Assembly (NCBI GenBank): GCA_963707915.1
Contig: OY970178.1
Span: 1,696,001-1,760,000 of the forward strand
DNA from: Candidatus Eiseniibacteriota bacterium
GTDB taxonomy: Bacteria > Eisenbacteria > RBG-16-71-46
Direction: 5' to 3'
Length of the DNA: 64,000 nucleotides
This document shows, one piece after another, positions 1 to 64,000 of this stretch. Below the pieces are notes generated by a model. It was given only the letters and a program-made list of their open reading frames with translations. It was not told the origin of the DNA and did not search any database. Each line of letters starts with the position of its first letter. The first letter of the stretch is position 1. The position numbers and the translations under genes were made by a program.

Positions 1-304
1 CCAGCACGCGGGTGATGCGCACGCCGAAGTACTCGCCCACGACCACGACTTCGCCCTGCGCCAGTCGCCGGTCGCTCACGTAGATGTCGACGGGCTCGCC
101 CACGATGCGGTCGAGCTGGATGACCGATCCGGCACCGAGCTGCAGGACTTCCTGGACCGTCATCTGCGCGCGCCCGATCTCGATCACGATGGGCATCGAG
201 ACGTCGAGCAGCGCGTCCAGCGTCGCCGCGCCATCGGCGCGGCCCGCCGGAGCGAGGTCCTGCGCGGACGGCTCCGGGGCGTTCTGGGATTCGACTGGGC
301 TCAT
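1..304 (-). CDS. fliN: Flagellar motor switch protein FliN (3' end runs off the window)
   Basis: Manual translation MSPVESQ...LDALLDVSMPIVIEIGRAQMTVQEVLQLGAGSVIQLDRIVGEPVDIYV...GEVVVVGEYFGVRITRVL is a SpoA/FliN domain. The ATG overlaps the fliM stop (ATGA). Confidence 0.93.
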   Translation of the reverse strand, partial: MSPVESQNAPEPSAQDLAPAGRADGAATLDALLDVSMPIVIEIGRAQMTVQEVLQLGAGSVIQLDRIVGEPVDIYVSDRRLAQGEVVVVGEYFGVRITRVL

Positions 305-1323
305 AGCACTCTCCCCTGCCGGTCGTGTTCCGACCGCTCGGTGACCGAGGTGGTGACGGGTTGCGTGATGCGGACACAGACTCGCCGGCGCTGCTGGCCC
401 ATGGAGCCCAGGTAGCTGACCCGGCTGTTGACGAGGATCTCGGCGGGCGCGTCGAGCAGCAGGCCGGTGCGGATGACCTGCCCGGCCTGGAGGTCGTTGA
501 CCTCGCGGGCGCTGAGACGGAACACGGGCAGGCGGGTCTGCACCATCAGCTGGGCGGTCTTGAGGCTGGCCTCGACGAGGGCGCGGGCGCCGCTCACGTC
601 GACCCCCCCGTTGCGGGACTGGAGCTGCCGGGCGGCCTGCCGGTTCTGCAGGGACTGCTCGATGATGCCCATCGGCAGGCAGATGGTGATGAAGCCGCTG
701 AAACCGCCGGTGCGCATCTCGAAGGTCATCACCAGGACGGTGTCCTCGCGGCTGGTGATCTGCAGCATGTCGGGGATGGCCTCGAACAGGACCACCTCGG
801 GGTTCATCTCGAGCTGGCCCTGCCAGGCGTCGCGCAGCAGGCCGACCCCGCGGTCGGCCATGCCCCGCACGACCGTCTGCTCGAGCGGGGTGAGGCTGCG
901 GCGGATCTCGCACGGCTCGCCCGGACCGCCGAACATCCGGTCCACCAGGTGGTAGGCGACGTCCGTGCTGAAATCGATGACCCCCTGGCTTCCCAGCCGG
1001 TCGCCGATCTTGAACACGTAGGCGGCGCAGGGCGAGGCCAGGGAGAGGATGAACTCCGAGAAGTTGGCCTGCTCGACGCTGCTCAGCACCAGGTCGATCG
1101 GCGTGCGCAGGCGCGAGGTCAGCATCGCCTGCATGGAGAGCGCGAACCGCGTGTGGATCGACTCCAGCGTGGAGCGGCGGTCCTTGTTGACCCGCGGCGG
1201 CCTCATGAAGTTGTAGGCGACGACCTCGGCCTCGGCGACCGGCTCGGCCGTCTCGGACGGGCTGAGCGAGGCCGTGCCGCAGAGGAGGAGGTCGATGTCC
1301 TTCTGGGTGAGCGTCTGCGACAT
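301..1323 (-). CDS. fliM: Flagellar motor switch protein FliM
   Basis: N-terminal LTQKDIDLLL (CheY-binding LSQxEIDxLL type), YNFMRPPR, LVDRMFGG and a C-terminal SpoA-like domain; lies between fliL and fliN. Confidence 0.93.
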   Translation of the reverse strand: MSQTLTQKDIDLLLCGTASLSPSETAEPVAEAEVVAYNFMRPPRVNKDRRSTLESIHTRFALSMQAMLTSRLRTPIDLVLSSVEQANFSEFILSLASPCAAYVFKIGDRLGSQGVIDFSTDVAYHLVDRMFGGPGEPCEIRRSLTPLEQTVVRGMADRGVGLLRDAWQGQLEMNPEVVLFEAIPDMLQITSREDTVLVMTFEMRTGGFSGFITICLPMGIIEQSLQNRQAARQLQSRNGGVDVSGARALVEASLKTAQLMVQTRLPVFRLSAREVNDLQAGQVIRTGLLLDAPAEILVNSRVSYLGSMGQQRRRVCVRITQPVTTSVTERSEHDRQGRVL

Positions 1324-1331
1324 CGTGGCCC

Positions 1332-2141
1332 CTACTGGAGGACGAACTGCGGAAGGTAGACGTGCAGCGGCTTGCCACCGGGCACCAGCGGCTTGATGGC
1401 CACGGCGAGCTGCCGCTTGATGGCGTCGCGCGACCCGGGGGCCGAGAGCATCTCCAGCGTCTGGCTCTCGAGCGTGGTGATCACGGCGTCACGGATCTGG
1501 ATCTCCCTCTCGCGCAGCGCCACGACCGCCTTCTCGTCGTTCAGTTCGAAGGCCACGCTGGCCATGAGGAAGCGGGTGCCGGCGGAGCCGGCGGGGTTCA
1601 CGACGATGTTGTCGATGCTGTAGATGGCCGCCCTCTCGCCCCCGCCCTTCTTCTCCCCGCCCTTCTTGCCTTCGCGCTCCTGCGCCTCGCCGCCGCCTTC
1701 CGCGTTCCCGGCGTTCTCGGCCAGGGCCGGGGCCGCCGGACGGGCGTTCCGCGCCGCGATGACCCGCGGCGCGATCAGCAGGCTCCCGAGCAGCGCGCCG
1801 GCGACGATCGCGACCACGATGGTGCCCGCCAGGATGGCGGCCTCAGGGACCTTGAAGGGCTTGGCGGGGGCCTTCTCCGCGCCCGGCTCCTTGCCCTTCT
1901 TGTCCTTCTTCTCGTCCTTGTCCTTCTTCTCGTCCTTGTCCTTCTTCTCGTCCTTGTCCTTCTTCTTGTCCTTGTCCTTCTTCTTGTCCTTCCGGGCGTC
2001 GTCGTCCTTGCCGGCGGTCCCGCCCTCGTCCGGGTTCGCGTCCTCACCCCTGGCCGGCGCCTTGGCCTCGGCCGGACCCGGGGCGGGTCCCGCGGCCCCG
2101 CCCGCGGCCGTCTTCACGTCCTTCTCAAGCGCATCGCTCAT
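1332..2141 (-). CDS. fliL: Flagellar basal body-associated protein FliL with a long charged N-terminal extension
   Basis: One TM helix followed by IVVNPAGS..RFL..IRDAVITTL..VYLPQFVLQ, typical of the FliL C-terminus. Confidence 0.9.
   Translation of the reverse strand: MSDALEKDVKTAAGGAAGPAPGPAEAKAPARGEDANPDEGGTAGKDDDARKDKKKDKDKKKDKDEKKDKDEKKDKDEKKDKKGKEPGAEKAPAKPFKVPEAAILAGTIVVAIVAGALLGSLLIAPRVIAARNARPAAPALAENAGNAEGGGEAQEREGKKGGEKKGGGERAAIYSIDNIVVNPAGSAGTRFLMASVAFELNDEKAVVALREREIQIRDAVITTLESQTLEMLSAPGSRDAIKRQLAVAIKPLVPGGKPLHVYLPQFVLQ
1896..1992. repeat. In-frame 18-bp tandem repeat (TCCTTCTTCTCGTCCTTG and variants) encoding KDKDEK/KDKKK
   Basis: About five visible units inside fliL. Confidence 0.9.
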
Positions 2142-2213
2142 CGCAATCCTCGCGTCCGGATCCGTCTCGGTGGGGATCGCCGGGAGAAGTCCCGGAAGTC
2201 CGCGCTTGCATTG

Positions 2214-2230
2214 AGCAACGGCCGTACCAA
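2214..2230 (-). promoter_or_regulatory. sigma54 (-24/-12) promoter of fliL-fliM-fliN
   Basis: Minus strand TTGGTACGGCCGTTGCT is GG-N10-GC, close to TGGCACG-N4-TTGC, about 70 bp upstream of fliL. Confidence 0.8.
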
Positions 2231-2472
2231 CATGTCCGGCACGAACGACCGCCCGGAACGGCGTGGGGGCCCGGCGGGCGGAATCGTCTATCTCGCGCGT
2301 GGGACGGTGTTTGCGGGGGAGGCGTCGTCGCGGGGGTCGGGGCGGGGCGGAACCGGCGGCCCGGGCGGGGAACGGCGGCCGGGGCCGGGCGGAAAAGTCT
2401 TCCCGGGAAGCGGCGGGCGCTGCCGGAAGGCGCCGCCCCCTCGCGGGGACGGCGCCACCGGTGAGGCCGGGA

Positions 2473-3723
2473 CTAGCCGCGCAGGTTCACCAGTTCGTTC
2501 AGCATCTGGTCGGCGGTGGTGATCACCCGCGCGTTCGCCTGGAAGCCGCGCTGCGCGACGATCATGTTGGTGAACTCCTGCGAGATGTCCACGTTCGAGG
2601 TCTCGAGCGCGCCCGGCGTCAGGGTCGAGCGGCTGGTGCCGCCGGCGAAGCCGACGACGCCCGTGCCCGAGTTCGCGGACTCCTCGTAGATGTTGTCGCC
2701 GGAGCGCAGCAGGCCCCCGGGGTTGTTGAAGGTGGCCAGCGCGATCTGCGCGAGGTTGCGGGTGACGCCGTTGCTGAAGAAGCCGGCGATGACGCCCTTG
2801 TTGTCCACGCTGATGTTGACCAGGTCGCCCGCCTGGTAGCCGTTCTGGCTGTTCACCACGGCGTTCGACGGGTTGGTGAACCCGGACAGGCCGTCGATGT
2901 TGTTGATGCTGCCGGGATTGATGGAGATGGCGAACGGCGCTCCCGAACCCGGGGTGAGCGTCAGCGCCGTCGCGCCGCCGGGGAAGGTGAAGGTGGACAG
3001 GCTGCCGTTGACGCCGAAGGTGGCGGTGCCAGTGCCGGCCGGAGCGATCGTGGCGGTGGCGCAGGTGGCGGCCCACGACCACGTGCCGGGGCCGGTGTTC
3101 GTGAAGGTGATGTCCAGCTGGTGTCCGTTGCCGGTGACGTCGAAGACGTTGATGCCCATGTGGTGGACGTCGCCGATGGCGGCGCTCGCATCGAGATTGC
3201 CGGTCAGCGAGATCATGCTGGTGGCCGACGCGGGGGCCTTGTCGCCGAGGCGGATCTGGACGTCGCCGATGGCGTTCGTCGTGGTGAAGTTGCCGCTCGA
3301 ATCGGCGTTGATGCCCTGCACCACGTACCCCGAGCTGGGCGAGATGAGCCGGCCGTCCGCATCGAGCTGCAGGTTGCCCGCGCGCGAATAGACGCGCCGG
3401 TCCCCGCTGTGGAGCACGAACATGGCGTCGCCCTGGATGGCCAGGTCGAGCGGCTGCCCCGTGGTCTCGAGGCTGCCCTGCGTGAAGAGCTGGTCGATGC
3501 TGCCGACGTTCATGCCGCTGCCGACCTGGATCGGGTTGATGCCGCCGAGGTTGCCGGACGGCCGCGAGGCGCCCTCGATCAGCTGGGCGAAGGCCTCCTT
3601 GAAGGTGACCCGCGAGGCCTTGAAGCCGATCGTGTTGACGTTGGCGATGTTGTTGCCGATCACGTCCATCCGGGTCTGGTGATTGCGCAGGCCCGAGACG
3701 CCGGCGAAGAGTGCGCGCATCAT
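2473..3723 (-). CDS. flgE: Flagellar hook protein FlgE
   Basis: MMRALFAGVSGL..MDVIGNNIANVNTIGFK at the N-terminus; LETSNVDISQEFTNMIVAQRGFQANARVITT at the C-terminus. Confidence 0.96.
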   Translation of the reverse strand: MMRALFAGVSGLRNHQTRMDVIGNNIANVNTIGFKASRVTFKEAFAQLIEGASRPSGNLGGINPIQVGSGMNVGSIDQLFTQGSLETTGQPLDLAIQGDAMFVLHSGDRRVYSRAGNLQLDADGRLISPSSGYVVQGINADSSGNFTTTNAIGDVQIRLGDKAPASATSMISLTGNLDASAAIGDVHHMGINVFDVTGNGHQLDITFTNTGPGTWSWAATCATATIAPAGTGTATFGVNGSLSTFTFPGGATALTLTPGSGAPFAISINPGSINNIDGLSGFTNPSNAVVNSQNGYQAGDLVNISVDNKGVIAGFFSNGVTRNLAQIALATFNNPGGLLRSGDNIYEESANSGTGVVGFAGGTSRSTLTPGALETSNVDISQEFTNMIVAQRGFQANARVITTADQMLNELVNLRG

Positions 3724-3840
3724 AGGTCAAAGTTCTCCTGGTTGAGGTCGAACCACTTCGAATCGGTGACGGGAAGCATCGGGACGATCTCGGTTCTCAC
3801 GGGAATCCCTCCTGCCGCGCGGAGCGCCGTGGGGGCAGCA

Positions 3841-4527
3841 TCAGGGGCCCGCCGCGACCACGGTCGGCACGGACTCCGGTTCGATCTCGGCCAGGTCGTC
3901 CAGTGCGACCTCCATGCCGCCGATGCGCAGCACGATCTGGCCGTTCTTGAAGGTGACGCCGTCCACGATCCCCCGGGTGAAGGTGGCGACCGGGACCGCG
4001 GCGTCCTTGGGCCCGGTGACCGTCAGCTCGTAGCGATAGGTTCCCGCCGGCAGGTCCGCCGGCAGCGTGAGGGTCTGCCGGCCCGCCGGGACCACGCCGA
4101 GCTCGCGGGTGGTCACCTCCCTGCCGGTCGAGTCGAGCAGGCGCAGCTTCGCCTGTCCGCCGCCCGCGCCGATCTCGACGCGGATCTGCGCGGCGCCCGT
4201 CGCCGGGACCTGCAGCTGGTTCCCCTCGCCGATCACGCGCCGCCCGATGAGCGTGGCGCTCAGCGAGGTCTTGCTCAGCAGCGTGGCCTCCCGCAGGCTG
4301 AGTTCCTGCGAGGTGACCGCCTCGTTGAGCTGCGTGAGCTGCTCGACGCTGGTGAACTGCGCCAGCTGGGCCGCCAGCTGCGAGGAGTCCTGCGGGTTCA
4401 TGGGATCCTGGTTCTTCAGCTGCGTGACGAGCAGCGTCATGAACGCGTCCTTGTCGAGGCTCTGCTTCGGGGCCGTGGCGCCCGCCGCGGCGCCGAACAG
4501 CGCGTAGTTCGTGACCGGGTTGATCAT
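3841..4527 (-). CDS. flgD: Flagellar hook capping protein FlgD
   Basis: LDKDAFMTLLVTQLKNQDPMNP..QLAQFTSVEQL motif. Confidence 0.95.
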   Translation of the reverse strand: MINPVTNYALFGAAAGATAPKQSLDKDAFMTLLVTQLKNQDPMNPQDSSQLAAQLAQFTSVEQLTQLNEAVTSQELSLREATLLSKTSLSATLIGRRVIGEGNQLQVPATGAAQIRVEIGAGGGQAKLRLLDSTGREVTTRELGVVPAGRQTLTLPADLPAGTYRYELTVTGPKDAAVPVATFTRGIVDGVTFKNGQIVLRIGGMEVALDDLAEIEPESVPTVVAAGP

Positions 4528-4534
4528 GTCGTGC

Positions 4535-6223
4535 CTACCTTTCTGTCCGCTGGCGCGACGGGCGCCGGTCCGGACGTTCCTCGGGTGAGGCGGAATGCCG
4601 TTCCTGGCGCGAGGGCGACTGCCGGTCGCGACCCTCGCCGCGTGGCGGGGCGTCGCCCTGGCCCCCGTCCCGCGGGAGGTTGCCGGGCGCGGAGCCTTCG
4701 CTCCGCGCCGTCTGCTGCACGCTCAGGCGCGCGTCGGAGAAGCCGCGATCGAGCAGGGCGCGCTGCAGCCCGTCGAGCCCGCGCGAGAACCGCTCGGCCG
4801 CGACCGGGTCGTCCGCCAGGATGGTGGCGCGCACGTTCGGTCCCCGCACCGCGACCCGCAGCCGTCCCTCGAGACCGTCCTCGCCGCTGAAGTGCAGCGT
4901 GACCTGGTCGCCGAGGCGCGCCGGCGTGTGCGTCTCCGGGGCGGTCGCCGCGGCCCGCGCCGGCCCGGCGGGCGAGGCCACCGAGACCGCCGACGGGCGG
5001 ACTTCCGGCAAGGCCGGCGAGCCCGGGCCCGCGGTCGCGGGGACGGACTCGTCCGGCCGGGCGGCGCGCGCCGCCGCGGAGGCATCCGCCAGCATGGCTC
5101 CGGCGGCCCGCGTACGGCCTTCGCCGTCCCGCGCCGCCGGGTGCGGCCGGTCTCGGCCCGGCTCGCCCACCGCGGGCGCCGGCGCCGGCATCGCCTGCGC
5201 CAGGACCACCGGTGGCGGGGCCGGCCCGCTCCGCGGGACCGGCGCCGGCGCTGCGGCCGGCACCGCGGTCCGCGGCGGCAGGGCGGTCCGCGCCTGGACC
5301 GCTTCGTCCTGTACCGCATCACGGCCCTGCGCCGCGTCACGGCCCGGCGCCACGGCCTCGGGCGCGGGGCGCGGGGCGTTGCGCGCCGCGGAGCGCCCGC
5401 GATCGGGCCCGCCCGGCCCGGGCAACGCTTCGAGCGCCCGGGTCGCGACGACCTGGCGGGACGCCTCCCGTGACTGCCACGGCGCGCTCCAGGAGCGGTC
5501 CTCCGGCGGCGCGCCCTCGAGCGCGGCGCCCTGCGGCGAGCCGGCGGACAGCGCCGTGTCGAGCGCGGTCCGGGCGGCCCGTTCGGTCATGCCGCGCACC
5601 AGCTCGAGCACGCGGATGGTCAGCGGCAGGTCGGCCGCCGGCAGCGGCGCCACGCGCGCGGCCTGCGGCGCCTCCGGGTTCGCCGGGGGCGCCAACGGGG
5701 CGGCCGGCGCGATGTCGGGCACGGGTCGAGCCGGTACGACGGGGGGCTCCCCTTCGAATTCCGCGGCCGCGACGGCGTTCGCCGCGGGTGACGGGAGCGG
5801 CGCCCGGGTCGCAGGCGGAGCCGGCGCGGCGGGAGGCGCGGTCTCCGCGCGATCGATGGCGACGGACCGTTCGGTCGCCGGCGGCAGCGGTGGGCGCACG
5901 GGCCCGGCCAGCGGCGCCGGACGCGGCACGGACGCCAGGGGCACGGGCCACCGGCCCGGCGCCGGCGCGTCCGCCGGCTCACCGGCGAGCGCGGGAACCA
6001 GCTCGGTGGCCGGGAGATCACCGGCGTCACCGGCGACCAGCGGAACCGGCGCCGGAACGGGCGCCACCGGAGGAGCGGCCGGGGGCGGGGACTGGGCTGC
6101 AGCCGCCATCGCCAGCGCCAGGCCGAACTCGGCGGAGTCGGCAGCGCCGATGACCCCGGGCGTCGGGCTCTCGCCTCTCGGCTCGGACGGAACGTCTACG
6201 GAGAGACCGGCGATGGCGTTCAT
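4535..6223 (-). CDS. fliK: Flagellar hook-length control protein FliK (Pro/Ala-rich, about 562 aa)
   Basis: Low-complexity body plus a C-terminal T3S4-like domain (QVTLHF..GRLRVAVRG..VRATI..LQRALLDRGF). Sits upstream of flgD. The ATG at 6223 overlaps the upstream stop and follows a GGAGAAG RBS. Confidence 0.75.
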   Translation of the reverse strand: MNAIAGLSVDVPSEPRGESPTPGVIGAADSAEFGLALAMAAAAQSPPPAAPPVAPVPAPVPLVAGDAGDLPATELVPALAGEPADAPAPGRWPVPLASVPRPAPLAGPVRPPLPPATERSVAIDRAETAPPAAPAPPATRAPLPSPAANAVAAAEFEGEPPVVPARPVPDIAPAAPLAPPANPEAPQAARVAPLPAADLPLTIRVLELVRGMTERAARTALDTALSAGSPQGAALEGAPPEDRSWSAPWQSREASRQVVATRALEALPGPGGPDRGRSAARNAPRPAPEAVAPGRDAAQGRDAVQDEAVQARTALPPRTAVPAAAPAPVPRSGPAPPPVVLAQAMPAPAPAVGEPGRDRPHPAARDGEGRTRAAGAMLADASAAARAARPDESVPATAGPGSPALPEVRPSAVSVASPAGPARAAATAPETHTPARLGDQVTLHFSGEDGLEGRLRVAVRGPNVRATILADDPVAAERFSRGLDGLQRALLDRGFSDARLSVQQTARSEGSAPGNLPRDGGQGDAPPRGEGRDRQSPSRQERHSASPEERPDRRPSRQRTER

Positions 6224-6777
6224 TTCTTCTTCTCCCGTGGTCCACGATCGATGAGGCGCTGGCTGAGATTCGCGGCCCGTTCGGCCGGCACCTGCGCCAG
6301 CAGCACCGCCGCCGGCCGGGGTCCCAGTTGCGCGAGGATGCCTTCGACGTTGTCGTCGCTCATGCGCGCCAGGATCGGCCCGACCTCGGTCGCCTTCATG
6401 TTGACGAGGATCTTCGCGACGTCGGAGTACGACCGGGCCTCGATGCGGACGGGCCCGACCGCCGCCGCCGTCAGGCGCAGGGGCGCCGCGGCGGGCGCGG
6501 GCGGCTGGAGCGCGGGCGCGGCGACCGTCGCCTCGGCGGCCCCCGCCGCCGGAGGCTGCGCGGGCGCGGGCGCCGCGGGCGGCGGCGTGGCCGGACGGCT
6601 CGAGTCCGCCACGGCATGCGCGGCGGGCGCCGCGGACGCCGTGGCGGTGTCGCCGGGTGCGGCCTCGGCATGCGCCGGCGCCGGGGCGGGCCGCACGGGA
6701 GTCATCAGGACCGGGACGAGCGTGGCGGCGAGCAGGGCGGCGACGAACGCCGCGGCGCCGATGATCGCGAGCTTCAC
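6220..6777 (-). CDS. Flagellar protein of MotE/YlxF/FlbB type (N-terminal TM helix plus MgtE-N-like helical domain)
   Basis: N-terminal hydrophobic helix; VAKILVNMKA..ILARM..ILAQLGPRPAAVLLAQVPAERAANL; conserved position between fliJ and fliK. Confidence 0.65.
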   Translation of the reverse strand: MKLAIIGAAAFVAALLAATLVPVLMTPVRPAPAPAHAEAAPGDTATASAAPAAHAVADSSRPATPPPAAPAPAQPPAAGAAEATVAAPALQPPAPAAAPLRLTAAAVGPVRIEARSYSDVAKILVNMKATEVGPILARMSDDNVEGILAQLGPRPAAVLLAQVPAERAANLSQRLIDRGPREKKK

Positions 6778-7226
6778 TGGGCCCCGCCGCTGGCGCTGCG
6801 CCGGTTGCGCGCGACGCCGTCGATCTCGCTCTGCTCGTCACGCGAAGCCTCTTCGGTCCAGGCCGCGTGGCGCTTCTCGCGCAGCCGTTCCACGACCCGG
6901 CGCTCCACCCGCGCCCGGCTGAAGAGCTCGCGTTCCTGGCGCATCTGGTCGATCGCCGCCTGGTGCGAGAGCGCGGCCGAGTCCACCTCGCGCATCGCGG
7001 CCTCGATGGCGAGACGAAGGTTGTTGAGGGCGCCCGCGGTCGCCACGTTGTCGAGCACGCCGGCGATCTGCTCGCCGCAGTTGCCGAGCCGCTCGCTGGC
7101 GTCCTCGAGCGCCTGCCGCTGCGTCTCCTCCTTGCGCATCGCCTGGCCGAGGGCCTGCGCCCGTTCACGCTCCGCCGTGGAGCGGAGCTCGAGCAGGCGT
7201 TCGAGGCGGAAGACGAATCCCTTCAT
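6774..7226 (-). CDS. fliJ: Flagellar export protein FliJ
   Basis: MKGFVFRLERLLELR...VERLREKR..EQSEID; directly follows fliI with an ATGA overlap. Confidence 0.88.
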   Translation of the reverse strand: MKGFVFRLERLLELRSTAERERAQALGQAMRKEETQRQALEDASERLGNCGEQIAGVLDNVATAGALNNLRLAIEAAMREVDSAALSHQAAIDQMRQERELFSRARVERRVVERLREKRHAAWTEEASRDEQSEIDGVARNRRSASGGAQ

Positions 7227-8580
7227 GCGGAGTCTCCCCGGTTCGGGACGGTCGCGAGGCCGGACAGCCGGTGCAGCTGCGCGAACGCCTCGTCCATGTC
7301 CGAGTGGTCGCTGGCGGTCTGCTGGAGAAAGGACCGCGTCTGCGTGCGCAGCGCGATCGCCCGGTCCACCATCGGGTCGGCGCCGGGCTTGTAGGCCCCG
7401 ACCGCGATCAGGTCCTCGTGCGAGTGGTGGGCGGCCTCGAGCTTCAGGAACTCGTTCGCGACCTCGAGGTTCCGGCTGCCGATGACCTGGTCGCGCACGC
7501 GGCTCACGCTCTCCAGGACGTCGATGGCCGGGAAGTGCTTGGCGTTGGCGAGCCGGCGCGACAGCACGATGTGGCCGTCGAGGATGGAGCGCGCCGCGTC
7601 GGCGATCGGCTCGTTGAAGTCGTCGCCCTCGACCAGCACGGTGTAGAGCCCGGTGATGCTGCCCTGCTTGGCCGTGCCGGCGCGCTCGAGCAGCCGGGGC
7701 AGCGCGGCGAAGACCGAGGGCGGGTAGCCCTTCGTGGTCGGCGGCTCGCCCACCGCCAGTCCGATCTCGCGCCAGGCCATGGCCACGCGCGTGACCGAGT
7801 CCATCATCAGCAGCACGTCGCGGCCGGTGTCGCGGAAGTACTCCGCGATGGTGGTGGCGACCAGCGCCCCGGTGGCCCGCACCACCGCCGCCTGGTCGCT
7901 GGTCGCGACCACGACCACCGAGCGGCGCAGCCCCTCGGGGCCGAGGTCGCGCTCGATGAACTCGCGCACTTCGCGTCCGCGCTCTCCGAGGAGCGCGATG
8001 ACGTTGACGTCGGCCGTGGTGTGACGCGCGATCATGCCCATCAGCACGCTCTTGCCGACGCCGCAGCCGGCCATGATGCCGATGCGCTGGCCCTTGCCCA
8101 GCGTGAGGAGCCCGTCGATGGCCCGCACGCCGGTGCCCAGCGGCTCGCTGGATGCGCGCACGCTCGAGCGGGTCGGGCGGGTTCGCGCTCAGCGCGCAGC
8201 GCCGGGTGGGCCCGAGCGGGCCCTTGCCGTCGATCGGGCGGCCGAGACCGTCGAGCACGCGGCCGACCAGGCGGTCGCTGGCGTTCGCGTACAGCGTGCG
8301 GCCGAGCGGGATGACGACCGCGCCCGGGTGGATGCCGTCGGTCTCGTCGAGCGGCATGAGCATGATGCCGCGCTCGTGGAAGCCCGACCACCTGGGCCAG
8401 GATGCCGTGGTGATCGTCGGGCGCGATGCGGCACACCTCGCCCACTCCCACCGGGAGCGGCGAGACCTCGACGACCTGCCCGATCACCCGCGTGACGCGG
8501 GCGCACGCCGTGAAGCGCGGCAGGGCCTCGACGTGGGCCAGCGCGTCCTCGAGCCAGGTGGTCAAGATGCGCTCACTCAT
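7223..8580 (-). CDS. fliI: Flagellar export ATPase FliI (two apparent frameshifts near 8384 and 8150)
   Basis: Three consecutive frames join: RVTRVIG..GEVCRI / MLMPL..GRVLDGLGRPIDG / TGVRAIDGLL..GVGKS..GERGREV..DSVTR..GEPPTTKGYPPS..LDGHIVLSR. Confidence 0.92.
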
Positions 8581-9235
8581 ACTCGAGCCTCTCGTACAGG
8601 CTGCGCAGCGCGAAGTCAGTGCGGCCGTCCACGACGCGCAGGGGGCTCTCGACCACGAACCCGCCGCGCTCGATGGTCGGGTCGCCGAGCCACCGCACCG
8701 CGGTGCCCTTGCCGTCCTCCGCGGGCGCCGTCGGCCCGCCCTGCAGCACGGAGAGGTCGTCGGGGTGGAGCCGGACCTCGAGCTGGGGCTCCAGCGGCAC
8801 CAGCTCGAGCGCCCGTTCCACGAGCTCGCGCAGCAGCTCCGGGTCGGCCTTCACCTCGTGCTGGACGAGCTTGCGGGCGACGGCGAGCGCGAGGCCGTGC
8901 AGGTCGCGCGCCCGGTCGCGCACGAACGCGCTCTGCGCGGTGTGCAGGTACTCGCCCACGCGCCCGAGCGTCTCGAGCGCCACGCGCACGCGCTGCTCCG
9001 AGCGGCCGGCGCCGTCGCGCAACCCCTCGGCGTAGCCACGGTCGTAGGCCTCGTCGGCTTCGGTCCGGTGCGCCGCGCCGCCGGCGTCGGCCGGCGACCG
9101 GCCGTCCAGCTCCGGCAGCTCGAGTGCCCCGTCCTCCCGCCCGCCGAACGACGCGGCGATGACGGCCCACGGGCCGGCACCGCTCCCGAGCTCGGGCAGC
9201 ACGAGGGCCGACGGGGGCTCAGGCGATGATCTCAT
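8573..9235 (-). CDS. fliH: Flagellar assembly protein FliH
   Basis: AYDRGYAEG repeat, LALAVARKLV, VRLHPDD, DPTIERGGFVVE; lies between fliG and fliI. Confidence 0.88.
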   Translation of the reverse strand: MRSSPEPPSALVLPELGSGAGPWAVIAASFGGREDGALELPELDGRSPADAGGAAHRTEADEAYDRGYAEGLRDGAGRSEQRVRVALETLGRVGEYLHTAQSAFVRDRARDLHGLALAVARKLVQHEVKADPELLRELVERALELVPLEPQLEVRLHPDDLSVLQGGPTAPAEDGKGTAVRWLGDPTIERGGFVVESPLRVVDGRTDFALRSLYERLEYE

Positions 9236-10257
9236 CGTTGACCCCGTTCTTGCGGATCATGATCTCGCCGGACTGCTCGAGCGCGCGCACGACCTCGATG
9301 ATGTGGGTGTGGGCGGACTCGACGTCCCGGACACGCACCGGGCCCATGACCTCGATCTCCTCCTCCAGCGCGCCCGCCGCGCGTTCGGACATGTTCGTCG
9401 TGATGTGCTGCTTGAGGTCGTCGCTGGCCGCCTTGAGGGCGAGCGCCAGCTCCTTGGTGTCCACGTCGCGCAGGACCCGCTGGATGCCGCGCCCGTCGAT
9501 GAGCAGCAGGTCCTCGAAGACGAACATCAGGCGCCTGGATCTGGCCGGCGATGTCGGAGCTGCGCTGGCCGATGGCCTCCAGCAGCTGCTTCTCCAGCGA
9601 TCCCGGGGCGAAGTTCAGCAGCTTGGCGACCGCCTCCGGCCCGCCGCTCAGCGTCATCTCCTCGGTCAGCGTGAGGTCGGTCTTGCTGCTCAGCCCGGTC
9701 TCGACCAGCGCCAGCATCTCGGGCGAGATCTTGTCCATCCGCGCGACGCGGTAGAGCACGTCGCCGGCCAGATCGAGGTCCATGGCCTCGACCACCTTGG
9801 AGGCCTGGCGGACGTCGAGATGGGCGAGGATGAGCGCGATGGTCTGCGGGTGCTCGCCGCGCAGGATCCCGGCCAGCACCTCGGGCGCGGCCTTGCGCAG
9901 GCGCTTGAGCCCGGAGTCCACCATCTGCTCCTGGATCCGGTCGAGCACGGTCCGGGCGCGCGAGGCGCCCAGCGCCGTCTCGAGGATCTGCTGGGCGTAC
10001 TCGACGCCGCCCCGCGCCACCGACTCCACCGCCTTCGAGACGTGCTGGAACTCCTCCAGCACGGCCGTCACGACATCGCTGCCGACCGAGGGCATCGCGG
10101 CGATCTCGCGCGTGACCATCTCGACCTCGCCCGCGGAGAGCGTCTTGAGGACCCGCGCCGCGCTCTCGCTGCCCAGGGCCATGCAGAGCACGGCGCCCTT
10201 CTGGGCACCGGTCAGGGCCTCGTTGGCCTTCGAGCGGAGGTTGACCGGCTTGGCCAT
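9219..10257 (-). CDS. fliG: Flagellar motor switch protein FliG (apparent frameshift near 9533)
   Basis: LTGAQKGAVL, GGVEYA, EHPQTIALIL, then MFVFEDL..IQRVLR..LALALK..NMSERA in the next frame. Confidence 0.93.
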
Positions 10258-11729
10258 CAGTTCTCCGACAGCCAGGCGCGCAGCACCTGGGCCATGGTCT
10301 CGGGCCGCTCAGCGGTCTCGGCCTGGAGGCGGTTGCGCAGCTGCGCCGCCGGCGAGTTGGCGGCCGGCGCGGGCAGCAACGGGCCCTCGAAGCCGGCGAC
10401 CACTTCGGTCACCGCCGGGGCGGCGCCCCGGGGAGCGCCCATCATGCGCACGGCCTGCAGCGCGATGATGGCCAGGATGACGATGGCGACGAGGTTCACG
10501 GCCGGACGCCCGTAACGCTCGACCATCTGCATCGGCTCGACCTTGGGCTTGTCCTGCGAGGAGGTGCCGCCCGGCGGGAGCGGGAGCGTCGCCTGCTCGA
10601 ACGGCACGGCCATGACGGTGACGCGGTCGCCGCGCGTGCTGTCGGCACCGACCGCGTCCCGGACCATCCCCTCGATGCTCTCGAGGCGCACGGTCGGCGT
10701 GGCGCGCAGGGCCTTCTCGTCCACCAGCACCGCGATCGTGAGGCGCGTCACGGTGCCGACCGCACCCTCGCGCTTCTCGGTGCGGCGGGAGTTCTGGTAG
10801 GCGTTGCTGACGACGGTCTGCGTGCCCGCGGCGTCGGCCCCGGCCCCGGTCTCGCTGCGCTGCTCGGTCTGGAGCACCTGCCCGTCCGGGTCGAAGGTCT
10901 CCACGGTCTCGTCCACCTGGTCGAAGCTGAGCTGGGCGGCGACCTGGGCGCGCGTCCGGCCCGCGCCGAGGACCGTGCCGAGCAGGCCCTCGATCTTCTC
11001 GGTGAGGCGTCCCTCGGTGGTCCGCTGGTACTCGAGCTGGCGCGACGTCAGCCCCGCGATCGAGCCGGCGGCGGACGGCACCGAGAGCACGCGCCCGGCG
11101 TCGTCCATCACGGCGACGTTGTCGCTCGAGAGCTGCTCGACGCTGTTGCTGACGATGTAGGTGATCCCCTGCACGGCGTCGGGCGAGAGCACCGCGCCGG
11201 CCTTGAGCTTGAGCACCACCGAGGCGCCCGCGGGCCGCTCGAGCCGCCGCAACGGGCTGCTGGTGGACATCACCAGGTGCACCTGCGCGCGCTCGATGCC
11301 CTGCAGGCCGCCGATGGTGCGCGCCAGCTCGCCCTCGAGGGCCCGCTGGAAGGTCACCCGCTGGGTGAAGTCGGTCATGCCCCACGACGGCTTGTCGAAG
11401 AGCTCGAGGCCCGGGCGGCCGTTCTGGGGCAGCCCGTCCTTGGCGAGCGTGACGCGCGCGCGCGCCGCGTCCGCGACCGGCACCAGCACTTCCGTGCCCC
11501 CGGCCTCCAGCCGGTACGGGATACCGCCCTTGCCCAGGCGTTCCACCATGGTCCCGGCCTCGTTGAGCTCGAGGTCGCGGTAGAGGGTCATGTAGGTCGG
11601 AGCCGAGATCCAGCGGCTCGCGTACCACACGCCGGCGACCAGCACGACGGCCGCGCCGAGCGCGAGGAAGCGCCGGTTGCCGCGGAGACCGCCGGCCGGG
11701 CGTGACGGGGTGGAGGACTTGTCGCTCAT
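10257..11729 (-). CDS. fliF: Flagellar M-ring protein FliF
   Basis: GLELFDKPSWGMTDF..RALEGELARTI..AQVHLV..ASVVL; two TM segments. Confidence 0.95.
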   Translation of the reverse strand: MSDKSSTPSRPAGGLRGNRRFLALGAAVVLVAGVWYASRWISAPTYMTLYRDLELNEAGTMVERLGKGGIPYRLEAGGTEVLVPVADAARARVTLAKDGLPQNGRPGLELFDKPSWGMTDFTQRVTFQRALEGELARTIGGLQGIERAQVHLVMSTSSPLRRLERPAGASVVLKLKAGAVLSPDAVQGITYIVSNSVEQLSSDNVAVMDDAGRVLSVPSAAGSIAGLTSRQLEYQRTTEGRLTEKIEGLLGTVLGAGRTRAQVAAQLSFDQVDETVETFDPDGQVLQTEQRSETGAGADAAGTQTVVSNAYQNSRRTEKREGAVGTVTRLTIAVLVDEKALRATPTVRLESIEGMVRDAVGADSTRGDRVTVMAVPFEQATLPLPPGGTSSQDKPKVEPMQMVERYGRPAVNLVAIVILAIIALQAVRMMGAPRGAAPAVTEVVAGFEGPLLPAPAANSPAAQLRNRLQAETAERPETMAQVLRAWLSEN

Positions 11730-11745
11730 CGGGGCCGTCCGTGGC

Positions 11746-12045
11746 TCATGACATGTTCATCACCGAGCGGTACGCCTCGGTGAGCTTGTTGCGGATCTCG
11801 ACCAGCAGCTCGAGGGAGATGGACGCCTCCTCGCTCGCTGCCATGACCTGGTGCAGCTCGACCGGCTCGCCGCGCAGGAACGCCCCGATCAGGTCCTGGG
11901 CCTCGCCCTGCAGCGAAGACGCGTCGTTGATCGCGCGCTTGAAGACGTCGCCGAAGGACGGCCCGCTCTCCTCGGTGGAGACGGCCTGGCGCGCCTTCTC
12001 GATCGCACTGCCGATAACCGACGAACGGGCTCCGATGGGGTCCAC
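11746..12045 (-). CDS. fliE: Flagellar hook-basal body protein FliE
   Basis: SFGDVF..LHQVMAASEEASISLELLVEIRNKLTEAYRSVMNM. Confidence 0.93.
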   Translation of the reverse strand: MDPIGARSSVIGSAIEKARQAVSTEESGPSFGDVFKRAINDASSLQGEAQDLIGAFLRGEPVELHQVMAASEEASISLELLVEIRNKLTEAYRSVMNMS

Positions 12046-12048
12046 GGC

Positions 12049-12309
12049 TCAGCCCTTCACGTCGACGCGCTGGCCGAGCGGGCCGGGCGCCGCGCCGGGG
12101 CGCGCGGTGCGCGGCCCGTAGGTGAGCGGACCGAGCGCGCTCTGCTGGGCGAAGAACTCGCGCTCCTCGGCCGTCAGCAGGTCGAGGAACGAGGACTCCT
12201 GCGCCACCGGGGCGGGCGCGCCCGTCCGCGGCGCCGGCACCGCCGGGCGGACCGGCAGGTGCACCGGCCCGATGCGATCGAAGGGGGAAGCGGGACCCTG
12301 GACGTTCAT
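12049..12309 (-). CDS. Small hypothetical protein embedded in the flagellar operon
   Basis: 86 aa, tightly packed between flgC and fliE, host-like codon usage, ends PLGQRVDVKG. Confidence 0.7.
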   Translation of the reverse strand: MNVQGPASPFDRIGPVHLPVRPAVPAPRTGAPAPVAQESSFLDLLTAEEREFFAQQSALGPLTYGPRTARPGAAPGPLGQRVDVKG

Positions 12310-12322
12310 GTCGGCCTCGTCG

Positions 12323-12742
12323 TCAGATGTCGATGGCGCGCCGCAGCATGCTCTTCGCGGCCTGGAATACGCTGACGTTCGCTTCGTGCACGCGGCGGGC
12401 CAGCATCAGGTCCACCATCTCCGCGTTCACGTCCACGTTGGGATACTCGACGAAGCCGTCGGCGTTGGCGTCGGGGTGTCCCGGGTCGTAGACCAGGCGG
12501 CCCGGCGTCGGATCGGTGACCGTCGCAGCCTCCGCGCCGTCGGGGCCCGCGCCGGCGACCGCGACCTGCCGGCGGTAGGCGCCGCCCTCGGGGACGCGCG
12601 TGGTCTCGGCGTTCGCGATGTTCGTGGCGATGGTCTCCAGGAAGCGCTGCTGGATCCCCATCCCGCGCGCACTCGTCTCCAGCGGTCCGAACAGGTGGCG
12701 GACGGGCCGCGGCCAGAGCGGGAAGGAAGGGATGCTAGCCAC
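12323..12742 (-). CDS. flgC: Flagellar basal-body rod protein FlgC
   Basis: NIANAETTR..YRRQ..YDPGHPDANADGFVEYPNVD..EMVDLM..ANV. Confidence 0.95.
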   Translation of the reverse strand: MASIPSFPLWPRPVRHLFGPLETSARGMGIQQRFLETIATNIANAETTRVPEGGAYRRQVAVAGAGPDGAEAATVTDPTPGRLVYDPGHPDANADGFVEYPNVDVNAEMVDLMLARRVHEANVSVFQAAKSMLRRAIDI

Positions 12743-13028
12743 GGAGTGCCGACCGGAGTTGCTGGTAGGCGGCCTTGAGCAGCTTCGCGTCGGCCTCGTA
12801 GCGCAACTGCGTGTCGGCCAGCGCGGTCATGTCGTTCTCGAGGTCCGCTTCGCTGACCCGATCCTTCCCGCTCTGCGCGGCGAGCGCGTCGGGGAAGTCC
12901 ACGCTCGAGCTGGCCTGGAGCGCCCCGGCCACGCGCTGCGCGATCGCGCGGTGCGTCGCGCTCGTCTCCTCGAGTCCGCCGCGCAGCATGCTGGTGAGGG
13001 TCGAAGGACCAAACAGGGCTTTGAGCAT
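12735..13028 (-). CDS. flgB: Short, divergent basal-body rod protein FlgB
   Basis: First gene upstream of flgC; C-terminal DLENDMTALADTQLRYE..LL matches FlgB; GAGGAGG RBS before the ATG at 13028. Confidence 0.75.
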   Translation of the reverse strand: MLKALFGPSTLTSMLRGGLEETSATHRAIAQRVAGALQASSSVDFPDALAAQSGKDRVSEADLENDMTALADTQLRYEADAKLLKAAYQQLRSALRG

Positions 13029-13066
13029 CGTTCCTCCTCTTCGATGGGAGCAGCGAGCCGGGAATG

Positions 13067-13082
13067 AGCAACCTGTGTGCCG
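13067..13082 (-). promoter_or_regulatory. sigma54 promoter of the flgB operon
   Basis: Minus strand CGGCACACAGGTTGCT is GG-N10-GC. Confidence 0.8.
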
Positions 13083-13214
13083 CGACTGCCGGGGGGCGGA
13101 CTGCCGGGCGTCGCGAAGGGGGCGAACCGGAGGACCCGGAGGGAGTTGCACCCGGCGCGGCGGCCGCGACGGAGGTCCCGCGGAAGCGGCGCGGCGCGGC
13201 CGCGCGGGGCCGTT

Positions 13215-13229
13215 CGGCAGAAACTGCCG
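13215..13229. promoter_or_regulatory. Putative upstream activating sequence CGGCA-N5-TGCCG
   Basis: Palindrome CGGCAGAAACTGCCG about 135 bp upstream of the sigma54 promoter; the motif recurs at other promoters in the window. Confidence 0.65.
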
Positions 13230-13321
13230 CAGGGGCCCGGATGGGCTTTCCGGTCGTCGCGACCGGCGTCAGCCCGGCGCGGCGCGGGGTCCCGTGCGCC
13301 GCGTTCCCGCCCCGACCTGGG

Positions 13322-14688
13322 CTACTCCTCCACCGCCCTGGCGCCGGGCCGGAGCTTGTTGCGCAGCGTGCGCTCGCTGATGCCGAGCAGTTCGGCCGCG
13401 CGCGTGCGGTGGCCGCCGGTCGCCGCGAGCGCGCGCTCGATGGCGATCTGCTCGAGCTCCTTCAGGTTGATCGGCGCCGCCGCGGCGTCCCGCGCCGGCG
13501 CGGGGGCCTCGGGTCGGAACCGACCCCCGGGACCTCCCTCAAGGCCGCGGGCAGGAGCTGGCCGCTGCGGCACAGGATGACCGCGCGCTCGATGACGTTG
13601 GCGAGCTCGCGGATGTTCCCCGGCCAGGACCGTCGCTGCAGCAGCTCAAGACTCTCGGGCGGGACCTCCGGCGGCCTGACCCCGAGCGCGGCCGCGGCGT
13701 TGCGGACGAAGTGCTCGGTGAGCAGCGGGACGTCCTCGAGCCGCTCGCGCAGCGGCGGCGTGCGGATGGGCATCACGCTGAGGCGGTAGTAGAGATCCCG
13801 GCGGAAGCGGTTCGCCCGGATCTCCGCGAGCAGGTCCCGGTTGGTGGTGGCCACGATGCGAACGTCCACCTTCAGGAGCTGATGCCCGCCGACGCGCTCG
13901 ATCTCCTGCTCCTGGATCGCGCGGAGCAGTTTCGGCTGCAGGTCCAGCCGCATCTCCGAGATCTCGTCCAGCAGCAACGTGCCCCGGTGGGCGCGCTCGA
14001 AGGCGCCGTGGGCGCGCGTGTTCGCACCGGTGAAGGCGCCGCGCTCGTGGCCGAACAGGGCGCTCTCCACCAGGCCCTCCGGCAGGGCCGCGCAGTTGAC
14101 GGTCACGAACGGCTGGTCGCGGCGCGGGCTCTGGTCGTGCAGGGCGCGGGCGAACAACTCCTTGCCGGTGCCCGACTCCCCTTCGAGCAGGACGGTGGCC
14201 CGGGTCGGCGCCACGGCGGCAATCGTTTCCATGACCGCCCGCAGGGCCTCGCTCTCCCCCACGATGGTCCGGGGGCCCCGCAGGGAGCTCAACTCGCGCC
14301 GGAACTCGTCGTTCTCCCGGCGTAAGCGGTTGACCTCGAGCGCGTTGGTCACCGCGATGCGCAGCGTCTCCTGGCGCAGGGGCTTGGTCAGGTAGTCCAC
14401 GGCGCCGTGCCGCATCGAAAGCACGGCATGCTCGATGCTTGAGTAGCCGGTCATGATGATGACCGGGACCTCGCTCCCCTGCTGGCGGAGAGCCTCCAGG
14501 AGGTCGAGACCCGTGGCATCGGGCATCCGGTAGTCGGAGAGGATGAGGTCGGCGGGCTGCTGGGCGAGCAGCTTCAATCCCTCGTTCACGCTGCTCGCCA
14601 GGACGGCCTGGTGGCCGAATTCGGCCAGCGAGTGCTCGAGGGTGACGCCGACGGAGGGCTCGTCGTCGATGCAAAGGATCGTGGACAT
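13322..14688 (-). CDS. sigma54-dependent response regulator (REC-AAA+-HTH; FlrC/FleR/NtrC family), apparent frameshift near 13527
   Basis: ILCIDDE..SDYRMP receiver; GESGTGKE, GAFTGA, LLLDEISEM, WPGNIREL; the Fis-type HTH (RTRAAELLGISERTLRNKL) is in the next frame. Confidence 0.92.
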
Positions 14689-14711
14689 GGTCCTCTCGGG
14701 TCTGGACGGGC

Positions 14712-14738
14712 TCAATCCGCACCGAATCTAACCGATAC
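14712..14738 (+). promoter_or_regulatory. sigma28-like promoter of flgL
   Basis: TCAA-N15-ACCGATAC versus consensus TAAA-N15-GCCGATAA. Confidence 0.65.
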
Positions 14739-14776
14739 TGGAAGCACTGTCACTATCTTCATCTCCAGGGGAACCC

Positions 14777-15643
14777 ATGCGAATCTCGACCCGGATGCTC
14801 CAGGAAAGCGCGCTCCGCTCCATCCGCGGGAACCAGGAGACGCTCGCCCGCCTGCAGGAACAGGCCGCGACCGGCCGCCGCATCCGCACGGTCTCGGACG
14901 ACCCGAGCGCCGCCACGAAGATCATGCGCTCGGAGGCCGAGGCCCGCGACTTCGACCAGCTCCGGCTCAACGGCGTCGAGGCCTCGACCCGCATGGGCAC
15001 CGAGGACGTGGTGCTGACCAGCGCCCGCAACCTGCTCAAGCAGGCGGCCGGCCTGGCCGTCGGCGTGGCCGGCCGGGACGCGGCGGATCCCCAGCGGCAG
15101 GCGATGGCCGCGGCCATCGGGCAGCTGCGCGAGGAGCTGGTGGCGTACGGGAACACCCGCGTCGGCAACGAGTACATCTTCGGCGGCGCATCCACCGCCA
15201 CCCCGCCGTTCCAGGCGGACGGCACCTACGTCGGCGACGACGTCGTGCGCCAGATCGAGATCGACCGCGGCGTCTTCATGCCGACGAACCACAGCGGGGA
15301 CGACGTCTTCTCGAGCGCCCTGCAGGGGCTCGCCGACCTCGAGCAGGAGCTGCGGACCGGGGACCAGGCGTCCATCAACGCGGCCATGAACGATCTCGCG
15401 TCGGCCGGGGACCAGTTGGTGCTGGCCCAGTCCGAGACCGGCACCCGCCTCCAGCAGGTCGCGGCCACGACCACCAGCCTGGCCGAGCGCACGGCGAACC
15501 TGCTCGACCAGCGCGACACGCTGCGCGACGTGGATCCGGCGGAGGCCTCGGTCAAGGTCATCATGGCCCAGACCGCACTCGAACGCGCCTACGCGGCGAT
15601 CGGCAAGGTCATGTCCACGAACCTGCTGGACTACCTGCGCTGA
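14777..15643 (+). CDS. flgL: Flagellar hook-associated protein 3 FlgL
   Basis: MRISTRML..QEQAATGRRI..SDDPSAA; GNEYIFGG..TPPF; C-terminal LRDVD..MSTNLLDYLR. Confidence 0.88.
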   Translation: MRISTRMLQESALRSIRGNQETLARLQEQAATGRRIRTVSDDPSAATKIMRSEAEARDFDQLRLNGVEASTRMGTEDVVLTSARNLLKQAAGLAVGVAGRDAADPQRQAMAAAIGQLREELVAYGNTRVGNEYIFGGASTATPPFQADGTYVGDDVVRQIEIDRGVFMPTNHSGDDVFSSALQGLADLEQELRTGDQASINAAMNDLASAGDQLVLAQSETGTRLQQVAATTTSLAERTANLLDQRDTLRDVDPAEASVKVIMAQTALERAYAAIGKVMSTNLLDYLR

Positions 15644-15746
15644 TCCGGAAGGGCCGCCCGCCGGGGCGGTTTTCCCCACGGCATTGCATCTCGCAACCCC
15701 GCCCCGCGCTTCGGGGTAGCCCGGCGCGGCCCCGGCTCCCGGGGCC

Positions 15747-15773
15747 TCAAGTTCCCGTCCGGCGCACCGAAAC
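15747..15773 (+). promoter_or_regulatory. sigma28-like promoter of the flagellin gene
   Basis: TCAAGTT...ACCGAAAC with the N15 spacing. Confidence 0.6.
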
Positions 15774-15851
15774 TTCGTGGTGTCGGCACTGGGCCGGCAC
15801 CGGGCAGAAGGCCCGTCGGACTCCTCAGACCCTAGAAAGGGGTATGGGAAC

Positions 15852-16664
15852 ATGGCTATCAATGACATCACCCTCGCCGGCGGAATGCGCGGGAACCTCG
15901 TCAACCTCCAGCTCATCTCGGCGCTGCAGTCGCGCACGACCGAGCGGCTCGCGACGGGCAAGCGCGTCAACACGGCAGTGGACGACCCGGCGGCCTACTT
16001 CGCCGCGGCTGCCCACCGCAGTCGTGCCGGTGACCTCGCCGCCCGCAAGGATGCGATGGGCGAGGCGATCCAGGCCGTCAAGGCCGCGTCCCAGGGCATC
16101 GACGCCATCACCAAGCTGATCGAGCAGGCCAAGGGTCTCACCGCGGCTGCCCGCAGCGCGAGCACGGCGGACGCTGCCACGCTGGCCACCCAGTTCGACG
16201 AGCTCATGACGCAGGTCGACCAGCTCGCGACGGATGCCGGCTACAAGGGCACCAACTTCCTCGACAGCGCCGACCTGGTGGTGGACTTCAACGAGGACGC
16301 CTCTTCGTCCTTGACGATCACCGGTTTCGACGCCAGCTCCAGCGGTCTCGGCATCGACGCCGCGGCGAACAGCTGGGCGGCTTCGACCGACGTCGACGCG
16401 GCGGTGGAAGACCTCGACGCGGCTCTCAGCACCCTGCGCACCAGCGGCAAGACGCTGGCTTCGAGCTCGGGCGTGGTCACGACTCGGCAGGAGTTCACGA
16501 CCAACCTCATCAACACGCTGACGACAGGGGCCGACGCACTGACGGCGGCGGACACGAACGAGGAAGGCGCGAACATGCTGGCCCTGCAGACCCGGCAGCA
16601 GCTCGGCGTCGTCGCGCTGCAGCTGTCGAACCAGGCGCAGCAGAGCATCCTCCGGCTGTTTTAG
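15852..16664 (+). CDS. fliC: Flagellin (short, 270 aa)
   Basis: ITLAGGMRGNLVNLQ..ERLATGKRVNTAVDDPAAYF; C-terminal ADTNEEGANMLALQTRQQL..AQQSILRLF. Confidence 0.93.
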   Translation: MAINDITLAGGMRGNLVNLQLISALQSRTTERLATGKRVNTAVDDPAAYFAAAAHRSRAGDLAARKDAMGEAIQAVKAASQGIDAITKLIEQAKGLTAAARSASTADAATLATQFDELMTQVDQLATDAGYKGTNFLDSADLVVDFNEDASSSLTITGFDASSSGLGIDAAANSWAASTDVDAAVEDLDAALSTLRTSGKTLASSSGVVTTRQEFTTNLINTLTTGADALTAADTNEEGANMLALQTRQQLGVVALQLSNQAQQSILRLF

Positions 16665-16689
16665 TCCGGATGAGATGAAGGTCCGGGAC

Positions 16690-16717
16690 GGGGCGGCGGG
16701 TGAAGACCCGCCGCCCC
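16690..16717 (+). terminator. Strong hairpin after the flagellin gene (terminator or mRNA stabiliser)
   Basis: GGGGCGGCGGGT-GAAG-ACCCGCCGCCCC, a perfect 12-bp stem with no U-tract. Confidence 0.55.
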
Positions 16718-16805
16718 CATCGGGCGCCCGCAGCGAATGAACCGTGGGGACCGGGGCTCGTTCTCCGTCCGCCCGTCCCGCCACCAGCAACCCTGAAGGA
16801 CTTCC

Positions 16806-17195
16806 ATGGCTCTCCGACTCACCCTCAGGCCCCACGAGCGTGTCATCGTCGGCGGCGCCGTCATCCGCAACAGCGAGTCGCGTTGCGAGCTGCTGATCGA
16901 GAACGAAGTCCCCGTGCTCCGGGAGCCCGACATCCTGAGTCCGAACGCCGTCCGCACGCCTTGCGAGCGGATCTACCTGGCGCTCCAGCTCATGTACGTG
17001 GACCAGGAGCGCTCGGCCCAGCACCAGGTGACCTACGAGGAACTGGTCTCCGAGGTGCTGCAGGCCGCCCCCAGCCTGGCCCCCTCGCTGCAGGCGATCG
17101 AGGAACAGGTCGGCGCGGGCCGCATCTACCAGGCGCTCAAGGGCGCCCACGGGCTGCTTCACCTCGAGCGCGAGCTGGTGCCCGATGTTCAATAG
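16806..17195 (+). CDS. flbT: Flagellin biosynthesis regulator FlbT
   Basis: MALRLTLRPHERVIVGGAVIRN..PVLREPDIL..TPCERIYLALQLMY..YQALK. Confidence 0.9.
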   Translation: MALRLTLRPHERVIVGGAVIRNSESRCELLIENEVPVLREPDILSPNAVRTPCERIYLALQLMYVDQERSAQHQVTYEELVSEVLQAAPSLAPSLQAIEEQVGAGRIYQALKGAHGLLHLERELVPDVQ

Positions 17196-17562
17196 CGCCC
17201 GGCAGGCGTACGAACAGGGCACCAAGACCGCCAGCTCGAGCCGCCAGCTGGAGGCTGCCGCCCTGTTCAAGTGCGCCCGCATGCTGGAGTCCTGCCAGCG
17301 GGACTGGAACGCGCCCAGCCGGGATGAGGCGCTGGACGCGGCCTTGCGTCACAACCTGCGTCTCTGGACGCTGTTCCAGGCTGAACTGGTCCAGCCGGAG
17401 CGGGTGATCCCGGCGGACATCCGGATCAACCTGTTGAGACTCAGCAGGTTCGTGGACAAGCGCACCTTCGAGCTGATGGCCGACCCCAACCCGCAGAAGC
17501 TGCAGGCGTTGATCGACATCAACCGCAACATCGGGTCCGGGCTCTCCGCCCCGGTCCCCTGA
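17185..17562 (+). CDS. flaF: Flagellin regulator/chaperone FlaF
   Basis: RQLEAAAL..ALRHNLRLWTLF..DIRINLLRLSRFV..LIDINRNIGSGL. Confidence 0.9.
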   Translation: MFNSARQAYEQGTKTASSSRQLEAAALFKCARMLESCQRDWNAPSRDEALDAALRHNLRLWTLFQAELVQPERVIPADIRINLLRLSRFVDKRTFELMADPNPQKLQALIDINRNIGSGLSAPVP

Positions 17563-17608
17563 CCGACGCGTTTCCGGCAGGGAAGCCGGCAACTATTGCC
17601 GACCCTTC

Positions 17609-17635
17609 TAAAGTCGCTCAAGAGGGGACCGATAA
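17609..17635 (+). promoter_or_regulatory. sigma28 promoter of flgM, immediately preceded by CGGCAACTATTGCCG (17587-17601)
   Basis: TAAAGT...ACCGATAA with TAAA-N15 spacing, near-perfect consensus. Confidence 0.8.
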
Positions 17636-17731
17636 TCCGGGTAAGGCCGAAGCGGCCGGACCACCTGCAGGGTACCCCGCCCTGCCTGGCGGACTTCCGG
17701 CCCGGCACCCCGGTCTGCAAGCGAGAAGGCC

Positions 17732-18070
17732 ATGACCATCCAACCGACGAAGCCTGGCTCGACGCCCCAACCGGGCGCCAACCGGCTCGACAGGAACGCA
17801 GCGCTCTCGCCCGTGCGCCCCGCGGACACCCCGGCTCCCGAGGGGACCGGCTCGACGCCAGACAAGATCCAGATCTCCGAAGCTGCGCGTGGACTCCAGG
17901 AACAACTGCAGAACCGGCTCGAACTCGTCGCCCAGCTTCCTCCCGGGCGTCTCCGCGAAGTGCTCGAGCGACTCAACAGCGGGTTCTACGACCGGCCGGA
18001 AGTCCGCAGGGCCGTGGTCGAGTCCATCGCAGAGGAACTGGGCCCGCCGAAGGCCCCCGGCATTCGCTGA
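17732..18070 (+). CDS. flgM: Anti-sigma28 factor FlgM-like protein
   Basis: 112 aa, disordered N-terminus, DKIQISEAAR and RLREVLERLNSGFY motifs, own sigma28 promoter. Confidence 0.7.
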   Translation: MTIQPTKPGSTPQPGANRLDRNAALSPVRPADTPAPEGTGSTPDKIQISEAARGLQEQLQNRLELVAQLPPGRLREVLERLNSGFYDRPEVRRAVVESIAEELGPPKAPGIR

Positions 18071-18189
18071 GCCGGACCGTCGCGGGCGAGCGCCAGGGAT
18101 GGCGCGGGCCTCCGGGGAACACGGGATGAAGCAGGCGGCCGCGCCCGCCCCCGGCAGGGGCGGACGCGGCCGCTTCGTCCGGGGAAGCC

Positions 18190-19899
18190 CTATCCGGCCG
18201 GAGCCTCCAGCACCTCGCGGACCTTCCGCGTCAGCTCCGCCATCGTGAACGGCTTGTGCAGGAACGCGGCGGTCGCGCCCTGCAGCCCGTCTTCGCTCGA
18301 GACGTCCCCCGGATCGCCCGAGATGCGCAGGATCCGCAGCCCCGGGAAGAGCCGGCGCGCCAGGTCGATGAGCGCGCGGCCACCCAGCCTCGGCATGACG
18401 AGGTCCGTCATCAGCAGGTCGGGCGCCGGATCCGGCGCGCCCTGGAGCAGCTCCAGTGCCGCCTGCCCGTCCGCCACCTCCAGCACGCGGTAGCCCTGCT
18501 CGCGCAGGACGAAGGCCTCCAGCTCGCGGACCGCCGGTTCGTCCTCGACGAGCAGCACGGTCTCGGTGCCGCGGGGCAGGCCGTCGCCGGAGGCCGTGCG
18601 GGTCTCGGCCAGCTTCACATCCCCGATGGCCGGCAGGCAGACCCGGAAGGTCGTCCTCGCTCCGGGCACGGCCTCGACGACCAGGTCTCCACCGAGTCGC
18701 TCCACGATGCCGCGCACCTGGTCGATGCCGATCCCGGTGCGCCCGCCGGGGGGCATCCCCGGCGCCGCGGACTCGAGCCCGATGGCTCCCGGCGCCTGGG
18801 CCGCGCCGGCGCCCGTGCCGGTCACGACCATCAGCGCGTAGCGGCTGGCGGGAGACGCCGGCGACCACCGCCCGGCCGTGGCCGAGGGCGAGGACCAGCG
18901 GGTGGTCTCGACGTCGATGCGGCCCGCGCCCCCGATCGTGTCACGGGCATCCGTGATCAGGTTCACGATCACCTGCTCGAGCAGTCCCGCGTCGGCCTCG
19001 AGCCGATCGAGGTCGGGCGCGAGGCGGGTCGTGAGCCGGATGCGCCCGCCGATGACCCGGCCGAGCATCCTGACCATCTCCGAGACGGTCTCGTTCAGGT
19101 CCAGCACCCGGGGCTGCGCGGCGCGGCGGTGGCTGCAGGCCTGCAACTGGCGCGTGAACCCGGCGGCCCGGTCCACCGCATCCAGCATCTCGCGAACGTG
19201 CCCGTGGAGGGGGCTCTCGGCCGGGAGCTTGCGCATGACCAGCTCCCCGTGCCCGAGGATGGTCGTCAGTTGGTTGTTGAAGTCGTGGGCGACCTCGCCC
19301 GCCATCCGGCCGACCTCCATCATCCGGCGGGACCGGCGGAGGCGCTCCTCCTCGGCCGTCGCCGATCGGACGACCTCCGCGCCGGGGGGCGACGATATCG
19401 TGGGCCGCCCGCGGGAGGACTTCCTCCCCTGGAGCATCCGTTCGTAGGAGAGCGCGAGGTTGTCGGCCAGCTGGTGCACCAGCCACTCCTGCGCGCTGCT
19501 CAACGGGACCGCCCCGCCTCCCCCGACGCACAGGCAGCCGTGGGCGCGATGGGGGGTCGCGATCGGGACGACGAGCCGGAGACGGGACCCCGGCGGCATC
19601 CCGAAGACCTCGACGTGCGCATCCAGCTCGCAAAGCCGGGGCGCGCGGCCCTCGGCGAGGTCGTGGAGGAGTTCCGCGACGACCGGATGCGCCGCGCCCT
19701 TCCATGCCTTCCGGGCCGCGCTCCCGGACACGCAGGCCTCGAGGAACGAGGTGCCGTCCGGGCCATGCAACCCCGCCCACGCGTGGTCCACGCCCGCCGT
19801 GCGGCGCGCCGCTTCGCAGAGCCTGCGCAGGAGCCGGAGCACGTCGCCGCCCCGCCGTGCGGGCGGTGAGGCCGTGGGTACCGTCGCGTTCTGGGGCAT
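18190..19899 (-). CDS. GAF-HisKA-(degenerate HATPase)-REC hybrid kinase-like protein
   Basis: H-box AHDFNNQL; receiver LLVEDE..MTDLVMP..KPF. The start is inferred (MPQNAT). The ORF-track fusion to the upstream kinase results from a frameshift. Confidence 0.8.
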   Translation of the reverse strand: MPQNATVPTASPPARRGGDVLRLLRRLCEAARRTAGVDHAWAGLHGPDGTSFLEACVSGSAARKAWKGAAHPVVAELLHDLAEGRAPRLCELDAHVEVFGMPPGSRLRLVVPIATPHRAHGCLCVGGGGAVPLSSAQEWLVHQLADNLALSYERMLQGRKSSRGRPTISSPPGAEVVRSATAEEERLRRSRRMMEVGRMAGEVAHDFNNQLTTILGHGELVMRKLPAESPLHGHVREMLDAVDRAAGFTRQLQACSHRRAAQPRVLDLNETVSEMVRMLGRVIGGRIRLTTRLAPDLDRLEADAGLLEQVIVNLITDARDTIGGAGRIDVETTRWSSPSATAGRWSPASPASRYALMVVTGTGAGAAQAPGAIGLESAAPGMPPGGRTGIGIDQVRGIVERLGGDLVVEAVPGARTTFRVCLPAIGDVKLAETRTASGDGLPRGTETVLLVEDEPAVRELEAFVLREQGYRVLEVADGQAALELLQGAPDPAPDLLMTDLVMPRLGGRALIDLARRLFPGLRILRISGDPGDVSSEDGLQGATAAFLHKPFTMAELTRKVREVLEAPAG

Positions 19900-20114
19900 G
19901 AGGTCGGAGGCCGAGCCGCCCGGAGTCTGCAGGGAGTCCCACGGTTGAGGCCGCCGGGACGGGCCCGCACGGCCAGCGATCGCGCCGATCGTAGATCGAC
20001 CACCCCGGCGCATCAAGCGGGGCGCGCGGCGGCCACGGGCGCGAGGGCGTTCGCGACCGGCCGCACCGTGCCCCGGATCGGTCACGGCCGCTCCCGGGCC
20101 CCGTGACCGGCGGA

Positions 20115-22507
20115 TCAGCCCGCGTCCACCCCGATGGGCAGCACGAACCGCACCGCCGTCCCGACCCCGGGCTCCGACTCGACCCAGATGCTGCCCCCGT
20201 GACGCTCGACGATCTCCCTGGAGATCGCCAGGCCCAGCCCGCTGCCGCCGGCCGCCCTCTCGTCCCACGGTCCCAGCTGCCGGAACTTCTGGAAGAGCCG
20301 GGGCAGGTCCTCCTGCGCGATGCCGCACCCGGTGTCCGTCACCGTCGCCGTGAACCGGCCGTCGCGCGCGCCGGTGGCGACCCGCACGTGGCCGCGGTCG
20401 CTGAACTTGATGGCGTTGCCGACCAGGTTGGTCAGCACCTGCGTGACCTGGTCCCGGTCGCACTCGACCCGCGGGAGCGTGCCCTCCAGCGCGAGCACGA
20501 GCTCGAGCGCCCTTCTGCGCCGCCAGCGGGCTCATGGCCGCCGCGACCTCGCGGACGACGTCGTTGACGTCGTGCGGCCGCAGGTCGAACGCGACGCTGC
20601 CGGCCTCGAGCCGCTGGAACGCCAGCACGTTGTGGATCAGCCGCGCCAGGCGGTCGATGTTCCTGCGGGCGACGTCGAGGAAGTCCTGCGCGTCGGCGGT
20701 AAGCATCCCGGCCGTCTCCTCGCGGACGATCTCGATGCTCTCCTTGATGGCGGTGAGCGGCGTGCGCAGCTCGTGCGAGACGGTGGAGATGAACTGGGAC
20801 TTGATCTCCAGCGTCTCCTTCATCTCGCGCTCCGCCCGGCGCAACTCGGTGATGTCGCTCGCCAGGGCGGCGACGCCGATCGGCCTGCCGTCCTCGCCGG
20901 TGAGCGGCGTGCTGTGCCACTCGCACAGGATCGTCCGGCCGTCCTTCGTGACGTTCTCGAGGATGCTCCGCGCGCCCCCGCCGAGGGCCGGCAGCCCGGC
21001 GGGGTCGCTCGCGGGGAGCGGCCAGCCCCCGTCCGGCGCGATGAAGCTGCCGTGCCGCCCGATCGCCTCGGCGGCCGGGTAGCCGAACACCCGTTCCGCC
21101 GCGGGGTTCCAGCGGGCGACGCGGGAATCGGTGTCCCACTCGATCACGGCCAGCGGCGTCTGCTGGATCAGCAGGTTCAGCCGCTGCTCGGACTGGCGCA
21201 GCACCTCGTCGGCGTGCTTGCGCTCGACGACGCGCCACACCGAGTCCATCAGCAGCACCAGCTGGCGCACGTCGGAGGTGTCGTAGTCCGAGTCCTTGTT
21301 GGCGACCCCGATGACGGCCACGATGCGGTCGCCGTCGAGCACGGGCACCGTCATGAGACGGCGGATCGGGACCTGGCCGTCCGGCACGCCCGGCTTCATC
21401 GGATGCGGCGCGCGATCGTCGTTCACGACGATCGGCCGCCGCCGCCTCACGGCCTCCCCCCACAGGCCGGTCGCCTGCAGCGGATGCACGGACCGGGGCA
21501 TCGTCGCGGAGCTCTCGCGCGCACCGCCCATCGACCAGGCGCCGAGCCGGAGCTCGCCGCGCTCCGGGTCGTGCTCGTAGATGGCGCCGACCGTGCTGCC
21601 GGTGAGCGTGATGGCCTCGTCCAGCGCGTAGTCGAGCAGCGCCTGGACGTCGTGCGCGCGGTACTGGGCGATCCGGACCATGCTCTCGAGCCGCAGCTCG
21701 TTCAGCCGGATCCGCTCCTCGGCCTGTTTGCGGTCCGTCACGTCGAACACGGTCGAGCGGCTCATCACGTAGCGGCCGTCGGCATCGCTGACCAGGGTCG
21801 CGCTCATCAGCACGGGCAGGACGCTCCCGTCCTTGCGGACCATCTCGAACTCGAGATTCTGCGCCCAGCCGCTCTGCCTTGAAGCGCGGGAAGCTCTCCT
21901 CGAAGACCTGCAGGCTGCCGGGGGCGAGCAGGTCCGGGAAGCGCAGCTTCCCGACGACCTCGTCCCGCGAGTAGCCCAGCCACGAGAGCTCGGTGTCGTT
22001 GATGCGGAGGAAGACGCCGTCCGCGTCCAGCGAGTGGTAGCCGCAGGGCGCGTTGTTGTAGAGGTCCATGATCTCCGCGGCGCTCTCCCACAGCGCCGTC
22101 TCGATCTGCTCCCGCTCCGTGACGTCCCGCGCCGCGGCGTAGAACAACCCGCCGGAGGGCACCGCGCGCCACTCGAGCCAGCGGTAGGCGCCGTCGCGGC
22201 AGCGGAAACGGTTGACGAAGTTGACCACTTCCTGCTCCGCGGTCAGCCGGGTGACGGCCCAGGCCGTGTGGTCCGCGTCTTCCGGGTGGATGAAGTCGAG
22301 GAGCCGCCCGGCCAGGAGATCCTCACGGGGGATCCCCAGCGTCGTCTCCCAGGCCGGGTTCAGGCGCCGGAAGCGGCCTTCCGCGTCCGCGATGCACAGC
22401 AGGTCCGAGCCCAGGTCGAAGAAGCGGTCCAGCTCCTCGGTCCGCGGCCCCGCCGCGCCCGCCTCCTCCAGGGGCGCGCCCGCCTGCCCGTCGCCACCGG
22501 TTCGCAC
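20115..22507 (-). CDS. PAS-PAS-GAF-PAS sensor histidine kinase (apparent frameshifts near 21870 and 20510; start approximate)
   Basis: LDRFFDL..NPAWE PAS, DLYNNAPCGYHSLD PAS, GAF (GVANKDSDY), PAS, SHELRTPL, then [21 protein letters not shown]. Confidence 0.85.
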
Positions 22508-22515
22508 GGCGTTCG

Positions 22516-22893
22516 TCAGCTCGCCTTCTTCTGCTTCAGCAGGTAGCCGATCGTGCGGAGCAGGGCCTTGGACTCGAACGGCTTCTCCAGGTACGCGTCG
22601 ACCCCCTCGTCGAGCACCTTCTTCTTGTACTCGGCGTCCTGCATCCCGGTCAGCACGACCACCGGCGTGAACTGGGTCTTCGGGGAGAGCCGGAGGTTCT
22701 GCAGCGCGTTCAGTCCGCCGCCGGCGGGGAGCATGAGATCCAGGATGATCAGGTCCGGCGCCTCCTTGCGCGCGAGCTGCAGGCCGGTGTAGCCGTCCGG
22801 CGCGCAGACCGCCTCGTAGTCGTGATCCATGAGCCGCTTGCGCACGACCTTGGCGATGTCCGGCTCGTCCTCGATGATCAGGATCTTGCTCAT
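22516..22893 (-). CDS. Single-domain response regulator (CheY-like receiver)
   Basis: MSKILIIEDE..DLIILDLMLP..VVLTG..YLEKPF; AGGAGG RBS. Confidence 0.92.
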   Translation of the reverse strand: MSKILIIEDEPDIAKVVRKRLMDHDYEAVCAPDGYTGLQLARKEAPDLIILDLMLPAGGGLNALQNLRLSPKTQFTPVVVLTGMQDAEYKKKVLDEGVDAYLEKPFESKALLRTIGYLLKQKKAS

Positions 22894-23073
22894 CCCTGGC
22901 CTCCTGCTCGGATGGGGTGCGGAAGCACCCGGATGCCGCCCGCGGTCCGCGGGTGGCCACATCGTGGCGGATCGACTCGGGCGCCGCGGCGACGGCGCCA
23001 TCCCGCCCGCCGGGAGCGTCCGCGGCGGAGGGGTCCGGCTGTGACTGCGACGCGCGCCCGCACGGAAGGCCTC

Positions 23074-25522
23074 CTACTCGAAGATGGAGAAGAAGAGGTC
23101 CACGTCCACCGTGCCGGAGAAGCCGTACAGCCCCGCCGCCGGGATGACGATCAGCGCGGGATCCTCCTCGACCAGGTACAGGTCGCCGTGGAGGAGACGG
23201 TATCCGGACTTCTCGAGGACCTCGTGCGGGAAGGTCTCGACCTGCTCGTTCCCGCCCGCGGCGCGCCGGTGCACGCGCACCCCGGTGAGCCGGAGCCGCT
23301 CGCCCGCGAGGCCGAGGGTCAGCCCGAAGCGCTGGATCGTGCCGCCGCTGACCTGCAGGCGGATCCGGTGCCAGAGGCACCCGCGGTTGTTGAGCCGGTA
23401 GGTCTCGACGCGCGCCTCCTCGGCGCGGAAGCCCAGGCCCGAGTCGTGGTAGAAGACGAGGTGGCGCGGCGGCGCGGCCGAGTCGAGCGCCTCCGGCCTC
23501 ACCGAGCGCAGGAAGATCCCCGCCACGGCCTCGCCCATCGTGCGGCTGATGCCGTGGGCGAAGCCGAACGGCCAGTAGACCTGCCGGGGCAGGAGGCTCG
23601 CCAGCTGGTGCGCCGACAGGTGGCTCCGCTCCCACTCGTGCAGGTCCGGCACCTCCGTCATGCCGTGCGCCACCGCCGAGCCGAAGTTCTCGTCGTGCAG
23701 CCAGCCGCCGAAGAGATCGAGCTCGATCTCCAGCGGCCGGGCGACCGATCGCACGCAGATGGCCTGGTAGAGGTCGCGCAGGGAACGTGTCCCGCCGACG
23801 TCGTGGGTCGCGCGGTGCCGGGCCCACTCGCGCGCCCAGAGCAGGATCCCGCGCTGGACCTCGGCGATCTGGCGGCGCTGCTCGTCGGGGACGCGGAACT
23901 CGTCGAGGACCGGCCCGCCCCGCTCGTCGTGGCCGAGGGTCGTGCCGCAATCGGCCATCAGGCTCTGTTCGAGGATCTCCGGGGACCGGATGTAGGTGTG
24001 CGCCACCGCGACGGGTTGCCCGTTCGAGGCCAGCCAGCCCTCGACGATCGCGCCGCTCGCCTGGGCGACGTGCGCCCGGTCGCCGGTCACGAGGTAGAGC
24101 CCGTGGGTGCGGAGGTCGAGGCCCTCGCGGTCGAGGATCCGCTGCAGCGCCCCCTGGATGGTGCCGTGGTAGCCGAGGTCCACGACCGCGACGCGGCGCG
24201 GCCCGCCGGGGCCCAGCACGGCAGCGACGTGGGCGAGCAGGTTGCGACGGGCGGCGGCGCTGGCCCGGACGACCTTGCCGCGTGCCGCCGGGTCGCGTGC
24301 GATGCTGCGCACCAGCGTCACCGTCTGCTCCGGCGTGAGACTCGCCCCGGCGTCCACCCAGCGGCAGGTCGGCGGGGTCGAGCCCGAGTTGGTCCAGGAG
24401 CTCCGAGCACCGCTGGGCCGAGGGACGCGAGACGAAGCGCTCGAGCTCCGCCTCGCTGCCCTCGAAGATCGCCGCCTTGAGCACGACGAATCGCGAGACG
24501 AAGAGCTCGGAGGTCCGCAGGCCCGGCGCCTGCACGTCCAGGACCTGCTTGAGGAGCCGGCCCTCGCGCATCAGGCACAGGGCGTCCGTGAGTCCCAGCT
24601 CGCCGCAGCGCTCCGCGACCCAGTCGCAGAAGCCCGAGATCACCGGCCCGGCCACCCCGGCGCCCCAGCGCTCGTATTCGCTCCCGGCCTTGAACATGAC
24701 GCGCCCGCGCAGGGCGGTCAGCCCCGCGTCGTCGCCGGGCAGGTACGGGGAGCGCTGGCTGAGGTCCGCGGGCAGTTCGGTCCCCACCATGTCCTCGTAG
24801 GCCTCGGGGAAACGCGGGAGCCAGAAGCGCGCGAGCCCGAGGCTCTCGGGACCGTCGAGGTCCGCCTGGCGGCTGTCACCGACGTGCAGGATGCGGGCGG
24901 CGGGCACGCCGCTCTGCCCCAGCAGCACCTGGTGCAGCCCCCCCGGCTTGGAGCGGCCGTGCTCGCACGAGACGATGACGTGGTCCACGTCCACGCCGGT
25001 GAGCGCGCGGATCTGCCCGCTCCGCAGGTAGGTGTCCGAGACCAGCGCGGTCCGCAGGCCCCGCTCCCGGGCGCGGGCGAGCAGGTCGCGCATCGCGGGC
25101 TCGACCACCACGTGCCGCTGCTCGAGCGCGAACTCGAGCGCGGCCACCTCGGCGGGGCTCACGCCGTCGAGGAAGCCGCGCGGGAACTCCGCGTAGATGT
25201 CCGCCAGCGCGACCTCCCCGGCGGGCGTGCGGCGCCGCGCGCGTTCCTCCGCGCGGACGCGCTCGCGCACGAAGCTCTCGCGGCTCGAGGAGTCGAAGAG
25301 GCCGCCGGCCGCGCGCACCTCGTCGGCCAGCAGCAGGAAGAGGTCCGCCGGCTGCGGCACGCGGCGCCACACCAGCGTGTCGAAGACGTCGAGGCTCAGC
25401 AGGTCGAAGTCGCCCGAGTCCACCAGGTCGTACAGCTCGCGCAGCCGCGCGTCCATGCGCGGCGCGGGCGGGCGCGGCGCATCGACGGCCAGTGACGTGC
25501 GTTCGGTGGCGCTCAGGGCCAT
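23074..25522 (-). CDS. HAD-superfamily hydrolase-like protein of glycan loci (apparent frameshift near 24358)
   Basis: LSLDVFDTLVWR, LVSDTY, HVGDS..AD, CLMREG, VDLGYHGTIQ, HDENFG; paralog of 27222-30026. Confidence 0.8.
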
Positions 25523-25601
25523 GGAGGTGCCTCCTCTGCCGATCCGGGCGGAATGCGTCCGCTGTCCCGCGGCGCAAGGGGTTCGCCGCCACCCGGGTGA
25601 G

Positions 25602-25618
25602 AGCAGGATTCGGTCCAA
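25602..25618 (-). promoter_or_regulatory. Putative sigma54 promoter with tandem upstream activator sites at 25759-25773 and 25779-25793
   Basis: Minus strand TTGGACCGAATCCTGCT (GG-N10-GC); an alternative GG-N10-GC lies at 25574-25588. CGGAAGCGCTTGCCG and CGGCAGCATTCGCCG each have one mismatch to the motif. Confidence 0.55.
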
Positions 25619-25800
25619 GCCGCCGCCGGCGTCACGCGCCCGCCGGCGCGGCCGCACCGCCGGCGGTGGCGGGCGCGTATCGGACGCTCCTGCAACCACC
25701 TGGACTCGCGCTCGCCCGGCCCCGTGCGCTGCGGCACGCGAGCCCGTCCGCGGCCGGCCGGAAGCGCTTGCCGTCGAGCGGCAGCATTCGCCGACCGCGG

Positions 25801-27207
25801 TCAGGCGGCGGTGACGATCCCGGTTCCGGCCGCCTCGTCCGTCCCGGCCGCGAGTCTTCGCGCCGTCTCCGGGTCGGTGCAGCGCATGCGGAGCAGGGCG
25901 GCCCGGTAAGAGGCGGCGGCCTGGACGTCGCCCGCCGCGATGGCGGAATCCCAGAGCCCCCGCAGCGCCCAGTGCGGCGGGGCACCGTGCCGCAGCGCGG
26001 CCTCGAGCGCCTCGCGCGCCCCGGCGAGATCCCGGGCGCGCAGGCGACGGAAGCCATCGACCAGTTCGGCCTCCCATCCGGCCCAGTGCGTCCCGGCCGG
26101 CAGTTCCCCGTCGGGCTCGTCCAGGGCGAGACGCGCCCGGAGCTCCGGCGTGGGCGCCAGCGCGACGGCCGCCTGCAGGTGCTCCCGCGCGGCGGCGTCC
26201 AGGCCGAGGCGGTCGCTCAGCACCCACGCCCAGCGGCGCACGTCGCCTTCGTCGGGCCACGCCTTCGGTCGTCCGAGGCAGCGCTGCACGTCGGCGTGCC
26301 GGCCCGCGGCCGCCGCGCGCTGGCACTCGGCCACGATGGCCCAGCGCTCGCGCTCCTCGGGCGAGGCGAACCGCACGCAGCGCGCGACGTCCCCGTGCTG
26401 GTCCCGGTGGCGCTGGATGCGCAGGCCGTCGCAGAAGTAGTAGTCGTCCTCGTCGGTGAGGAGCTGGTCCGCCCACCGCCGGTGGAACAGCGTCCAGTTC
26501 TCGGTCTCGTGACGCATGCGGCCCGGGGTCTGGCTCTCCAGGTGGATCAGCGAGCTCTTCGGCTGGTACACGACCAGGCCGCCGCGGCGGCGCACCGCCA
26601 GGCACAGGTCGACGTCCTCGTAGCCGGTCTGGAACTTCTCGCAGAATCCGCCGCACTCCTTGAACCAGCGTGTTCGGATCATCAGGCAGGCGCCGGTCAC
26701 GGCCTGCAGCTCCCGCCGGCGGTTGACCCGCGGGTCGTCGGCGCGCAGCAGGCGGTTCGGGTGGTACAGGTTGCGGGTCCCGCGCTCGAAGAGGATGCCC
26801 GCGTGCTGGACCAGGCCGCCCTCGTAGAGGAGCTTCGAGCCGACGACGGCGACCTCCGGGTGCGTCTGCAGCTCGTCCACCAGGCCGTCGAGCCAGCCCG
26901 GCAGGGGGATGGTGTCGTTGTTGAGGAACAGGATGTACTTCCCCGCGGCCGCGGCGGCGCCCTGGTTGCAGGCACGCCCGAAGCCGCGATTGGCGGTGTT
27001 CCGGATGACCTGGACCGGTCCCGCGCGCTGCGCGAGGCGCTGGGGCGTCGCGTCGCTCGACGCGTCGTCCACCACGATCAGCTCGAACGGCACCCGGGCC
27101 CCGACCCGGGCGATGCCGTCGAGGCACTGCAGCGTCAGCTCGCACTTGTTGAATACCGGGATGACGATGGAGACGAGCGGCGACTGGCGGCGAGGTTGCG
27201 GTTTCAT
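25801..27207 (-). CDS. Family 2 glycosyltransferase with a helical/TPR-like C-terminus
   Basis: VSIVIPVFN, IVVDDAS, LFLNNDT, VTGACL, GYEDVDLC. Confidence 0.9.
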   Translation of the reverse strand: MKPQPRRQSPLVSIVIPVFNKCELTLQCLDGIARVGARVPFELIVVDDASSDATPQRLAQRAGPVQVIRNTANRGFGRACNQGAAAAAGKYILFLNNDTIPLPGWLDGLVDELQTHPEVAVVGSKLLYEGGLVQHAGILFERGTRNLYHPNRLLRADDPRVNRRRELQAVTGACLMIRTRWFKECGGFCEKFQTGYEDVDLCLAVRRRGGLVVYQPKSSLIHLESQTPGRMRHETENWTLFHRRWADQLLTDEDDYYFCDGLRIQRHRDQHGDVARCVRFASPEERERWAIVAECQRAAAAGRHADVQRCLGRPKAWPDEGDVRRWAWVLSDRLGLDAAAREHLQAAVALAPTPELRARLALDEPDGELPAGTHWAGWEAELVDGFRRLRARDLAGAREALEAALRHGAPPHWALRGLWDSAIAAGDVQAAASYRAALLRMRCTDPETARRLAAGTDEAAGTGIVTAA

Positions 27208-27221
27208 GGCCGGGCTCTCCG

Positions 27222-30026
27222 CTACGCGGCCGCGCGCCCGGCGGCGAAGCCGGGCGGACGGGAGTGGGAGACGGGACTCACTTCGTCCGTCACGGGGCTG
27301 ACTTCGGGTTCCGACGAGGGCGGTTCCGCGCCGCCTGCGGAGTCCGCCACGGCGGGCATCCACTGCGAGTCGTAGACGATCTTCTCGGGCGCGTGCACGA
27401 CGACGATCCAGTTGCTCAGCTCCGCCTCGTGGCGGCCCCGCCCGTGCCAGCGGTGGAATCCGAGGTCCGTTCCGGCGGATCCGAGCCACGCCATGACGGC
27501 CGGAGCGAGCGGGTGCTCGGCCGGAACGGTCAGGCGGTCGTACCGTCCGCAGGCCAGCAGGACGGCGCCCCGCGGGCCCAGGAACGGAGCCAGCCCGTGC
27601 AGCAGCGCGGGGACCTCGGCCGCCGGCACGTCGTCGGTGAGGACCAGCGCGACGCTGGCGCCGGGATGGATCTCCGCGCGGATGCCGCGCAGCGTCGCCG
27701 CGTCGCCCAGCCCGCCGCGGACCTCCGCGCGCGAGGACTCCGCGTCCCCGGCCACCGCGGCCGGGCCGGCCCCCGCGGGGCCCGCCAGGATGAGGCGGCG
27801 CAGCGCGCACGGCACCGCCGTGTCGGGGCGCTGCGGCGTGCGCTTCACCAGCGAGACGATCTCGGGCGCCGCCGGCCCGCAGAAGACGACCTGGTCGGGC
27901 GTCAGCCCGCCCAGCAGCGCGCCGAGCGCGGCCAGTTCGTCCCCGGTCAGCGCGGTATCGGCGTTCCCCGGAGCGCCGTAGGCGCCGAGCCGCCCCATGC
28001 CCACGGGATCGTCCCAGCGCTCGCGCAGCACCGACACCAGTCGCGGGTACACCTGCGCCATGACCCCCTGGGGCCAGTAGCACCCCGGCCCCTTGAACAG
28101 GGCCTGGATGCCATCGCGGCGCAGCCGGGTGCGGGTCTGCTCGTCGCACGCCAGGGCGCTGTTGATGCTGCCGAAGTAGTTCTCGTCGTGGTAGAGGAGC
28201 GCCAGCCGGTCGGCCTCGAGCTTGGTCGGGAGGTCCATCCAGCGGAACAGGATGGCCGGCGAGAAGCCGTCGATGTCGGCGACCAGTTCGCGCGACCAGC
28301 CCCGCTCGGCGGCCCGCGCGTGGAGCGGGAGCCAGAGGTCCTGGAAGGCGAGCACGCCATCGCGCAGGCGGCCCTTCGCCACCCGCTGCGCGGGCGTGTT
28401 GGGGTCGACCTCCAGCACCGGGCGGACCCGGCCGGAGCCGTCCCGCTCGTAGCCGCAGGTGCTCCCCACGCACGCGGTGGTGCACACCTCGACCAGGATG
28501 GCGTTGCGGTTCCACTCCGGCTCGAAGTAGGCGTGCGCCTCCTGGCCCTCGAGCGCCAGGCGGCCCGCGCGCTTCGTGCAGGCCAGGTAGCAGCCCACCG
28601 TCCGGACCTCGCGCCCGCCCTGCCGCAGGATGCGCGCGATGTTGCGCTGGATGCTGCCGCTCCAGCCCAGGTCCAGCACGCCGACGGCCGGGTCGTCCCC
28701 GGCCAGCGGGGCCAGGTACTCGAACGCCAGCTCCCGGCTCTCGCGGTGACGTGACTCGATGAGCTCGCGGATGCGCGGCAGCCGGAAGATCGCGCCGAGG
28801 AACTGCAGGGCTGCGTCGGTCGAGGGCAGCGGGGTGCGCCGCCGGGCCTCGTCCATGAACTCGGCCCCCTCCGTGCCGAGGCCGAGGATCTCGAGGATGC
28901 CCTGCGGGGAGAGCTGCGCGGCGCCCTCGAGCAGCCCGGTCGCACCCGGCAGGTCCACCGCGGGCAGGGCGGCCCGGGCCGTGGCCATGCGGGAGGCGTA
29001 GCAGGTCTCGACCTGCAGCGGGATCCCGCGCGCCGCGGCCGACCGCGCCACCAGCTCGCCGAGCAGCTCGCCTTCGCGCATCAGGGCCAGCACGCGCCGC
29101 ACCCCCGCCCGGGCGTAGGTCTCGACGCACCAGTCGGCGAAGCGCGACAGCACCGGGCCGAGCACGAACGCCCCGTCGCGGAACGGGTCGTGGTCGCCGT
29201 CGGCCTGGCGCGCGGCGAGCAGGCGCAGCGGCTCGAGCGAACCGGCGCGCGGCCGCACGGGGCCCGACAGCTTCCGCTCCCCGCTCAGCGCCGCGCCCAG
29301 CGCGGGCGTGCTGCGGCGGTAGTGGAGCGCGTCCAGGCCGAGCCGGCGCGCCTGGTGCACGTCGACTTCCAGGTTGTCCCCGACATGGAGCACCTCGCCC
29401 GGGCACGCCTCGAAGCGCTGGAGCAGCTCGTGGTAGAGCGTCCCCTGGTGCCACTTGGCCTTGCCCAGCTCGCAGGAGACCAGCACGTCGTCGAACAGCG
29501 CGGCCGGCACGCCCTGCTCGCCGAGCATCTGCAGCAGCTCGGCGGCGGAGAAGTAGGTGTCCGAGACGATGGCCGTGCGGCAGCCGAGCGCGCGCACGTG
29601 CTCGGCCAGCGACACCATGGCCGGGTTCACGAAGGAGAGTCCGCGCTCGATGGAGAACTCGACGGCCCGCGCTGCGGCCGGATCGGTGACGACGTCGCCC
29701 AGCCCGGCATAGATCTCGTCCAGCGTGACCTCGGGCACCCGGCCCGCGGCGAGGCGCGCGCCGCGCACCCGCTCGTCCGCGGCGATGCGCGCCGACCGGT
29801 ACTCCGGCGGGGTGAACGCGGCCCGCAGGAGTCCCCGCTCGGCGAGCTGGCGCCCGGTCTCGATGAACAGGTCCGATGGTTCCGCACACAGGCGGAACAG
29901 CAGCGTGTCGAAGAAGTCGAACGAGACGAGCCGGGGCAGGACCGCTCCCGGCGCCAGGCGGTCCGCGAGCGGCCGGAGGCACTCGTCCCGCATCCAGTCT
30001 GCTCCCGTGCGCTCAACGTTCGGCAT
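27222..30026 (-). CDS. HAD-superfamily hydrolase-like protein (934 aa)
   Basis: VSFDFFDTLLFR, IVSDTY, HVGDNLEVD, ALMREG, LDLGWSGSIQ, HDENYFG. Confidence 0.82.
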   Translation of the reverse strand: MPNVERTGADWMRDECLRPLADRLAPGAVLPRLVSFDFFDTLLFRLCAEPSDLFIETGRQLAERGLLRAAFTPPEYRSARIAADERVRGARLAAGRVPEVTLDEIYAGLGDVVTDPAAARAVEFSIERGLSFVNPAMVSLAEHVRALGCRTAIVSDTYFSAAELLQMLGEQGVPAALFDDVLVSCELGKAKWHQGTLYHELLQRFEACPGEVLHVGDNLEVDVHQARRLGLDALHYRRSTPALGAALSGERKLSGPVRPRAGSLEPLRLLAARQADGDHDPFRDGAFVLGPVLSRFADWCVETYARAGVRRVLALMREGELLGELVARSAAARGIPLQVETCYASRMATARAALPAVDLPGATGLLEGAAQLSPQGILEILGLGTEGAEFMDEARRRTPLPSTDAALQFLGAIFRLPRIRELIESRHRESRELAFEYLAPLAGDDPAVGVLDLGWSGSIQRNIARILRQGGREVRTVGCYLACTKRAGRLALEGQEAHAYFEPEWNRNAILVEVCTTACVGSTCGYERDGSGRVRPVLEVDPNTPAQRVAKGRLRDGVLAFQDLWLPLHARAAERGWSRELVADIDGFSPAILFRWMDLPTKLEADRLALLYHDENYFGSINSALACDEQTRTRLRRDGIQALFKGPGCYWPQGVMAQVYPRLVSVLRERWDDPVGMGRLGAYGAPGNADTALTGDELAALGALLGGLTPDQVVFCGPAAPEIVSLVKRTPQRPDTAVPCALRRLILAGPAGAGPAAVAGDAESSRAEVRGGLGDAATLRGIRAEIHPGASVALVLTDDVPAAEVPALLHGLAPFLGPRGAVLLACGRYDRLTVPAEHPLAPAVMAWLGSAGTDLGFHRWHGRGRHEAELSNWIVVVHAPEKIVYDSQWMPAVADSAGGAEPPSSEPEVSPVTDEVSPVSHSRPPGFAAGRAAA

Positions 30027-31749
30027 GGCCTGCCCCCTCGCTCCCGGAAGCCACGCGCGGGCCCGATGGCCCCGGTCCGCGGCGCGCGGCGATGACGTAC
30101 TGCAGGCCCACGTAGCCGTAGTGCGGCGCCGTGAACAGCGTGATCTCGACCTCCTGGAAACCGGCCGCGCGCAGCTCGTCGAGCAGGTCCCAGCCGAAGT
30201 CGTGGAGACGTTCCGCGGCGGGCCCGGGCTGCGGACCCGCCTTCCCGGCGCACGCGTCCGCGCCGCCGGCGTCGCCGCGCGAGAGCGTTTCGGTCCGTTC
30301 GAAGAAGAACGGGACGGTGAGCGCGAACCAGGCGCCCGGGCGCAGGCAGCGCGCGAACTCCCGCAGGGCGCGCCGGTAGTCGGGCACGCGCTCGAGGAGA
30401 TCGAGGGTGAGGATCGCGTCGAAGGCCCCGTCGGGGAACGTCAGCTGCGTGACGTCCTCGTTGCGGATCCCGCCGGGCGCGCGCCGCCCGAGCGGTACGC
30501 CCGCCCCCTGGTAGGCGGCGGTCACCGCGCGCGGGAAGAAGGTCCGGACCCGGTCGAACACCGGGCCGGGGTCGGTGCAGAAGACCACCGAGCCGGAGCC
30601 GAGCCCCGGCAACTGGGTGAGCAGGTGGACGCTCGAGCGATGCCGGGCGTTCAGGCCGCACCGGCAGACCTGGCGCTCGCGCCACACCGGCAGCCGCCGG
30701 CCGGCCGCGGCCGGTTCGGCGAAGCGGTAGTCGGTGGTGAACCGGCCCGGCTGGCCGCAGACCACGCAGAAGCCGGGCAACTGGAACTCCTTGCCCTCCG
30801 GCGGGGCCAGCGGTTCCTGCTCGCGCAGCCGGGTCGAGAGCCGCTGCGCGAACAGCCGGTCGAAGGCCGGCTTGCTCTCGACCGAGAAGACCTCGAGCAG
30901 GTGCGGTCCCCAGAGGTATCCCGCGGCGACCGCCGGGGTCTTCCGGTCCTCGTGCAGCTCGCGCAGGGCCATGCAGACCAGCTGGGTGCGGTTGCGCTCC
31001 ATCCGCTCGATCAGCGGGTTGCCGGCGAGCGGTCGGAGCAGCTCGGCGATCGCCGGGGCCCAGGCCGCGTCGCGCGAGTAGACGATCCCGAGACCGAAGA
31101 TCGCCGGGATCACCTCGAAGCAGAGCTCCGGGTGTCCCGCCATGAAGTCCTCGATCGCCGTCTTGACCCCGTTGCGCGGCCCGCCGGCCGCGACGGCGAT
31201 GCCGAACCCCGCCCCGTCGCCCCAGCCGCCCGGGACGAGCCCCGGCTGGTCGAAGCCCACTCCGCCATCATGGGAGTACGGCTGCCGCGCGTGCTCCGGG
31301 ATGCGGTCCGGGGCGTAGTACAGGTCGCGCCGGCCCCACGGCCACTCCACGTCGTGCTCGAAGACCAGCAGTGGCCGGCCCTCGCTCCGCTGGCGCGCGG
31401 CGATGAGCTCGAGCTCCTCGCGCACGGTGTGGTAGTTGTGATCGCCGTCGATGATGTGGGCGTCGATCCCGGCCAGCGTGCCCAGCGCCTCCAGGCTCGC
31501 CTGCTCGAGGAACCGGAAGTGCGGATCGTCGCGGTGCCGCGCGAAGAACTCCAGGGCGTGCGGCTGCGGGGCCGGGTCGATGGTGATGAGCTGCCCGCCG
31601 GTACGGCGCGCGTGGTCGCACAGCTCCTGCGTGAACGCCCCGTACTCGGCGCCGATCTCCGCGATGCGCCGCGCCCCGGCCCGGGCGAGCGCCTCGAGCA
31701 GGATCTCGCGGAAGCAGACGAGTGAGTAGAGGAACGGGGAATCCGTCAT
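30013..31749 (-). CDS. Two-domain class I SAM-dependent methyltransferase
   Basis: N-domain IAEIGAEYG..IIDGDHNY..FEHD..NGVKTAIEDF; C-domain FCVVCG..CRCGLNAR..EDVTQLTFPDGAFD..LRPG. Confidence 0.8.
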   Translation of the reverse strand: MTDSPFLYSLVCFREILLEALARAGARRIAEIGAEYGAFTQELCDHARRTGGQLITIDPAPQPHALEFFARHRDDPHFRFLEQASLEALGTLAGIDAHIIDGDHNYHTVREELELIAARQRSEGRPLLVFEHDVEWPWGRRDLYYAPDRIPEHARQPYSHDGGVGFDQPGLVPGGWGDGAGFGIAVAAGGPRNGVKTAIEDFMAGHPELCFEVIPAIFGLGIVYSRDAAWAPAIAELLRPLAGNPLIERMERNRTQLVCMALRELHEDRKTPAVAAGYLWGPHLLEVFSVESKPAFDRLFAQRLSTRLREQEPLAPPEGKEFQLPGFCVVCGQPGRFTTDYRFAEPAAAGRRLPVWRERQVCRCGLNARHRSSVHLLTQLPGLGSGSVVFCTDPGPVFDRVRTFFPRAVTAAYQGAGVPLGRRAPGGIRNEDVTQLTFPDGAFDAILTLDLLERVPDYRRALREFARCLRPGAWFALTVPFFFERTETLSRGDAGGADACAGKAGPQPGPAAERLHDFGWDLLDELRAAGFQEVEITLFTAPHYGYVGLQYVIAARRGPGPSGPRVASGSEGAGHAER

Positions 31750-31824
31750 CGTGCGGGTCTCCCTGGCGATCGCGCGCATGCCCTGCCGCGGCGTGGTCGT
31801 GCCTGCGGCCCGGTGCCCGGAAAC

Positions 31825-31839
31825 GCAACATCCGGGCCA
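31825..31839 (-). promoter_or_regulatory. sigma54 promoter of the methyltransferase-HAD-GT2 operon
   Basis: Minus strand TGGCCCGGATGTTGC (GG-N10-GC). Confidence 0.72.
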
Positions 31840-31997
31840 TGACGGACCGCAGGACGTGCCGCCCGCCTCGTGCCCGGGCCCGTTCGAATGCGGCAGGTGC
31901 TTCGCTGCGCGGCCGTTCGCACCGTCCGGCCGGGCACCCGGGTGCGCCGGACGCCGGTGGCCGCCCGGGCCAGCGCCCCGGAGGAGCGGGCTCGCCC

Positions 31998-32103
31998 CGG
32001 CAAGTCCTGCCGGAGGGTGGCGGCATCCCCGGCCGGTGCCGCGCCGATGGCGCCTCCCAAGTGACGGCCACCGCGCGGCTCGACGCCCTGTCACGTCTCT
32101 TGC
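31998..32103 (+). promoter_or_regulatory. Activator site CGGCAAGTCCTGCCG plus variant sigma54 promoter TGTCACGTCTCTTGC (32089-32103)
   Basis: The same blocks are conserved upstream of the paralog at 37405-37510. Confidence 0.6.
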
Positions 32104-32131
32104 TTGAGTCGGCTGCGGGAGGAACCCTGAC

Positions 32132-34870
32132 ATGAAGACTACGAGCCTGATCGTCGCGGGGACGCCGTTCTCTGGGGCCGCGCTGCTGGGGCACGTGCTG
32201 GGAGCGCATTCGCAGGCGTTCTTCGCCGGCGAGCTGTGGCGGCAGTGGGACGCCGCCGCGGGGCCGGGGGCGCGCGAGTGCCGCAGCTGCGCCGGGGAGT
32301 GCGCGACCTGGAACGCACCGGCGGTCACGGCGGCGGTGGCGGAGGGCCCGGCGGCGGTGGTGGCCGCGCTGGCGGCGACCACCGGGCGGCGGCTGGTGAT
32401 CGAGGGTCCGGCCTCGGCGAGCTGGCTGACGGCCCGGCTGGCCTACGGGGCGGCGAGCGGCGAGGACACGCGGGTGGTGGTGTGCGTGTGCGACCCGCTG
32501 CTCTACGTGCGCAAGCGCGCGGGGGTGACCGAGGAGTACGCGCGGCGGCGGGTGGCGGAGTGGCGCGAGCAGCAGGAGGCGCTGGTGAACGCCGGGCTGG
32601 CGTCGGGCCGTCCGCTGCTGGTGGTGCGCTACGAGGACCTGGTGGCGCAGCCGGAGGCGACGCTGGCACGGGTCTGCGCGTTCAGCGGGCTGGAGCTCGA
32701 AGCGGCACTCACCGAGTGGTGGGAGGCGCCGACCCACGCGATCGGGGCGAAGACGGAAGCCTGGGGGGTGGCCGAGCCGCTGCGCGCGAACCGGGGCGCG
32801 GCGCCGCCGGGCAACCCGAAGGAGAGCCGGGTGGAGACCATGCCGGCGCAGGACCGCGACCCGGGCGGCTCGCTGGGCCCGGAGATCGCGCGGGCGGTGA
32901 TCGTCGAGCTGCGGCCGAGCGGGCTGTACCAGCGGTTCGGCTACGCGCCGACGCTGCCACCCTGGCGCGCGCCGCGCGACGAGGGCGAGCGCGAGAAGAC
33001 GGCGGCCTGGGTGCGGGAGGACCTCCAGGGGGTGCGCGCGGCGGTGCTGGCCGGGCGCGCGGTGGAGGCGATCGACACGCTGCGGTTGCTGGTGGACCAC
33101 TTCGGCCCGGGGTTCGACGAGCTCGGGCTGGAGCTGCGCTACGCGAACCTGGCGAGCGTGCTGGTGGACCTGCTCAACCACCAGCAGCGCGGGGCGGAGG
33201 CGCTGCCCTACGCGCGGGCGCTGGCGGAGCACGTGCCGCAGGACGTCGAGGCGCAGCGGCTGCTGGCGGTGGCGGGGACCGGCGCCGGCGACGTGCCGGC
33301 GGCGCTGCAGGCGTACGGGCGGCTGGTGCGGATGAACGGCGCGGCCGGGGCGGTGGCGGAGACGCTGGCGCAGGACATCGCCGCCCTGCTGGTGAGCGCG
33401 GGGCGCGGCACGGCGGGCGTGCCGGCGTTCCTCGGCGCGCTGGCGGAGCACGCGGAGCTGGCGGCGGCGGTCGACACCACGCTGGCGGCGCGCCTGCAGG
33501 GCGGCGACCGCGCCGAGGGCGTCTACGCCGCCCTCGACGCCGTGCGCGAGGCCCGCGGACTGCCGCTTCCCCCCCACGCGCCCCCGGACTACCTCCTCAT
33601 CGCCCTGACGAACCGCTGCAACTACGGCTGCTTCTTCTGCTGCGCCGAGAACGCGCGGGCGGACCTGTCCCGGACGCACCTGCCCATCGAGCGGCTCCAC
33701 GCCCTGCGCCCCGCCATCGAGAGCGCCGGGGTCGTGGACCTGTCCAGCCCGGGCGAGGTGTTCCTCTACCCCCACGCCCGCGAGGCGATGGCGTTCGTCG
33801 CCGAGCACAACCGGAACCGCGGGTTCCAGATCACGACCAACGGCGCCCTGCTGACCGAGGACATGATCGGCCCGGTCGCCTCGCGGATCGATCAGATCAC
33901 GGTCTCGCTGAACGCGTCGACCCCCGGGACCTACGCGCGCGACATGCGTTCGAGGCACTGGGAGCGGGTCCTTTCGAACATCCGCGCCGCCCGGCGACTG
34001 GTGGCGCGTGAACGCATCACCCTCAGCTGCGTGACGCACGCCGGCAACGTCCACGAGCTTCCCGGCCTGGTGCGCCTGGCCGCGGAGCTCGACGTCTGGC
34101 ACGTCCGGATCGTTCCGATCCGCGTGACCAAGCCGGAGCTGATCCGCAGCAGCCTGTGGTTCTGCAAGGAGAAGTCACAGGACCTCATCGCGGAAGCCCA
34201 GCGGATCGGCAGGGAGCGCGGCGTCACCGTCAACAACCTCTACGAGGCCGTCCGGAACATGTCGTCCTCCACGGGAAGGCGATGCGTCATCCCGACCTGG
34301 GGCGCCTACATCTCGATGGACGGCAACGTGGCCGCCTGCTGCCACAGCAGCCAGGTCATGGGCAACGTCCACGAGGCCGGCGGATTCGAGGCGGTCTGGA
34401 ACGGCGACCGGTACCGGGAACTGAGGAAGCACCTCTACTTCCCCGAATGCCCCGAATGCCCCAACGTCCGCGGGAAGGACATGGAGCGGCTGGACAGCCA
34501 CCTCGATTGCCAGTTCGGCGACCGCGCGCCGCTGCCGCTGATCTCCGTGGCCGTGAAGACCCCGGCCAGCGCCAGGCAGTTGCGCTCCGCGGTCTCGTGC
34601 CTCAAGCACCAGACCTACCCGGTGTGGGAGGCCATCCTGGAGGTGGACGAGGACGGTGACCCGGCGATCCTCCAGGCGGCACGGGAGGAGGCGGAGGCCG
34701 ATCCCAGGATCCGGTGCGGTGTCGCGGGCGGCGGGACCGCTCGCCAACTCGTGGGCGCCCCGTCGGGCGCGATATCGACCTGCCGCATGGACCCGGCGCG
34801 CCAGTTCAAGCCCAACGAGCTGGAGGTGCACCTGCGAAGCTTCGACTGCTTCGCGGAGACCGCGGCCTGA
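32132..34870 (+). CDS. Sulfotransferase-like + TPR-like + radical SAM/SPASM + GT2-like remnant fusion protein
   Basis: VVRYEDLVAQPE sulfotransferase fold; LTNRCNYGCFFC (CxxxCxxC), ITTNG, C..DGNVAACC..CPEC; PLISVAV..QTYPVWE. Confidence 0.82.
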   Translation: MKTTSLIVAGTPFSGAALLGHVLGAHSQAFFAGELWRQWDAAAGPGARECRSCAGECATWNAPAVTAAVAEGPAAVVAALAATTGRRLVIEGPASASWLTARLAYGAASGEDTRVVVCVCDPLLYVRKRAGVTEEYARRRVAEWREQQEALVNAGLASGRPLLVVRYEDLVAQPEATLARVCAFSGLELEAALTEWWEAPTHAIGAKTEAWGVAEPLRANRGAAPPGNPKESRVETMPAQDRDPGGSLGPEIARAVIVELRPSGLYQRFGYAPTLPPWRAPRDEGEREKTAAWVREDLQGVRAAVLAGRAVEAIDTLRLLVDHFGPGFDELGLELRYANLASVLVDLLNHQQRGAEALPYARALAEHVPQDVEAQRLLAVAGTGAGDVPAALQAYGRLVRMNGAAGAVAETLAQDIAALLVSAGRGTAGVPAFLGALAEHAELAAAVDTTLAARLQGGDRAEGVYAALDAVREARGLPLPPHAPPDYLLIALTNRCNYGCFFCCAENARADLSRTHLPIERLHALRPAIESAGVVDLSSPGEVFLYPHAREAMAFVAEHNRNRGFQITTNGALLTEDMIGPVASRIDQITVSLNASTPGTYARDMRSRHWERVLSNIRAARRLVARERITLSCVTHAGNVHELPGLVRLAAELDVWHVRIVPIRVTKPELIRSSLWFCKEKSQDLIAEAQRIGRERGVTVNNLYEAVRNMSSSTGRRCVIPTWGAYISMDGNVAACCHSSQVMGNVHEAGGFEAVWNGDRYRELRKHLYFPECPECPNVRGKDMERLDSHLDCQFGDRAPLPLISVAVKTPASARQLRSAVSCLKHQTYPVWEAILEVDEDGDPAILQAAREEAEADPRIRCGVAGGGTARQLVGAPSGAISTCRMDPARQFKPNELEVHLRSFDCFAETAA
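32141..33565 (+). repeat. Left arm of a 1425-bp near-identical inverted repeat (partner 35934-37358)
   Basis: The translations are identical over about 475 aa except one V/A change; a few silent differences are visible by eye. Confidence 0.96.
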
Positions 34871-34969
34871 CGCAGGGGCCGCGCCCCGGGGAACACCCCG
34901 CGTCGTCAGCCGGCCGAAGGCGGTGATCCGGTTCGCGCAGACTGCGGCCCGACGCAGGGGCCGCGCCCC
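34850..34969. repeat. 38-bp direct repeat (34850-34887 and 34932-34969, 35/38 identical)
   Basis: TTCGCGGAGACCGCGGCCTGACGCAGGGGCCGCGCCCC versus TTCGCGCAGACTGCGGCCCGACGCAGGGGCCGCGCCCC. Confidence 0.88.
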
Positions 34970-35015
34970 ATGGGCGGGCCAGGGGCGTCGTCTCCTGATC
35001 CTCGAAAGCCGGTGA

Positions 35016-37367
35016 CTACGCCCTGGCGGAGAAGACGAAGAGGGGCATCCCGCCGTGACCTTGCCAGGGGCCCCAGTAGAGGTGCGCCGCGGCCTGCGAG
35101 AAACCCGCGGCCCTCAGCTCGTCGAGGACGTCCCAGCCCAGGTGGTGGAAGCACAGGCAGCCGTCGCCCACGGGATTGCCGTGGTACTCGGGCGCCCGCA
35201 CGTGCTCGAGCGTCCCATCCGGCCGCACGCGGGCGATGGTCTCGGTCGCGGGCTGCCAGGAGAAGAACGGGATCGAGAACGCCATGCAGCCGCCCGGCGC
35301 CAGGACGCGCCGGCTCTCGCGGAAGGCCTTGCGGAAGTCCGGAATGTGCTCGAAGACGTCCTGCGTGATCACGACGTCGAGGCTCTCCGAGGCGAACGAC
35401 AGGTCGGTGTGGTCCTCGTGCCGGATCCGCAGGTTGTTGCGCAGGCACTCCTGGCCCGGGGCCAGGCCCCGACCCAGGTACTCGCTGCCGACCAGGTTCG
35501 GGAAGCGCGACCGGTAGATCCGGTAACCGTGCGTGACCTGCTCGGCCAGGTAGATGCGCGCGGTGGGCGGAACCTGCAGCTCCTCGGTGAGGAGGGCGTA
35601 GAGGGCCCGCATCCGGCTGTTGAACCCGCAGGACGGGCAGATGAAGGTCTCCGTCCACGAGGGGTTGAAGGACCCCGCCTCGGTGACCTCGCCGTACTTC
35701 CAGCTCACGTTCATCATCTGCGGGGCGCCGCACACCGCGCACCAGGCCTTCACGGCGTGTGCGTGACGTGAGCGCATCAGCTGGTCGTCGAGGGTGTCCC
35801 CCACGGCCATCAGCGCGTCGGCGTCATGGGAACGCGCCTGCCAGGCCGCGTGGCTCTCGAACCGCCCCAGCCAGATGGAAGGGAAGAGACTCGTGCGCGC
35901 TCGCAGGTAGTCGGGAGGCGAGTGAGGGCAGAACGGCAGTCCCCGGGCCTCGCGCACGGCGTCGAGGGCGGCGTAGACGCCCTCGGCGCGGTCGCCGCCC
36001 TGCAGGCGCGCCGCCAGCGTGGTGTCGACCGCCGCCGCCAGCTCGGCGTGCTCCGCCAGCGCGCCGAGGAACGCCGGCACGCCCGCCGTGCCGCGCCCCG
36101 CGCTCACCAGCAGGGCGGCGATGTCCTGCGCCAGCGTCTCCGCCACCGCCCCGGCCGCGCCGTTCATCCGCACCAGTCGCCCGTACGCCTGCAGCGCCGC
36201 CGGCACATCGCCGGCGCCCGTCCCCGCCACCGCCAGCAACCGCTGCGCCTCGACGTCCTGCGGCACGTGCTCCGCCAGCGCCCGCGCGTAGGGCAGCGCC
36301 TCCGCCCCGCGCTGCTGGTGGTTGAGCAGGTCCACCAGCACGCTCGCCAGGTTCGCGTAGCGCAGCTCCAGCCCGAGCTCGTCGAACCCCGGGCCGAAGT
36401 GGTCCACCAGCAACCGCAGCGTGTCGATCGCCTCCACCGCGCGCCCGGCCAGCACCGCCGCGCGCACCCCCTGGAGGTCCTCCCGCACCCAGGCCGCCGT
36501 CTTCTCGCGCTCGCCCTCGTCGCGCGGCGCGCGCCAGGGTGGCAGCGTCGGCGCGTAGCCGAACCGCTGGTACAGCCCGCTCGGCCGCAGCTCGACGATC
36601 ACCGCCCGCGCGATCTCCGGGCCCAGCGAGCCGCCCGGGTCGCGGTCCTGCGCCGGCATGGTCTCCACCCGGCTCTCCTTCGGGTTGCCCGGCGGCGCCG
36701 CGCCCCGGTTCGCGCGCAGCGGCTCGGCCACCCCCCAGGCTTCCGTCTTCGCCCCGATCGCGTGGGTCGGCGCCTCCCACCACTCGGTGAGTGCCGCTTC
36801 GAGCTCCAGCCCGCTGAACGCGCAGACCCGTGCCAGCGTCGCCTCCGGCTGCGCCACCAGGTCCTCGTAGCGCACCACCAGCAGCGGACGGCCCGACGCC
36901 AGCCCGGCGTTCACCAGCGCCTCCTGCTGCTCGCGCCACTCCGCCACCCGCCGCCGCGCGTACTCCTCGGTCACCCCCGCGCGCTTGCGCACGTAGAGCA
37001 GCGGGTCGCACACGCACACCACCACCCGCGTGTCCTCGCCGCTCGCCGCCCCGTAGGCCAGCCGGGCCGTCAGCCAGCTCGCCGAGGCCGGACCCTCGAT
37101 CACCAGCCGCCGCCCGGTGGTCGCCGCCAGCGCGGCCGCCACCGCCGCCGGGCCCTCCGCCACCGCCGCCGTGACCGCCGGTGCGTTCCAGGTCGCGCAC
37201 TCCCCGGCGCAGCTGCGGCACTCGCGCGCCCCCGGCCCCGCGGCGGCGTCCCACTGCCGCCACAGCTCGCCGGCGAAGAACGCCTGCGAATGCGCGCCCA
37301 GCACGTGCCCCAGCAGCGCGGCCCCCGAGAACGGCGTCCCCGCGACGATCAGGCTCGTGTCTTCCAT
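35016..37367 (-). CDS. Sulfotransferase-like + TPR-like + class I methyltransferase fusion protein
   Basis: Same N-terminus as 32132-34870; C-domain WCAVCG..CPSCGFNSR..HEDHTDLSFASESLDVVITQDVFEHIPD..LAPGG..PEYHGNP. Confidence 0.85.
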   Translation of the reverse strand: MEDTSLIVAGTPFSGAALLGHVLGAHSQAFFAGELWRQWDAAAGPGARECRSCAGECATWNAPAVTAAVAEGPAAVAAALAATTGRRLVIEGPASASWLTARLAYGAASGEDTRVVVCVCDPLLYVRKRAGVTEEYARRRVAEWREQQEALVNAGLASGRPLLVVRYEDLVAQPEATLARVCAFSGLELEAALTEWWEAPTHAIGAKTEAWGVAEPLRANRGAAPPGNPKESRVETMPAQDRDPGGSLGPEIARAVIVELRPSGLYQRFGYAPTLPPWRAPRDEGEREKTAAWVREDLQGVRAAVLAGRAVEAIDTLRLLVDHFGPGFDELGLELRYANLASVLVDLLNHQQRGAEALPYARALAEHVPQDVEAQRLLAVAGTGAGDVPAALQAYGRLVRMNGAAGAVAETLAQDIAALLVSAGRGTAGVPAFLGALAEHAELAAAVDTTLAARLQGGDRAEGVYAALDAVREARGLPFCPHSPPDYLRARTSLFPSIWLGRFESHAAWQARSHDADALMAVGDTLDDQLMRSRHAHAVKAWCAVCGAPQMMNVSWKYGEVTEAGSFNPSWTETFICPSCGFNSRMRALYALLTEELQVPPTARIYLAEQVTHGYRIYRSRFPNLVGSEYLGRGLAPGQECLRNNLRIRHEDHTDLSFASESLDVVITQDVFEHIPDFRKAFRESRRVLAPGGCMAFSIPFFSWQPATETIARVRPDGTLEHVRAPEYHGNPVGDGCLCFHHLGWDVLDELRAAGFSQAAAHLYWGPWQGHGGMPLFVFSARA
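35934..37358 (-). repeat. Right arm of the 1425-bp inverted repeat (partner 32141-33565)
   Basis: The reverse complement matches the left arm. Confidence 0.96.
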
Positions 37368-37404
37368 GGCGGATCCCCCTCCGGCTTCCGGTCACTTCGT
37401 GTAC

Positions 37405-37510
37405 GCAAGAGGCGTGACAGGAACCGAACCGGCGCGGGGGCCGTCACTTGGGAGGCTTCATGGACGCACCACCGGCCGGGGATGCCGCTTCGCCCCGGCA
37501 GGACTTGCCG
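37405..37510 (-). promoter_or_regulatory. Activator site (37496-37510) plus variant sigma54 promoter TGTCACGCCTCTTGC (37405-37419)
   Basis: Homologous to 31998-32103. Confidence 0.6.
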
Positions 37511-37606
37511 GGGCGGTCGTGGAGGCGTGACGGGGAGGCCGGGCTCATGGGGATCATCACGGGCTCCCGGCCTGCCGCGGGCCGGTGCTCGTCCCGCCCT
37601 CGGCGA

Positions 37607-42880
<5,274 letters not shown>

Positions 42881-42934
42881 CCGACGAGCCCTCGGGGTCG
42901 ATCGGCCCGGTTCGAGAAACCGGTCATGACGACC

Positions 42935-45497
42935 TCACCGCGCCCAGAGGATCAAGCCGGTCGATTGCGGATGGGCGAGATCCTCGTGGCGGGGGATCAC
43001 GCGGACCGTGAGCCCGTGCGTGCCGCTCGTGCGGCACGGCATGCAGATCCTGAACGGCGTCCCGTCGCTCCCGGCCTCGCCCTCGGGCACCATCGGGACG
43101 GTGGTGGCCCCCACGATCTGCCGTCCCTCGTCCACCCTCCCGATGTAGACCTGCACCGCGAGATCGGCGGGATCCAGCCGCCCGGTCCGGACCCAGGCGC
43201 GGATCTCGAGCTCGGCGCCCACGCGGGTCGCGGGCGGCAGGTCGGTCTCGACCCGCACGATCTGGACGCCGTTCCAGGCCTGCCGGACACGCTCGCGCCA
43301 GCGCGCCAGGTCCCGCGCCCGGCGGTAGCCGCCGGCCTCCAGCCGCGCGCTGCGCTCCTGGGCCGAGCGGTAGGCCGTGATGGTGTAGTCATGCACCATG
43401 CGGTTCGTGTTGAAGACCGGGCACAGTTCGCCCATGGCGCTCTTCATGAGCGAGATCCAGCCCCGCGGCAGGCTGTCCGCGGTGCGGTCGTAGAAGAGCG
43501 GCACCACGTCCCGCTCCAGCAGTTCGTAGAGGGCCCCGGCCTCGAGGCGGTCCTGGTACTCGAGGTCCTGGTAGTCCTCGCCCCGGCCGATGCACCAGCC
43601 GGTGCGCGGGGAGCCCGCCTCGTCCCACCAGCCGTCCATGATGCTGAGGTTCAGCGCCCCGTTGAACGCCGCCTTCATGCCGCTCGTCCCGCAGGCCTCG
43701 AGCGGGCGCCGCGGCGTGTTGAGCCACACGTCCACGCCCTGGACCAGGTAGCGGCCCACCACCGTGTCGTAGTCCTCGAGGAAGACCACGCGCCGGCGGA
43801 ACTCCGGGCGGCGGGCGAGCTGGACGACCTTGCGGATGAAGGCCTTGCCCTCGTCGTCGCGCGGGTGCGCCTTGCCCGCGTAGATGATCTGCACCGGCCG
43901 CCCCGCGGCGTTGAGGATGCGCGCGAGCCGGTCGGGGTCGCGTCCACAACAGGGTGGCGCGCTTGTAGGTGGCGAAGCGGCGGGCGAAGCCGATCGTCAG
44001 GGCCTCCGGGTCGAGCACCTCCTCGACCTGCGCGACCTCGGCGCGACCGGCGCCGCGCTGCCGCAGCTGGTCGGCCAGGCGGCGGCGCGCGAAGCCCACG
44101 AGCCGCTCCCGCCGGCGCTCGTGCGTGCGCCACAGCTCCTCGCCGGGGATCTGCTGCCCGCGCGACCACACGCTCGAGTCGCCCGGCTCCTCGGCCCAGC
44201 GCGGCCCCAGGTAGCGGTCGTACAGCTCGCGCATCTCGCTCGAGATCCAGGACTGCGGGTGCACGCCGTTGGTGACGTGGGTGATCGGGATCTCGTCCAG
44301 CGGCACCCCGGCCCACAGGTCCTGCCACATCGTGCGCGAGACCTCGCCGTGCAGCCGGCTGACCCCGTTCGCGGAACTGGAGGTGCGGATCGCCAGCACC
44401 GCCTGGTTGAAGGGCTCGGTGGTCACGCCCGGGTGGAAGCGACCGAGGTCGAGGAACGCCTCGCGCGACAGGCCCAGTTCGGTGCGGTACGCGGCGAAGT
44501 AGCGCTCCATCTGCTCGGGCGTGAAGACGTCGATCCCCGCCGGCACGGGCGTGTGCGTGGTGAACACGCCGCTCGCGGCGACCATCTCGAGGGCCTCCGC
44601 GAACGAGAGCCCCTGCTCGGGCATCAGCGAACGGATCCGCTCCAGTCCCAGGAAGGCGCAGTGTCCCTCGTTCATGTGGAAGACGCGGGGCCGCAGCCCG
44701 ACGGCATCGAGGACGCGCACGCCGCCGATCCCCAGCACGATCTCCTGGAGGATGCGCCGGTCGTCGCCGCCCCGGTAGAGCTCGTCGGTGATGTCCCGGT
44801 ACTGGGCCGGGTTCTCGGGGAGGTTCGTGTCCAGCAGCAGCAGCCGCACGCGGCCCACCTGCGCCCGCCACGGCCGGATCTGCACCGGCGTGCCCGCCAG
44901 TTCGACGGTGACGCGCACCGGCCGGCCGTGGTTGTCGTAGCAGGGCCTCACGGGCATGGTCGAGAAGTCGTTGACCGGGTAGCTCTCCTGCTGCCAGCCC
45001 TCGGCGTTCAGGTACTGGTGGAAGTATCCCTTCTGGTAGAGCAGGCCGACGCCCACCAGCGGCACGCCCAGGTCGCTGGCCGACTTCAGGTGGTCGCCCG
45101 CCAGCATGCCGAGACCGCCGGAGTAGATCGGCAGGCACTCGGTGATCCCGAACTCCATCGAGAAGTACGCCACGTCGGGCGTGGTCGCGGCCCCGAAGGT
45201 CTTGCGGTGCCAGACCCCGGTGCCGCCCACGTAGTCCCGCAGGTCGGCGGCGACGCGGTCGAGGTGCGCGAGGAAGGCCTCGTCCTGCGCCAGCTCCAGC
45301 AGACGCTCCTGCGAGATGCTGCCCAGCATCAGCACCGGGTTGTGGCGGGCGGTCTCCCAGAGGTCGCGGTCCAGCCGCCGGAACAGGCTGATGGTCTCGT
45401 GGTCCCACGACCAGCGAAGGTTGTAGGCGAGGTCCTCGAGGACACCCAGGCGTTCGGGGAGAAGCGGGCTGACGTGGAACGTCTTGACCGGGTGCAT
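42935..45497 (-). CDS. glgP: Alpha-glucan (glycogen) phosphorylase, apparent frameshift near 43945
   Basis: [73 protein letters not shown]. Confidence 0.94.
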
Positions 45498-45726
45498 CGG
45501 AACTCCTCGCGTACTGGGCCTGCCGCCACGACCGCGACAACGGACGCCGAAGACCGCGCGCCACCGCGAGGCCACCCACCGCGGCCCGCTCCCGCGCACG
45601 TTCGGGACGCCGCACCGCGGCGCCAGCCGGGGCACGGAACCACCCTTGATGATCGGCACCCCCGGCAGGGCCTTGAGGAGACTCGCCCGTGGCCACGGGA
45701 GAGCCCCGGCTCAGCCCGGTTCGGGG

Positions 45727-45754
45727 TCAAGCGGCCGGCCCCCGGGGCCGATAA
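45727..45754 (+). promoter_or_regulatory. sigma28-like promoter of the downstream hybrid kinase
   Basis: TCAAG...GCCGATAA with a perfect -10 element and an N16 spacer. Confidence 0.6.
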
Positions 45755-45822
45755 ACGATGGAAACCCCGTGGAGCGCGGCGGCCGCCGCACTCCGCGTCC
45801 GATCCGTTCCGGAAGGGAGTCC

Positions 45823-48567
<2,745 letters not shown>

Positions 48568-48735
48568 GCCGGCACCGCCGGCGCGGACGCGCGCTCCCCG
48601 CGCGCCGGGTCCCGCGCCCCGGCGCGTTGTGTGCCACCAACCGCCCCGCCACGCACCCGCCGCGCCCCGCAGGCGACCCCGCGTGGACCGGGCACGCCTG
48701 CTGCGCTACGCTCGGGACCGAGCGAGGCGCGGCCC

Positions 48736-49989
48736 ATGCATCCTTCTTCCACGACCACCCGCCGTGACTTCCTGCTGAGGACCTGCGCGGCCTGCGGGGC
48801 CCTGATGGCAGGGAGCCCATGGCTCCCCGTGTCCCCGGAACGGTTCCCGCTCTCGCCCCGGCCGGCCTTCGCCGCGGGCGACCCGCTCGCCGGGCTCCTG
48901 CGCACCGCGCCGCGGGCGCGCTACTGGGCGTCGACCGCGCCCGCGGGCGGCAGCGACTGCGCCGCCTGTCACCCGGCGGGCTCGCTCCGCGCCGGCGCGA
49001 AGCCCGCGCACCGGCGCACGCTCGTCCGCTGCCTGCTCTGCGCGCGCGGCTGCACGCTGGCCGAGGGCGAGCGCGGCATGTGCCGCGCGCGCATCCACGT
49101 GAACGGCGAGCTGCGCAGCCTGGTCTACGGGCGGCCCATGGCCATCCACGTGGACCCGATCGAGAAGAAGCCGTTCTTCCACTTCCTGCCGGGCGCCGCG
49201 GCGTACTCGCTGGCGACCAGCGGCTGCCCGCTGCGCTGCAAGTTCTGCCAGAACTGGGAGATCTCGCAGGCCCGCCCCGAGGACTACGCCCAGGCACCGC
49301 TGCCCGCGGCGAACCTCGCGCGCGCCGCGGTCGACCGGGGAGCGCGGGTCATCGCCTTCACCTACAACGAGCCGACGGTCTTCACCGAGTACCTGACCGA
49401 CGTCGCGCGGGCCGGCCGGCCGCTCGGCCGTCGCGCGGTGCTGGTCTCGTGCGGCTACATGAACGAGGCGCCGCTGGCCGAGATGTGCGGGGTGCTCGAT
49501 GCCGTCAAGGTGGATCTCAAGGGGTTCAGCGAGGACTTCTACCGTGACGTGTGCGGGGCGGAGCTGAAGCCGGTGCTGCGCAGCATCCGGCAGGTGGCGA
49601 AGAGCGGCGTTCACCTCGAGATCGTGAACCTCGTGGTGCCCACGCTCAACGACTCGCCGCGGATGCTGAGCGAGCTGGCGAAGTGGGTCGTGGGCGAGGT
49701 CGGGCCCGACGTGCCGGTCCACTTCACGCGCTTCCACCCCGACTACCAGTTGACCCACCTCCCCGACACGCCGGTGGCCACGCTCGAGCGCGCGCGGGAG
49801 ACCGGCCTGCAACAGGGCCTGCGCTTCGCGTACGTCGGCAACGTGCCGGGGCACCCGGGGAACCACACCTACTGTCCGAAGTGCGGCCGGGCGGTGATCG
49901 AGCGCGACGGGCTGTTCGTGACCGGGATGCACTTGAAGGACGGGCACTGCGAGTACTGCGGCCGCGCCATCCCGGGCGTGTGGAGCTGA
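48736..49989 (+). CDS. amrS: AmmeMemoRadiSam radical SAM enzyme with a twin-arginine-like N-terminus
   Basis: DPIEKKPFFHFLPG, GCPLRCKFCQNWEISQ, AFTYNEP, RFHPDY, YVGNVPG..TYCPKCG; N-terminal TRRDFL. Confidence 0.92.
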   Translation: MHPSSTTTRRDFLLRTCAACGALMAGSPWLPVSPERFPLSPRPAFAAGDPLAGLLRTAPRARYWASTAPAGGSDCAACHPAGSLRAGAKPAHRRTLVRCLLCARGCTLAEGERGMCRARIHVNGELRSLVYGRPMAIHVDPIEKKPFFHFLPGAAAYSLATSGCPLRCKFCQNWEISQARPEDYAQAPLPAANLARAAVDRGARVIAFTYNEPTVFTEYLTDVARAGRPLGRRAVLVSCGYMNEAPLAEMCGVLDAVKVDLKGFSEDFYRDVCGAELKPVLRSIRQVAKSGVHLEIVNLVVPTLNDSPRMLSELAKWVVGEVGPDVPVHFTRFHPDYQLTHLPDTPVATLERARETGLQQGLRFAYVGNVPGHPGNHTYCPKCGRAVIERDGLFVTGMHLKDGHCEYCGRAIPGVWS

Positions 49990-49993
49990 CGCG

Positions 49994-50920
49994 ATGAGAC
50001 GAGCCGTGCGCCCGCCGGCGGTGGCGGGCGCGTTCTATCCACAGGAGCCGCGGCGCCTCGAAGCCGAGGTGAAGACGCTGCTCGACCAGGCGCGGCCACC
50101 GCGCGGCGGTCGCCCGATCGGGCTCGTGGTCCCGCACGCGGGCTTCGCCTACTCGGGACTGATCGCCGCCGACGCCTGGCGGCAGGCGCAGGGCCACCGC
50201 TACGACCTCGTGGTCCTGCTCGGGACCAACCACACCGCCGGCTTCTTCACCGGGATCTCGGTGTTCCTCGGCAGCGGCTGCCGCACGCCGCTGGACGTCG
50301 TGCAGGTGGACAGGCAGGCGGCGTCCAGCCTGCTCGCCGCCGACCACGACTGCTCCTCCGACCCGGCGCCGCACGAACGCGAGCACTCGATCGAGGTGCA
50401 GTTGCCGTTCGTGCAAACCGTGCTGCCCGGGGTGCCCATCCTGCCGGTGATCGTCAGCGACGAGGACCCTCACGTGTGCGCCCGCCTGGGCGTGGCGCTG
50501 GCGAACGTGCTCGCCGGACGCCGCGCCCTGATCGCCGCGAGCAGCGACCTCTCGCACTACCCGTCCTACGAGGATGCCGCCGCCGCGGATCGCGCGGTGC
50601 TGGCCGCGATGGCCCGGATGGACCCGGACGGCCTGCGCGCCACCATCGCCCGCGAGGAGGGCGCCGGGCGGCGCGGGCTCGACACCTGCGCCTGCGGGCT
50701 GGCGCCCGTGCTCGCGCTGCTGGCCGCCGCGCGGACGCTCGGCGCCACGCGCGGCACCGTGCTCTCGCACGCCAGCAGCGGCGACGCGCCGCCGGGCGAC
50801 CGCGCGCGCGTCGTGGGGTACGGTGCCGTGCTGTTCACCGCGGGCGAGCCCGGCGCCGACCTGGCGGAACTCGACGAGCCCGCCCACGTGCCGCGTCCCG
50901 CACCCCGGAGCCGACGATGA
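49994..50920 (+). CDS. amrB: AmmeMemoRadiSam protein B (MEMO1 family)
   Basis: VRPPAVAGAFYP, PHAGFAYSG, EHSIEVQLPF, SSDLSHY, CG, VVGY. Confidence 0.92.
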   Translation: MRRAVRPPAVAGAFYPQEPRRLEAEVKTLLDQARPPRGGRPIGLVVPHAGFAYSGLIAADAWRQAQGHRYDLVVLLGTNHTAGFFTGISVFLGSGCRTPLDVVQVDRQAASSLLAADHDCSSDPAPHEREHSIEVQLPFVQTVLPGVPILPVIVSDEDPHVCARLGVALANVLAGRRALIAASSDLSHYPSYEDAAAADRAVLAAMARMDPDGLRATIAREEGAGRRGLDTCACGLAPVLALLAAARTLGATRGTVLSHASSGDAPPGDRARVVGYGAVLFTAGEPGADLAELDEPAHVPRPAPRSRR

Positions 50921-52494
50921 GCCCTTCGCCCTCCTGGCCCGCGCAGCGCCCTGGCGCGTGGTTCGCGCCGGCCGCCCTGTCCGCCGCGGCGCTCCTCTTC
51001 GGCAGCGCCACCTGCTCCTCCCCGGCGGTCACGACCGCGCCCGCGGCGGTCCGCCCGCCCGCCGTCGCCGGGCAGTTCTACCCGCGCGAGCCCGCCCGGC
51101 TCGAAGCCGCGGTGAAGGCGTTCCTCGCCGACGCAGTCCCGGCGCGGGGCGTACGACCCATCGCGCTGGTCCTGCCGCACGCGGGCTACGTCTACTCGGG
51201 ACAGATCGCGGCCGACGGCTGGCGCCAGGCGGCGGGCCAGGCCTACGACCTCGTGGTCATCCTCGGCACCAACCACACCACGCCGGGCTTCTCGGGCGTC
51301 TCGGTCTTCCCCGGCACGGGCTTCCGCACGCCGCTGGGGGTGGCCGCGGTGGACACGGCGGCCGCCGCTGCGCTGCTGGCCGCGGGCGGGGTCATCCGCC
51401 CCGACCTGCGCGTCCACGAGCGCGAACATTCGATCGAGGTGCAGGTGCCGTTCGCGCAGGTCGTGCTGCCGGGCGTGAGGATCCTGCCGGTGATCGTCGC
51501 GACCGAGGACCCGCTGGCCCTGGCGCGCTTCGTCCAGGCGCTGGCGCGGGTGCTCGCCGGGCGCCGGGCGCTGGTGGTGGCGAGCAGCGACCTTTCGCAC
51601 TACCCGGACTACGATGGCGGTGTCGCCGCGGACCGCGCCGTGCTCGCCGCCATCGCGCGGATGGACGCGGCCGGGCTGCAGCAGGTCGCGGCGGCCCAGT
51701 TGCGGGCCGGTCACCGCGGCCTCGAGACCTGTGCCTGCGGAGAGGGGGCGATCATGTCGGCGATGGAGACGGCCCGGGCGCTGGGCGCCCGGCGCGGCAT
51801 CGTGTTGTCGCGGGCGAACAGCGGCGACGTGCCGCTCGGCGATCCCGCGCGCGTCGTGGGCTACGGGGCGGTGATGTTCTGCGCGGACCGGGGCGAGGGC
51901 GACACCGCGGCGCTCGGCGGGCCGGCCGCGGCGCCGGACGACACGATACTCGGGCCCGCGGACCGGAAGGCGCTGCTCGGGCTGGCGCGCGCCACGCTGG
52001 AGCGCTGGTTCGCGACCGGCACGGTGCCGCTGCCCCGCGGCTTCTCCCCCGCCGCGCAGCGCCGGCTGGGCGTGTTCGTGACCCTCTACCAGCGCGGCGA
52101 GCTGCGCGGCTGCATCGGCCACATGGCCGAGGACCGGCCGCTGCCGCAGAACGTCGGGGCCATGGCGCTGGCGGCCGCGACCGAGGACCCGCGCTTCCCG
52201 CCGCTCGCTCCCGGCGAGCTCGCCGGCCTCGAGATCGAGATCTCGGTGCTCACCCCGCTGGAGCGCGTCGCCGGGCCCGGCGCGGTCGTCGTGGGCCGCG
52301 ATGGCGTGCAGATCCGCAAGGACGGCCGCACCGCGGTGTTCCTGCCCCAGGTGGCGACCGAGCAGGGCTGGGACCGGGACGCGCTGCTGGAGAACCTCTG
52401 CCTCAAGGCGGGGCTCCCGGGCGACGCGTGGAAGGACGGCGCCGAGCTCTGGACCTTCCGCAGCGTCCACTTCCGCGAGTCGCAGTCCCGGTGA
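50917..52494 (+). CDS. Fused AmmeMemoRadiSam protein B/A (MEMO1 + AMMECR1) with a signal-peptide-like N-terminus
   Basis: Second MEMO domain, then GVFVTL..LRGCIG..DPRFPP..EISVLT..FLPQVA.EQGW..LCLKAG. Confidence 0.9.
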   Translation: MSPSPSWPAQRPGAWFAPAALSAAALLFGSATCSSPAVTTAPAAVRPPAVAGQFYPREPARLEAAVKAFLADAVPARGVRPIALVLPHAGYVYSGQIAADGWRQAAGQAYDLVVILGTNHTTPGFSGVSVFPGTGFRTPLGVAAVDTAAAAALLAAGGVIRPDLRVHEREHSIEVQVPFAQVVLPGVRILPVIVATEDPLALARFVQALARVLAGRRALVVASSDLSHYPDYDGGVAADRAVLAAIARMDAAGLQQVAAAQLRAGHRGLETCACGEGAIMSAMETARALGARRGIVLSRANSGDVPLGDPARVVGYGAVMFCADRGEGDTAALGGPAAAPDDTILGPADRKALLGLARATLERWFATGTVPLPRGFSPAAQRRLGVFVTLYQRGELRGCIGHMAEDRPLPQNVGAMALAAATEDPRFPPLAPGELAGLEIEISVLTPLERVAGPGAVVVGRDGVQIRKDGRTAVFLPQVATEQGWDRDALLENLCLKAGLPGDAWKDGAELWTFRSVHFRESQSR

Positions 52495-52534
52495 GGCGCG
52501 GTCGCGCGCCGCGACCGCGCGGTCCGGGACGCGG

Positions 52535-54712
52535 GTGCGCCGCTTGAGGCGCCAGCTCTTCGCCGTCGGCGCGATCGCGCTGCTCGCGCAGGTCGTGCTG
52601 CTGCGCGAGTGCGAGGTCGCGTTCTACGGCAGCGAGCTGGTGCTCGTGCTGGGGCTGGGCGCCTGGCTGCTGGGCGGCGCCGCCGGCGCGGCCGCGGGCC
52701 GGGGCGCGCGACCGCCCGGGGAGCGGGCGGTCCGGCGGCTCTTCGTCGCGCTCGGACTCCTGCTGCCGCTCGCGGTCGCGCTCGCGCGCGGCGTGCGCAT
52801 CCTCTTCGGCGGCGTACCCGGCGCCGACCTGCCGTTCGGCCGGCAGCTTCCCGCCCTCGCGCTCTGCCTGCTGCCGGTCTCGCTCCTGCTCGGCCTGATG
52901 TTCCAGTGGACCGCCCGGCGGTTCATCGCGACCGGCCGTTCGCCCGCGTCCGCCTATGCCATCGAGAGCGCGGGCGGACTGCTCGGCGGGCTGCTCGCCA
53001 CCCTGCTGCCCGCCGCGGGCCTGCAGAACTGGGACGTCGCGTTGCTGTGCGCGGTCGCCGCCCCGGTCGTGTCCTGGCCCCGTTCGAGCGCGGGCCGGGC
53101 ACCCGCCGGGCACCCTCCGATCGCGCGTCGCGCGGCGGCGGCGGCCGGCGCCGTTCTCGCGCTCGCCCTGCTCGGCACCGCGCCGGCTCTCGACCGGGCC
53201 ATGACGCGCTGGAACCACCCGGACCTGCTCGCCACGCGGGACACGCCCTACGGCCGTGTCACCGTGACCGGCGCCCTCGGCCAGGTCGCGGTGTTCGAGG
53301 ACGACGCGCTCGCCGGCGAGAGCCAGGGCACCGCGGCCGAGGAGTTCGTCCAGCTCGCCGCCATCCAGCGCGACTCGGTGGGCCGGGTGCTGGTCCTGGG
53401 CGGGGCCGTGCAGGGGCTGCTGCCCGAACTGTTGCGCCGCCACCCGGTGCGCGTGGACGACGTCGAACTGGACGCGAGGCTGCTGGCGCTGGTCGCCCCG
53501 CGGCTGCCGGAACCGCAGCGCCGCGCGCTCGCGGACCCGCGCGTCCACGTCACCATCGCCGACCCGCGCCGCTTCCTCGAGCGCGCGCGGACCTACGACC
53601 TCATCCTGTCCGGCCTGCCCGAGCCCGAGTCGGGGCGCGCGAACCGGGCCTACACGCGCGAGTTCTTCGCCGCCTGCGCCGCCCGCCTCGCCCCCGGCGG
53701 CGTGCTCGCCCTGCGCCTGCGGAGCGCCGAGAACCTCTGGACGCCGGCCCTCGCCCGGCGCACGGCCGGGGTGCATCGCGCGCTGCGCGAGGTCTTCCCC
53801 GCGACGATCGTGCTGCCCGGTTCCACGAACCTGCTGCTCGCCTCGCGCGCGCCGCTCGAGCGCGACCCCGCGGTGCTGGGCGGGCGCCTGCGCGCGAACG
53901 ACCCGGCCACCCGCCTCGTCACCCCGGCCTACGTGCGCTACCTCTACACCAACGACCGCTTCGCGGAGATCGCCCGCCGGCTGGCCGCGACGCCCGCGCC
54001 CGCCAACCGCGACGCGCGGCCCGCCTGCTACCAGGCCACGATGATGCTGTGGCTCGCGCGCTTCTACCCCGCGCTGGCGCGTTTCGAGCCGCCGGAGGCG
54101 GGCGTCCCGGCGCTCCTGCGCGCGCCGTGGTCGTGGACCGCGGCCGGCGTGCTCGGCCTGGCCTTCCTGCTGGCCCGCCGCCGCTCCGGACCGCGCCGCC
54201 TGCTGCTGGCCGCGGCCGCCGGCTGCGCCGGGATGCTGCTCGAATCGGCGCTCCTGCTCGACTACCAGACGCGCGCGGGAGTGCTCTACCAGGACCTCGG
54301 CGTGTTGCTCACGGCGTTCATGGGCGGGTTGGCACTGGGCGCCGGGGCGCTCGAACGCCTCGCGCGCAGGGCCGGGAACGGACGCCTCGCCGGCGCGCTC
54401 GGCGTCACGGCGCTCGCCGCGCTCGGCCTCGCGTGCGCGGCGGTCCTCCGTGCGGGCGGCGGAGGCGGACTCGCGGGCAGCGCGGCGCTGCTCGGCGCCT
54501 GCGGCTTCCTGGTCGCCGCCGCGGTCGCGTTCGCCCTGCTCCGCGGCGACGCGGACGGCGGTACGGTCATCGGGCCGGTCTATGCCGCGGACCTGCTCGG
54601 CGGTTGCGTCGGCTCGCTGGTCGCGGGCCTGCTCGCGATCCCGATGCTGGGCCTGCCGGCGACCGCGGCGCTGGCTGCCGGGCTCGCGCTGGCCGCGCTG
54701 CTCCTGGTCTGA
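52535..54712 (+). CDS. Polytopic membrane protein with a central spermidine-synthase-like SAM-binding domain
   Basis: QVVLLRE..FYGSEL, AYAIESAG, TPYG, VLVLGG, VELD, ADPRRFL, YTREFF, C-terminal YAADLLG. Confidence 0.8.
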   Translation: MRRLRRQLFAVGAIALLAQVVLLRECEVAFYGSELVLVLGLGAWLLGGAAGAAAGRGARPPGERAVRRLFVALGLLLPLAVALARGVRILFGGVPGADLPFGRQLPALALCLLPVSLLLGLMFQWTARRFIATGRSPASAYAIESAGGLLGGLLATLLPAAGLQNWDVALLCAVAAPVVSWPRSSAGRAPAGHPPIARRAAAAAGAVLALALLGTAPALDRAMTRWNHPDLLATRDTPYGRVTVTGALGQVAVFEDDALAGESQGTAAEEFVQLAAIQRDSVGRVLVLGGAVQGLLPELLRRHPVRVDDVELDARLLALVAPRLPEPQRRALADPRVHVTIADPRRFLERARTYDLILSGLPEPESGRANRAYTREFFAACAARLAPGGVLALRLRSAENLWTPALARRTAGVHRALREVFPATIVLPGSTNLLLASRAPLERDPAVLGGRLRANDPATRLVTPAYVRYLYTNDRFAEIARRLAATPAPANRDARPACYQATMMLWLARFYPALARFEPPEAGVPALLRAPWSWTAAGVLGLAFLLARRRSGPRRLLLAAAAGCAGMLLESALLLDYQTRAGVLYQDLGVLLTAFMGGLALGAGALERLARRAGNGRLAGALGVTALAALGLACAAVLRAGGGGGLAGSAALLGACGFLVAAAVAFALLRGDADGGTVIGPVYAADLLGGCVGSLVAGLLAIPMLGLPATAALAAGLALAALLLV

Positions 54713-54896
54713 GCCGCGCTCCGCCGCCCCCTCCCGACACGGCGACTCCTGCGGACCCGGCGACGGCGCCGCGCCCCCGCGGGTTGCCGGCCGACGGCGG
54801 GCGGATGCTATGCTGCGCGCGCCGGCGCGACGCCGCCGGCGCATCGTCACCGCGCACCCGTTCCCGGGATCCGACCCACGCTGCCTGGAGACCCTG

Positions 54897-56486
54897 ATGG
54901 CCGACGACGCCGCGAAGTTCCCCAACGTGTTCTGGAGCGCCAACGTCACCGAGTTGTTCGAGCGCGCCGCCTACTACTCGATGGCCAGCTTCCTGGTCAT
55001 CTACATGGGCCAGCTCGGGCTCGGGGCCTACTGGCCCTCCAACCTGAACAGCGTGCTGTGGACCATCGTCTACTTCCTGCCGATCCTCTCGGGCACCATC
55101 GCCGACCAGGTCGGCTTCCGCCGCTCGCTGCTGGTGGCCTTCGTGCTGCTCGCCGCCGGCTACCTGCTGATGGGCGCCCCGGTGTGGTTCGGCGGATTCC
55201 AGCTCTCGCCGGTGGTCCACAAGGAGTTCACCGCCTCGCCCGTCCTGGTCGCCACCCTGCTGGCCGCCATCGTGCTGATCGGCGTGGGCGGCTCGGTGAT
55301 CAAGCCGTGCATCTCGGGCACCATGCAGAAGACCGCCGGCGCGCGCGTCACCCTCGGCTTCGCCATCTTCTACATGATCATCAACATCGGCTCGCTGGTC
55401 GGGCGCGGCGTGGCGTTCGTGGTGCGCACCGGGTCGAGCCTGCCGACCATCCTGACCGTGGTCGCCATCTGCGCCGCGGCCGCCGGACTGATCATCTGGC
55501 TGGTCTACCGCTCGGTGGAGTCGCTGAAGTCGCAGGCGGCCCGGGCCGCCATGGCGTTGCCCTACGCCGCCCTGATCGTCGGTGGCGGGTTCGCCATCGC
55601 GTGGCTGCTGAAGCGCTCCGCGCCCGCGGTCCAGACCGGGGCCGGGCTCTCGTACATCTTCGCGGTCGCCGCCGCGGCGTCGGTCGTGGCCTTCCTGGTC
55701 GTGCTCCTCTTCTACCGCGAGCCCGCGGTCGCCGCCGGCACGCCCGCGAAGCCGCGCCGCTCGATGGGACGCATCCTGCTCGACATGGTGCTGGTGCTCC
55801 GCAACCCGCGCTTCGCCCTCTTCCTGGCGGTGATGAGCGGCTTCTGGTTCCTCTACAACCAGGTCTACAACGTGCTCCCGCTCTACGCGAAGCGCGTGGT
55901 CGAGGCCAGCCCGGCGATGGACCTCTACACCGCGGCGAACCCGTTCGTCATCGTCGCCTTCCAGCTGCTGATCACCGCGATGTTCGGGAAGATGCGCGCC
56001 GTGCGCTCGATGGTCATCGGCACGGTGATCATCGGCCTGTCGATGGCCATCAACCTGTTCCCGGTGTACTCGACCGGCGGCGTGCGCGCGCTGGCGGCCA
56101 TCGGCCTGCCGATCGGCTCGGTGTTCCTGATCCTGACGGTCGCGCTCATCGCCTTCGGCGAGCTGTTCACCTCGGCGCGCATGTACGAGTACATCGGCGC
56201 GCTCGCACCCAAGGGCCAGGAGGGCCTCTTCCTCGGCTACGCCAGCCTGCCGGTGGCGGTCGGCTCGCTGACCGGCGGCCCGGTGGGCGCCTTCATCTTC
56301 AACGAGGTGATGGCCAAGGACGCGGTCACGCGCCCCGACGGCCTGCTGGAGCTGAACCCCAACAGCAATGCGCTCGGCTGGATCATCCTGATGGCGATCG
56401 GGCTGCTGTCGGCGCTGGCGCTGTGGCTGTTCAACCGCTGGCTGGAGCGGCACCCCGAGCCCGCCGCATCCACGGCGCAGGCCTAG
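54897..56486 (+). CDS. MFS transporter, POT/PTR2-like
   Basis: TELFERAAYY (ExxERxxYY), GTIADQVG, GGSVIKP, FYMIINIGS, GELFTS. Confidence 0.87.
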   Translation: MADDAAKFPNVFWSANVTELFERAAYYSMASFLVIYMGQLGLGAYWPSNLNSVLWTIVYFLPILSGTIADQVGFRRSLLVAFVLLAAGYLLMGAPVWFGGFQLSPVVHKEFTASPVLVATLLAAIVLIGVGGSVIKPCISGTMQKTAGARVTLGFAIFYMIINIGSLVGRGVAFVVRTGSSLPTILTVVAICAAAAGLIIWLVYRSVESLKSQAARAAMALPYAALIVGGGFAIAWLLKRSAPAVQTGAGLSYIFAVAAAASVVAFLVVLLFYREPAVAAGTPAKPRRSMGRILLDMVLVLRNPRFALFLAVMSGFWFLYNQVYNVLPLYAKRVVEASPAMDLYTAANPFVIVAFQLLITAMFGKMRAVRSMVIGTVIIGLSMAINLFPVYSTGGVRALAAIGLPIGSVFLILTVALIAFGELFTSARMYEYIGALAPKGQEGLFLGYASLPVAVGSLTGGPVGAFIFNEVMAKDAVTRPDGLLELNPNSNALGWIILMAIGLLSALALWLFNRWLERHPEPAASTAQA

Positions 56487-56546
56487 GGACTTCAGCGGGG
56501 CGCCGCGGCACGCACGCCGCGGCGCCCCTAGACGTGGAGGCCGGGC

Positions 56547-57347
56547 CTACAGCTCGCCGCGGGCTCCCAGTCGCTCCGCCTTGCGCGAGGCGATGGCTTC
56601 CTTCGCCAGCGCCCTCAACTCCTGCTCGGCGCGCCGGGAGAGCCGCTCCATCCGGTCCCCGAGTTCCTCCATCCGCTCGCCGAGGTCTTCCATCCGCCCG
56701 GCCGCGGAGGACTCCAGCCGGCGGCCGGCCTCGTCCTGCCGGCGGGAGAGCTCGTCCATCTCGCGTTCGATCTCGGCGGCCCGGCGCTCGTGGTCCGCAT
56801 CCTCGTCGTGGATCTGCAGCAGGGCGAGCCGGGCCGCGAGCGCGCCCTGGCGGGCGCCGAGCCGACCCATCTCCCCACCGATGCGGCCCTGCCGGGCGCC
56901 GAGCTGCCCCATCTCCCCGCCGAGCCGCCCCATCTCCGTCCCGAGCCGACGCATCGGTTCGATGCACGCCCGCGCGCGGGCGAGCATCGAGCGGTCCCGG
57001 ACGACCCACTGCTCCCCATCCTGCGAGAACCAGAAGAAGCTGGCGTGGTCGCCCAGCAGCCCGATCAGGCCCGGGGTCTCCGGCCCGGAGGCTCCGACGG
57101 TGGAATGCGACGCCCCGTCATGGAGGCTCCAGCGGAAACCGTCGACGCTGCCGGAGCGATCGTGGGCGGTGACGACATCGTGCGCGTGGGCGGTGGGGCC
57201 GTGAGCGGCAGGCGCGACCACCCATGGCGCGCGCGCCGCCGGACCGGCGTGGGCGACCATGGGGACGGCGAGCAGCGTCAGTACCGCCAGGGCGGCCCGG
57301 GCGGCCGGCCGGCGGGGGTGGGCGCGGGGTTCGCGGGAAGTGCGCAT
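56547..57347 (-). CDS. Secreted coiled-coil hypothetical protein
   Basis: Signal-like ALAVLTLLAVPMVAHA; heptad repeats MGRLGGE/MGQLGAR/QGRIGGE and MEELGDR. Confidence 0.65.
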   Translation of the reverse strand: MRTSREPRAHPRRPAARAALAVLTLLAVPMVAHAGPAARAPWVVAPAAHGPTAHAHDVVTAHDRSGSVDGFRWSLHDGASHSTVGASGPETPGLIGLLGDHASFFWFSQDGEQWVVRDRSMLARARACIEPMRRLGTEMGRLGGEMGQLGARQGRIGGEMGRLGARQGALAARLALLQIHDEDADHERRAAEIEREMDELSRRQDEAGRRLESSAAGRMEDLGERMEELGDRMERLSRRAEQELRALAKEAIASRKAERLGARGEL

Positions 57348-57522
57348 GAGGTTCCTCCGGTGAAGCGCGTGCACGTGCGGACGCGACGGCCACCGACACG
57401 GGCTCGTCGGCCTGGGAGCTTCACCGGCTTGGACCGGCGAAAGGCCGGAAGGGTTGGAGGACGACGCGGGCCCCGGAGATCCCGCCTCCGGGGCCCGCGC
57501 CCATGATCGTCCGGTCGCCGCG

Positions 57523-60015
57523 CTACTTCCCCCCCGCGTGCGCCGCCAGCTCCTCGGCGGTCCGGTCGCGCATCGCCAGCGCGCCGGTGAAGCACTTCTG
57601 CGCGCACAGGCTGCAGCCGATGCACCGGGAGGCGTCGAAGCGCGGCAGCCGGTCCTGGCCCAGGCCCACGGCGAGGTAGCCGCAGCGCGTGCAGTTGCCG
57701 CACGAGACGCAGAGTTCCTTCGTGAGCGCGGGGATGCGAAGCGTGGGCGACAGCGCCATGAAGTCGACGACCGGGTTCGGCAGCGCGCGGCCGATCAGCT
57801 CTTCGACCGAGCGGATGCCGCGCGCCTGCATCAGGTGCGAGAGCCCCGAGTGCAGCTCGCCGACGATGCCGACGCCGTACTTCATCGCCACCGTGCAGAA
57901 CTGGACCGTCCGCGCGCCCAGCGCGAGGAAGTGCGCGGCCGAGCGGTAGTCCATCGGCCCGCCGTTGCCCGAGACGGTCACGCCCAGGTGCCCGACCGAG
58001 GCCAGCGACAGGTTCGAGATGGGTGCGACGCCGGCGCCGCTCATGCCGACCACGATGCCCTCGTCCCACTCCTGCTTCTTCCCCGGCCGGAAGAACAGCG
58101 TCGGGAAGGAGTTCGCGAGCGTGACCCCGGCCTGCTTCTGCGGGTACTTCTCCAGCACCTGCTTCACCGCCCGCACGATGACCTCGACCGAGGTCACCGC
58201 GCCGGTGAGCTTGAAGAGCTTGGGCACCCGCGGGTCGCCGGTCTCCATGATCCAGTCGACGACCTTGGCGGTGACCGCGGCCGACTGCGAGACGATGGCG
58301 CCCTCGGTGCCGTCGCCGCCCTGCGGGCACGAGAGGCTGAATTCCACCAACTGGGCGCCGGCGCGTTCGAGCTTGCGGCTGTTGGCCTGCCAGACGAGCC
58401 GGTCCTCGGCGTCGTGGCCCGAGACCGGGCCGCCGGTGGAGGCACCGATCAGGCGGTCCGGGTACTCCTTCACCAGCTGCGCCACCTCGTGGCAGACCCG
58501 GTCGAGCGGGTGGTCCGAGACGTTGTCGGAATTGCCGTAGGTCTCGCTGTCGAAGGCGTGCATGTAGTCGGCCGGGATGTGGACGGGCAGGCCGTCGAAG
58601 GCGGTCTTCATGATGCCGCCGGCCCACCCCGCGTCGAGCGCCTTCTTCATCTGTTCGTAGCCGTCAGTCGGCGGGGCGGCCGAGAGCAGGAACGGCGAGA
58701 GGATGCGGCGCCCGAAGAAGTCGGTCTCCAGCGACACCGGTACGTCGTCGTAGCCGGGCACCCGCACGCGGCCCTTGGTCGGCTTGTCGATCCCCGGCGC
58801 CGGCTGCCGGCGGATCCACGCGTCGATCTGGAGCGCGGCGTTCTTGCCCGAGGCCGAGGCCTCGACCACGGTCGAGGGGCCCCAGGCGCCGTCGCCCGCC
58901 GTGAACACGCCCTCGCGGCCGTCGCTCCTGAGCCCGGCGCGGTTGCCGATGGCGACGATCACCTGCGTGATCCCCGGCAGCGTCTGCTCGGTGCCGGCGA
59001 CCGGGGTCATCTTCGACGGGTGGAACGCCTCGCCCGCGGCGAGGGCCACGCGCTGGAGGCGCACGCCGCTCACCGCACCGCCCGCGGCCAGCACGGCCGT
59101 GACGCGCGTGCGGCCCACCAGGTTCACCGGGTGCTCCCGCAGCTCCCGGCGCTCCTTGGGCGTCAGCGGCAGCTCGCTCCACTGCTCGAGCGTGATCATC
59201 TCCACGCCGGTCGCACCGCGCGCGAGCGCCGTGGTGGCGCAGTCGCAGGCGATCGCGCCGCCGCCGACCACGACGACCCGCCCGGTCGACGGCCAGCGCG
59301 CGGGGTCGGCCAGGTAGGCGTTGCCCGGCACCGCGAGCGCTTCGCCCTCGATGCCGAGCGCGATGGGCTGGTGGAGCCCGCCGGCCAGCAGCACGGCGGC
59401 GTAGCCCTGCGCGAGCAGCGCGCCGAAGTCGTCCACCGGGCGGCCGGGGTGCAGTCGGACGCGCGGGTGCTGGAGCAGCCAGGCGATGTCGGTGTCGAGC
59501 ACGGCCGGGTCCATGCGGTGCGCGGGGATGGTCCGGACCGCGCCTCCGGGCTTCGCCTGCCGGTCGAGGACGTCCACCGCGTAGCCCATCTGCGCCAGCA
59601 CCAGCGCGGCCGCGAGGCCCGCGGCGCCCGAGCCGACGATGGCGACCTGCTTCCCGTTGGCGGGCGTCAGGTCGAGCTTCGGCATCACGCCCAGCGCCTT
59701 CGCGCGCGCCACGATCGCCGCCTGCACGTAGGGGATCTCGATGGCGTGGTCGAAGAGCTTGCGCGAGCACGCCGCCTGGCAGTGCGTGTCCGGGCAGACC
59801 GCGCCGCAGACCCCGCCGAGCGGGTTCTTGGTCATGATGAGCGCCGCCGAGCGCGCGAAGTCCGCCGGGGTGCCGCCCTTCGCGGCCATGATGAAGTCGG
59901 CCGGCGAACAGTCGGCCGGGCACGCCTCGGTGCACGGCTTCTCCTCGCAGTAGACGCAGCGCGCGATCTCGGAGGCCAGCTGGGCGTCGGTCAGGAACAG
60001 GTCCAGGTGCTTCAC
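57523..60015 (-). CDS. Fused PreT-PreA-like dihydropyrimidine dehydrogenase (Fe-S/FAD + FMN TIM barrel + ferredoxin)
   Basis: RCVYCEEKPC..CP, NPLGGVCGAVCP, GSGAAG, GGGAIACDCA; LSAAPPT, SCPQG, KLT, SGNGG; CVSCGNC, CIGCSLC. Confidence 0.85.
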   Translation of the reverse strand: MKHLDLFLTDAQLASEIARCVYCEEKPCTEACPADCSPADFIMAAKGGTPADFARSAALIMTKNPLGGVCGAVCPDTHCQAACSRKLFDHAIEIPYVQAAIVARAKALGVMPKLDLTPANGKQVAIVGSGAAGLAAALVLAQMGYAVDVLDRQAKPGGAVRTIPAHRMDPAVLDTDIAWLLQHPRVRLHPGRPVDDFGALLAQGYAAVLLAGGLHQPIALGIEGEALAVPGNAYLADPARWPSTGRVVVVGGGAIACDCATTALARGATGVEMITLEQWSELPLTPKERRELREHPVNLVGRTRVTAVLAAGGAVSGVRLQRVALAAGEAFHPSKMTPVAGTEQTLPGITQVIVAIGNRAGLRSDGREGVFTAGDGAWGPSTVVEASASGKNAALQIDAWIRRQPAPGIDKPTKGRVRVPGYDDVPVSLETDFFGRRILSPFLLSAAPPTDGYEQMKKALDAGWAGGIMKTAFDGLPVHIPADYMHAFDSETYGNSDNVSDHPLDRVCHEVAQLVKEYPDRLIGASTGGPVSGHDAEDRLVWQANSRKLERAGAQLVEFSLSCPQGGDGTEGAIVSQSAAVTAKVVDWIMETGDPRVPKLFKLTGAVTSVEVIVRAVKQVLEKYPQKQAGVTLANSFPTLFFRPGKKQEWDEGIVVGMSGAGVAPISNLSLASVGHLGVTVSGNGGPMDYRSAAHFLALGARTVQFCTVAMKYGVGIVGELHSGLSHLMQARGIRSVEELIGRALPNPVVDFMALSPTLRIPALTKELCVSCGNCTRCGYLAVGLGQDRLPRFDASRCIGCSLCAQKCFTGALAMRDRTAEELAAHAGGK

Positions 60016-60346
60016 GGCGGGTTCTCCCTGTGGGGGTCAGCCCGGCGGACCGCGGGCACCCAGGCAAGGCGTGGGGCGGGCGGACGCGGGGCGCGGATCA
60101 TTCGGTACGATGCGCCGGCGGTTCGAGCGCGACGCGCCCACGAGCGGGGGACGTCGTCGCGGGGAGTCTACGCGATTCCCGGGCCGCGGGGCGAGCCGGC
60201 CCCGCGCGGTCGCGCCCGCCTGGACCGGCCGGCATGGTCCGATGGTCGCATCGTCGCGGGCACGGCCGAGTCGGGTTCGTCCATCGCGGGGCGCGCCGGC
60301 AGCGGGCGAAGACCGTGCTCGCGCCGCCGCGGTCCAGGAAACCACC

Positions 60347-60376
60347 TTGACACGGGAGCGAACCAGCCCTCACAAT
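60347..60376 (+). promoter_or_regulatory. sigma70 promoter of the trp operon
   Basis: TTGACA-N18-CACAAT, ending 6 nt before the leader ATG. Confidence 0.7.
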
Positions 60377-60382
60377 CCTTGC

Positions 60383-60469
60383 ATGCGAAACGACGCTCCC
60401 GTCACTTCCACCCGTTCCTGGGTCTGGTGGTGGCCGACCTCCCTGGAGGTGCGGCGGCGGGATCGTTAG
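60383..60469 (+). CDS. trpL: trp operon leader peptide (28 aa)
   Basis: MRNDAPVTSTRSWVWWWPTSLEVRRRDR, with four Trp codons, directly upstream of trpE. Confidence 0.9.
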   Translation: MRNDAPVTSTRSWVWWWPTSLEVRRRDR

Positions 60470-60493
60470 CGCAGGCTGACTGAACCGACCCAA

Positions 60494-60524
60494 CCCACTT
60501 CCGGGCGACCGGGGGTGGGCTTTT
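60494..60524 (+). terminator. trp attenuator terminator
   Basis: CCCACTTCCGG-GCGA-CCGGGGGTGGG-CTTTT; a competing segment TGGAGGTG lies at 60444-60451. Confidence 0.85.
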
Positions 60525-60570
60525 CGCTTCCATCCGCCCTCGGTCGCGCTTCCAGCGAACCGAGGAACCG

Positions 60571-61957
60571 ATGAAGCCTCCCTTCGACATCGCGGCCGAT
60601 CTCGACACGCCGGTCTCGGCGTTCCTCAAGCTGAGCCCCTTCGGGCCGCGCCTGCTGCTGGAGAGCGTCGAGCGCGGCGAGACCCTCGGCCGCTACTCCT
60701 TCATCGGATTCGGCGGCGGCAGCGACCTCGTGATCGACGAGCACACGCTGCGCGCGGACGGCGTCACCGGGCCCGCCCCGCGCGGGCGCGCGGAGCTGCT
60801 GGCGGCGCTGCGGGCCGCGCTCGCGCGCGCGCCGCGCCCGGGACCGGCGGTGCCGTGGCTGCCGTTCCAGGGCGGGCTGGTCGGGGTCGCGGCCTACGAC
60901 CTGGTGCGCCAGTTCGAGCGGCTGGCGCCGCGCACCCCGGCACGCGACGGCGAGCCGCTGGCCGCCTTCGTCGCCCCGCGCTCGCTGCTGGTGTTCGACC
61001 ACGCCACCCGGCGCGTCGCGCTGCTGCACGCCGGCGACGAGGCCGAGCGCCGCTCCCTGCGCGGCGAGGTGATCGAGGCGTTGCGCGGGCCGCTGCCCGC
61101 GCTGCCGCGCGGCGGCACCCACGGGCCCGCCACGCCGAGCCTCGCGGCGGACGAGTTCCGCGCCGCGGTCGTCAGGGGGAAGGACCACATCCGCGCCGGC
61201 GACGTCTTCCAGCTGGTGCTGGCGACGCGCTTCGAGGGCGAGACCGACCTCGATCCGTTCGCCGTCTACCGCGCGCTGCGCCTGACCAACCCCTCCCCCT
61301 ACATGTACTACCTCGACCTGGGCGGCGTGCGGCTGGTCGGCTCTTCGCCCGAGGCGCTGGTGCGGCTCGAGGGCCGCACCGCCGCGCTGCGCCCCATCGC
61401 CGGCACACGCCCGCGCGGCGGCGACGACGCACAGGACCAGCGGCTCGCGGCCGAGCTGGAGGCCGACCCCAAGGAGGCCGCCGAGCACGTGATGCTCGTC
61501 GACCTGGCGCGCAACGACCTCGGCCGTGTCGCCACGCCGGGATCGATCCGGGTCGAGCCGTTCCGCGCGGTCGAGCGCTACAGCCACGTGATGCACCTGG
61601 TGAGCGGCGTGACCGGGATGCTCGCGCCGGAGTTCGACGCCTTCGACCTGTTCGCCGCCTCCTTCCCCGCCGGCACGGTGACCGGCGCGCCCAAGGTACG
61701 CGCCATGGAACTGATCGACGAGCTGGAGCCGGTGCGCCGCGGGCTCTACGCCGGCACGGTCGGCTACTTCGGCCTGGGCGGGTCGATGGACCAGGCGATC
61801 GCCATCCGCACGCTGGTGTTCGGCGGCGGCCGCTACGCGTTCCAGGCCGGGGCGGGCATCGTCGCCGACAGCGTGCCCGAGCGCGAGCACGCCGAGGTGA
61901 TGGCCAAGGGCGCGGCGCTCGACCGCCGCGCTGCGCCTGGCCGAGGAGGGACTGTGA
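60571..61957 (+). CDS. trpE: Anthranilate synthase component I (apparent frameshift near 61924)
   Basis: DLDTPV, LLESVE..GRYSFIG, GDVFQLVL, NPSPYMY, PIAGTR, EHVMLVDLARND, FPAGTVTGAPK, QAGAGIVADS. Confidence 0.95.
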
Positions 61958-62545
61958 ACCGCCACGTGCTGCTGGTCGACAACTACGACTCCTTCAGCTT
62001 CAACCTGGTCCAGGCCCTGCGCGTCCTCGGCGCACAGGTGACGGTGCGGCGCAACGACGAGATCGACCTGGCCGCGGCCCGCGCGCTGGCGCCGACCCAC
62101 CTCGTGGTGTCGCCCGGCCCCGGCCGCCCGGAGGACGCGGGCCGGTCGATGGCGCTGATCGAGGACGCGCTCGGGCGCATGCCGGTGCTGGGCGTGTGCC
62201 TCGGGCACCAGGCGCTGGCCGCGGTGCTGGGCGGCACCGTGGGCCCGGCGCGGCATGCTGTGCCACGGCAAGGCCTCGGCGGTCTACCACGACTCGCGCA
62301 CCATCTACCAGGGGCTGCCGAGCCCGTTCCCCGCCGGGCGCTACCATTCGCTCGCGGTGGCCGAGGAGGGGCTGCCGGCCGACCTGGCCATCAGCGCCTA
62401 CACCTCCGACGGCGAGATCATGGGCCTCCGGCACCGGCGCTGCGCGGCCGAGGGCGTGCAGTTCCACCCGGAGAGCGTGCTCACGCCGCACGGCGCGCAA
62501 TTGCTCGCCAACTTCCTCGAGACCGCGGAAGGAGACCCGTCGTGA
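61954..62545 (+). CDS. trpG: Anthranilate synthase component II, glutamine amidotransferase (apparent frameshift near 62260)
   Basis: LLVDNYDSF, SPGPGRP, GVCLGHQ, then HGK..RYHSL..GVQFHPES. Confidence 0.93.
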
Positions 62546-63552
62546 AGGCGTCGCTGGAGCGGCTGGTCGGCGGCCACGACCTGGCCGAGTCGGAAGCGGC
62601 GGACCTGCTCGCCGCGCTCGCCGCGGACGACTGCCCGCCGGCGATGGCCGGGGCGGTGCTGGCCGCGCTGCGCGCCAAGGGCGAGACCGCCGACGAGCTG
62701 CGCGGCTTCGCGCGCGCGATGCGGCGGCTGGCGCTGCGGCCGGGGCTGCCCGCGGGCAGCCCGCTGGTGGACACCTGCGGGACCGGCGGCGACGACTCCG
62801 GCAGCCTCAACCTCTCGACCGGCGCGGCCCTGCTGGTGAGCGCGTGCGGACTGCGCGTCGCCAAGCACGGCAACCGGTCGGTCTCGAGCCGCACCGGCAG
62901 CGCCGACGTGCTCGAGGCGCTCGGGCTCGGGTTGCCGGCGGCCGGCGGGGCGGCCGGCGAGCTGCTGGCGCGCACCGGGTTCACCTTCCTGTTCGCGCCG
63001 CATTTCCACCCGGCCATGAAGGTGCTGGCGCCGGTGCGCCGCTCGCTCGGCATCCGCACGGTCTTCAACATGCTCGGTCCGCTCACCAACCCCGCCGAAC
63101 CCCCGTACCAGCTGGTGGGCGCCTTCTCGCCGCACGCCGCCGGGCTGATCGCGGAGTCGCTCGCCGGGCTCGTCACCGGGCGGGCATTCGTGGTGCACGG
63201 CAGCCACGGCTGGGACGAGGCCACCCCGGTCGGGCCGTTCCAGCTCTTCGACGTGCGCCCCGGCGGGGTCACGCGCGAGGAGCGCGACCCGGCCGACTAC
63301 GGCGTACCGCGCTGCCGCCCCGCGGACCTGGCCGGCGACGGCGCGGCCTCGAACGCGGCCGCGCTCACCGCGGCGCTCTCGGGCCAGCGCGGCGCCCACC
63401 GCGACGCGCTGGTGCTGGGCGCCGCGCTGGTGCTCGAGCTCACCGGCACGGAGCGCGTGCCGCGCGCGGCCGCCGCCCGCGCCGCCGCCGCCATCGACGA
63501 GGGCCACGCCGCCGCCCTGCTCGCCCGGCTGCGCGGAGCCCCCGATGCGTGA
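62542..63552 (+). CDS. trpD: Anthranilate phosphoribosyltransferase
   Basis: DTCGTGGD..NLST, AKHGNRSVSSRTGSADVLE, RTVFNMLGPLTNP. Confidence 0.95.
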   Translation: MKASLERLVGGHDLAESEAADLLAALAADDCPPAMAGAVLAALRAKGETADELRGFARAMRRLALRPGLPAGSPLVDTCGTGGDDSGSLNLSTGAALLVSACGLRVAKHGNRSVSSRTGSADVLEALGLGLPAAGGAAGELLARTGFTFLFAPHFHPAMKVLAPVRRSLGIRTVFNMLGPLTNPAEPPYQLVGAFSPHAAGLIAESLAGLVTGRAFVVHGSHGWDEATPVGPFQLFDVRPGGVTREERDPADYGVPRCRPADLAGDGAASNAAALTAALSGQRGAHRDALVLGAALVLELTGTERVPRAAAARAAAAIDEGHAAALLARLRGAPDA

Positions 63553-64000
63553 CTTCCTCCAGGCGATGGCGCGCTCGAGCGCCGGCCGCGCGGCCGCCGC
63601 GCGGGCCCGGGAGCCCGAGGCGGCGCTGCGTCGTCGCGCCCTCGCAGCGCCGCCGGCGCCGGCGCTGCGCCTCCACCCGTCGGGCTTCGACCTCGTCGCC
63701 GAGATCAAGCACCGCTCGCCGTCCGCGGGGCGGCTCGCGCCCGCGGGCGCCGAGGACCGCATCGAGGCGCGCGCGCTGGCCTGCGCCCGCGGCGGCGCGG
63801 CCGCCGTGTCGGTGCTCACCGAGCCGGACGCGTTCGACGGCGCGCTCGAGCACCTCGCCCGGGCGGCGCGAGTGCTCCCCGTGCCGGCGCTGCGCAAGGA
63901 CTTCCTGGTCGATCCCTACCAGGTGCTCGAGGCGCGCGCCGCGGGCGCGGGCGGCGTGCTGCTGGTCCTGCGCATCGTGGACGACGCGCAGGCGCACGCG
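63545..64000 (+). CDS. trpC: Indole-3-glycerol phosphate synthase (runs off the window)
   Basis: Manual translation: VAEIKHRSPSAG, VSVLTEP..F.G, LRKDFLVDPYQVLEAR..GAGGVLL. Confidence 0.93.
   Translation, partial: MRDFLQAMARSSAGRAAAARAREPEAALRRRALAAPPAPALRLHPSGFDLVAEIKHRSPSAGRLAPAGAEDRIEARALACARGGAAAVSVLTEPDAFDGALEHLARAARVLPVPALRKDFLVDPYQVLEARAAGAGGVLLVLRIVDDAQAHA

Follow-up and report, generated by a model that had tools for sequence, protein, structure and literature searches.

Genes A and B, a convergent pair, are best read as old paralogs whose front halves have been homogenised by gene conversion, and we put the probability of this reading at roughly 0.8. The pair lies in the window, i.e., the whole 64,000-nucleotide stretch of DNA that was analysed, and the positions below refer to it.

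30013 to 31749, minus strand: gene3, a two-domain methyltransferase (Methyltransf_24 and Methyltransf_11 by Pfam), divergent from gene A
31993 to 32131, plus strand: region upstream of gene A, homologous to its gene B counterpart, with the palindrome CCGGCAAGTCCTGCCGG at 31997-32013 and the element TGTCACG-N4-TTGC at 32089-32103
32132 to 34870, plus strand: gene A, 912 aa; sulfotransferase-fold and TPR part (residues 1-478), radical SAM, SPASM and an unassigned C-terminal stretch of about 110 aa
32141 to 33565, plus strand: core arm in gene A, codons 4-478, perfect over 32362-33259, with nine differences from the arm in gene B
33566 to 33594, plus strand: diverged end of the homology in gene A, codons 479-488 (LPPHAPPDYL), older than the core and bounding the conversion tracts
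34850 to 34969, no strand: region between the convergent stop codons, with a 38-nt direct repeat (34850-34887 and 34932-34969, 92%, 82 nt apart)
35016 to 37367, minus strand: gene B, 783 aa; sulfotransferase-fold and TPR part (residues 1-478), a Cys-rich segment and a Methyltransf_11 tail
35934 to 37358, minus strand: core arm in gene B; the extended arm, from 35905, takes in the diverged junction FCPHSPPDYL
37368 to 37515, minus strand: upstream region of gene B, with the same palindrome at 37495-37511 and TGTCACG-N4-TTGC at 37405-37419

A repeat search recovered extended inverted arms of 1454 nt (32141-33594 and 35905-37358) that are 99% complementary and spaced by 2310 nt, as well as a second inverted pair of 111 nt at 82% in the upstream regions (31993-32103 and 37405-37515). 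In the position-by-position comparison of the 1425-nt core, exactly nine mismatches were found, at 32173, 32203, 32361, 33260, 33280, 33292, 33322, 33454 and 33556, so the inverted repeat that an earlier, sequence-only reading had described exists as it was drawn, including its count of about nine differences made by eye. The clustering of these differences toward the core ends, which the same reading had noticed, is real, because the central 898 nt contain none and a perfect run of at least this length had P = 0.0014 when nine differences were placed at random on 1425 sites in a simulation. Eight of the differences are synonymous and the ninth is V77A. Outside the core, the modules differ at residues 2-3 (KT in A, ED in B) and at the junction, where LPPHAPPDYL stands against FCPHSPPDYL as had been reported and where the arms have eight more mismatches (33566-33594). 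The upstream regions, correctly described as homologous but diverged, are 83.9% identical over 112 nt. In the source genome, a single 3.62-Mb contig, the module is present in exactly two copies, those of genes A and B.

The same convergent pair was found in a relative that is represented by two metagenome contigs, L003 and L004, whose name prefixes differ (Ga0315275 and Ga0315286). L003 runs from the gene3 flank through the N-terminal module and the radical SAM tail to the facing methyltransferase tail and its module; L004 has this layout entered from the other flank, and in the middle the two contigs are 99.96% identical over 2787 nt. Their flanks show synteny with the source genome, and both junction sequences recur. 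Since the pair, both tails and both junctions are common to the two lineages, the duplication predates their split (dS of about 0.43). The module copies are 99.0% identical at the nucleotide level within the source genome (full 1434 nt; 99.4% in the 1425-nt core) and 83.5-83.8% between the lineages, and the dS of the front halves is 0.020 within the source genome compared with 0.43-0.44 between the lineages. The two assembled copies of the relative are 99.93% identical, which is an upper bound because short-read metagenome assembly may collapse a repeat. Judged by these figures, the paralogs appear far closer to each other within a genome than the orthologs are between lineages, as would be expected of gene conversion.

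The trees and the alignment pointed in the same direction. The winA+winB clade had 100/100 support in both the protein and the DNA trees, and an AU test against a clade of the two methyltransferase-linked copies, a group that was named only after the first tree had been seen, gave a lnL difference of 634 and a p-AU of 4.2e-7. In alignment A4, both lineages show grouping by genome through codon 478 and, starting at codon 479, grouping by tail type; such a sharp breakpoint with a switch to grouping by paralog type would be the other signature of gene conversion. The tails are orthologous between the lineages, with nucleotide identities of 85.4% (radical SAM) and 79.7% (methyltransferase). The upstream regions diverge in the source genome, whereas the relative's copies share 136 identical nt upstream; the ends of the conversion tracts therefore differ between the lineages. 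The sequence-only reading had deduced homogenisation by gene conversion from a near-identical core inside diverged flanks, and the same grouping in the relative strengthens that deduction. Only two lineages carry the pair, and the argument from concerted evolution therefore rests on n = 2.

We propose that the pair goes back to an ancestral duplication of about 140 nt of upstream sequence together with the first 488 codons, which would have encoded a tyrosylprotein-sulfotransferase-like fold and then a TPR domain, and that each copy came to carry a SAM-dependent tail of its own: radical SAM/SPASM in A, a predicted class I methyltransferase in B. RecA-type homologous recombination between the inverted copies, the pathway that we infer, would then have repeatedly overwritten one front half with the other, the last tract probably spanning at least the central 898 nt. 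Under such recurrent conversion the front halves evolve in concert, while the junctions, the tails and the upstream regions of the source genome diverge. Rare RecA-type inversions are a likely by-product of this exchange: crossovers between the arms would occasionally invert the 2.3-kb middle, with next to no effect, since the same two genes would be rebuilt behind near-equivalent upstream regions.

Every reading of the pair requires one conversion or more. Nine differences would be compatible with one recent event, and the relative's copies may have been collapsed by short-read assembly, so that a single very recent duplication or a one-off conversion could be considered, with the relative taken as an independent event or an assembly collapse. 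We regard this as improbable, given that the shared pair, tails and junctions place the duplication before a split with a dS of about 0.43, against 0.020 for the cores, that differences at both edges of an unbroken centre point to two or more tracts that differ in age, and that each contig of the relative breaks off within the second copy once 119 or 108 nt have matched perfectly, as expected of a true long repeat. Less probable still is an artefact in which a segment was falsely duplicated or joined as a hairpin. Both junctions and the convergent layout were assembled independently in L003/L004, from a relative that is about 84% identical in nucleotides and syntenic in the flanks; moreover, both ORFs are intact, with a GC3 of 0.96 each, and most of the substitutions that separate the copies are synonymous.

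Programmed inversions include the phage Mu G segment with Gin, the R64 shufflon and hsdS switching. Their repeats are short, a single gene is expressed while its spare parts stay silent, and different protein variants result. The A/B pair is like them in that inverted repeats lie within facing CDSs and inversion would put a different 3' part behind an unchanged 5' part. It is unlike them in that it lacks a recombinase, its arms are 1.43 kb long, both genes are complete with an upstream element of their own, and inversion would return the same two proteins. The sequence-only reading had proposed a candidate invertible cassette, in which inversion would swap the tails between the promoters and change relative dosage. 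As a functional cassette, the pair would invert frequently between the arms, with two differently regulated promoters exchanging tails and the dosage of the two enzymes varying across the population. The geometry fits the candidate definition given by Milman, Yelin and Kishony 2023 (PMC9881135) for gene-altering programmed inversions, i.e., opposite-strand, tail-to-tail CDSs with inverted repeats near their 5' ends and a flanked region below 15 kb, since the arms here lie inside genes A and B, 2310 nt apart; the upstream regions of the source genome do differ, and according to the same paper some invertible regions have no nearby recombinase.

A programmed invertible cassette is nevertheless not supported, and we hold a functional one to be unlikely. 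The scanned ORFs of the window had no match to a Pfam recombinase domain, in agreement with the sequence-only reading, and none occurs in the relative's flanks; in the whole genome, the nearest Phage_integrase match (PF00589) lies about 130 kb away from the pair (C1:1598207), and the sole Resolvase match (PF00239) is at C1:3354744, so a nearby recombinase appears to be missing. The arms are long coding homology rather than short recombinase sites. Because genes A and B are complete, inversion would rebuild the same two proteins except for residues 2, 3 and 77, and would probably not yield different protein variants. Both upstream regions keep the invariant element and the palindrome, and in the relative, with 136 identical nt upstream, inversion would leave the DNA over that distance from the start codons unchanged. 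Six public runs had shares of only 0.05-0.09; the four that were aligned gave scattered short pieces on the locus, none of which spanned an arm or a junction with at least 31 nt on both sides, and apparent read joints, whose sides have 22-24 letters at 90% likeness, were taken as noise. L003 and L004 fit the reference orientation, although the assembly path through the repeat may be arbitrary. When facing genes share a long in-frame inverted repeat, genome scans should not take this alone as evidence of a switch.

Gene conversion between old inverted paralogs, the reading we prefer, has a close counterpart in tufA/tufB of Salmonella. According to PMC8262849, in which Abdulkarim and Hughes 1996 and Hughes 2000 are cited as the primary tufA/tufB papers, the inverted tuf genes co-evolve via RecA- and RecB-dependent recombination, and up to a quarter of the events give inversions (5/59 in the kan cassette system of that paper). 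As proposed for our pair, inverted paralogs are kept near-identical there by homologous recombination, with inversion as a by-product and no site-specific recombinase. Unlike the tuf genes, A and B are homogenised only in the 5' 60% and have unrelated enzyme domains in their 3' parts; the copies are 2.3 kb apart compared with hundreds of kb, and inversion would exchange gene tails rather than a chromosome arc. The mechanism is thus a textbook one, found here in an uncharacterised modular enzyme family. The case is unusually clean in that conversion is confined to one module, with an identical end codon in both lineages and no effect on the unrelated tails.

The domain calls made earlier for the two tails were confirmed by Pfam. 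Gene A matched Radical_SAM (PF04055, E 2.4e-12) and SPASM (PF13186, E 1.9e-10), and its CX3CX2C cluster motif is CNYGCFFC at residues 496-503; no NCBIfam equivalog reached its cut-off for this protein. A GT2-like remnant suspected by eye at the C-terminus of gene A had no Pfam match even at E <= 10. The gene B tail matched Methyltransf_11 (PF08241, E 2.8e-12), covering only profile positions 36-95 of 95. Gene3, whose start was taken as 31749 (alternative start 31779), is 33% identical to this tail over 244 aa (BLASTP, E 3e-36), and its C-terminal half can be considered an old paralog of it. GT2, HAD and methyltransferase genes are among the neighbours of the pair, a kinase gene lies at 37.6 kb, and a flagellar cluster is adjacent; the neighbouring 934-aa HAD protein had no usable match in the ESM Atlas. 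The sequence matches of the tails in the PDB were all weak, both for radical SAM (BlsE 9.4e-6, PqqE 5.3e-5, BtrN 7e-4) and for the methyltransferase (E of about 3e-5), and they do not discriminate a sugar from a peptide substrate. The glycan-tailoring role proposed before is unproven, having been drawn only from the neighbours, and the best structural matches of the module itself are protein tyrosine sulfotransferases, followed by TPR.

Sulfotransfer_3 (PF13469) was above its cut-off in both proteins (E 2.8e-10 for A and 2.3e-10 for B), and both had a weak TPR_16 match. The AlphaFold2 model of the shared module had a pLDDT of 92.6, and in Foldseek the best matches of its residues from about 1 to 290 were to TPST2, TPST1 and the ST domain of CurM, with probability 1.00 and E from 1.6e-5 to 6e-5; the PDB entries for TPST1/TPST2 and the CurM/OLS domains are 3ap1-3ap3, 5wrj, 4gbm and 4gox. 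In this model the module takes a predicted sulfotransferase fold and most resembles a tyrosylprotein sulfotransferase with TPR, and it shares its fold with TPST1/TPST2 and the CurM/OLS sulfotransferases at a sequence identity of 14-20%. Wider sequence matches of the module have the motifs xSGSTLLG and (R/K)xP-x5-S, which we take to serve PAPS binding (phosphosulfate-binding loop, 3'-phosphate-binding motif); the counterparts in the subfamily are FSGAALLG and CDP-x5-R. In the window protein and seven of its eight closest relatives, (F/Y)SG(A/S)A(L/V)LG replaces SGSTLLG (P0007 has FSGATWLG), and CDP-x5-R replaces (R/K)xP-x5-S in the window protein and in all of the closest relatives but P0008, so the module appears to lack the motifs of a PAPS-dependent sulfotransferase. 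The altered motifs, a conserved Cys triad (C50, C53 and C57) and the fused TPR domain make sulfotransferase activity of the module seem doubtful.

A symmetric dimer of the module was predicted with a score of 0.68 against 0.01 for the best control; at least 76% of the contacts agreed between model runs, with a partner pLDDT of at least 79. Among proteins solved as pairs, 20 of 30 reached the dimer mark, as did 1 of 23 solved as single chains; these counts hold only roughly here, since the alignment was one made for this analysis. Tyrosylprotein sulfotransferases are dimers, and the pass may mirror likeness to their solved dimers rather than a property of the module itself. If the dimer forms, enzymes A and B could pair with each other, in which case identity of the module could be favoured by selection; the heterodimer idea is optional, as neutral gene conversion would suffice without selection. 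It is conceivable, if rather doubtful, that the module is a catalytically degenerate unit for dimerising and targeting, which unites the radical SAM enzyme and the methyltransferase as mixed dimers on a single common substrate, and that selection for a matched dimer or docking surface acts through gene conversion to keep it identical in both genes. On this view the substrate may be a protein rather than a glycan, in the light of the TPR domain, the fold like that of protein sulfotransferases and the adjacent flagellar cluster.

Other tails on this N-terminus, which the sequence-only reading had suggested looking for, do occur. Among the 14 sequences of the front-half tree, the module was followed by radical SAM/SPASM, a B-type, gene3-type or TylF-type methyltransferase, SPASM-then-radical SAM, radical SAM without a SPASM match, or no Pfam tail; the family relative G048 has SPASM-then-radical SAM too. 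Across relatives, five or more kinds of tail may thus plug into the module as into a socket, and the earlier idea of exchangeable tails holds on the evolutionary time scale. The pair illustrates how uniformity of a common module, putatively for docking or dimerising, can be maintained while the enzyme domains attached to it are exchanged in evolution. It also draws attention to an uncharacterised enzyme family that was rare in the searches run here: 13 representatives of 1.84 billion had E < 1e-30, and 2 of 101 other genomes of the order carried the module. None of 40 related genomes had it at E <= 0.001, and a scan of genome contigs with a single protein found nothing; with alignment A1, one partial MAG contig (L010) was recovered.

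In the upstream regions, CTGTCACG followed by one variable base and CTCTTGC was unchanged in all seven aligned sequences, and both the palindrome and TGTCACG-N4-TTGC occur in the source genome only at these two sites; in gene A, 28 nt separate the end of the latter element from the ATG. The sigma-54 consensus is TGGCACG-N4-TTGC. The element agrees with it at 10 of 11 specified positions, with GT in place of GG, and a sigma-54 promoter may be considered as a lead only: the degenerate pattern had 33 matches in the genome compared with about 42 estimated by hand from base composition, i.e., no enrichment, and no similar element was seen by eye upstream of the flagellin genes. No sigma-70 promoter was predicted at the locus, and Rfam gave no match in 31500-38000 at E <= 1. 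Terminator-like sites numbered one, with 1.1 expected. The 38-nt direct repeat between the genes takes in the last 21 nt of gene A, and each copy contains a GGGGC-CGC-GCCCC hairpin.

The convergent genes A and B share their front half, the N module (residues 1-478).

Features of the pair and its neighbourhood (window coordinates)
Further left: flagellar cluster (FliM, FliL, FlgE, FlgD, FliI, FliH, FliG, FliF, FliE, a sigma-54 activator, two flagellins, FlbT, FlaF)
23074-24570, minus: 498-aa protein without family, upstream of gene A
25801-27207, minus: GT2 glycosyltransferase, upstream of gene A
27222-30026, minus: HAD-domain protein, 934 aa, upstream of gene A
30013-31749, minus: gene3, Methyltransf_24 and Methyltransf_11, upstream of gene A
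31997-32013: palindrome, gene A
32089-32103: TGTCACG-N4-TTGC element, gene A
32132-34870, plus: gene A, 912 aa; Sulfotransfer_3, weak TPR match, Radical_SAM, SPASM (Pfam)
35016-37367, minus: gene B, 783 aa; first 478 residues as in gene A, Methyltransf_11 tail (Pfam)
37405-37419: TGTCACG-N4-TTGC element, gene B
37495-37511: palindrome, gene B
37607-42880: hybrid histidine kinase, 1757 aa (dCache, four PAS, HisKA, two receivers, Hpt)
Right of the kinase gene: alpha-glucan phosphorylase-like gene

A repeat search returned inverted arms at 32141-33594 and 35905-37358 (1454 nt, 99% complementary, spacing 2310 nt) and a weaker upstream pair at 31993-32103 and 37405-37515 (111 nt, 82%). The base-by-base comparison of the core (32141-33565) counted nine differences, three in the first 221 nt, six in 33260-33556 and none in the 898 nt of 32362-33259; a perfect run of at least 898 nt has P = 0.0014 if nine differences fall randomly on 1425 sites. 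This aligns well with the sequence-only reading, which had described a shared N-terminal repeat with about nine differences toward its ends, followed by a radical SAM/SPASM tail on one gene and a methyltransferase tail on the other, as the Pfam matches confirmed. Eight of the nine core differences are synonymous and the remaining one is V77A, while residues 2-3 are KT in the gene A protein and ED in that of gene B. Eight further mismatches fall in 33566-33594, and past that point the arms are no more alike than random sequence; the codon comparison reproduced the diverged junction as it had been described, LPPHAPPDYL in gene A versus FCPHSPPDYL in gene B. NCBIfam equivalogs gave no match above cut-off for either protein. 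An 82-nt tandem duplication (34850-34969; 38-nt units, 92% alike) spans the stop codon of gene A, and each unit contains a GGGGC-CGC-GCCCC hairpin; both hairpins lie within the 145-nt gap of the convergent genes and may be bidirectional terminators.

Exactly two module copies were found in the whole genome, which is a single contig (C1) of 3.62 Mb. In its self-comparison, the pair including the upstream part aligned over 1615 nt at 96.7%, and numerous further repeats appeared, most of them belonging to multi-copy families of 1.1-1.3 kb. Outside the window, C1:1245766-1252204 also holds closely spaced paralogs, in a 2.6-kb direct tandem repeat (95% identity, copies 1.2 kb apart).

Two metagenome contigs of a relative, L003 and L004, agree at 99.96% over 2787 nt and come from one organism. 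The left part of L003 carries the 498-aa gene, GT2, HAD, gene3 and an N module with a radical SAM tail, and its end a facing methyltransferase tail with the final 41 codons of a second N module; L004 runs from the phosphorylase to an N module with a methyltransferase tail, facing a radical SAM tail with the final 37 codons of another N module at the contig end. Judging by this gene order, the organism has the convergent pair of the window, arranged in the same way. The contigs break off after 119 or 108 nt perfectly identical to the other copy, as expected for a de Bruijn assembler re-entering a long exact repeat. Over 1434 nt, a single difference separates the two assembled copies, with 136 nt upstream identical, and all eight differences of the arms fall in a stretch of about 31 nt at the junction; the identity of 99.93% is an upper bound, because the assembly may have collapsed the copies. 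The kinase gene is absent at the corresponding place in the relative (L004:1-4454), and hence an insertion or deletion adjoins the gene pair.

Between the lineages, nucleotide identity was 83.5-83.8% for the module, 85.4% for the radical SAM tails and 79.7% for the methyltransferase tails. The dS was 0.020 between the window's two copies compared with 0.43-0.44 between lineages, and these two copies formed a clade with 100/100 support in both the protein and the DNA trees; the AU test rejected a clade of the two methyltransferase-linked copies, a group chosen once the first tree was known (p-AU 4.2e-7). In the junction alignment, grouping was by genome through codon 478 and switched to tail type at codon 479, a position shared by both lineages. 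Because the front halves group by genome and the tails and junctions by type, the pair predates the lineage split, and its front halves have since been homogenised in each lineage. In the window genome, the homogenised stretch ends at the start codon, the upstream DNA being 83.9% identical, homologous yet diverged as had been noticed, while in the relative the tract extends over the 136 nt upstream; thus, the tract ends differ between lineages. The near-identical core, the dS values, the breakpoint at codon 478/479 and the clade all point to gene conversion between the front halves, which had been suggested and is well supported. The conversion mechanism is ordinary.

The upstream regions also have conserved features. 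In all seven that were aligned (both window copies, L003, L004 and three further contigs with module homologues, L005, L006 and L008, from several lineages), an invariant element reads CTGTCACG, one variable base, then CTCTTGC; in gene A, 28 nt separate its end from the ATG. The six sequences that extend about 75 nt above the element (L005 is cut off) all keep a palindrome there, CCGGCAAGTCsTGCCGG in form. Both motifs are confined to two sites in the genome, upstream of genes A and B, which carry the same conserved, putative control element. As a lead only, the element looks like a sigma-54 -24/-12 promoter, except that the -24 GG reads GT, and the spacing of element and palindrome is like that of such a promoter and its upstream activator site.

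The sequence-only reading had also proposed the pair as a candidate invertible glycan-tailoring cassette. Recombination between inverted repeats yields conversions, and inversions in a fraction of events, and therefore rare inverted molecules would be expected at the pair. According to PMC8262849, inversions made up to a quarter of recombination events between tuf genes, which were RecA- and RecB-dependent, and five of 59 events in a kan cassette system. As for orientation, six sequencing runs were found with shares of only 0.05-0.09, and the four examined gave short pieces only, none bridging. Gene-altering programmed inversions have repeats that are short, and a single expressed gene accompanied by silent spares; neither was seen at the window's pair. 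Nor are the usual features of such systems, as described in PMC9881135, all present there. Moreover, no recombinase family was matched among the scanned window ORFs (Pfam), as had been stated; the sole Resolvase match in the genome is at C1:3354744 and the nearest Phage_integrase match at C1:1598207, about 130 kb from the pair. After an inversion, both proteins would be regained with only three residues changed, behind upstream regions with the same conserved element, and the functional consequence would probably be small. The invertible cassette is unsupported and the glycan-tailoring role unproven; gene conversion remains the preferred reading.

The module is rare in the sequences searched. 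Among 1.84 billion representatives there were 360 matches at E <= 0.001, only 13 of them reaching E <= 1e-30; it was absent from all 40 related genomes searched and occurred, in single copy, in only two of 101 other genomes of the order.

Tails of protein search matches (P) and of family relatives with the module (G)
Methyltransf_11, B-type: P0001
Methyltransf_11, gene3-type: P0005
Radical SAM and SPASM: P0002
TylF-type methyltransferase: P0004
SPASM then radical SAM: P0007, P0015, G048
Radical SAM, no SPASM match: P0010
No Pfam tail found: P0003, P0006, P0008, P0009, G056

P0015 matches the TPR half of the module only (query residues 252-476), without a Sulfotransfer_3 match. Since close matches carry the same module with different tails, the proposed exchangeability of tails holds over evolutionary time. 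In another lineage (L006:4324-6435 and L008), the gene3 flank precedes a single N-module gene with a gene3-type methyltransferase tail, 44% identical to the C-terminal half of gene3; L006 covers the whole gene, with no radical SAM partner or second module copy, and L008 stops 106 codons into the module. The C-terminal half of gene3 is 33% identical to the gene B tail.

The AlphaFold2 model of residues 1-478 (61-row alignment) had a mean pLDDT of 92.6 and a pTM of 0.88. Its best PDB matches (E 1.6e-5 to 6e-5) were human tyrosylprotein sulfotransferases 2 and 1 and the sulfotransferase domains of CurM and OLS, and its C-terminal half matched TPR proteins, e.g., O-GlcNAc transferase. The window protein and most of the relatives closest to it depart from the wider sequence matches in two motifs, presumably the two PAPS-binding motifs of sulfotransferases (FSGAALLG versus xSGSTLLG; CDP-x5-R versus (R/K)xP-x5-S), which makes catalytic competence doubtful. 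The two-copy complex prediction passed (score 0.68 versus 0.01 for the best control; at least 76% of contacts agreeing between runs; partner pLDDT at least 79), at a mark that 20 of 30 proteins solved as pairs, but one of 23 solved as single chains, also attained, counts that hold only roughly because our own alignment was the input. Resemblance to solved sulfotransferase dimers may account for the pass. The predicted interface (residues 112, 152-166, 180-184 and 264-270) lies wholly inside the perfectly identical tract, and hence mixed A-B dimers would be as feasible as homodimers. The shared module could possibly be a dimerising or targeting scaffold. This possibility, an uncharacterised modular enzyme family and the sharp boundary, conserved in two lineages, that limits conversion to the module make the locus of modest interest.

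In the neighbourhood, tblastn cross-matches with the relatives' loci revealed a common region, about 30% identical, in the 934-aa HAD protein and the 498-aa protein; the stretch of roughly 700 residues that follows the HAD domain matched no Pfam family and had no usable match in the ESM Atlas. The genes for FlbT and FlaF, which regulate flagellin synthesis, follow two tandem flagellin genes at 14732-17562, about 5 kb from the GT2/HAD/methyltransferase operon, and a sigma-28-like sequence was seen by eye upstream of the first flagellin gene. At 48568-50920, a radical SAM gene directly precedes a Memo-like gene that overlaps it, a pairing known from AmmeMemoRadiSam systems.
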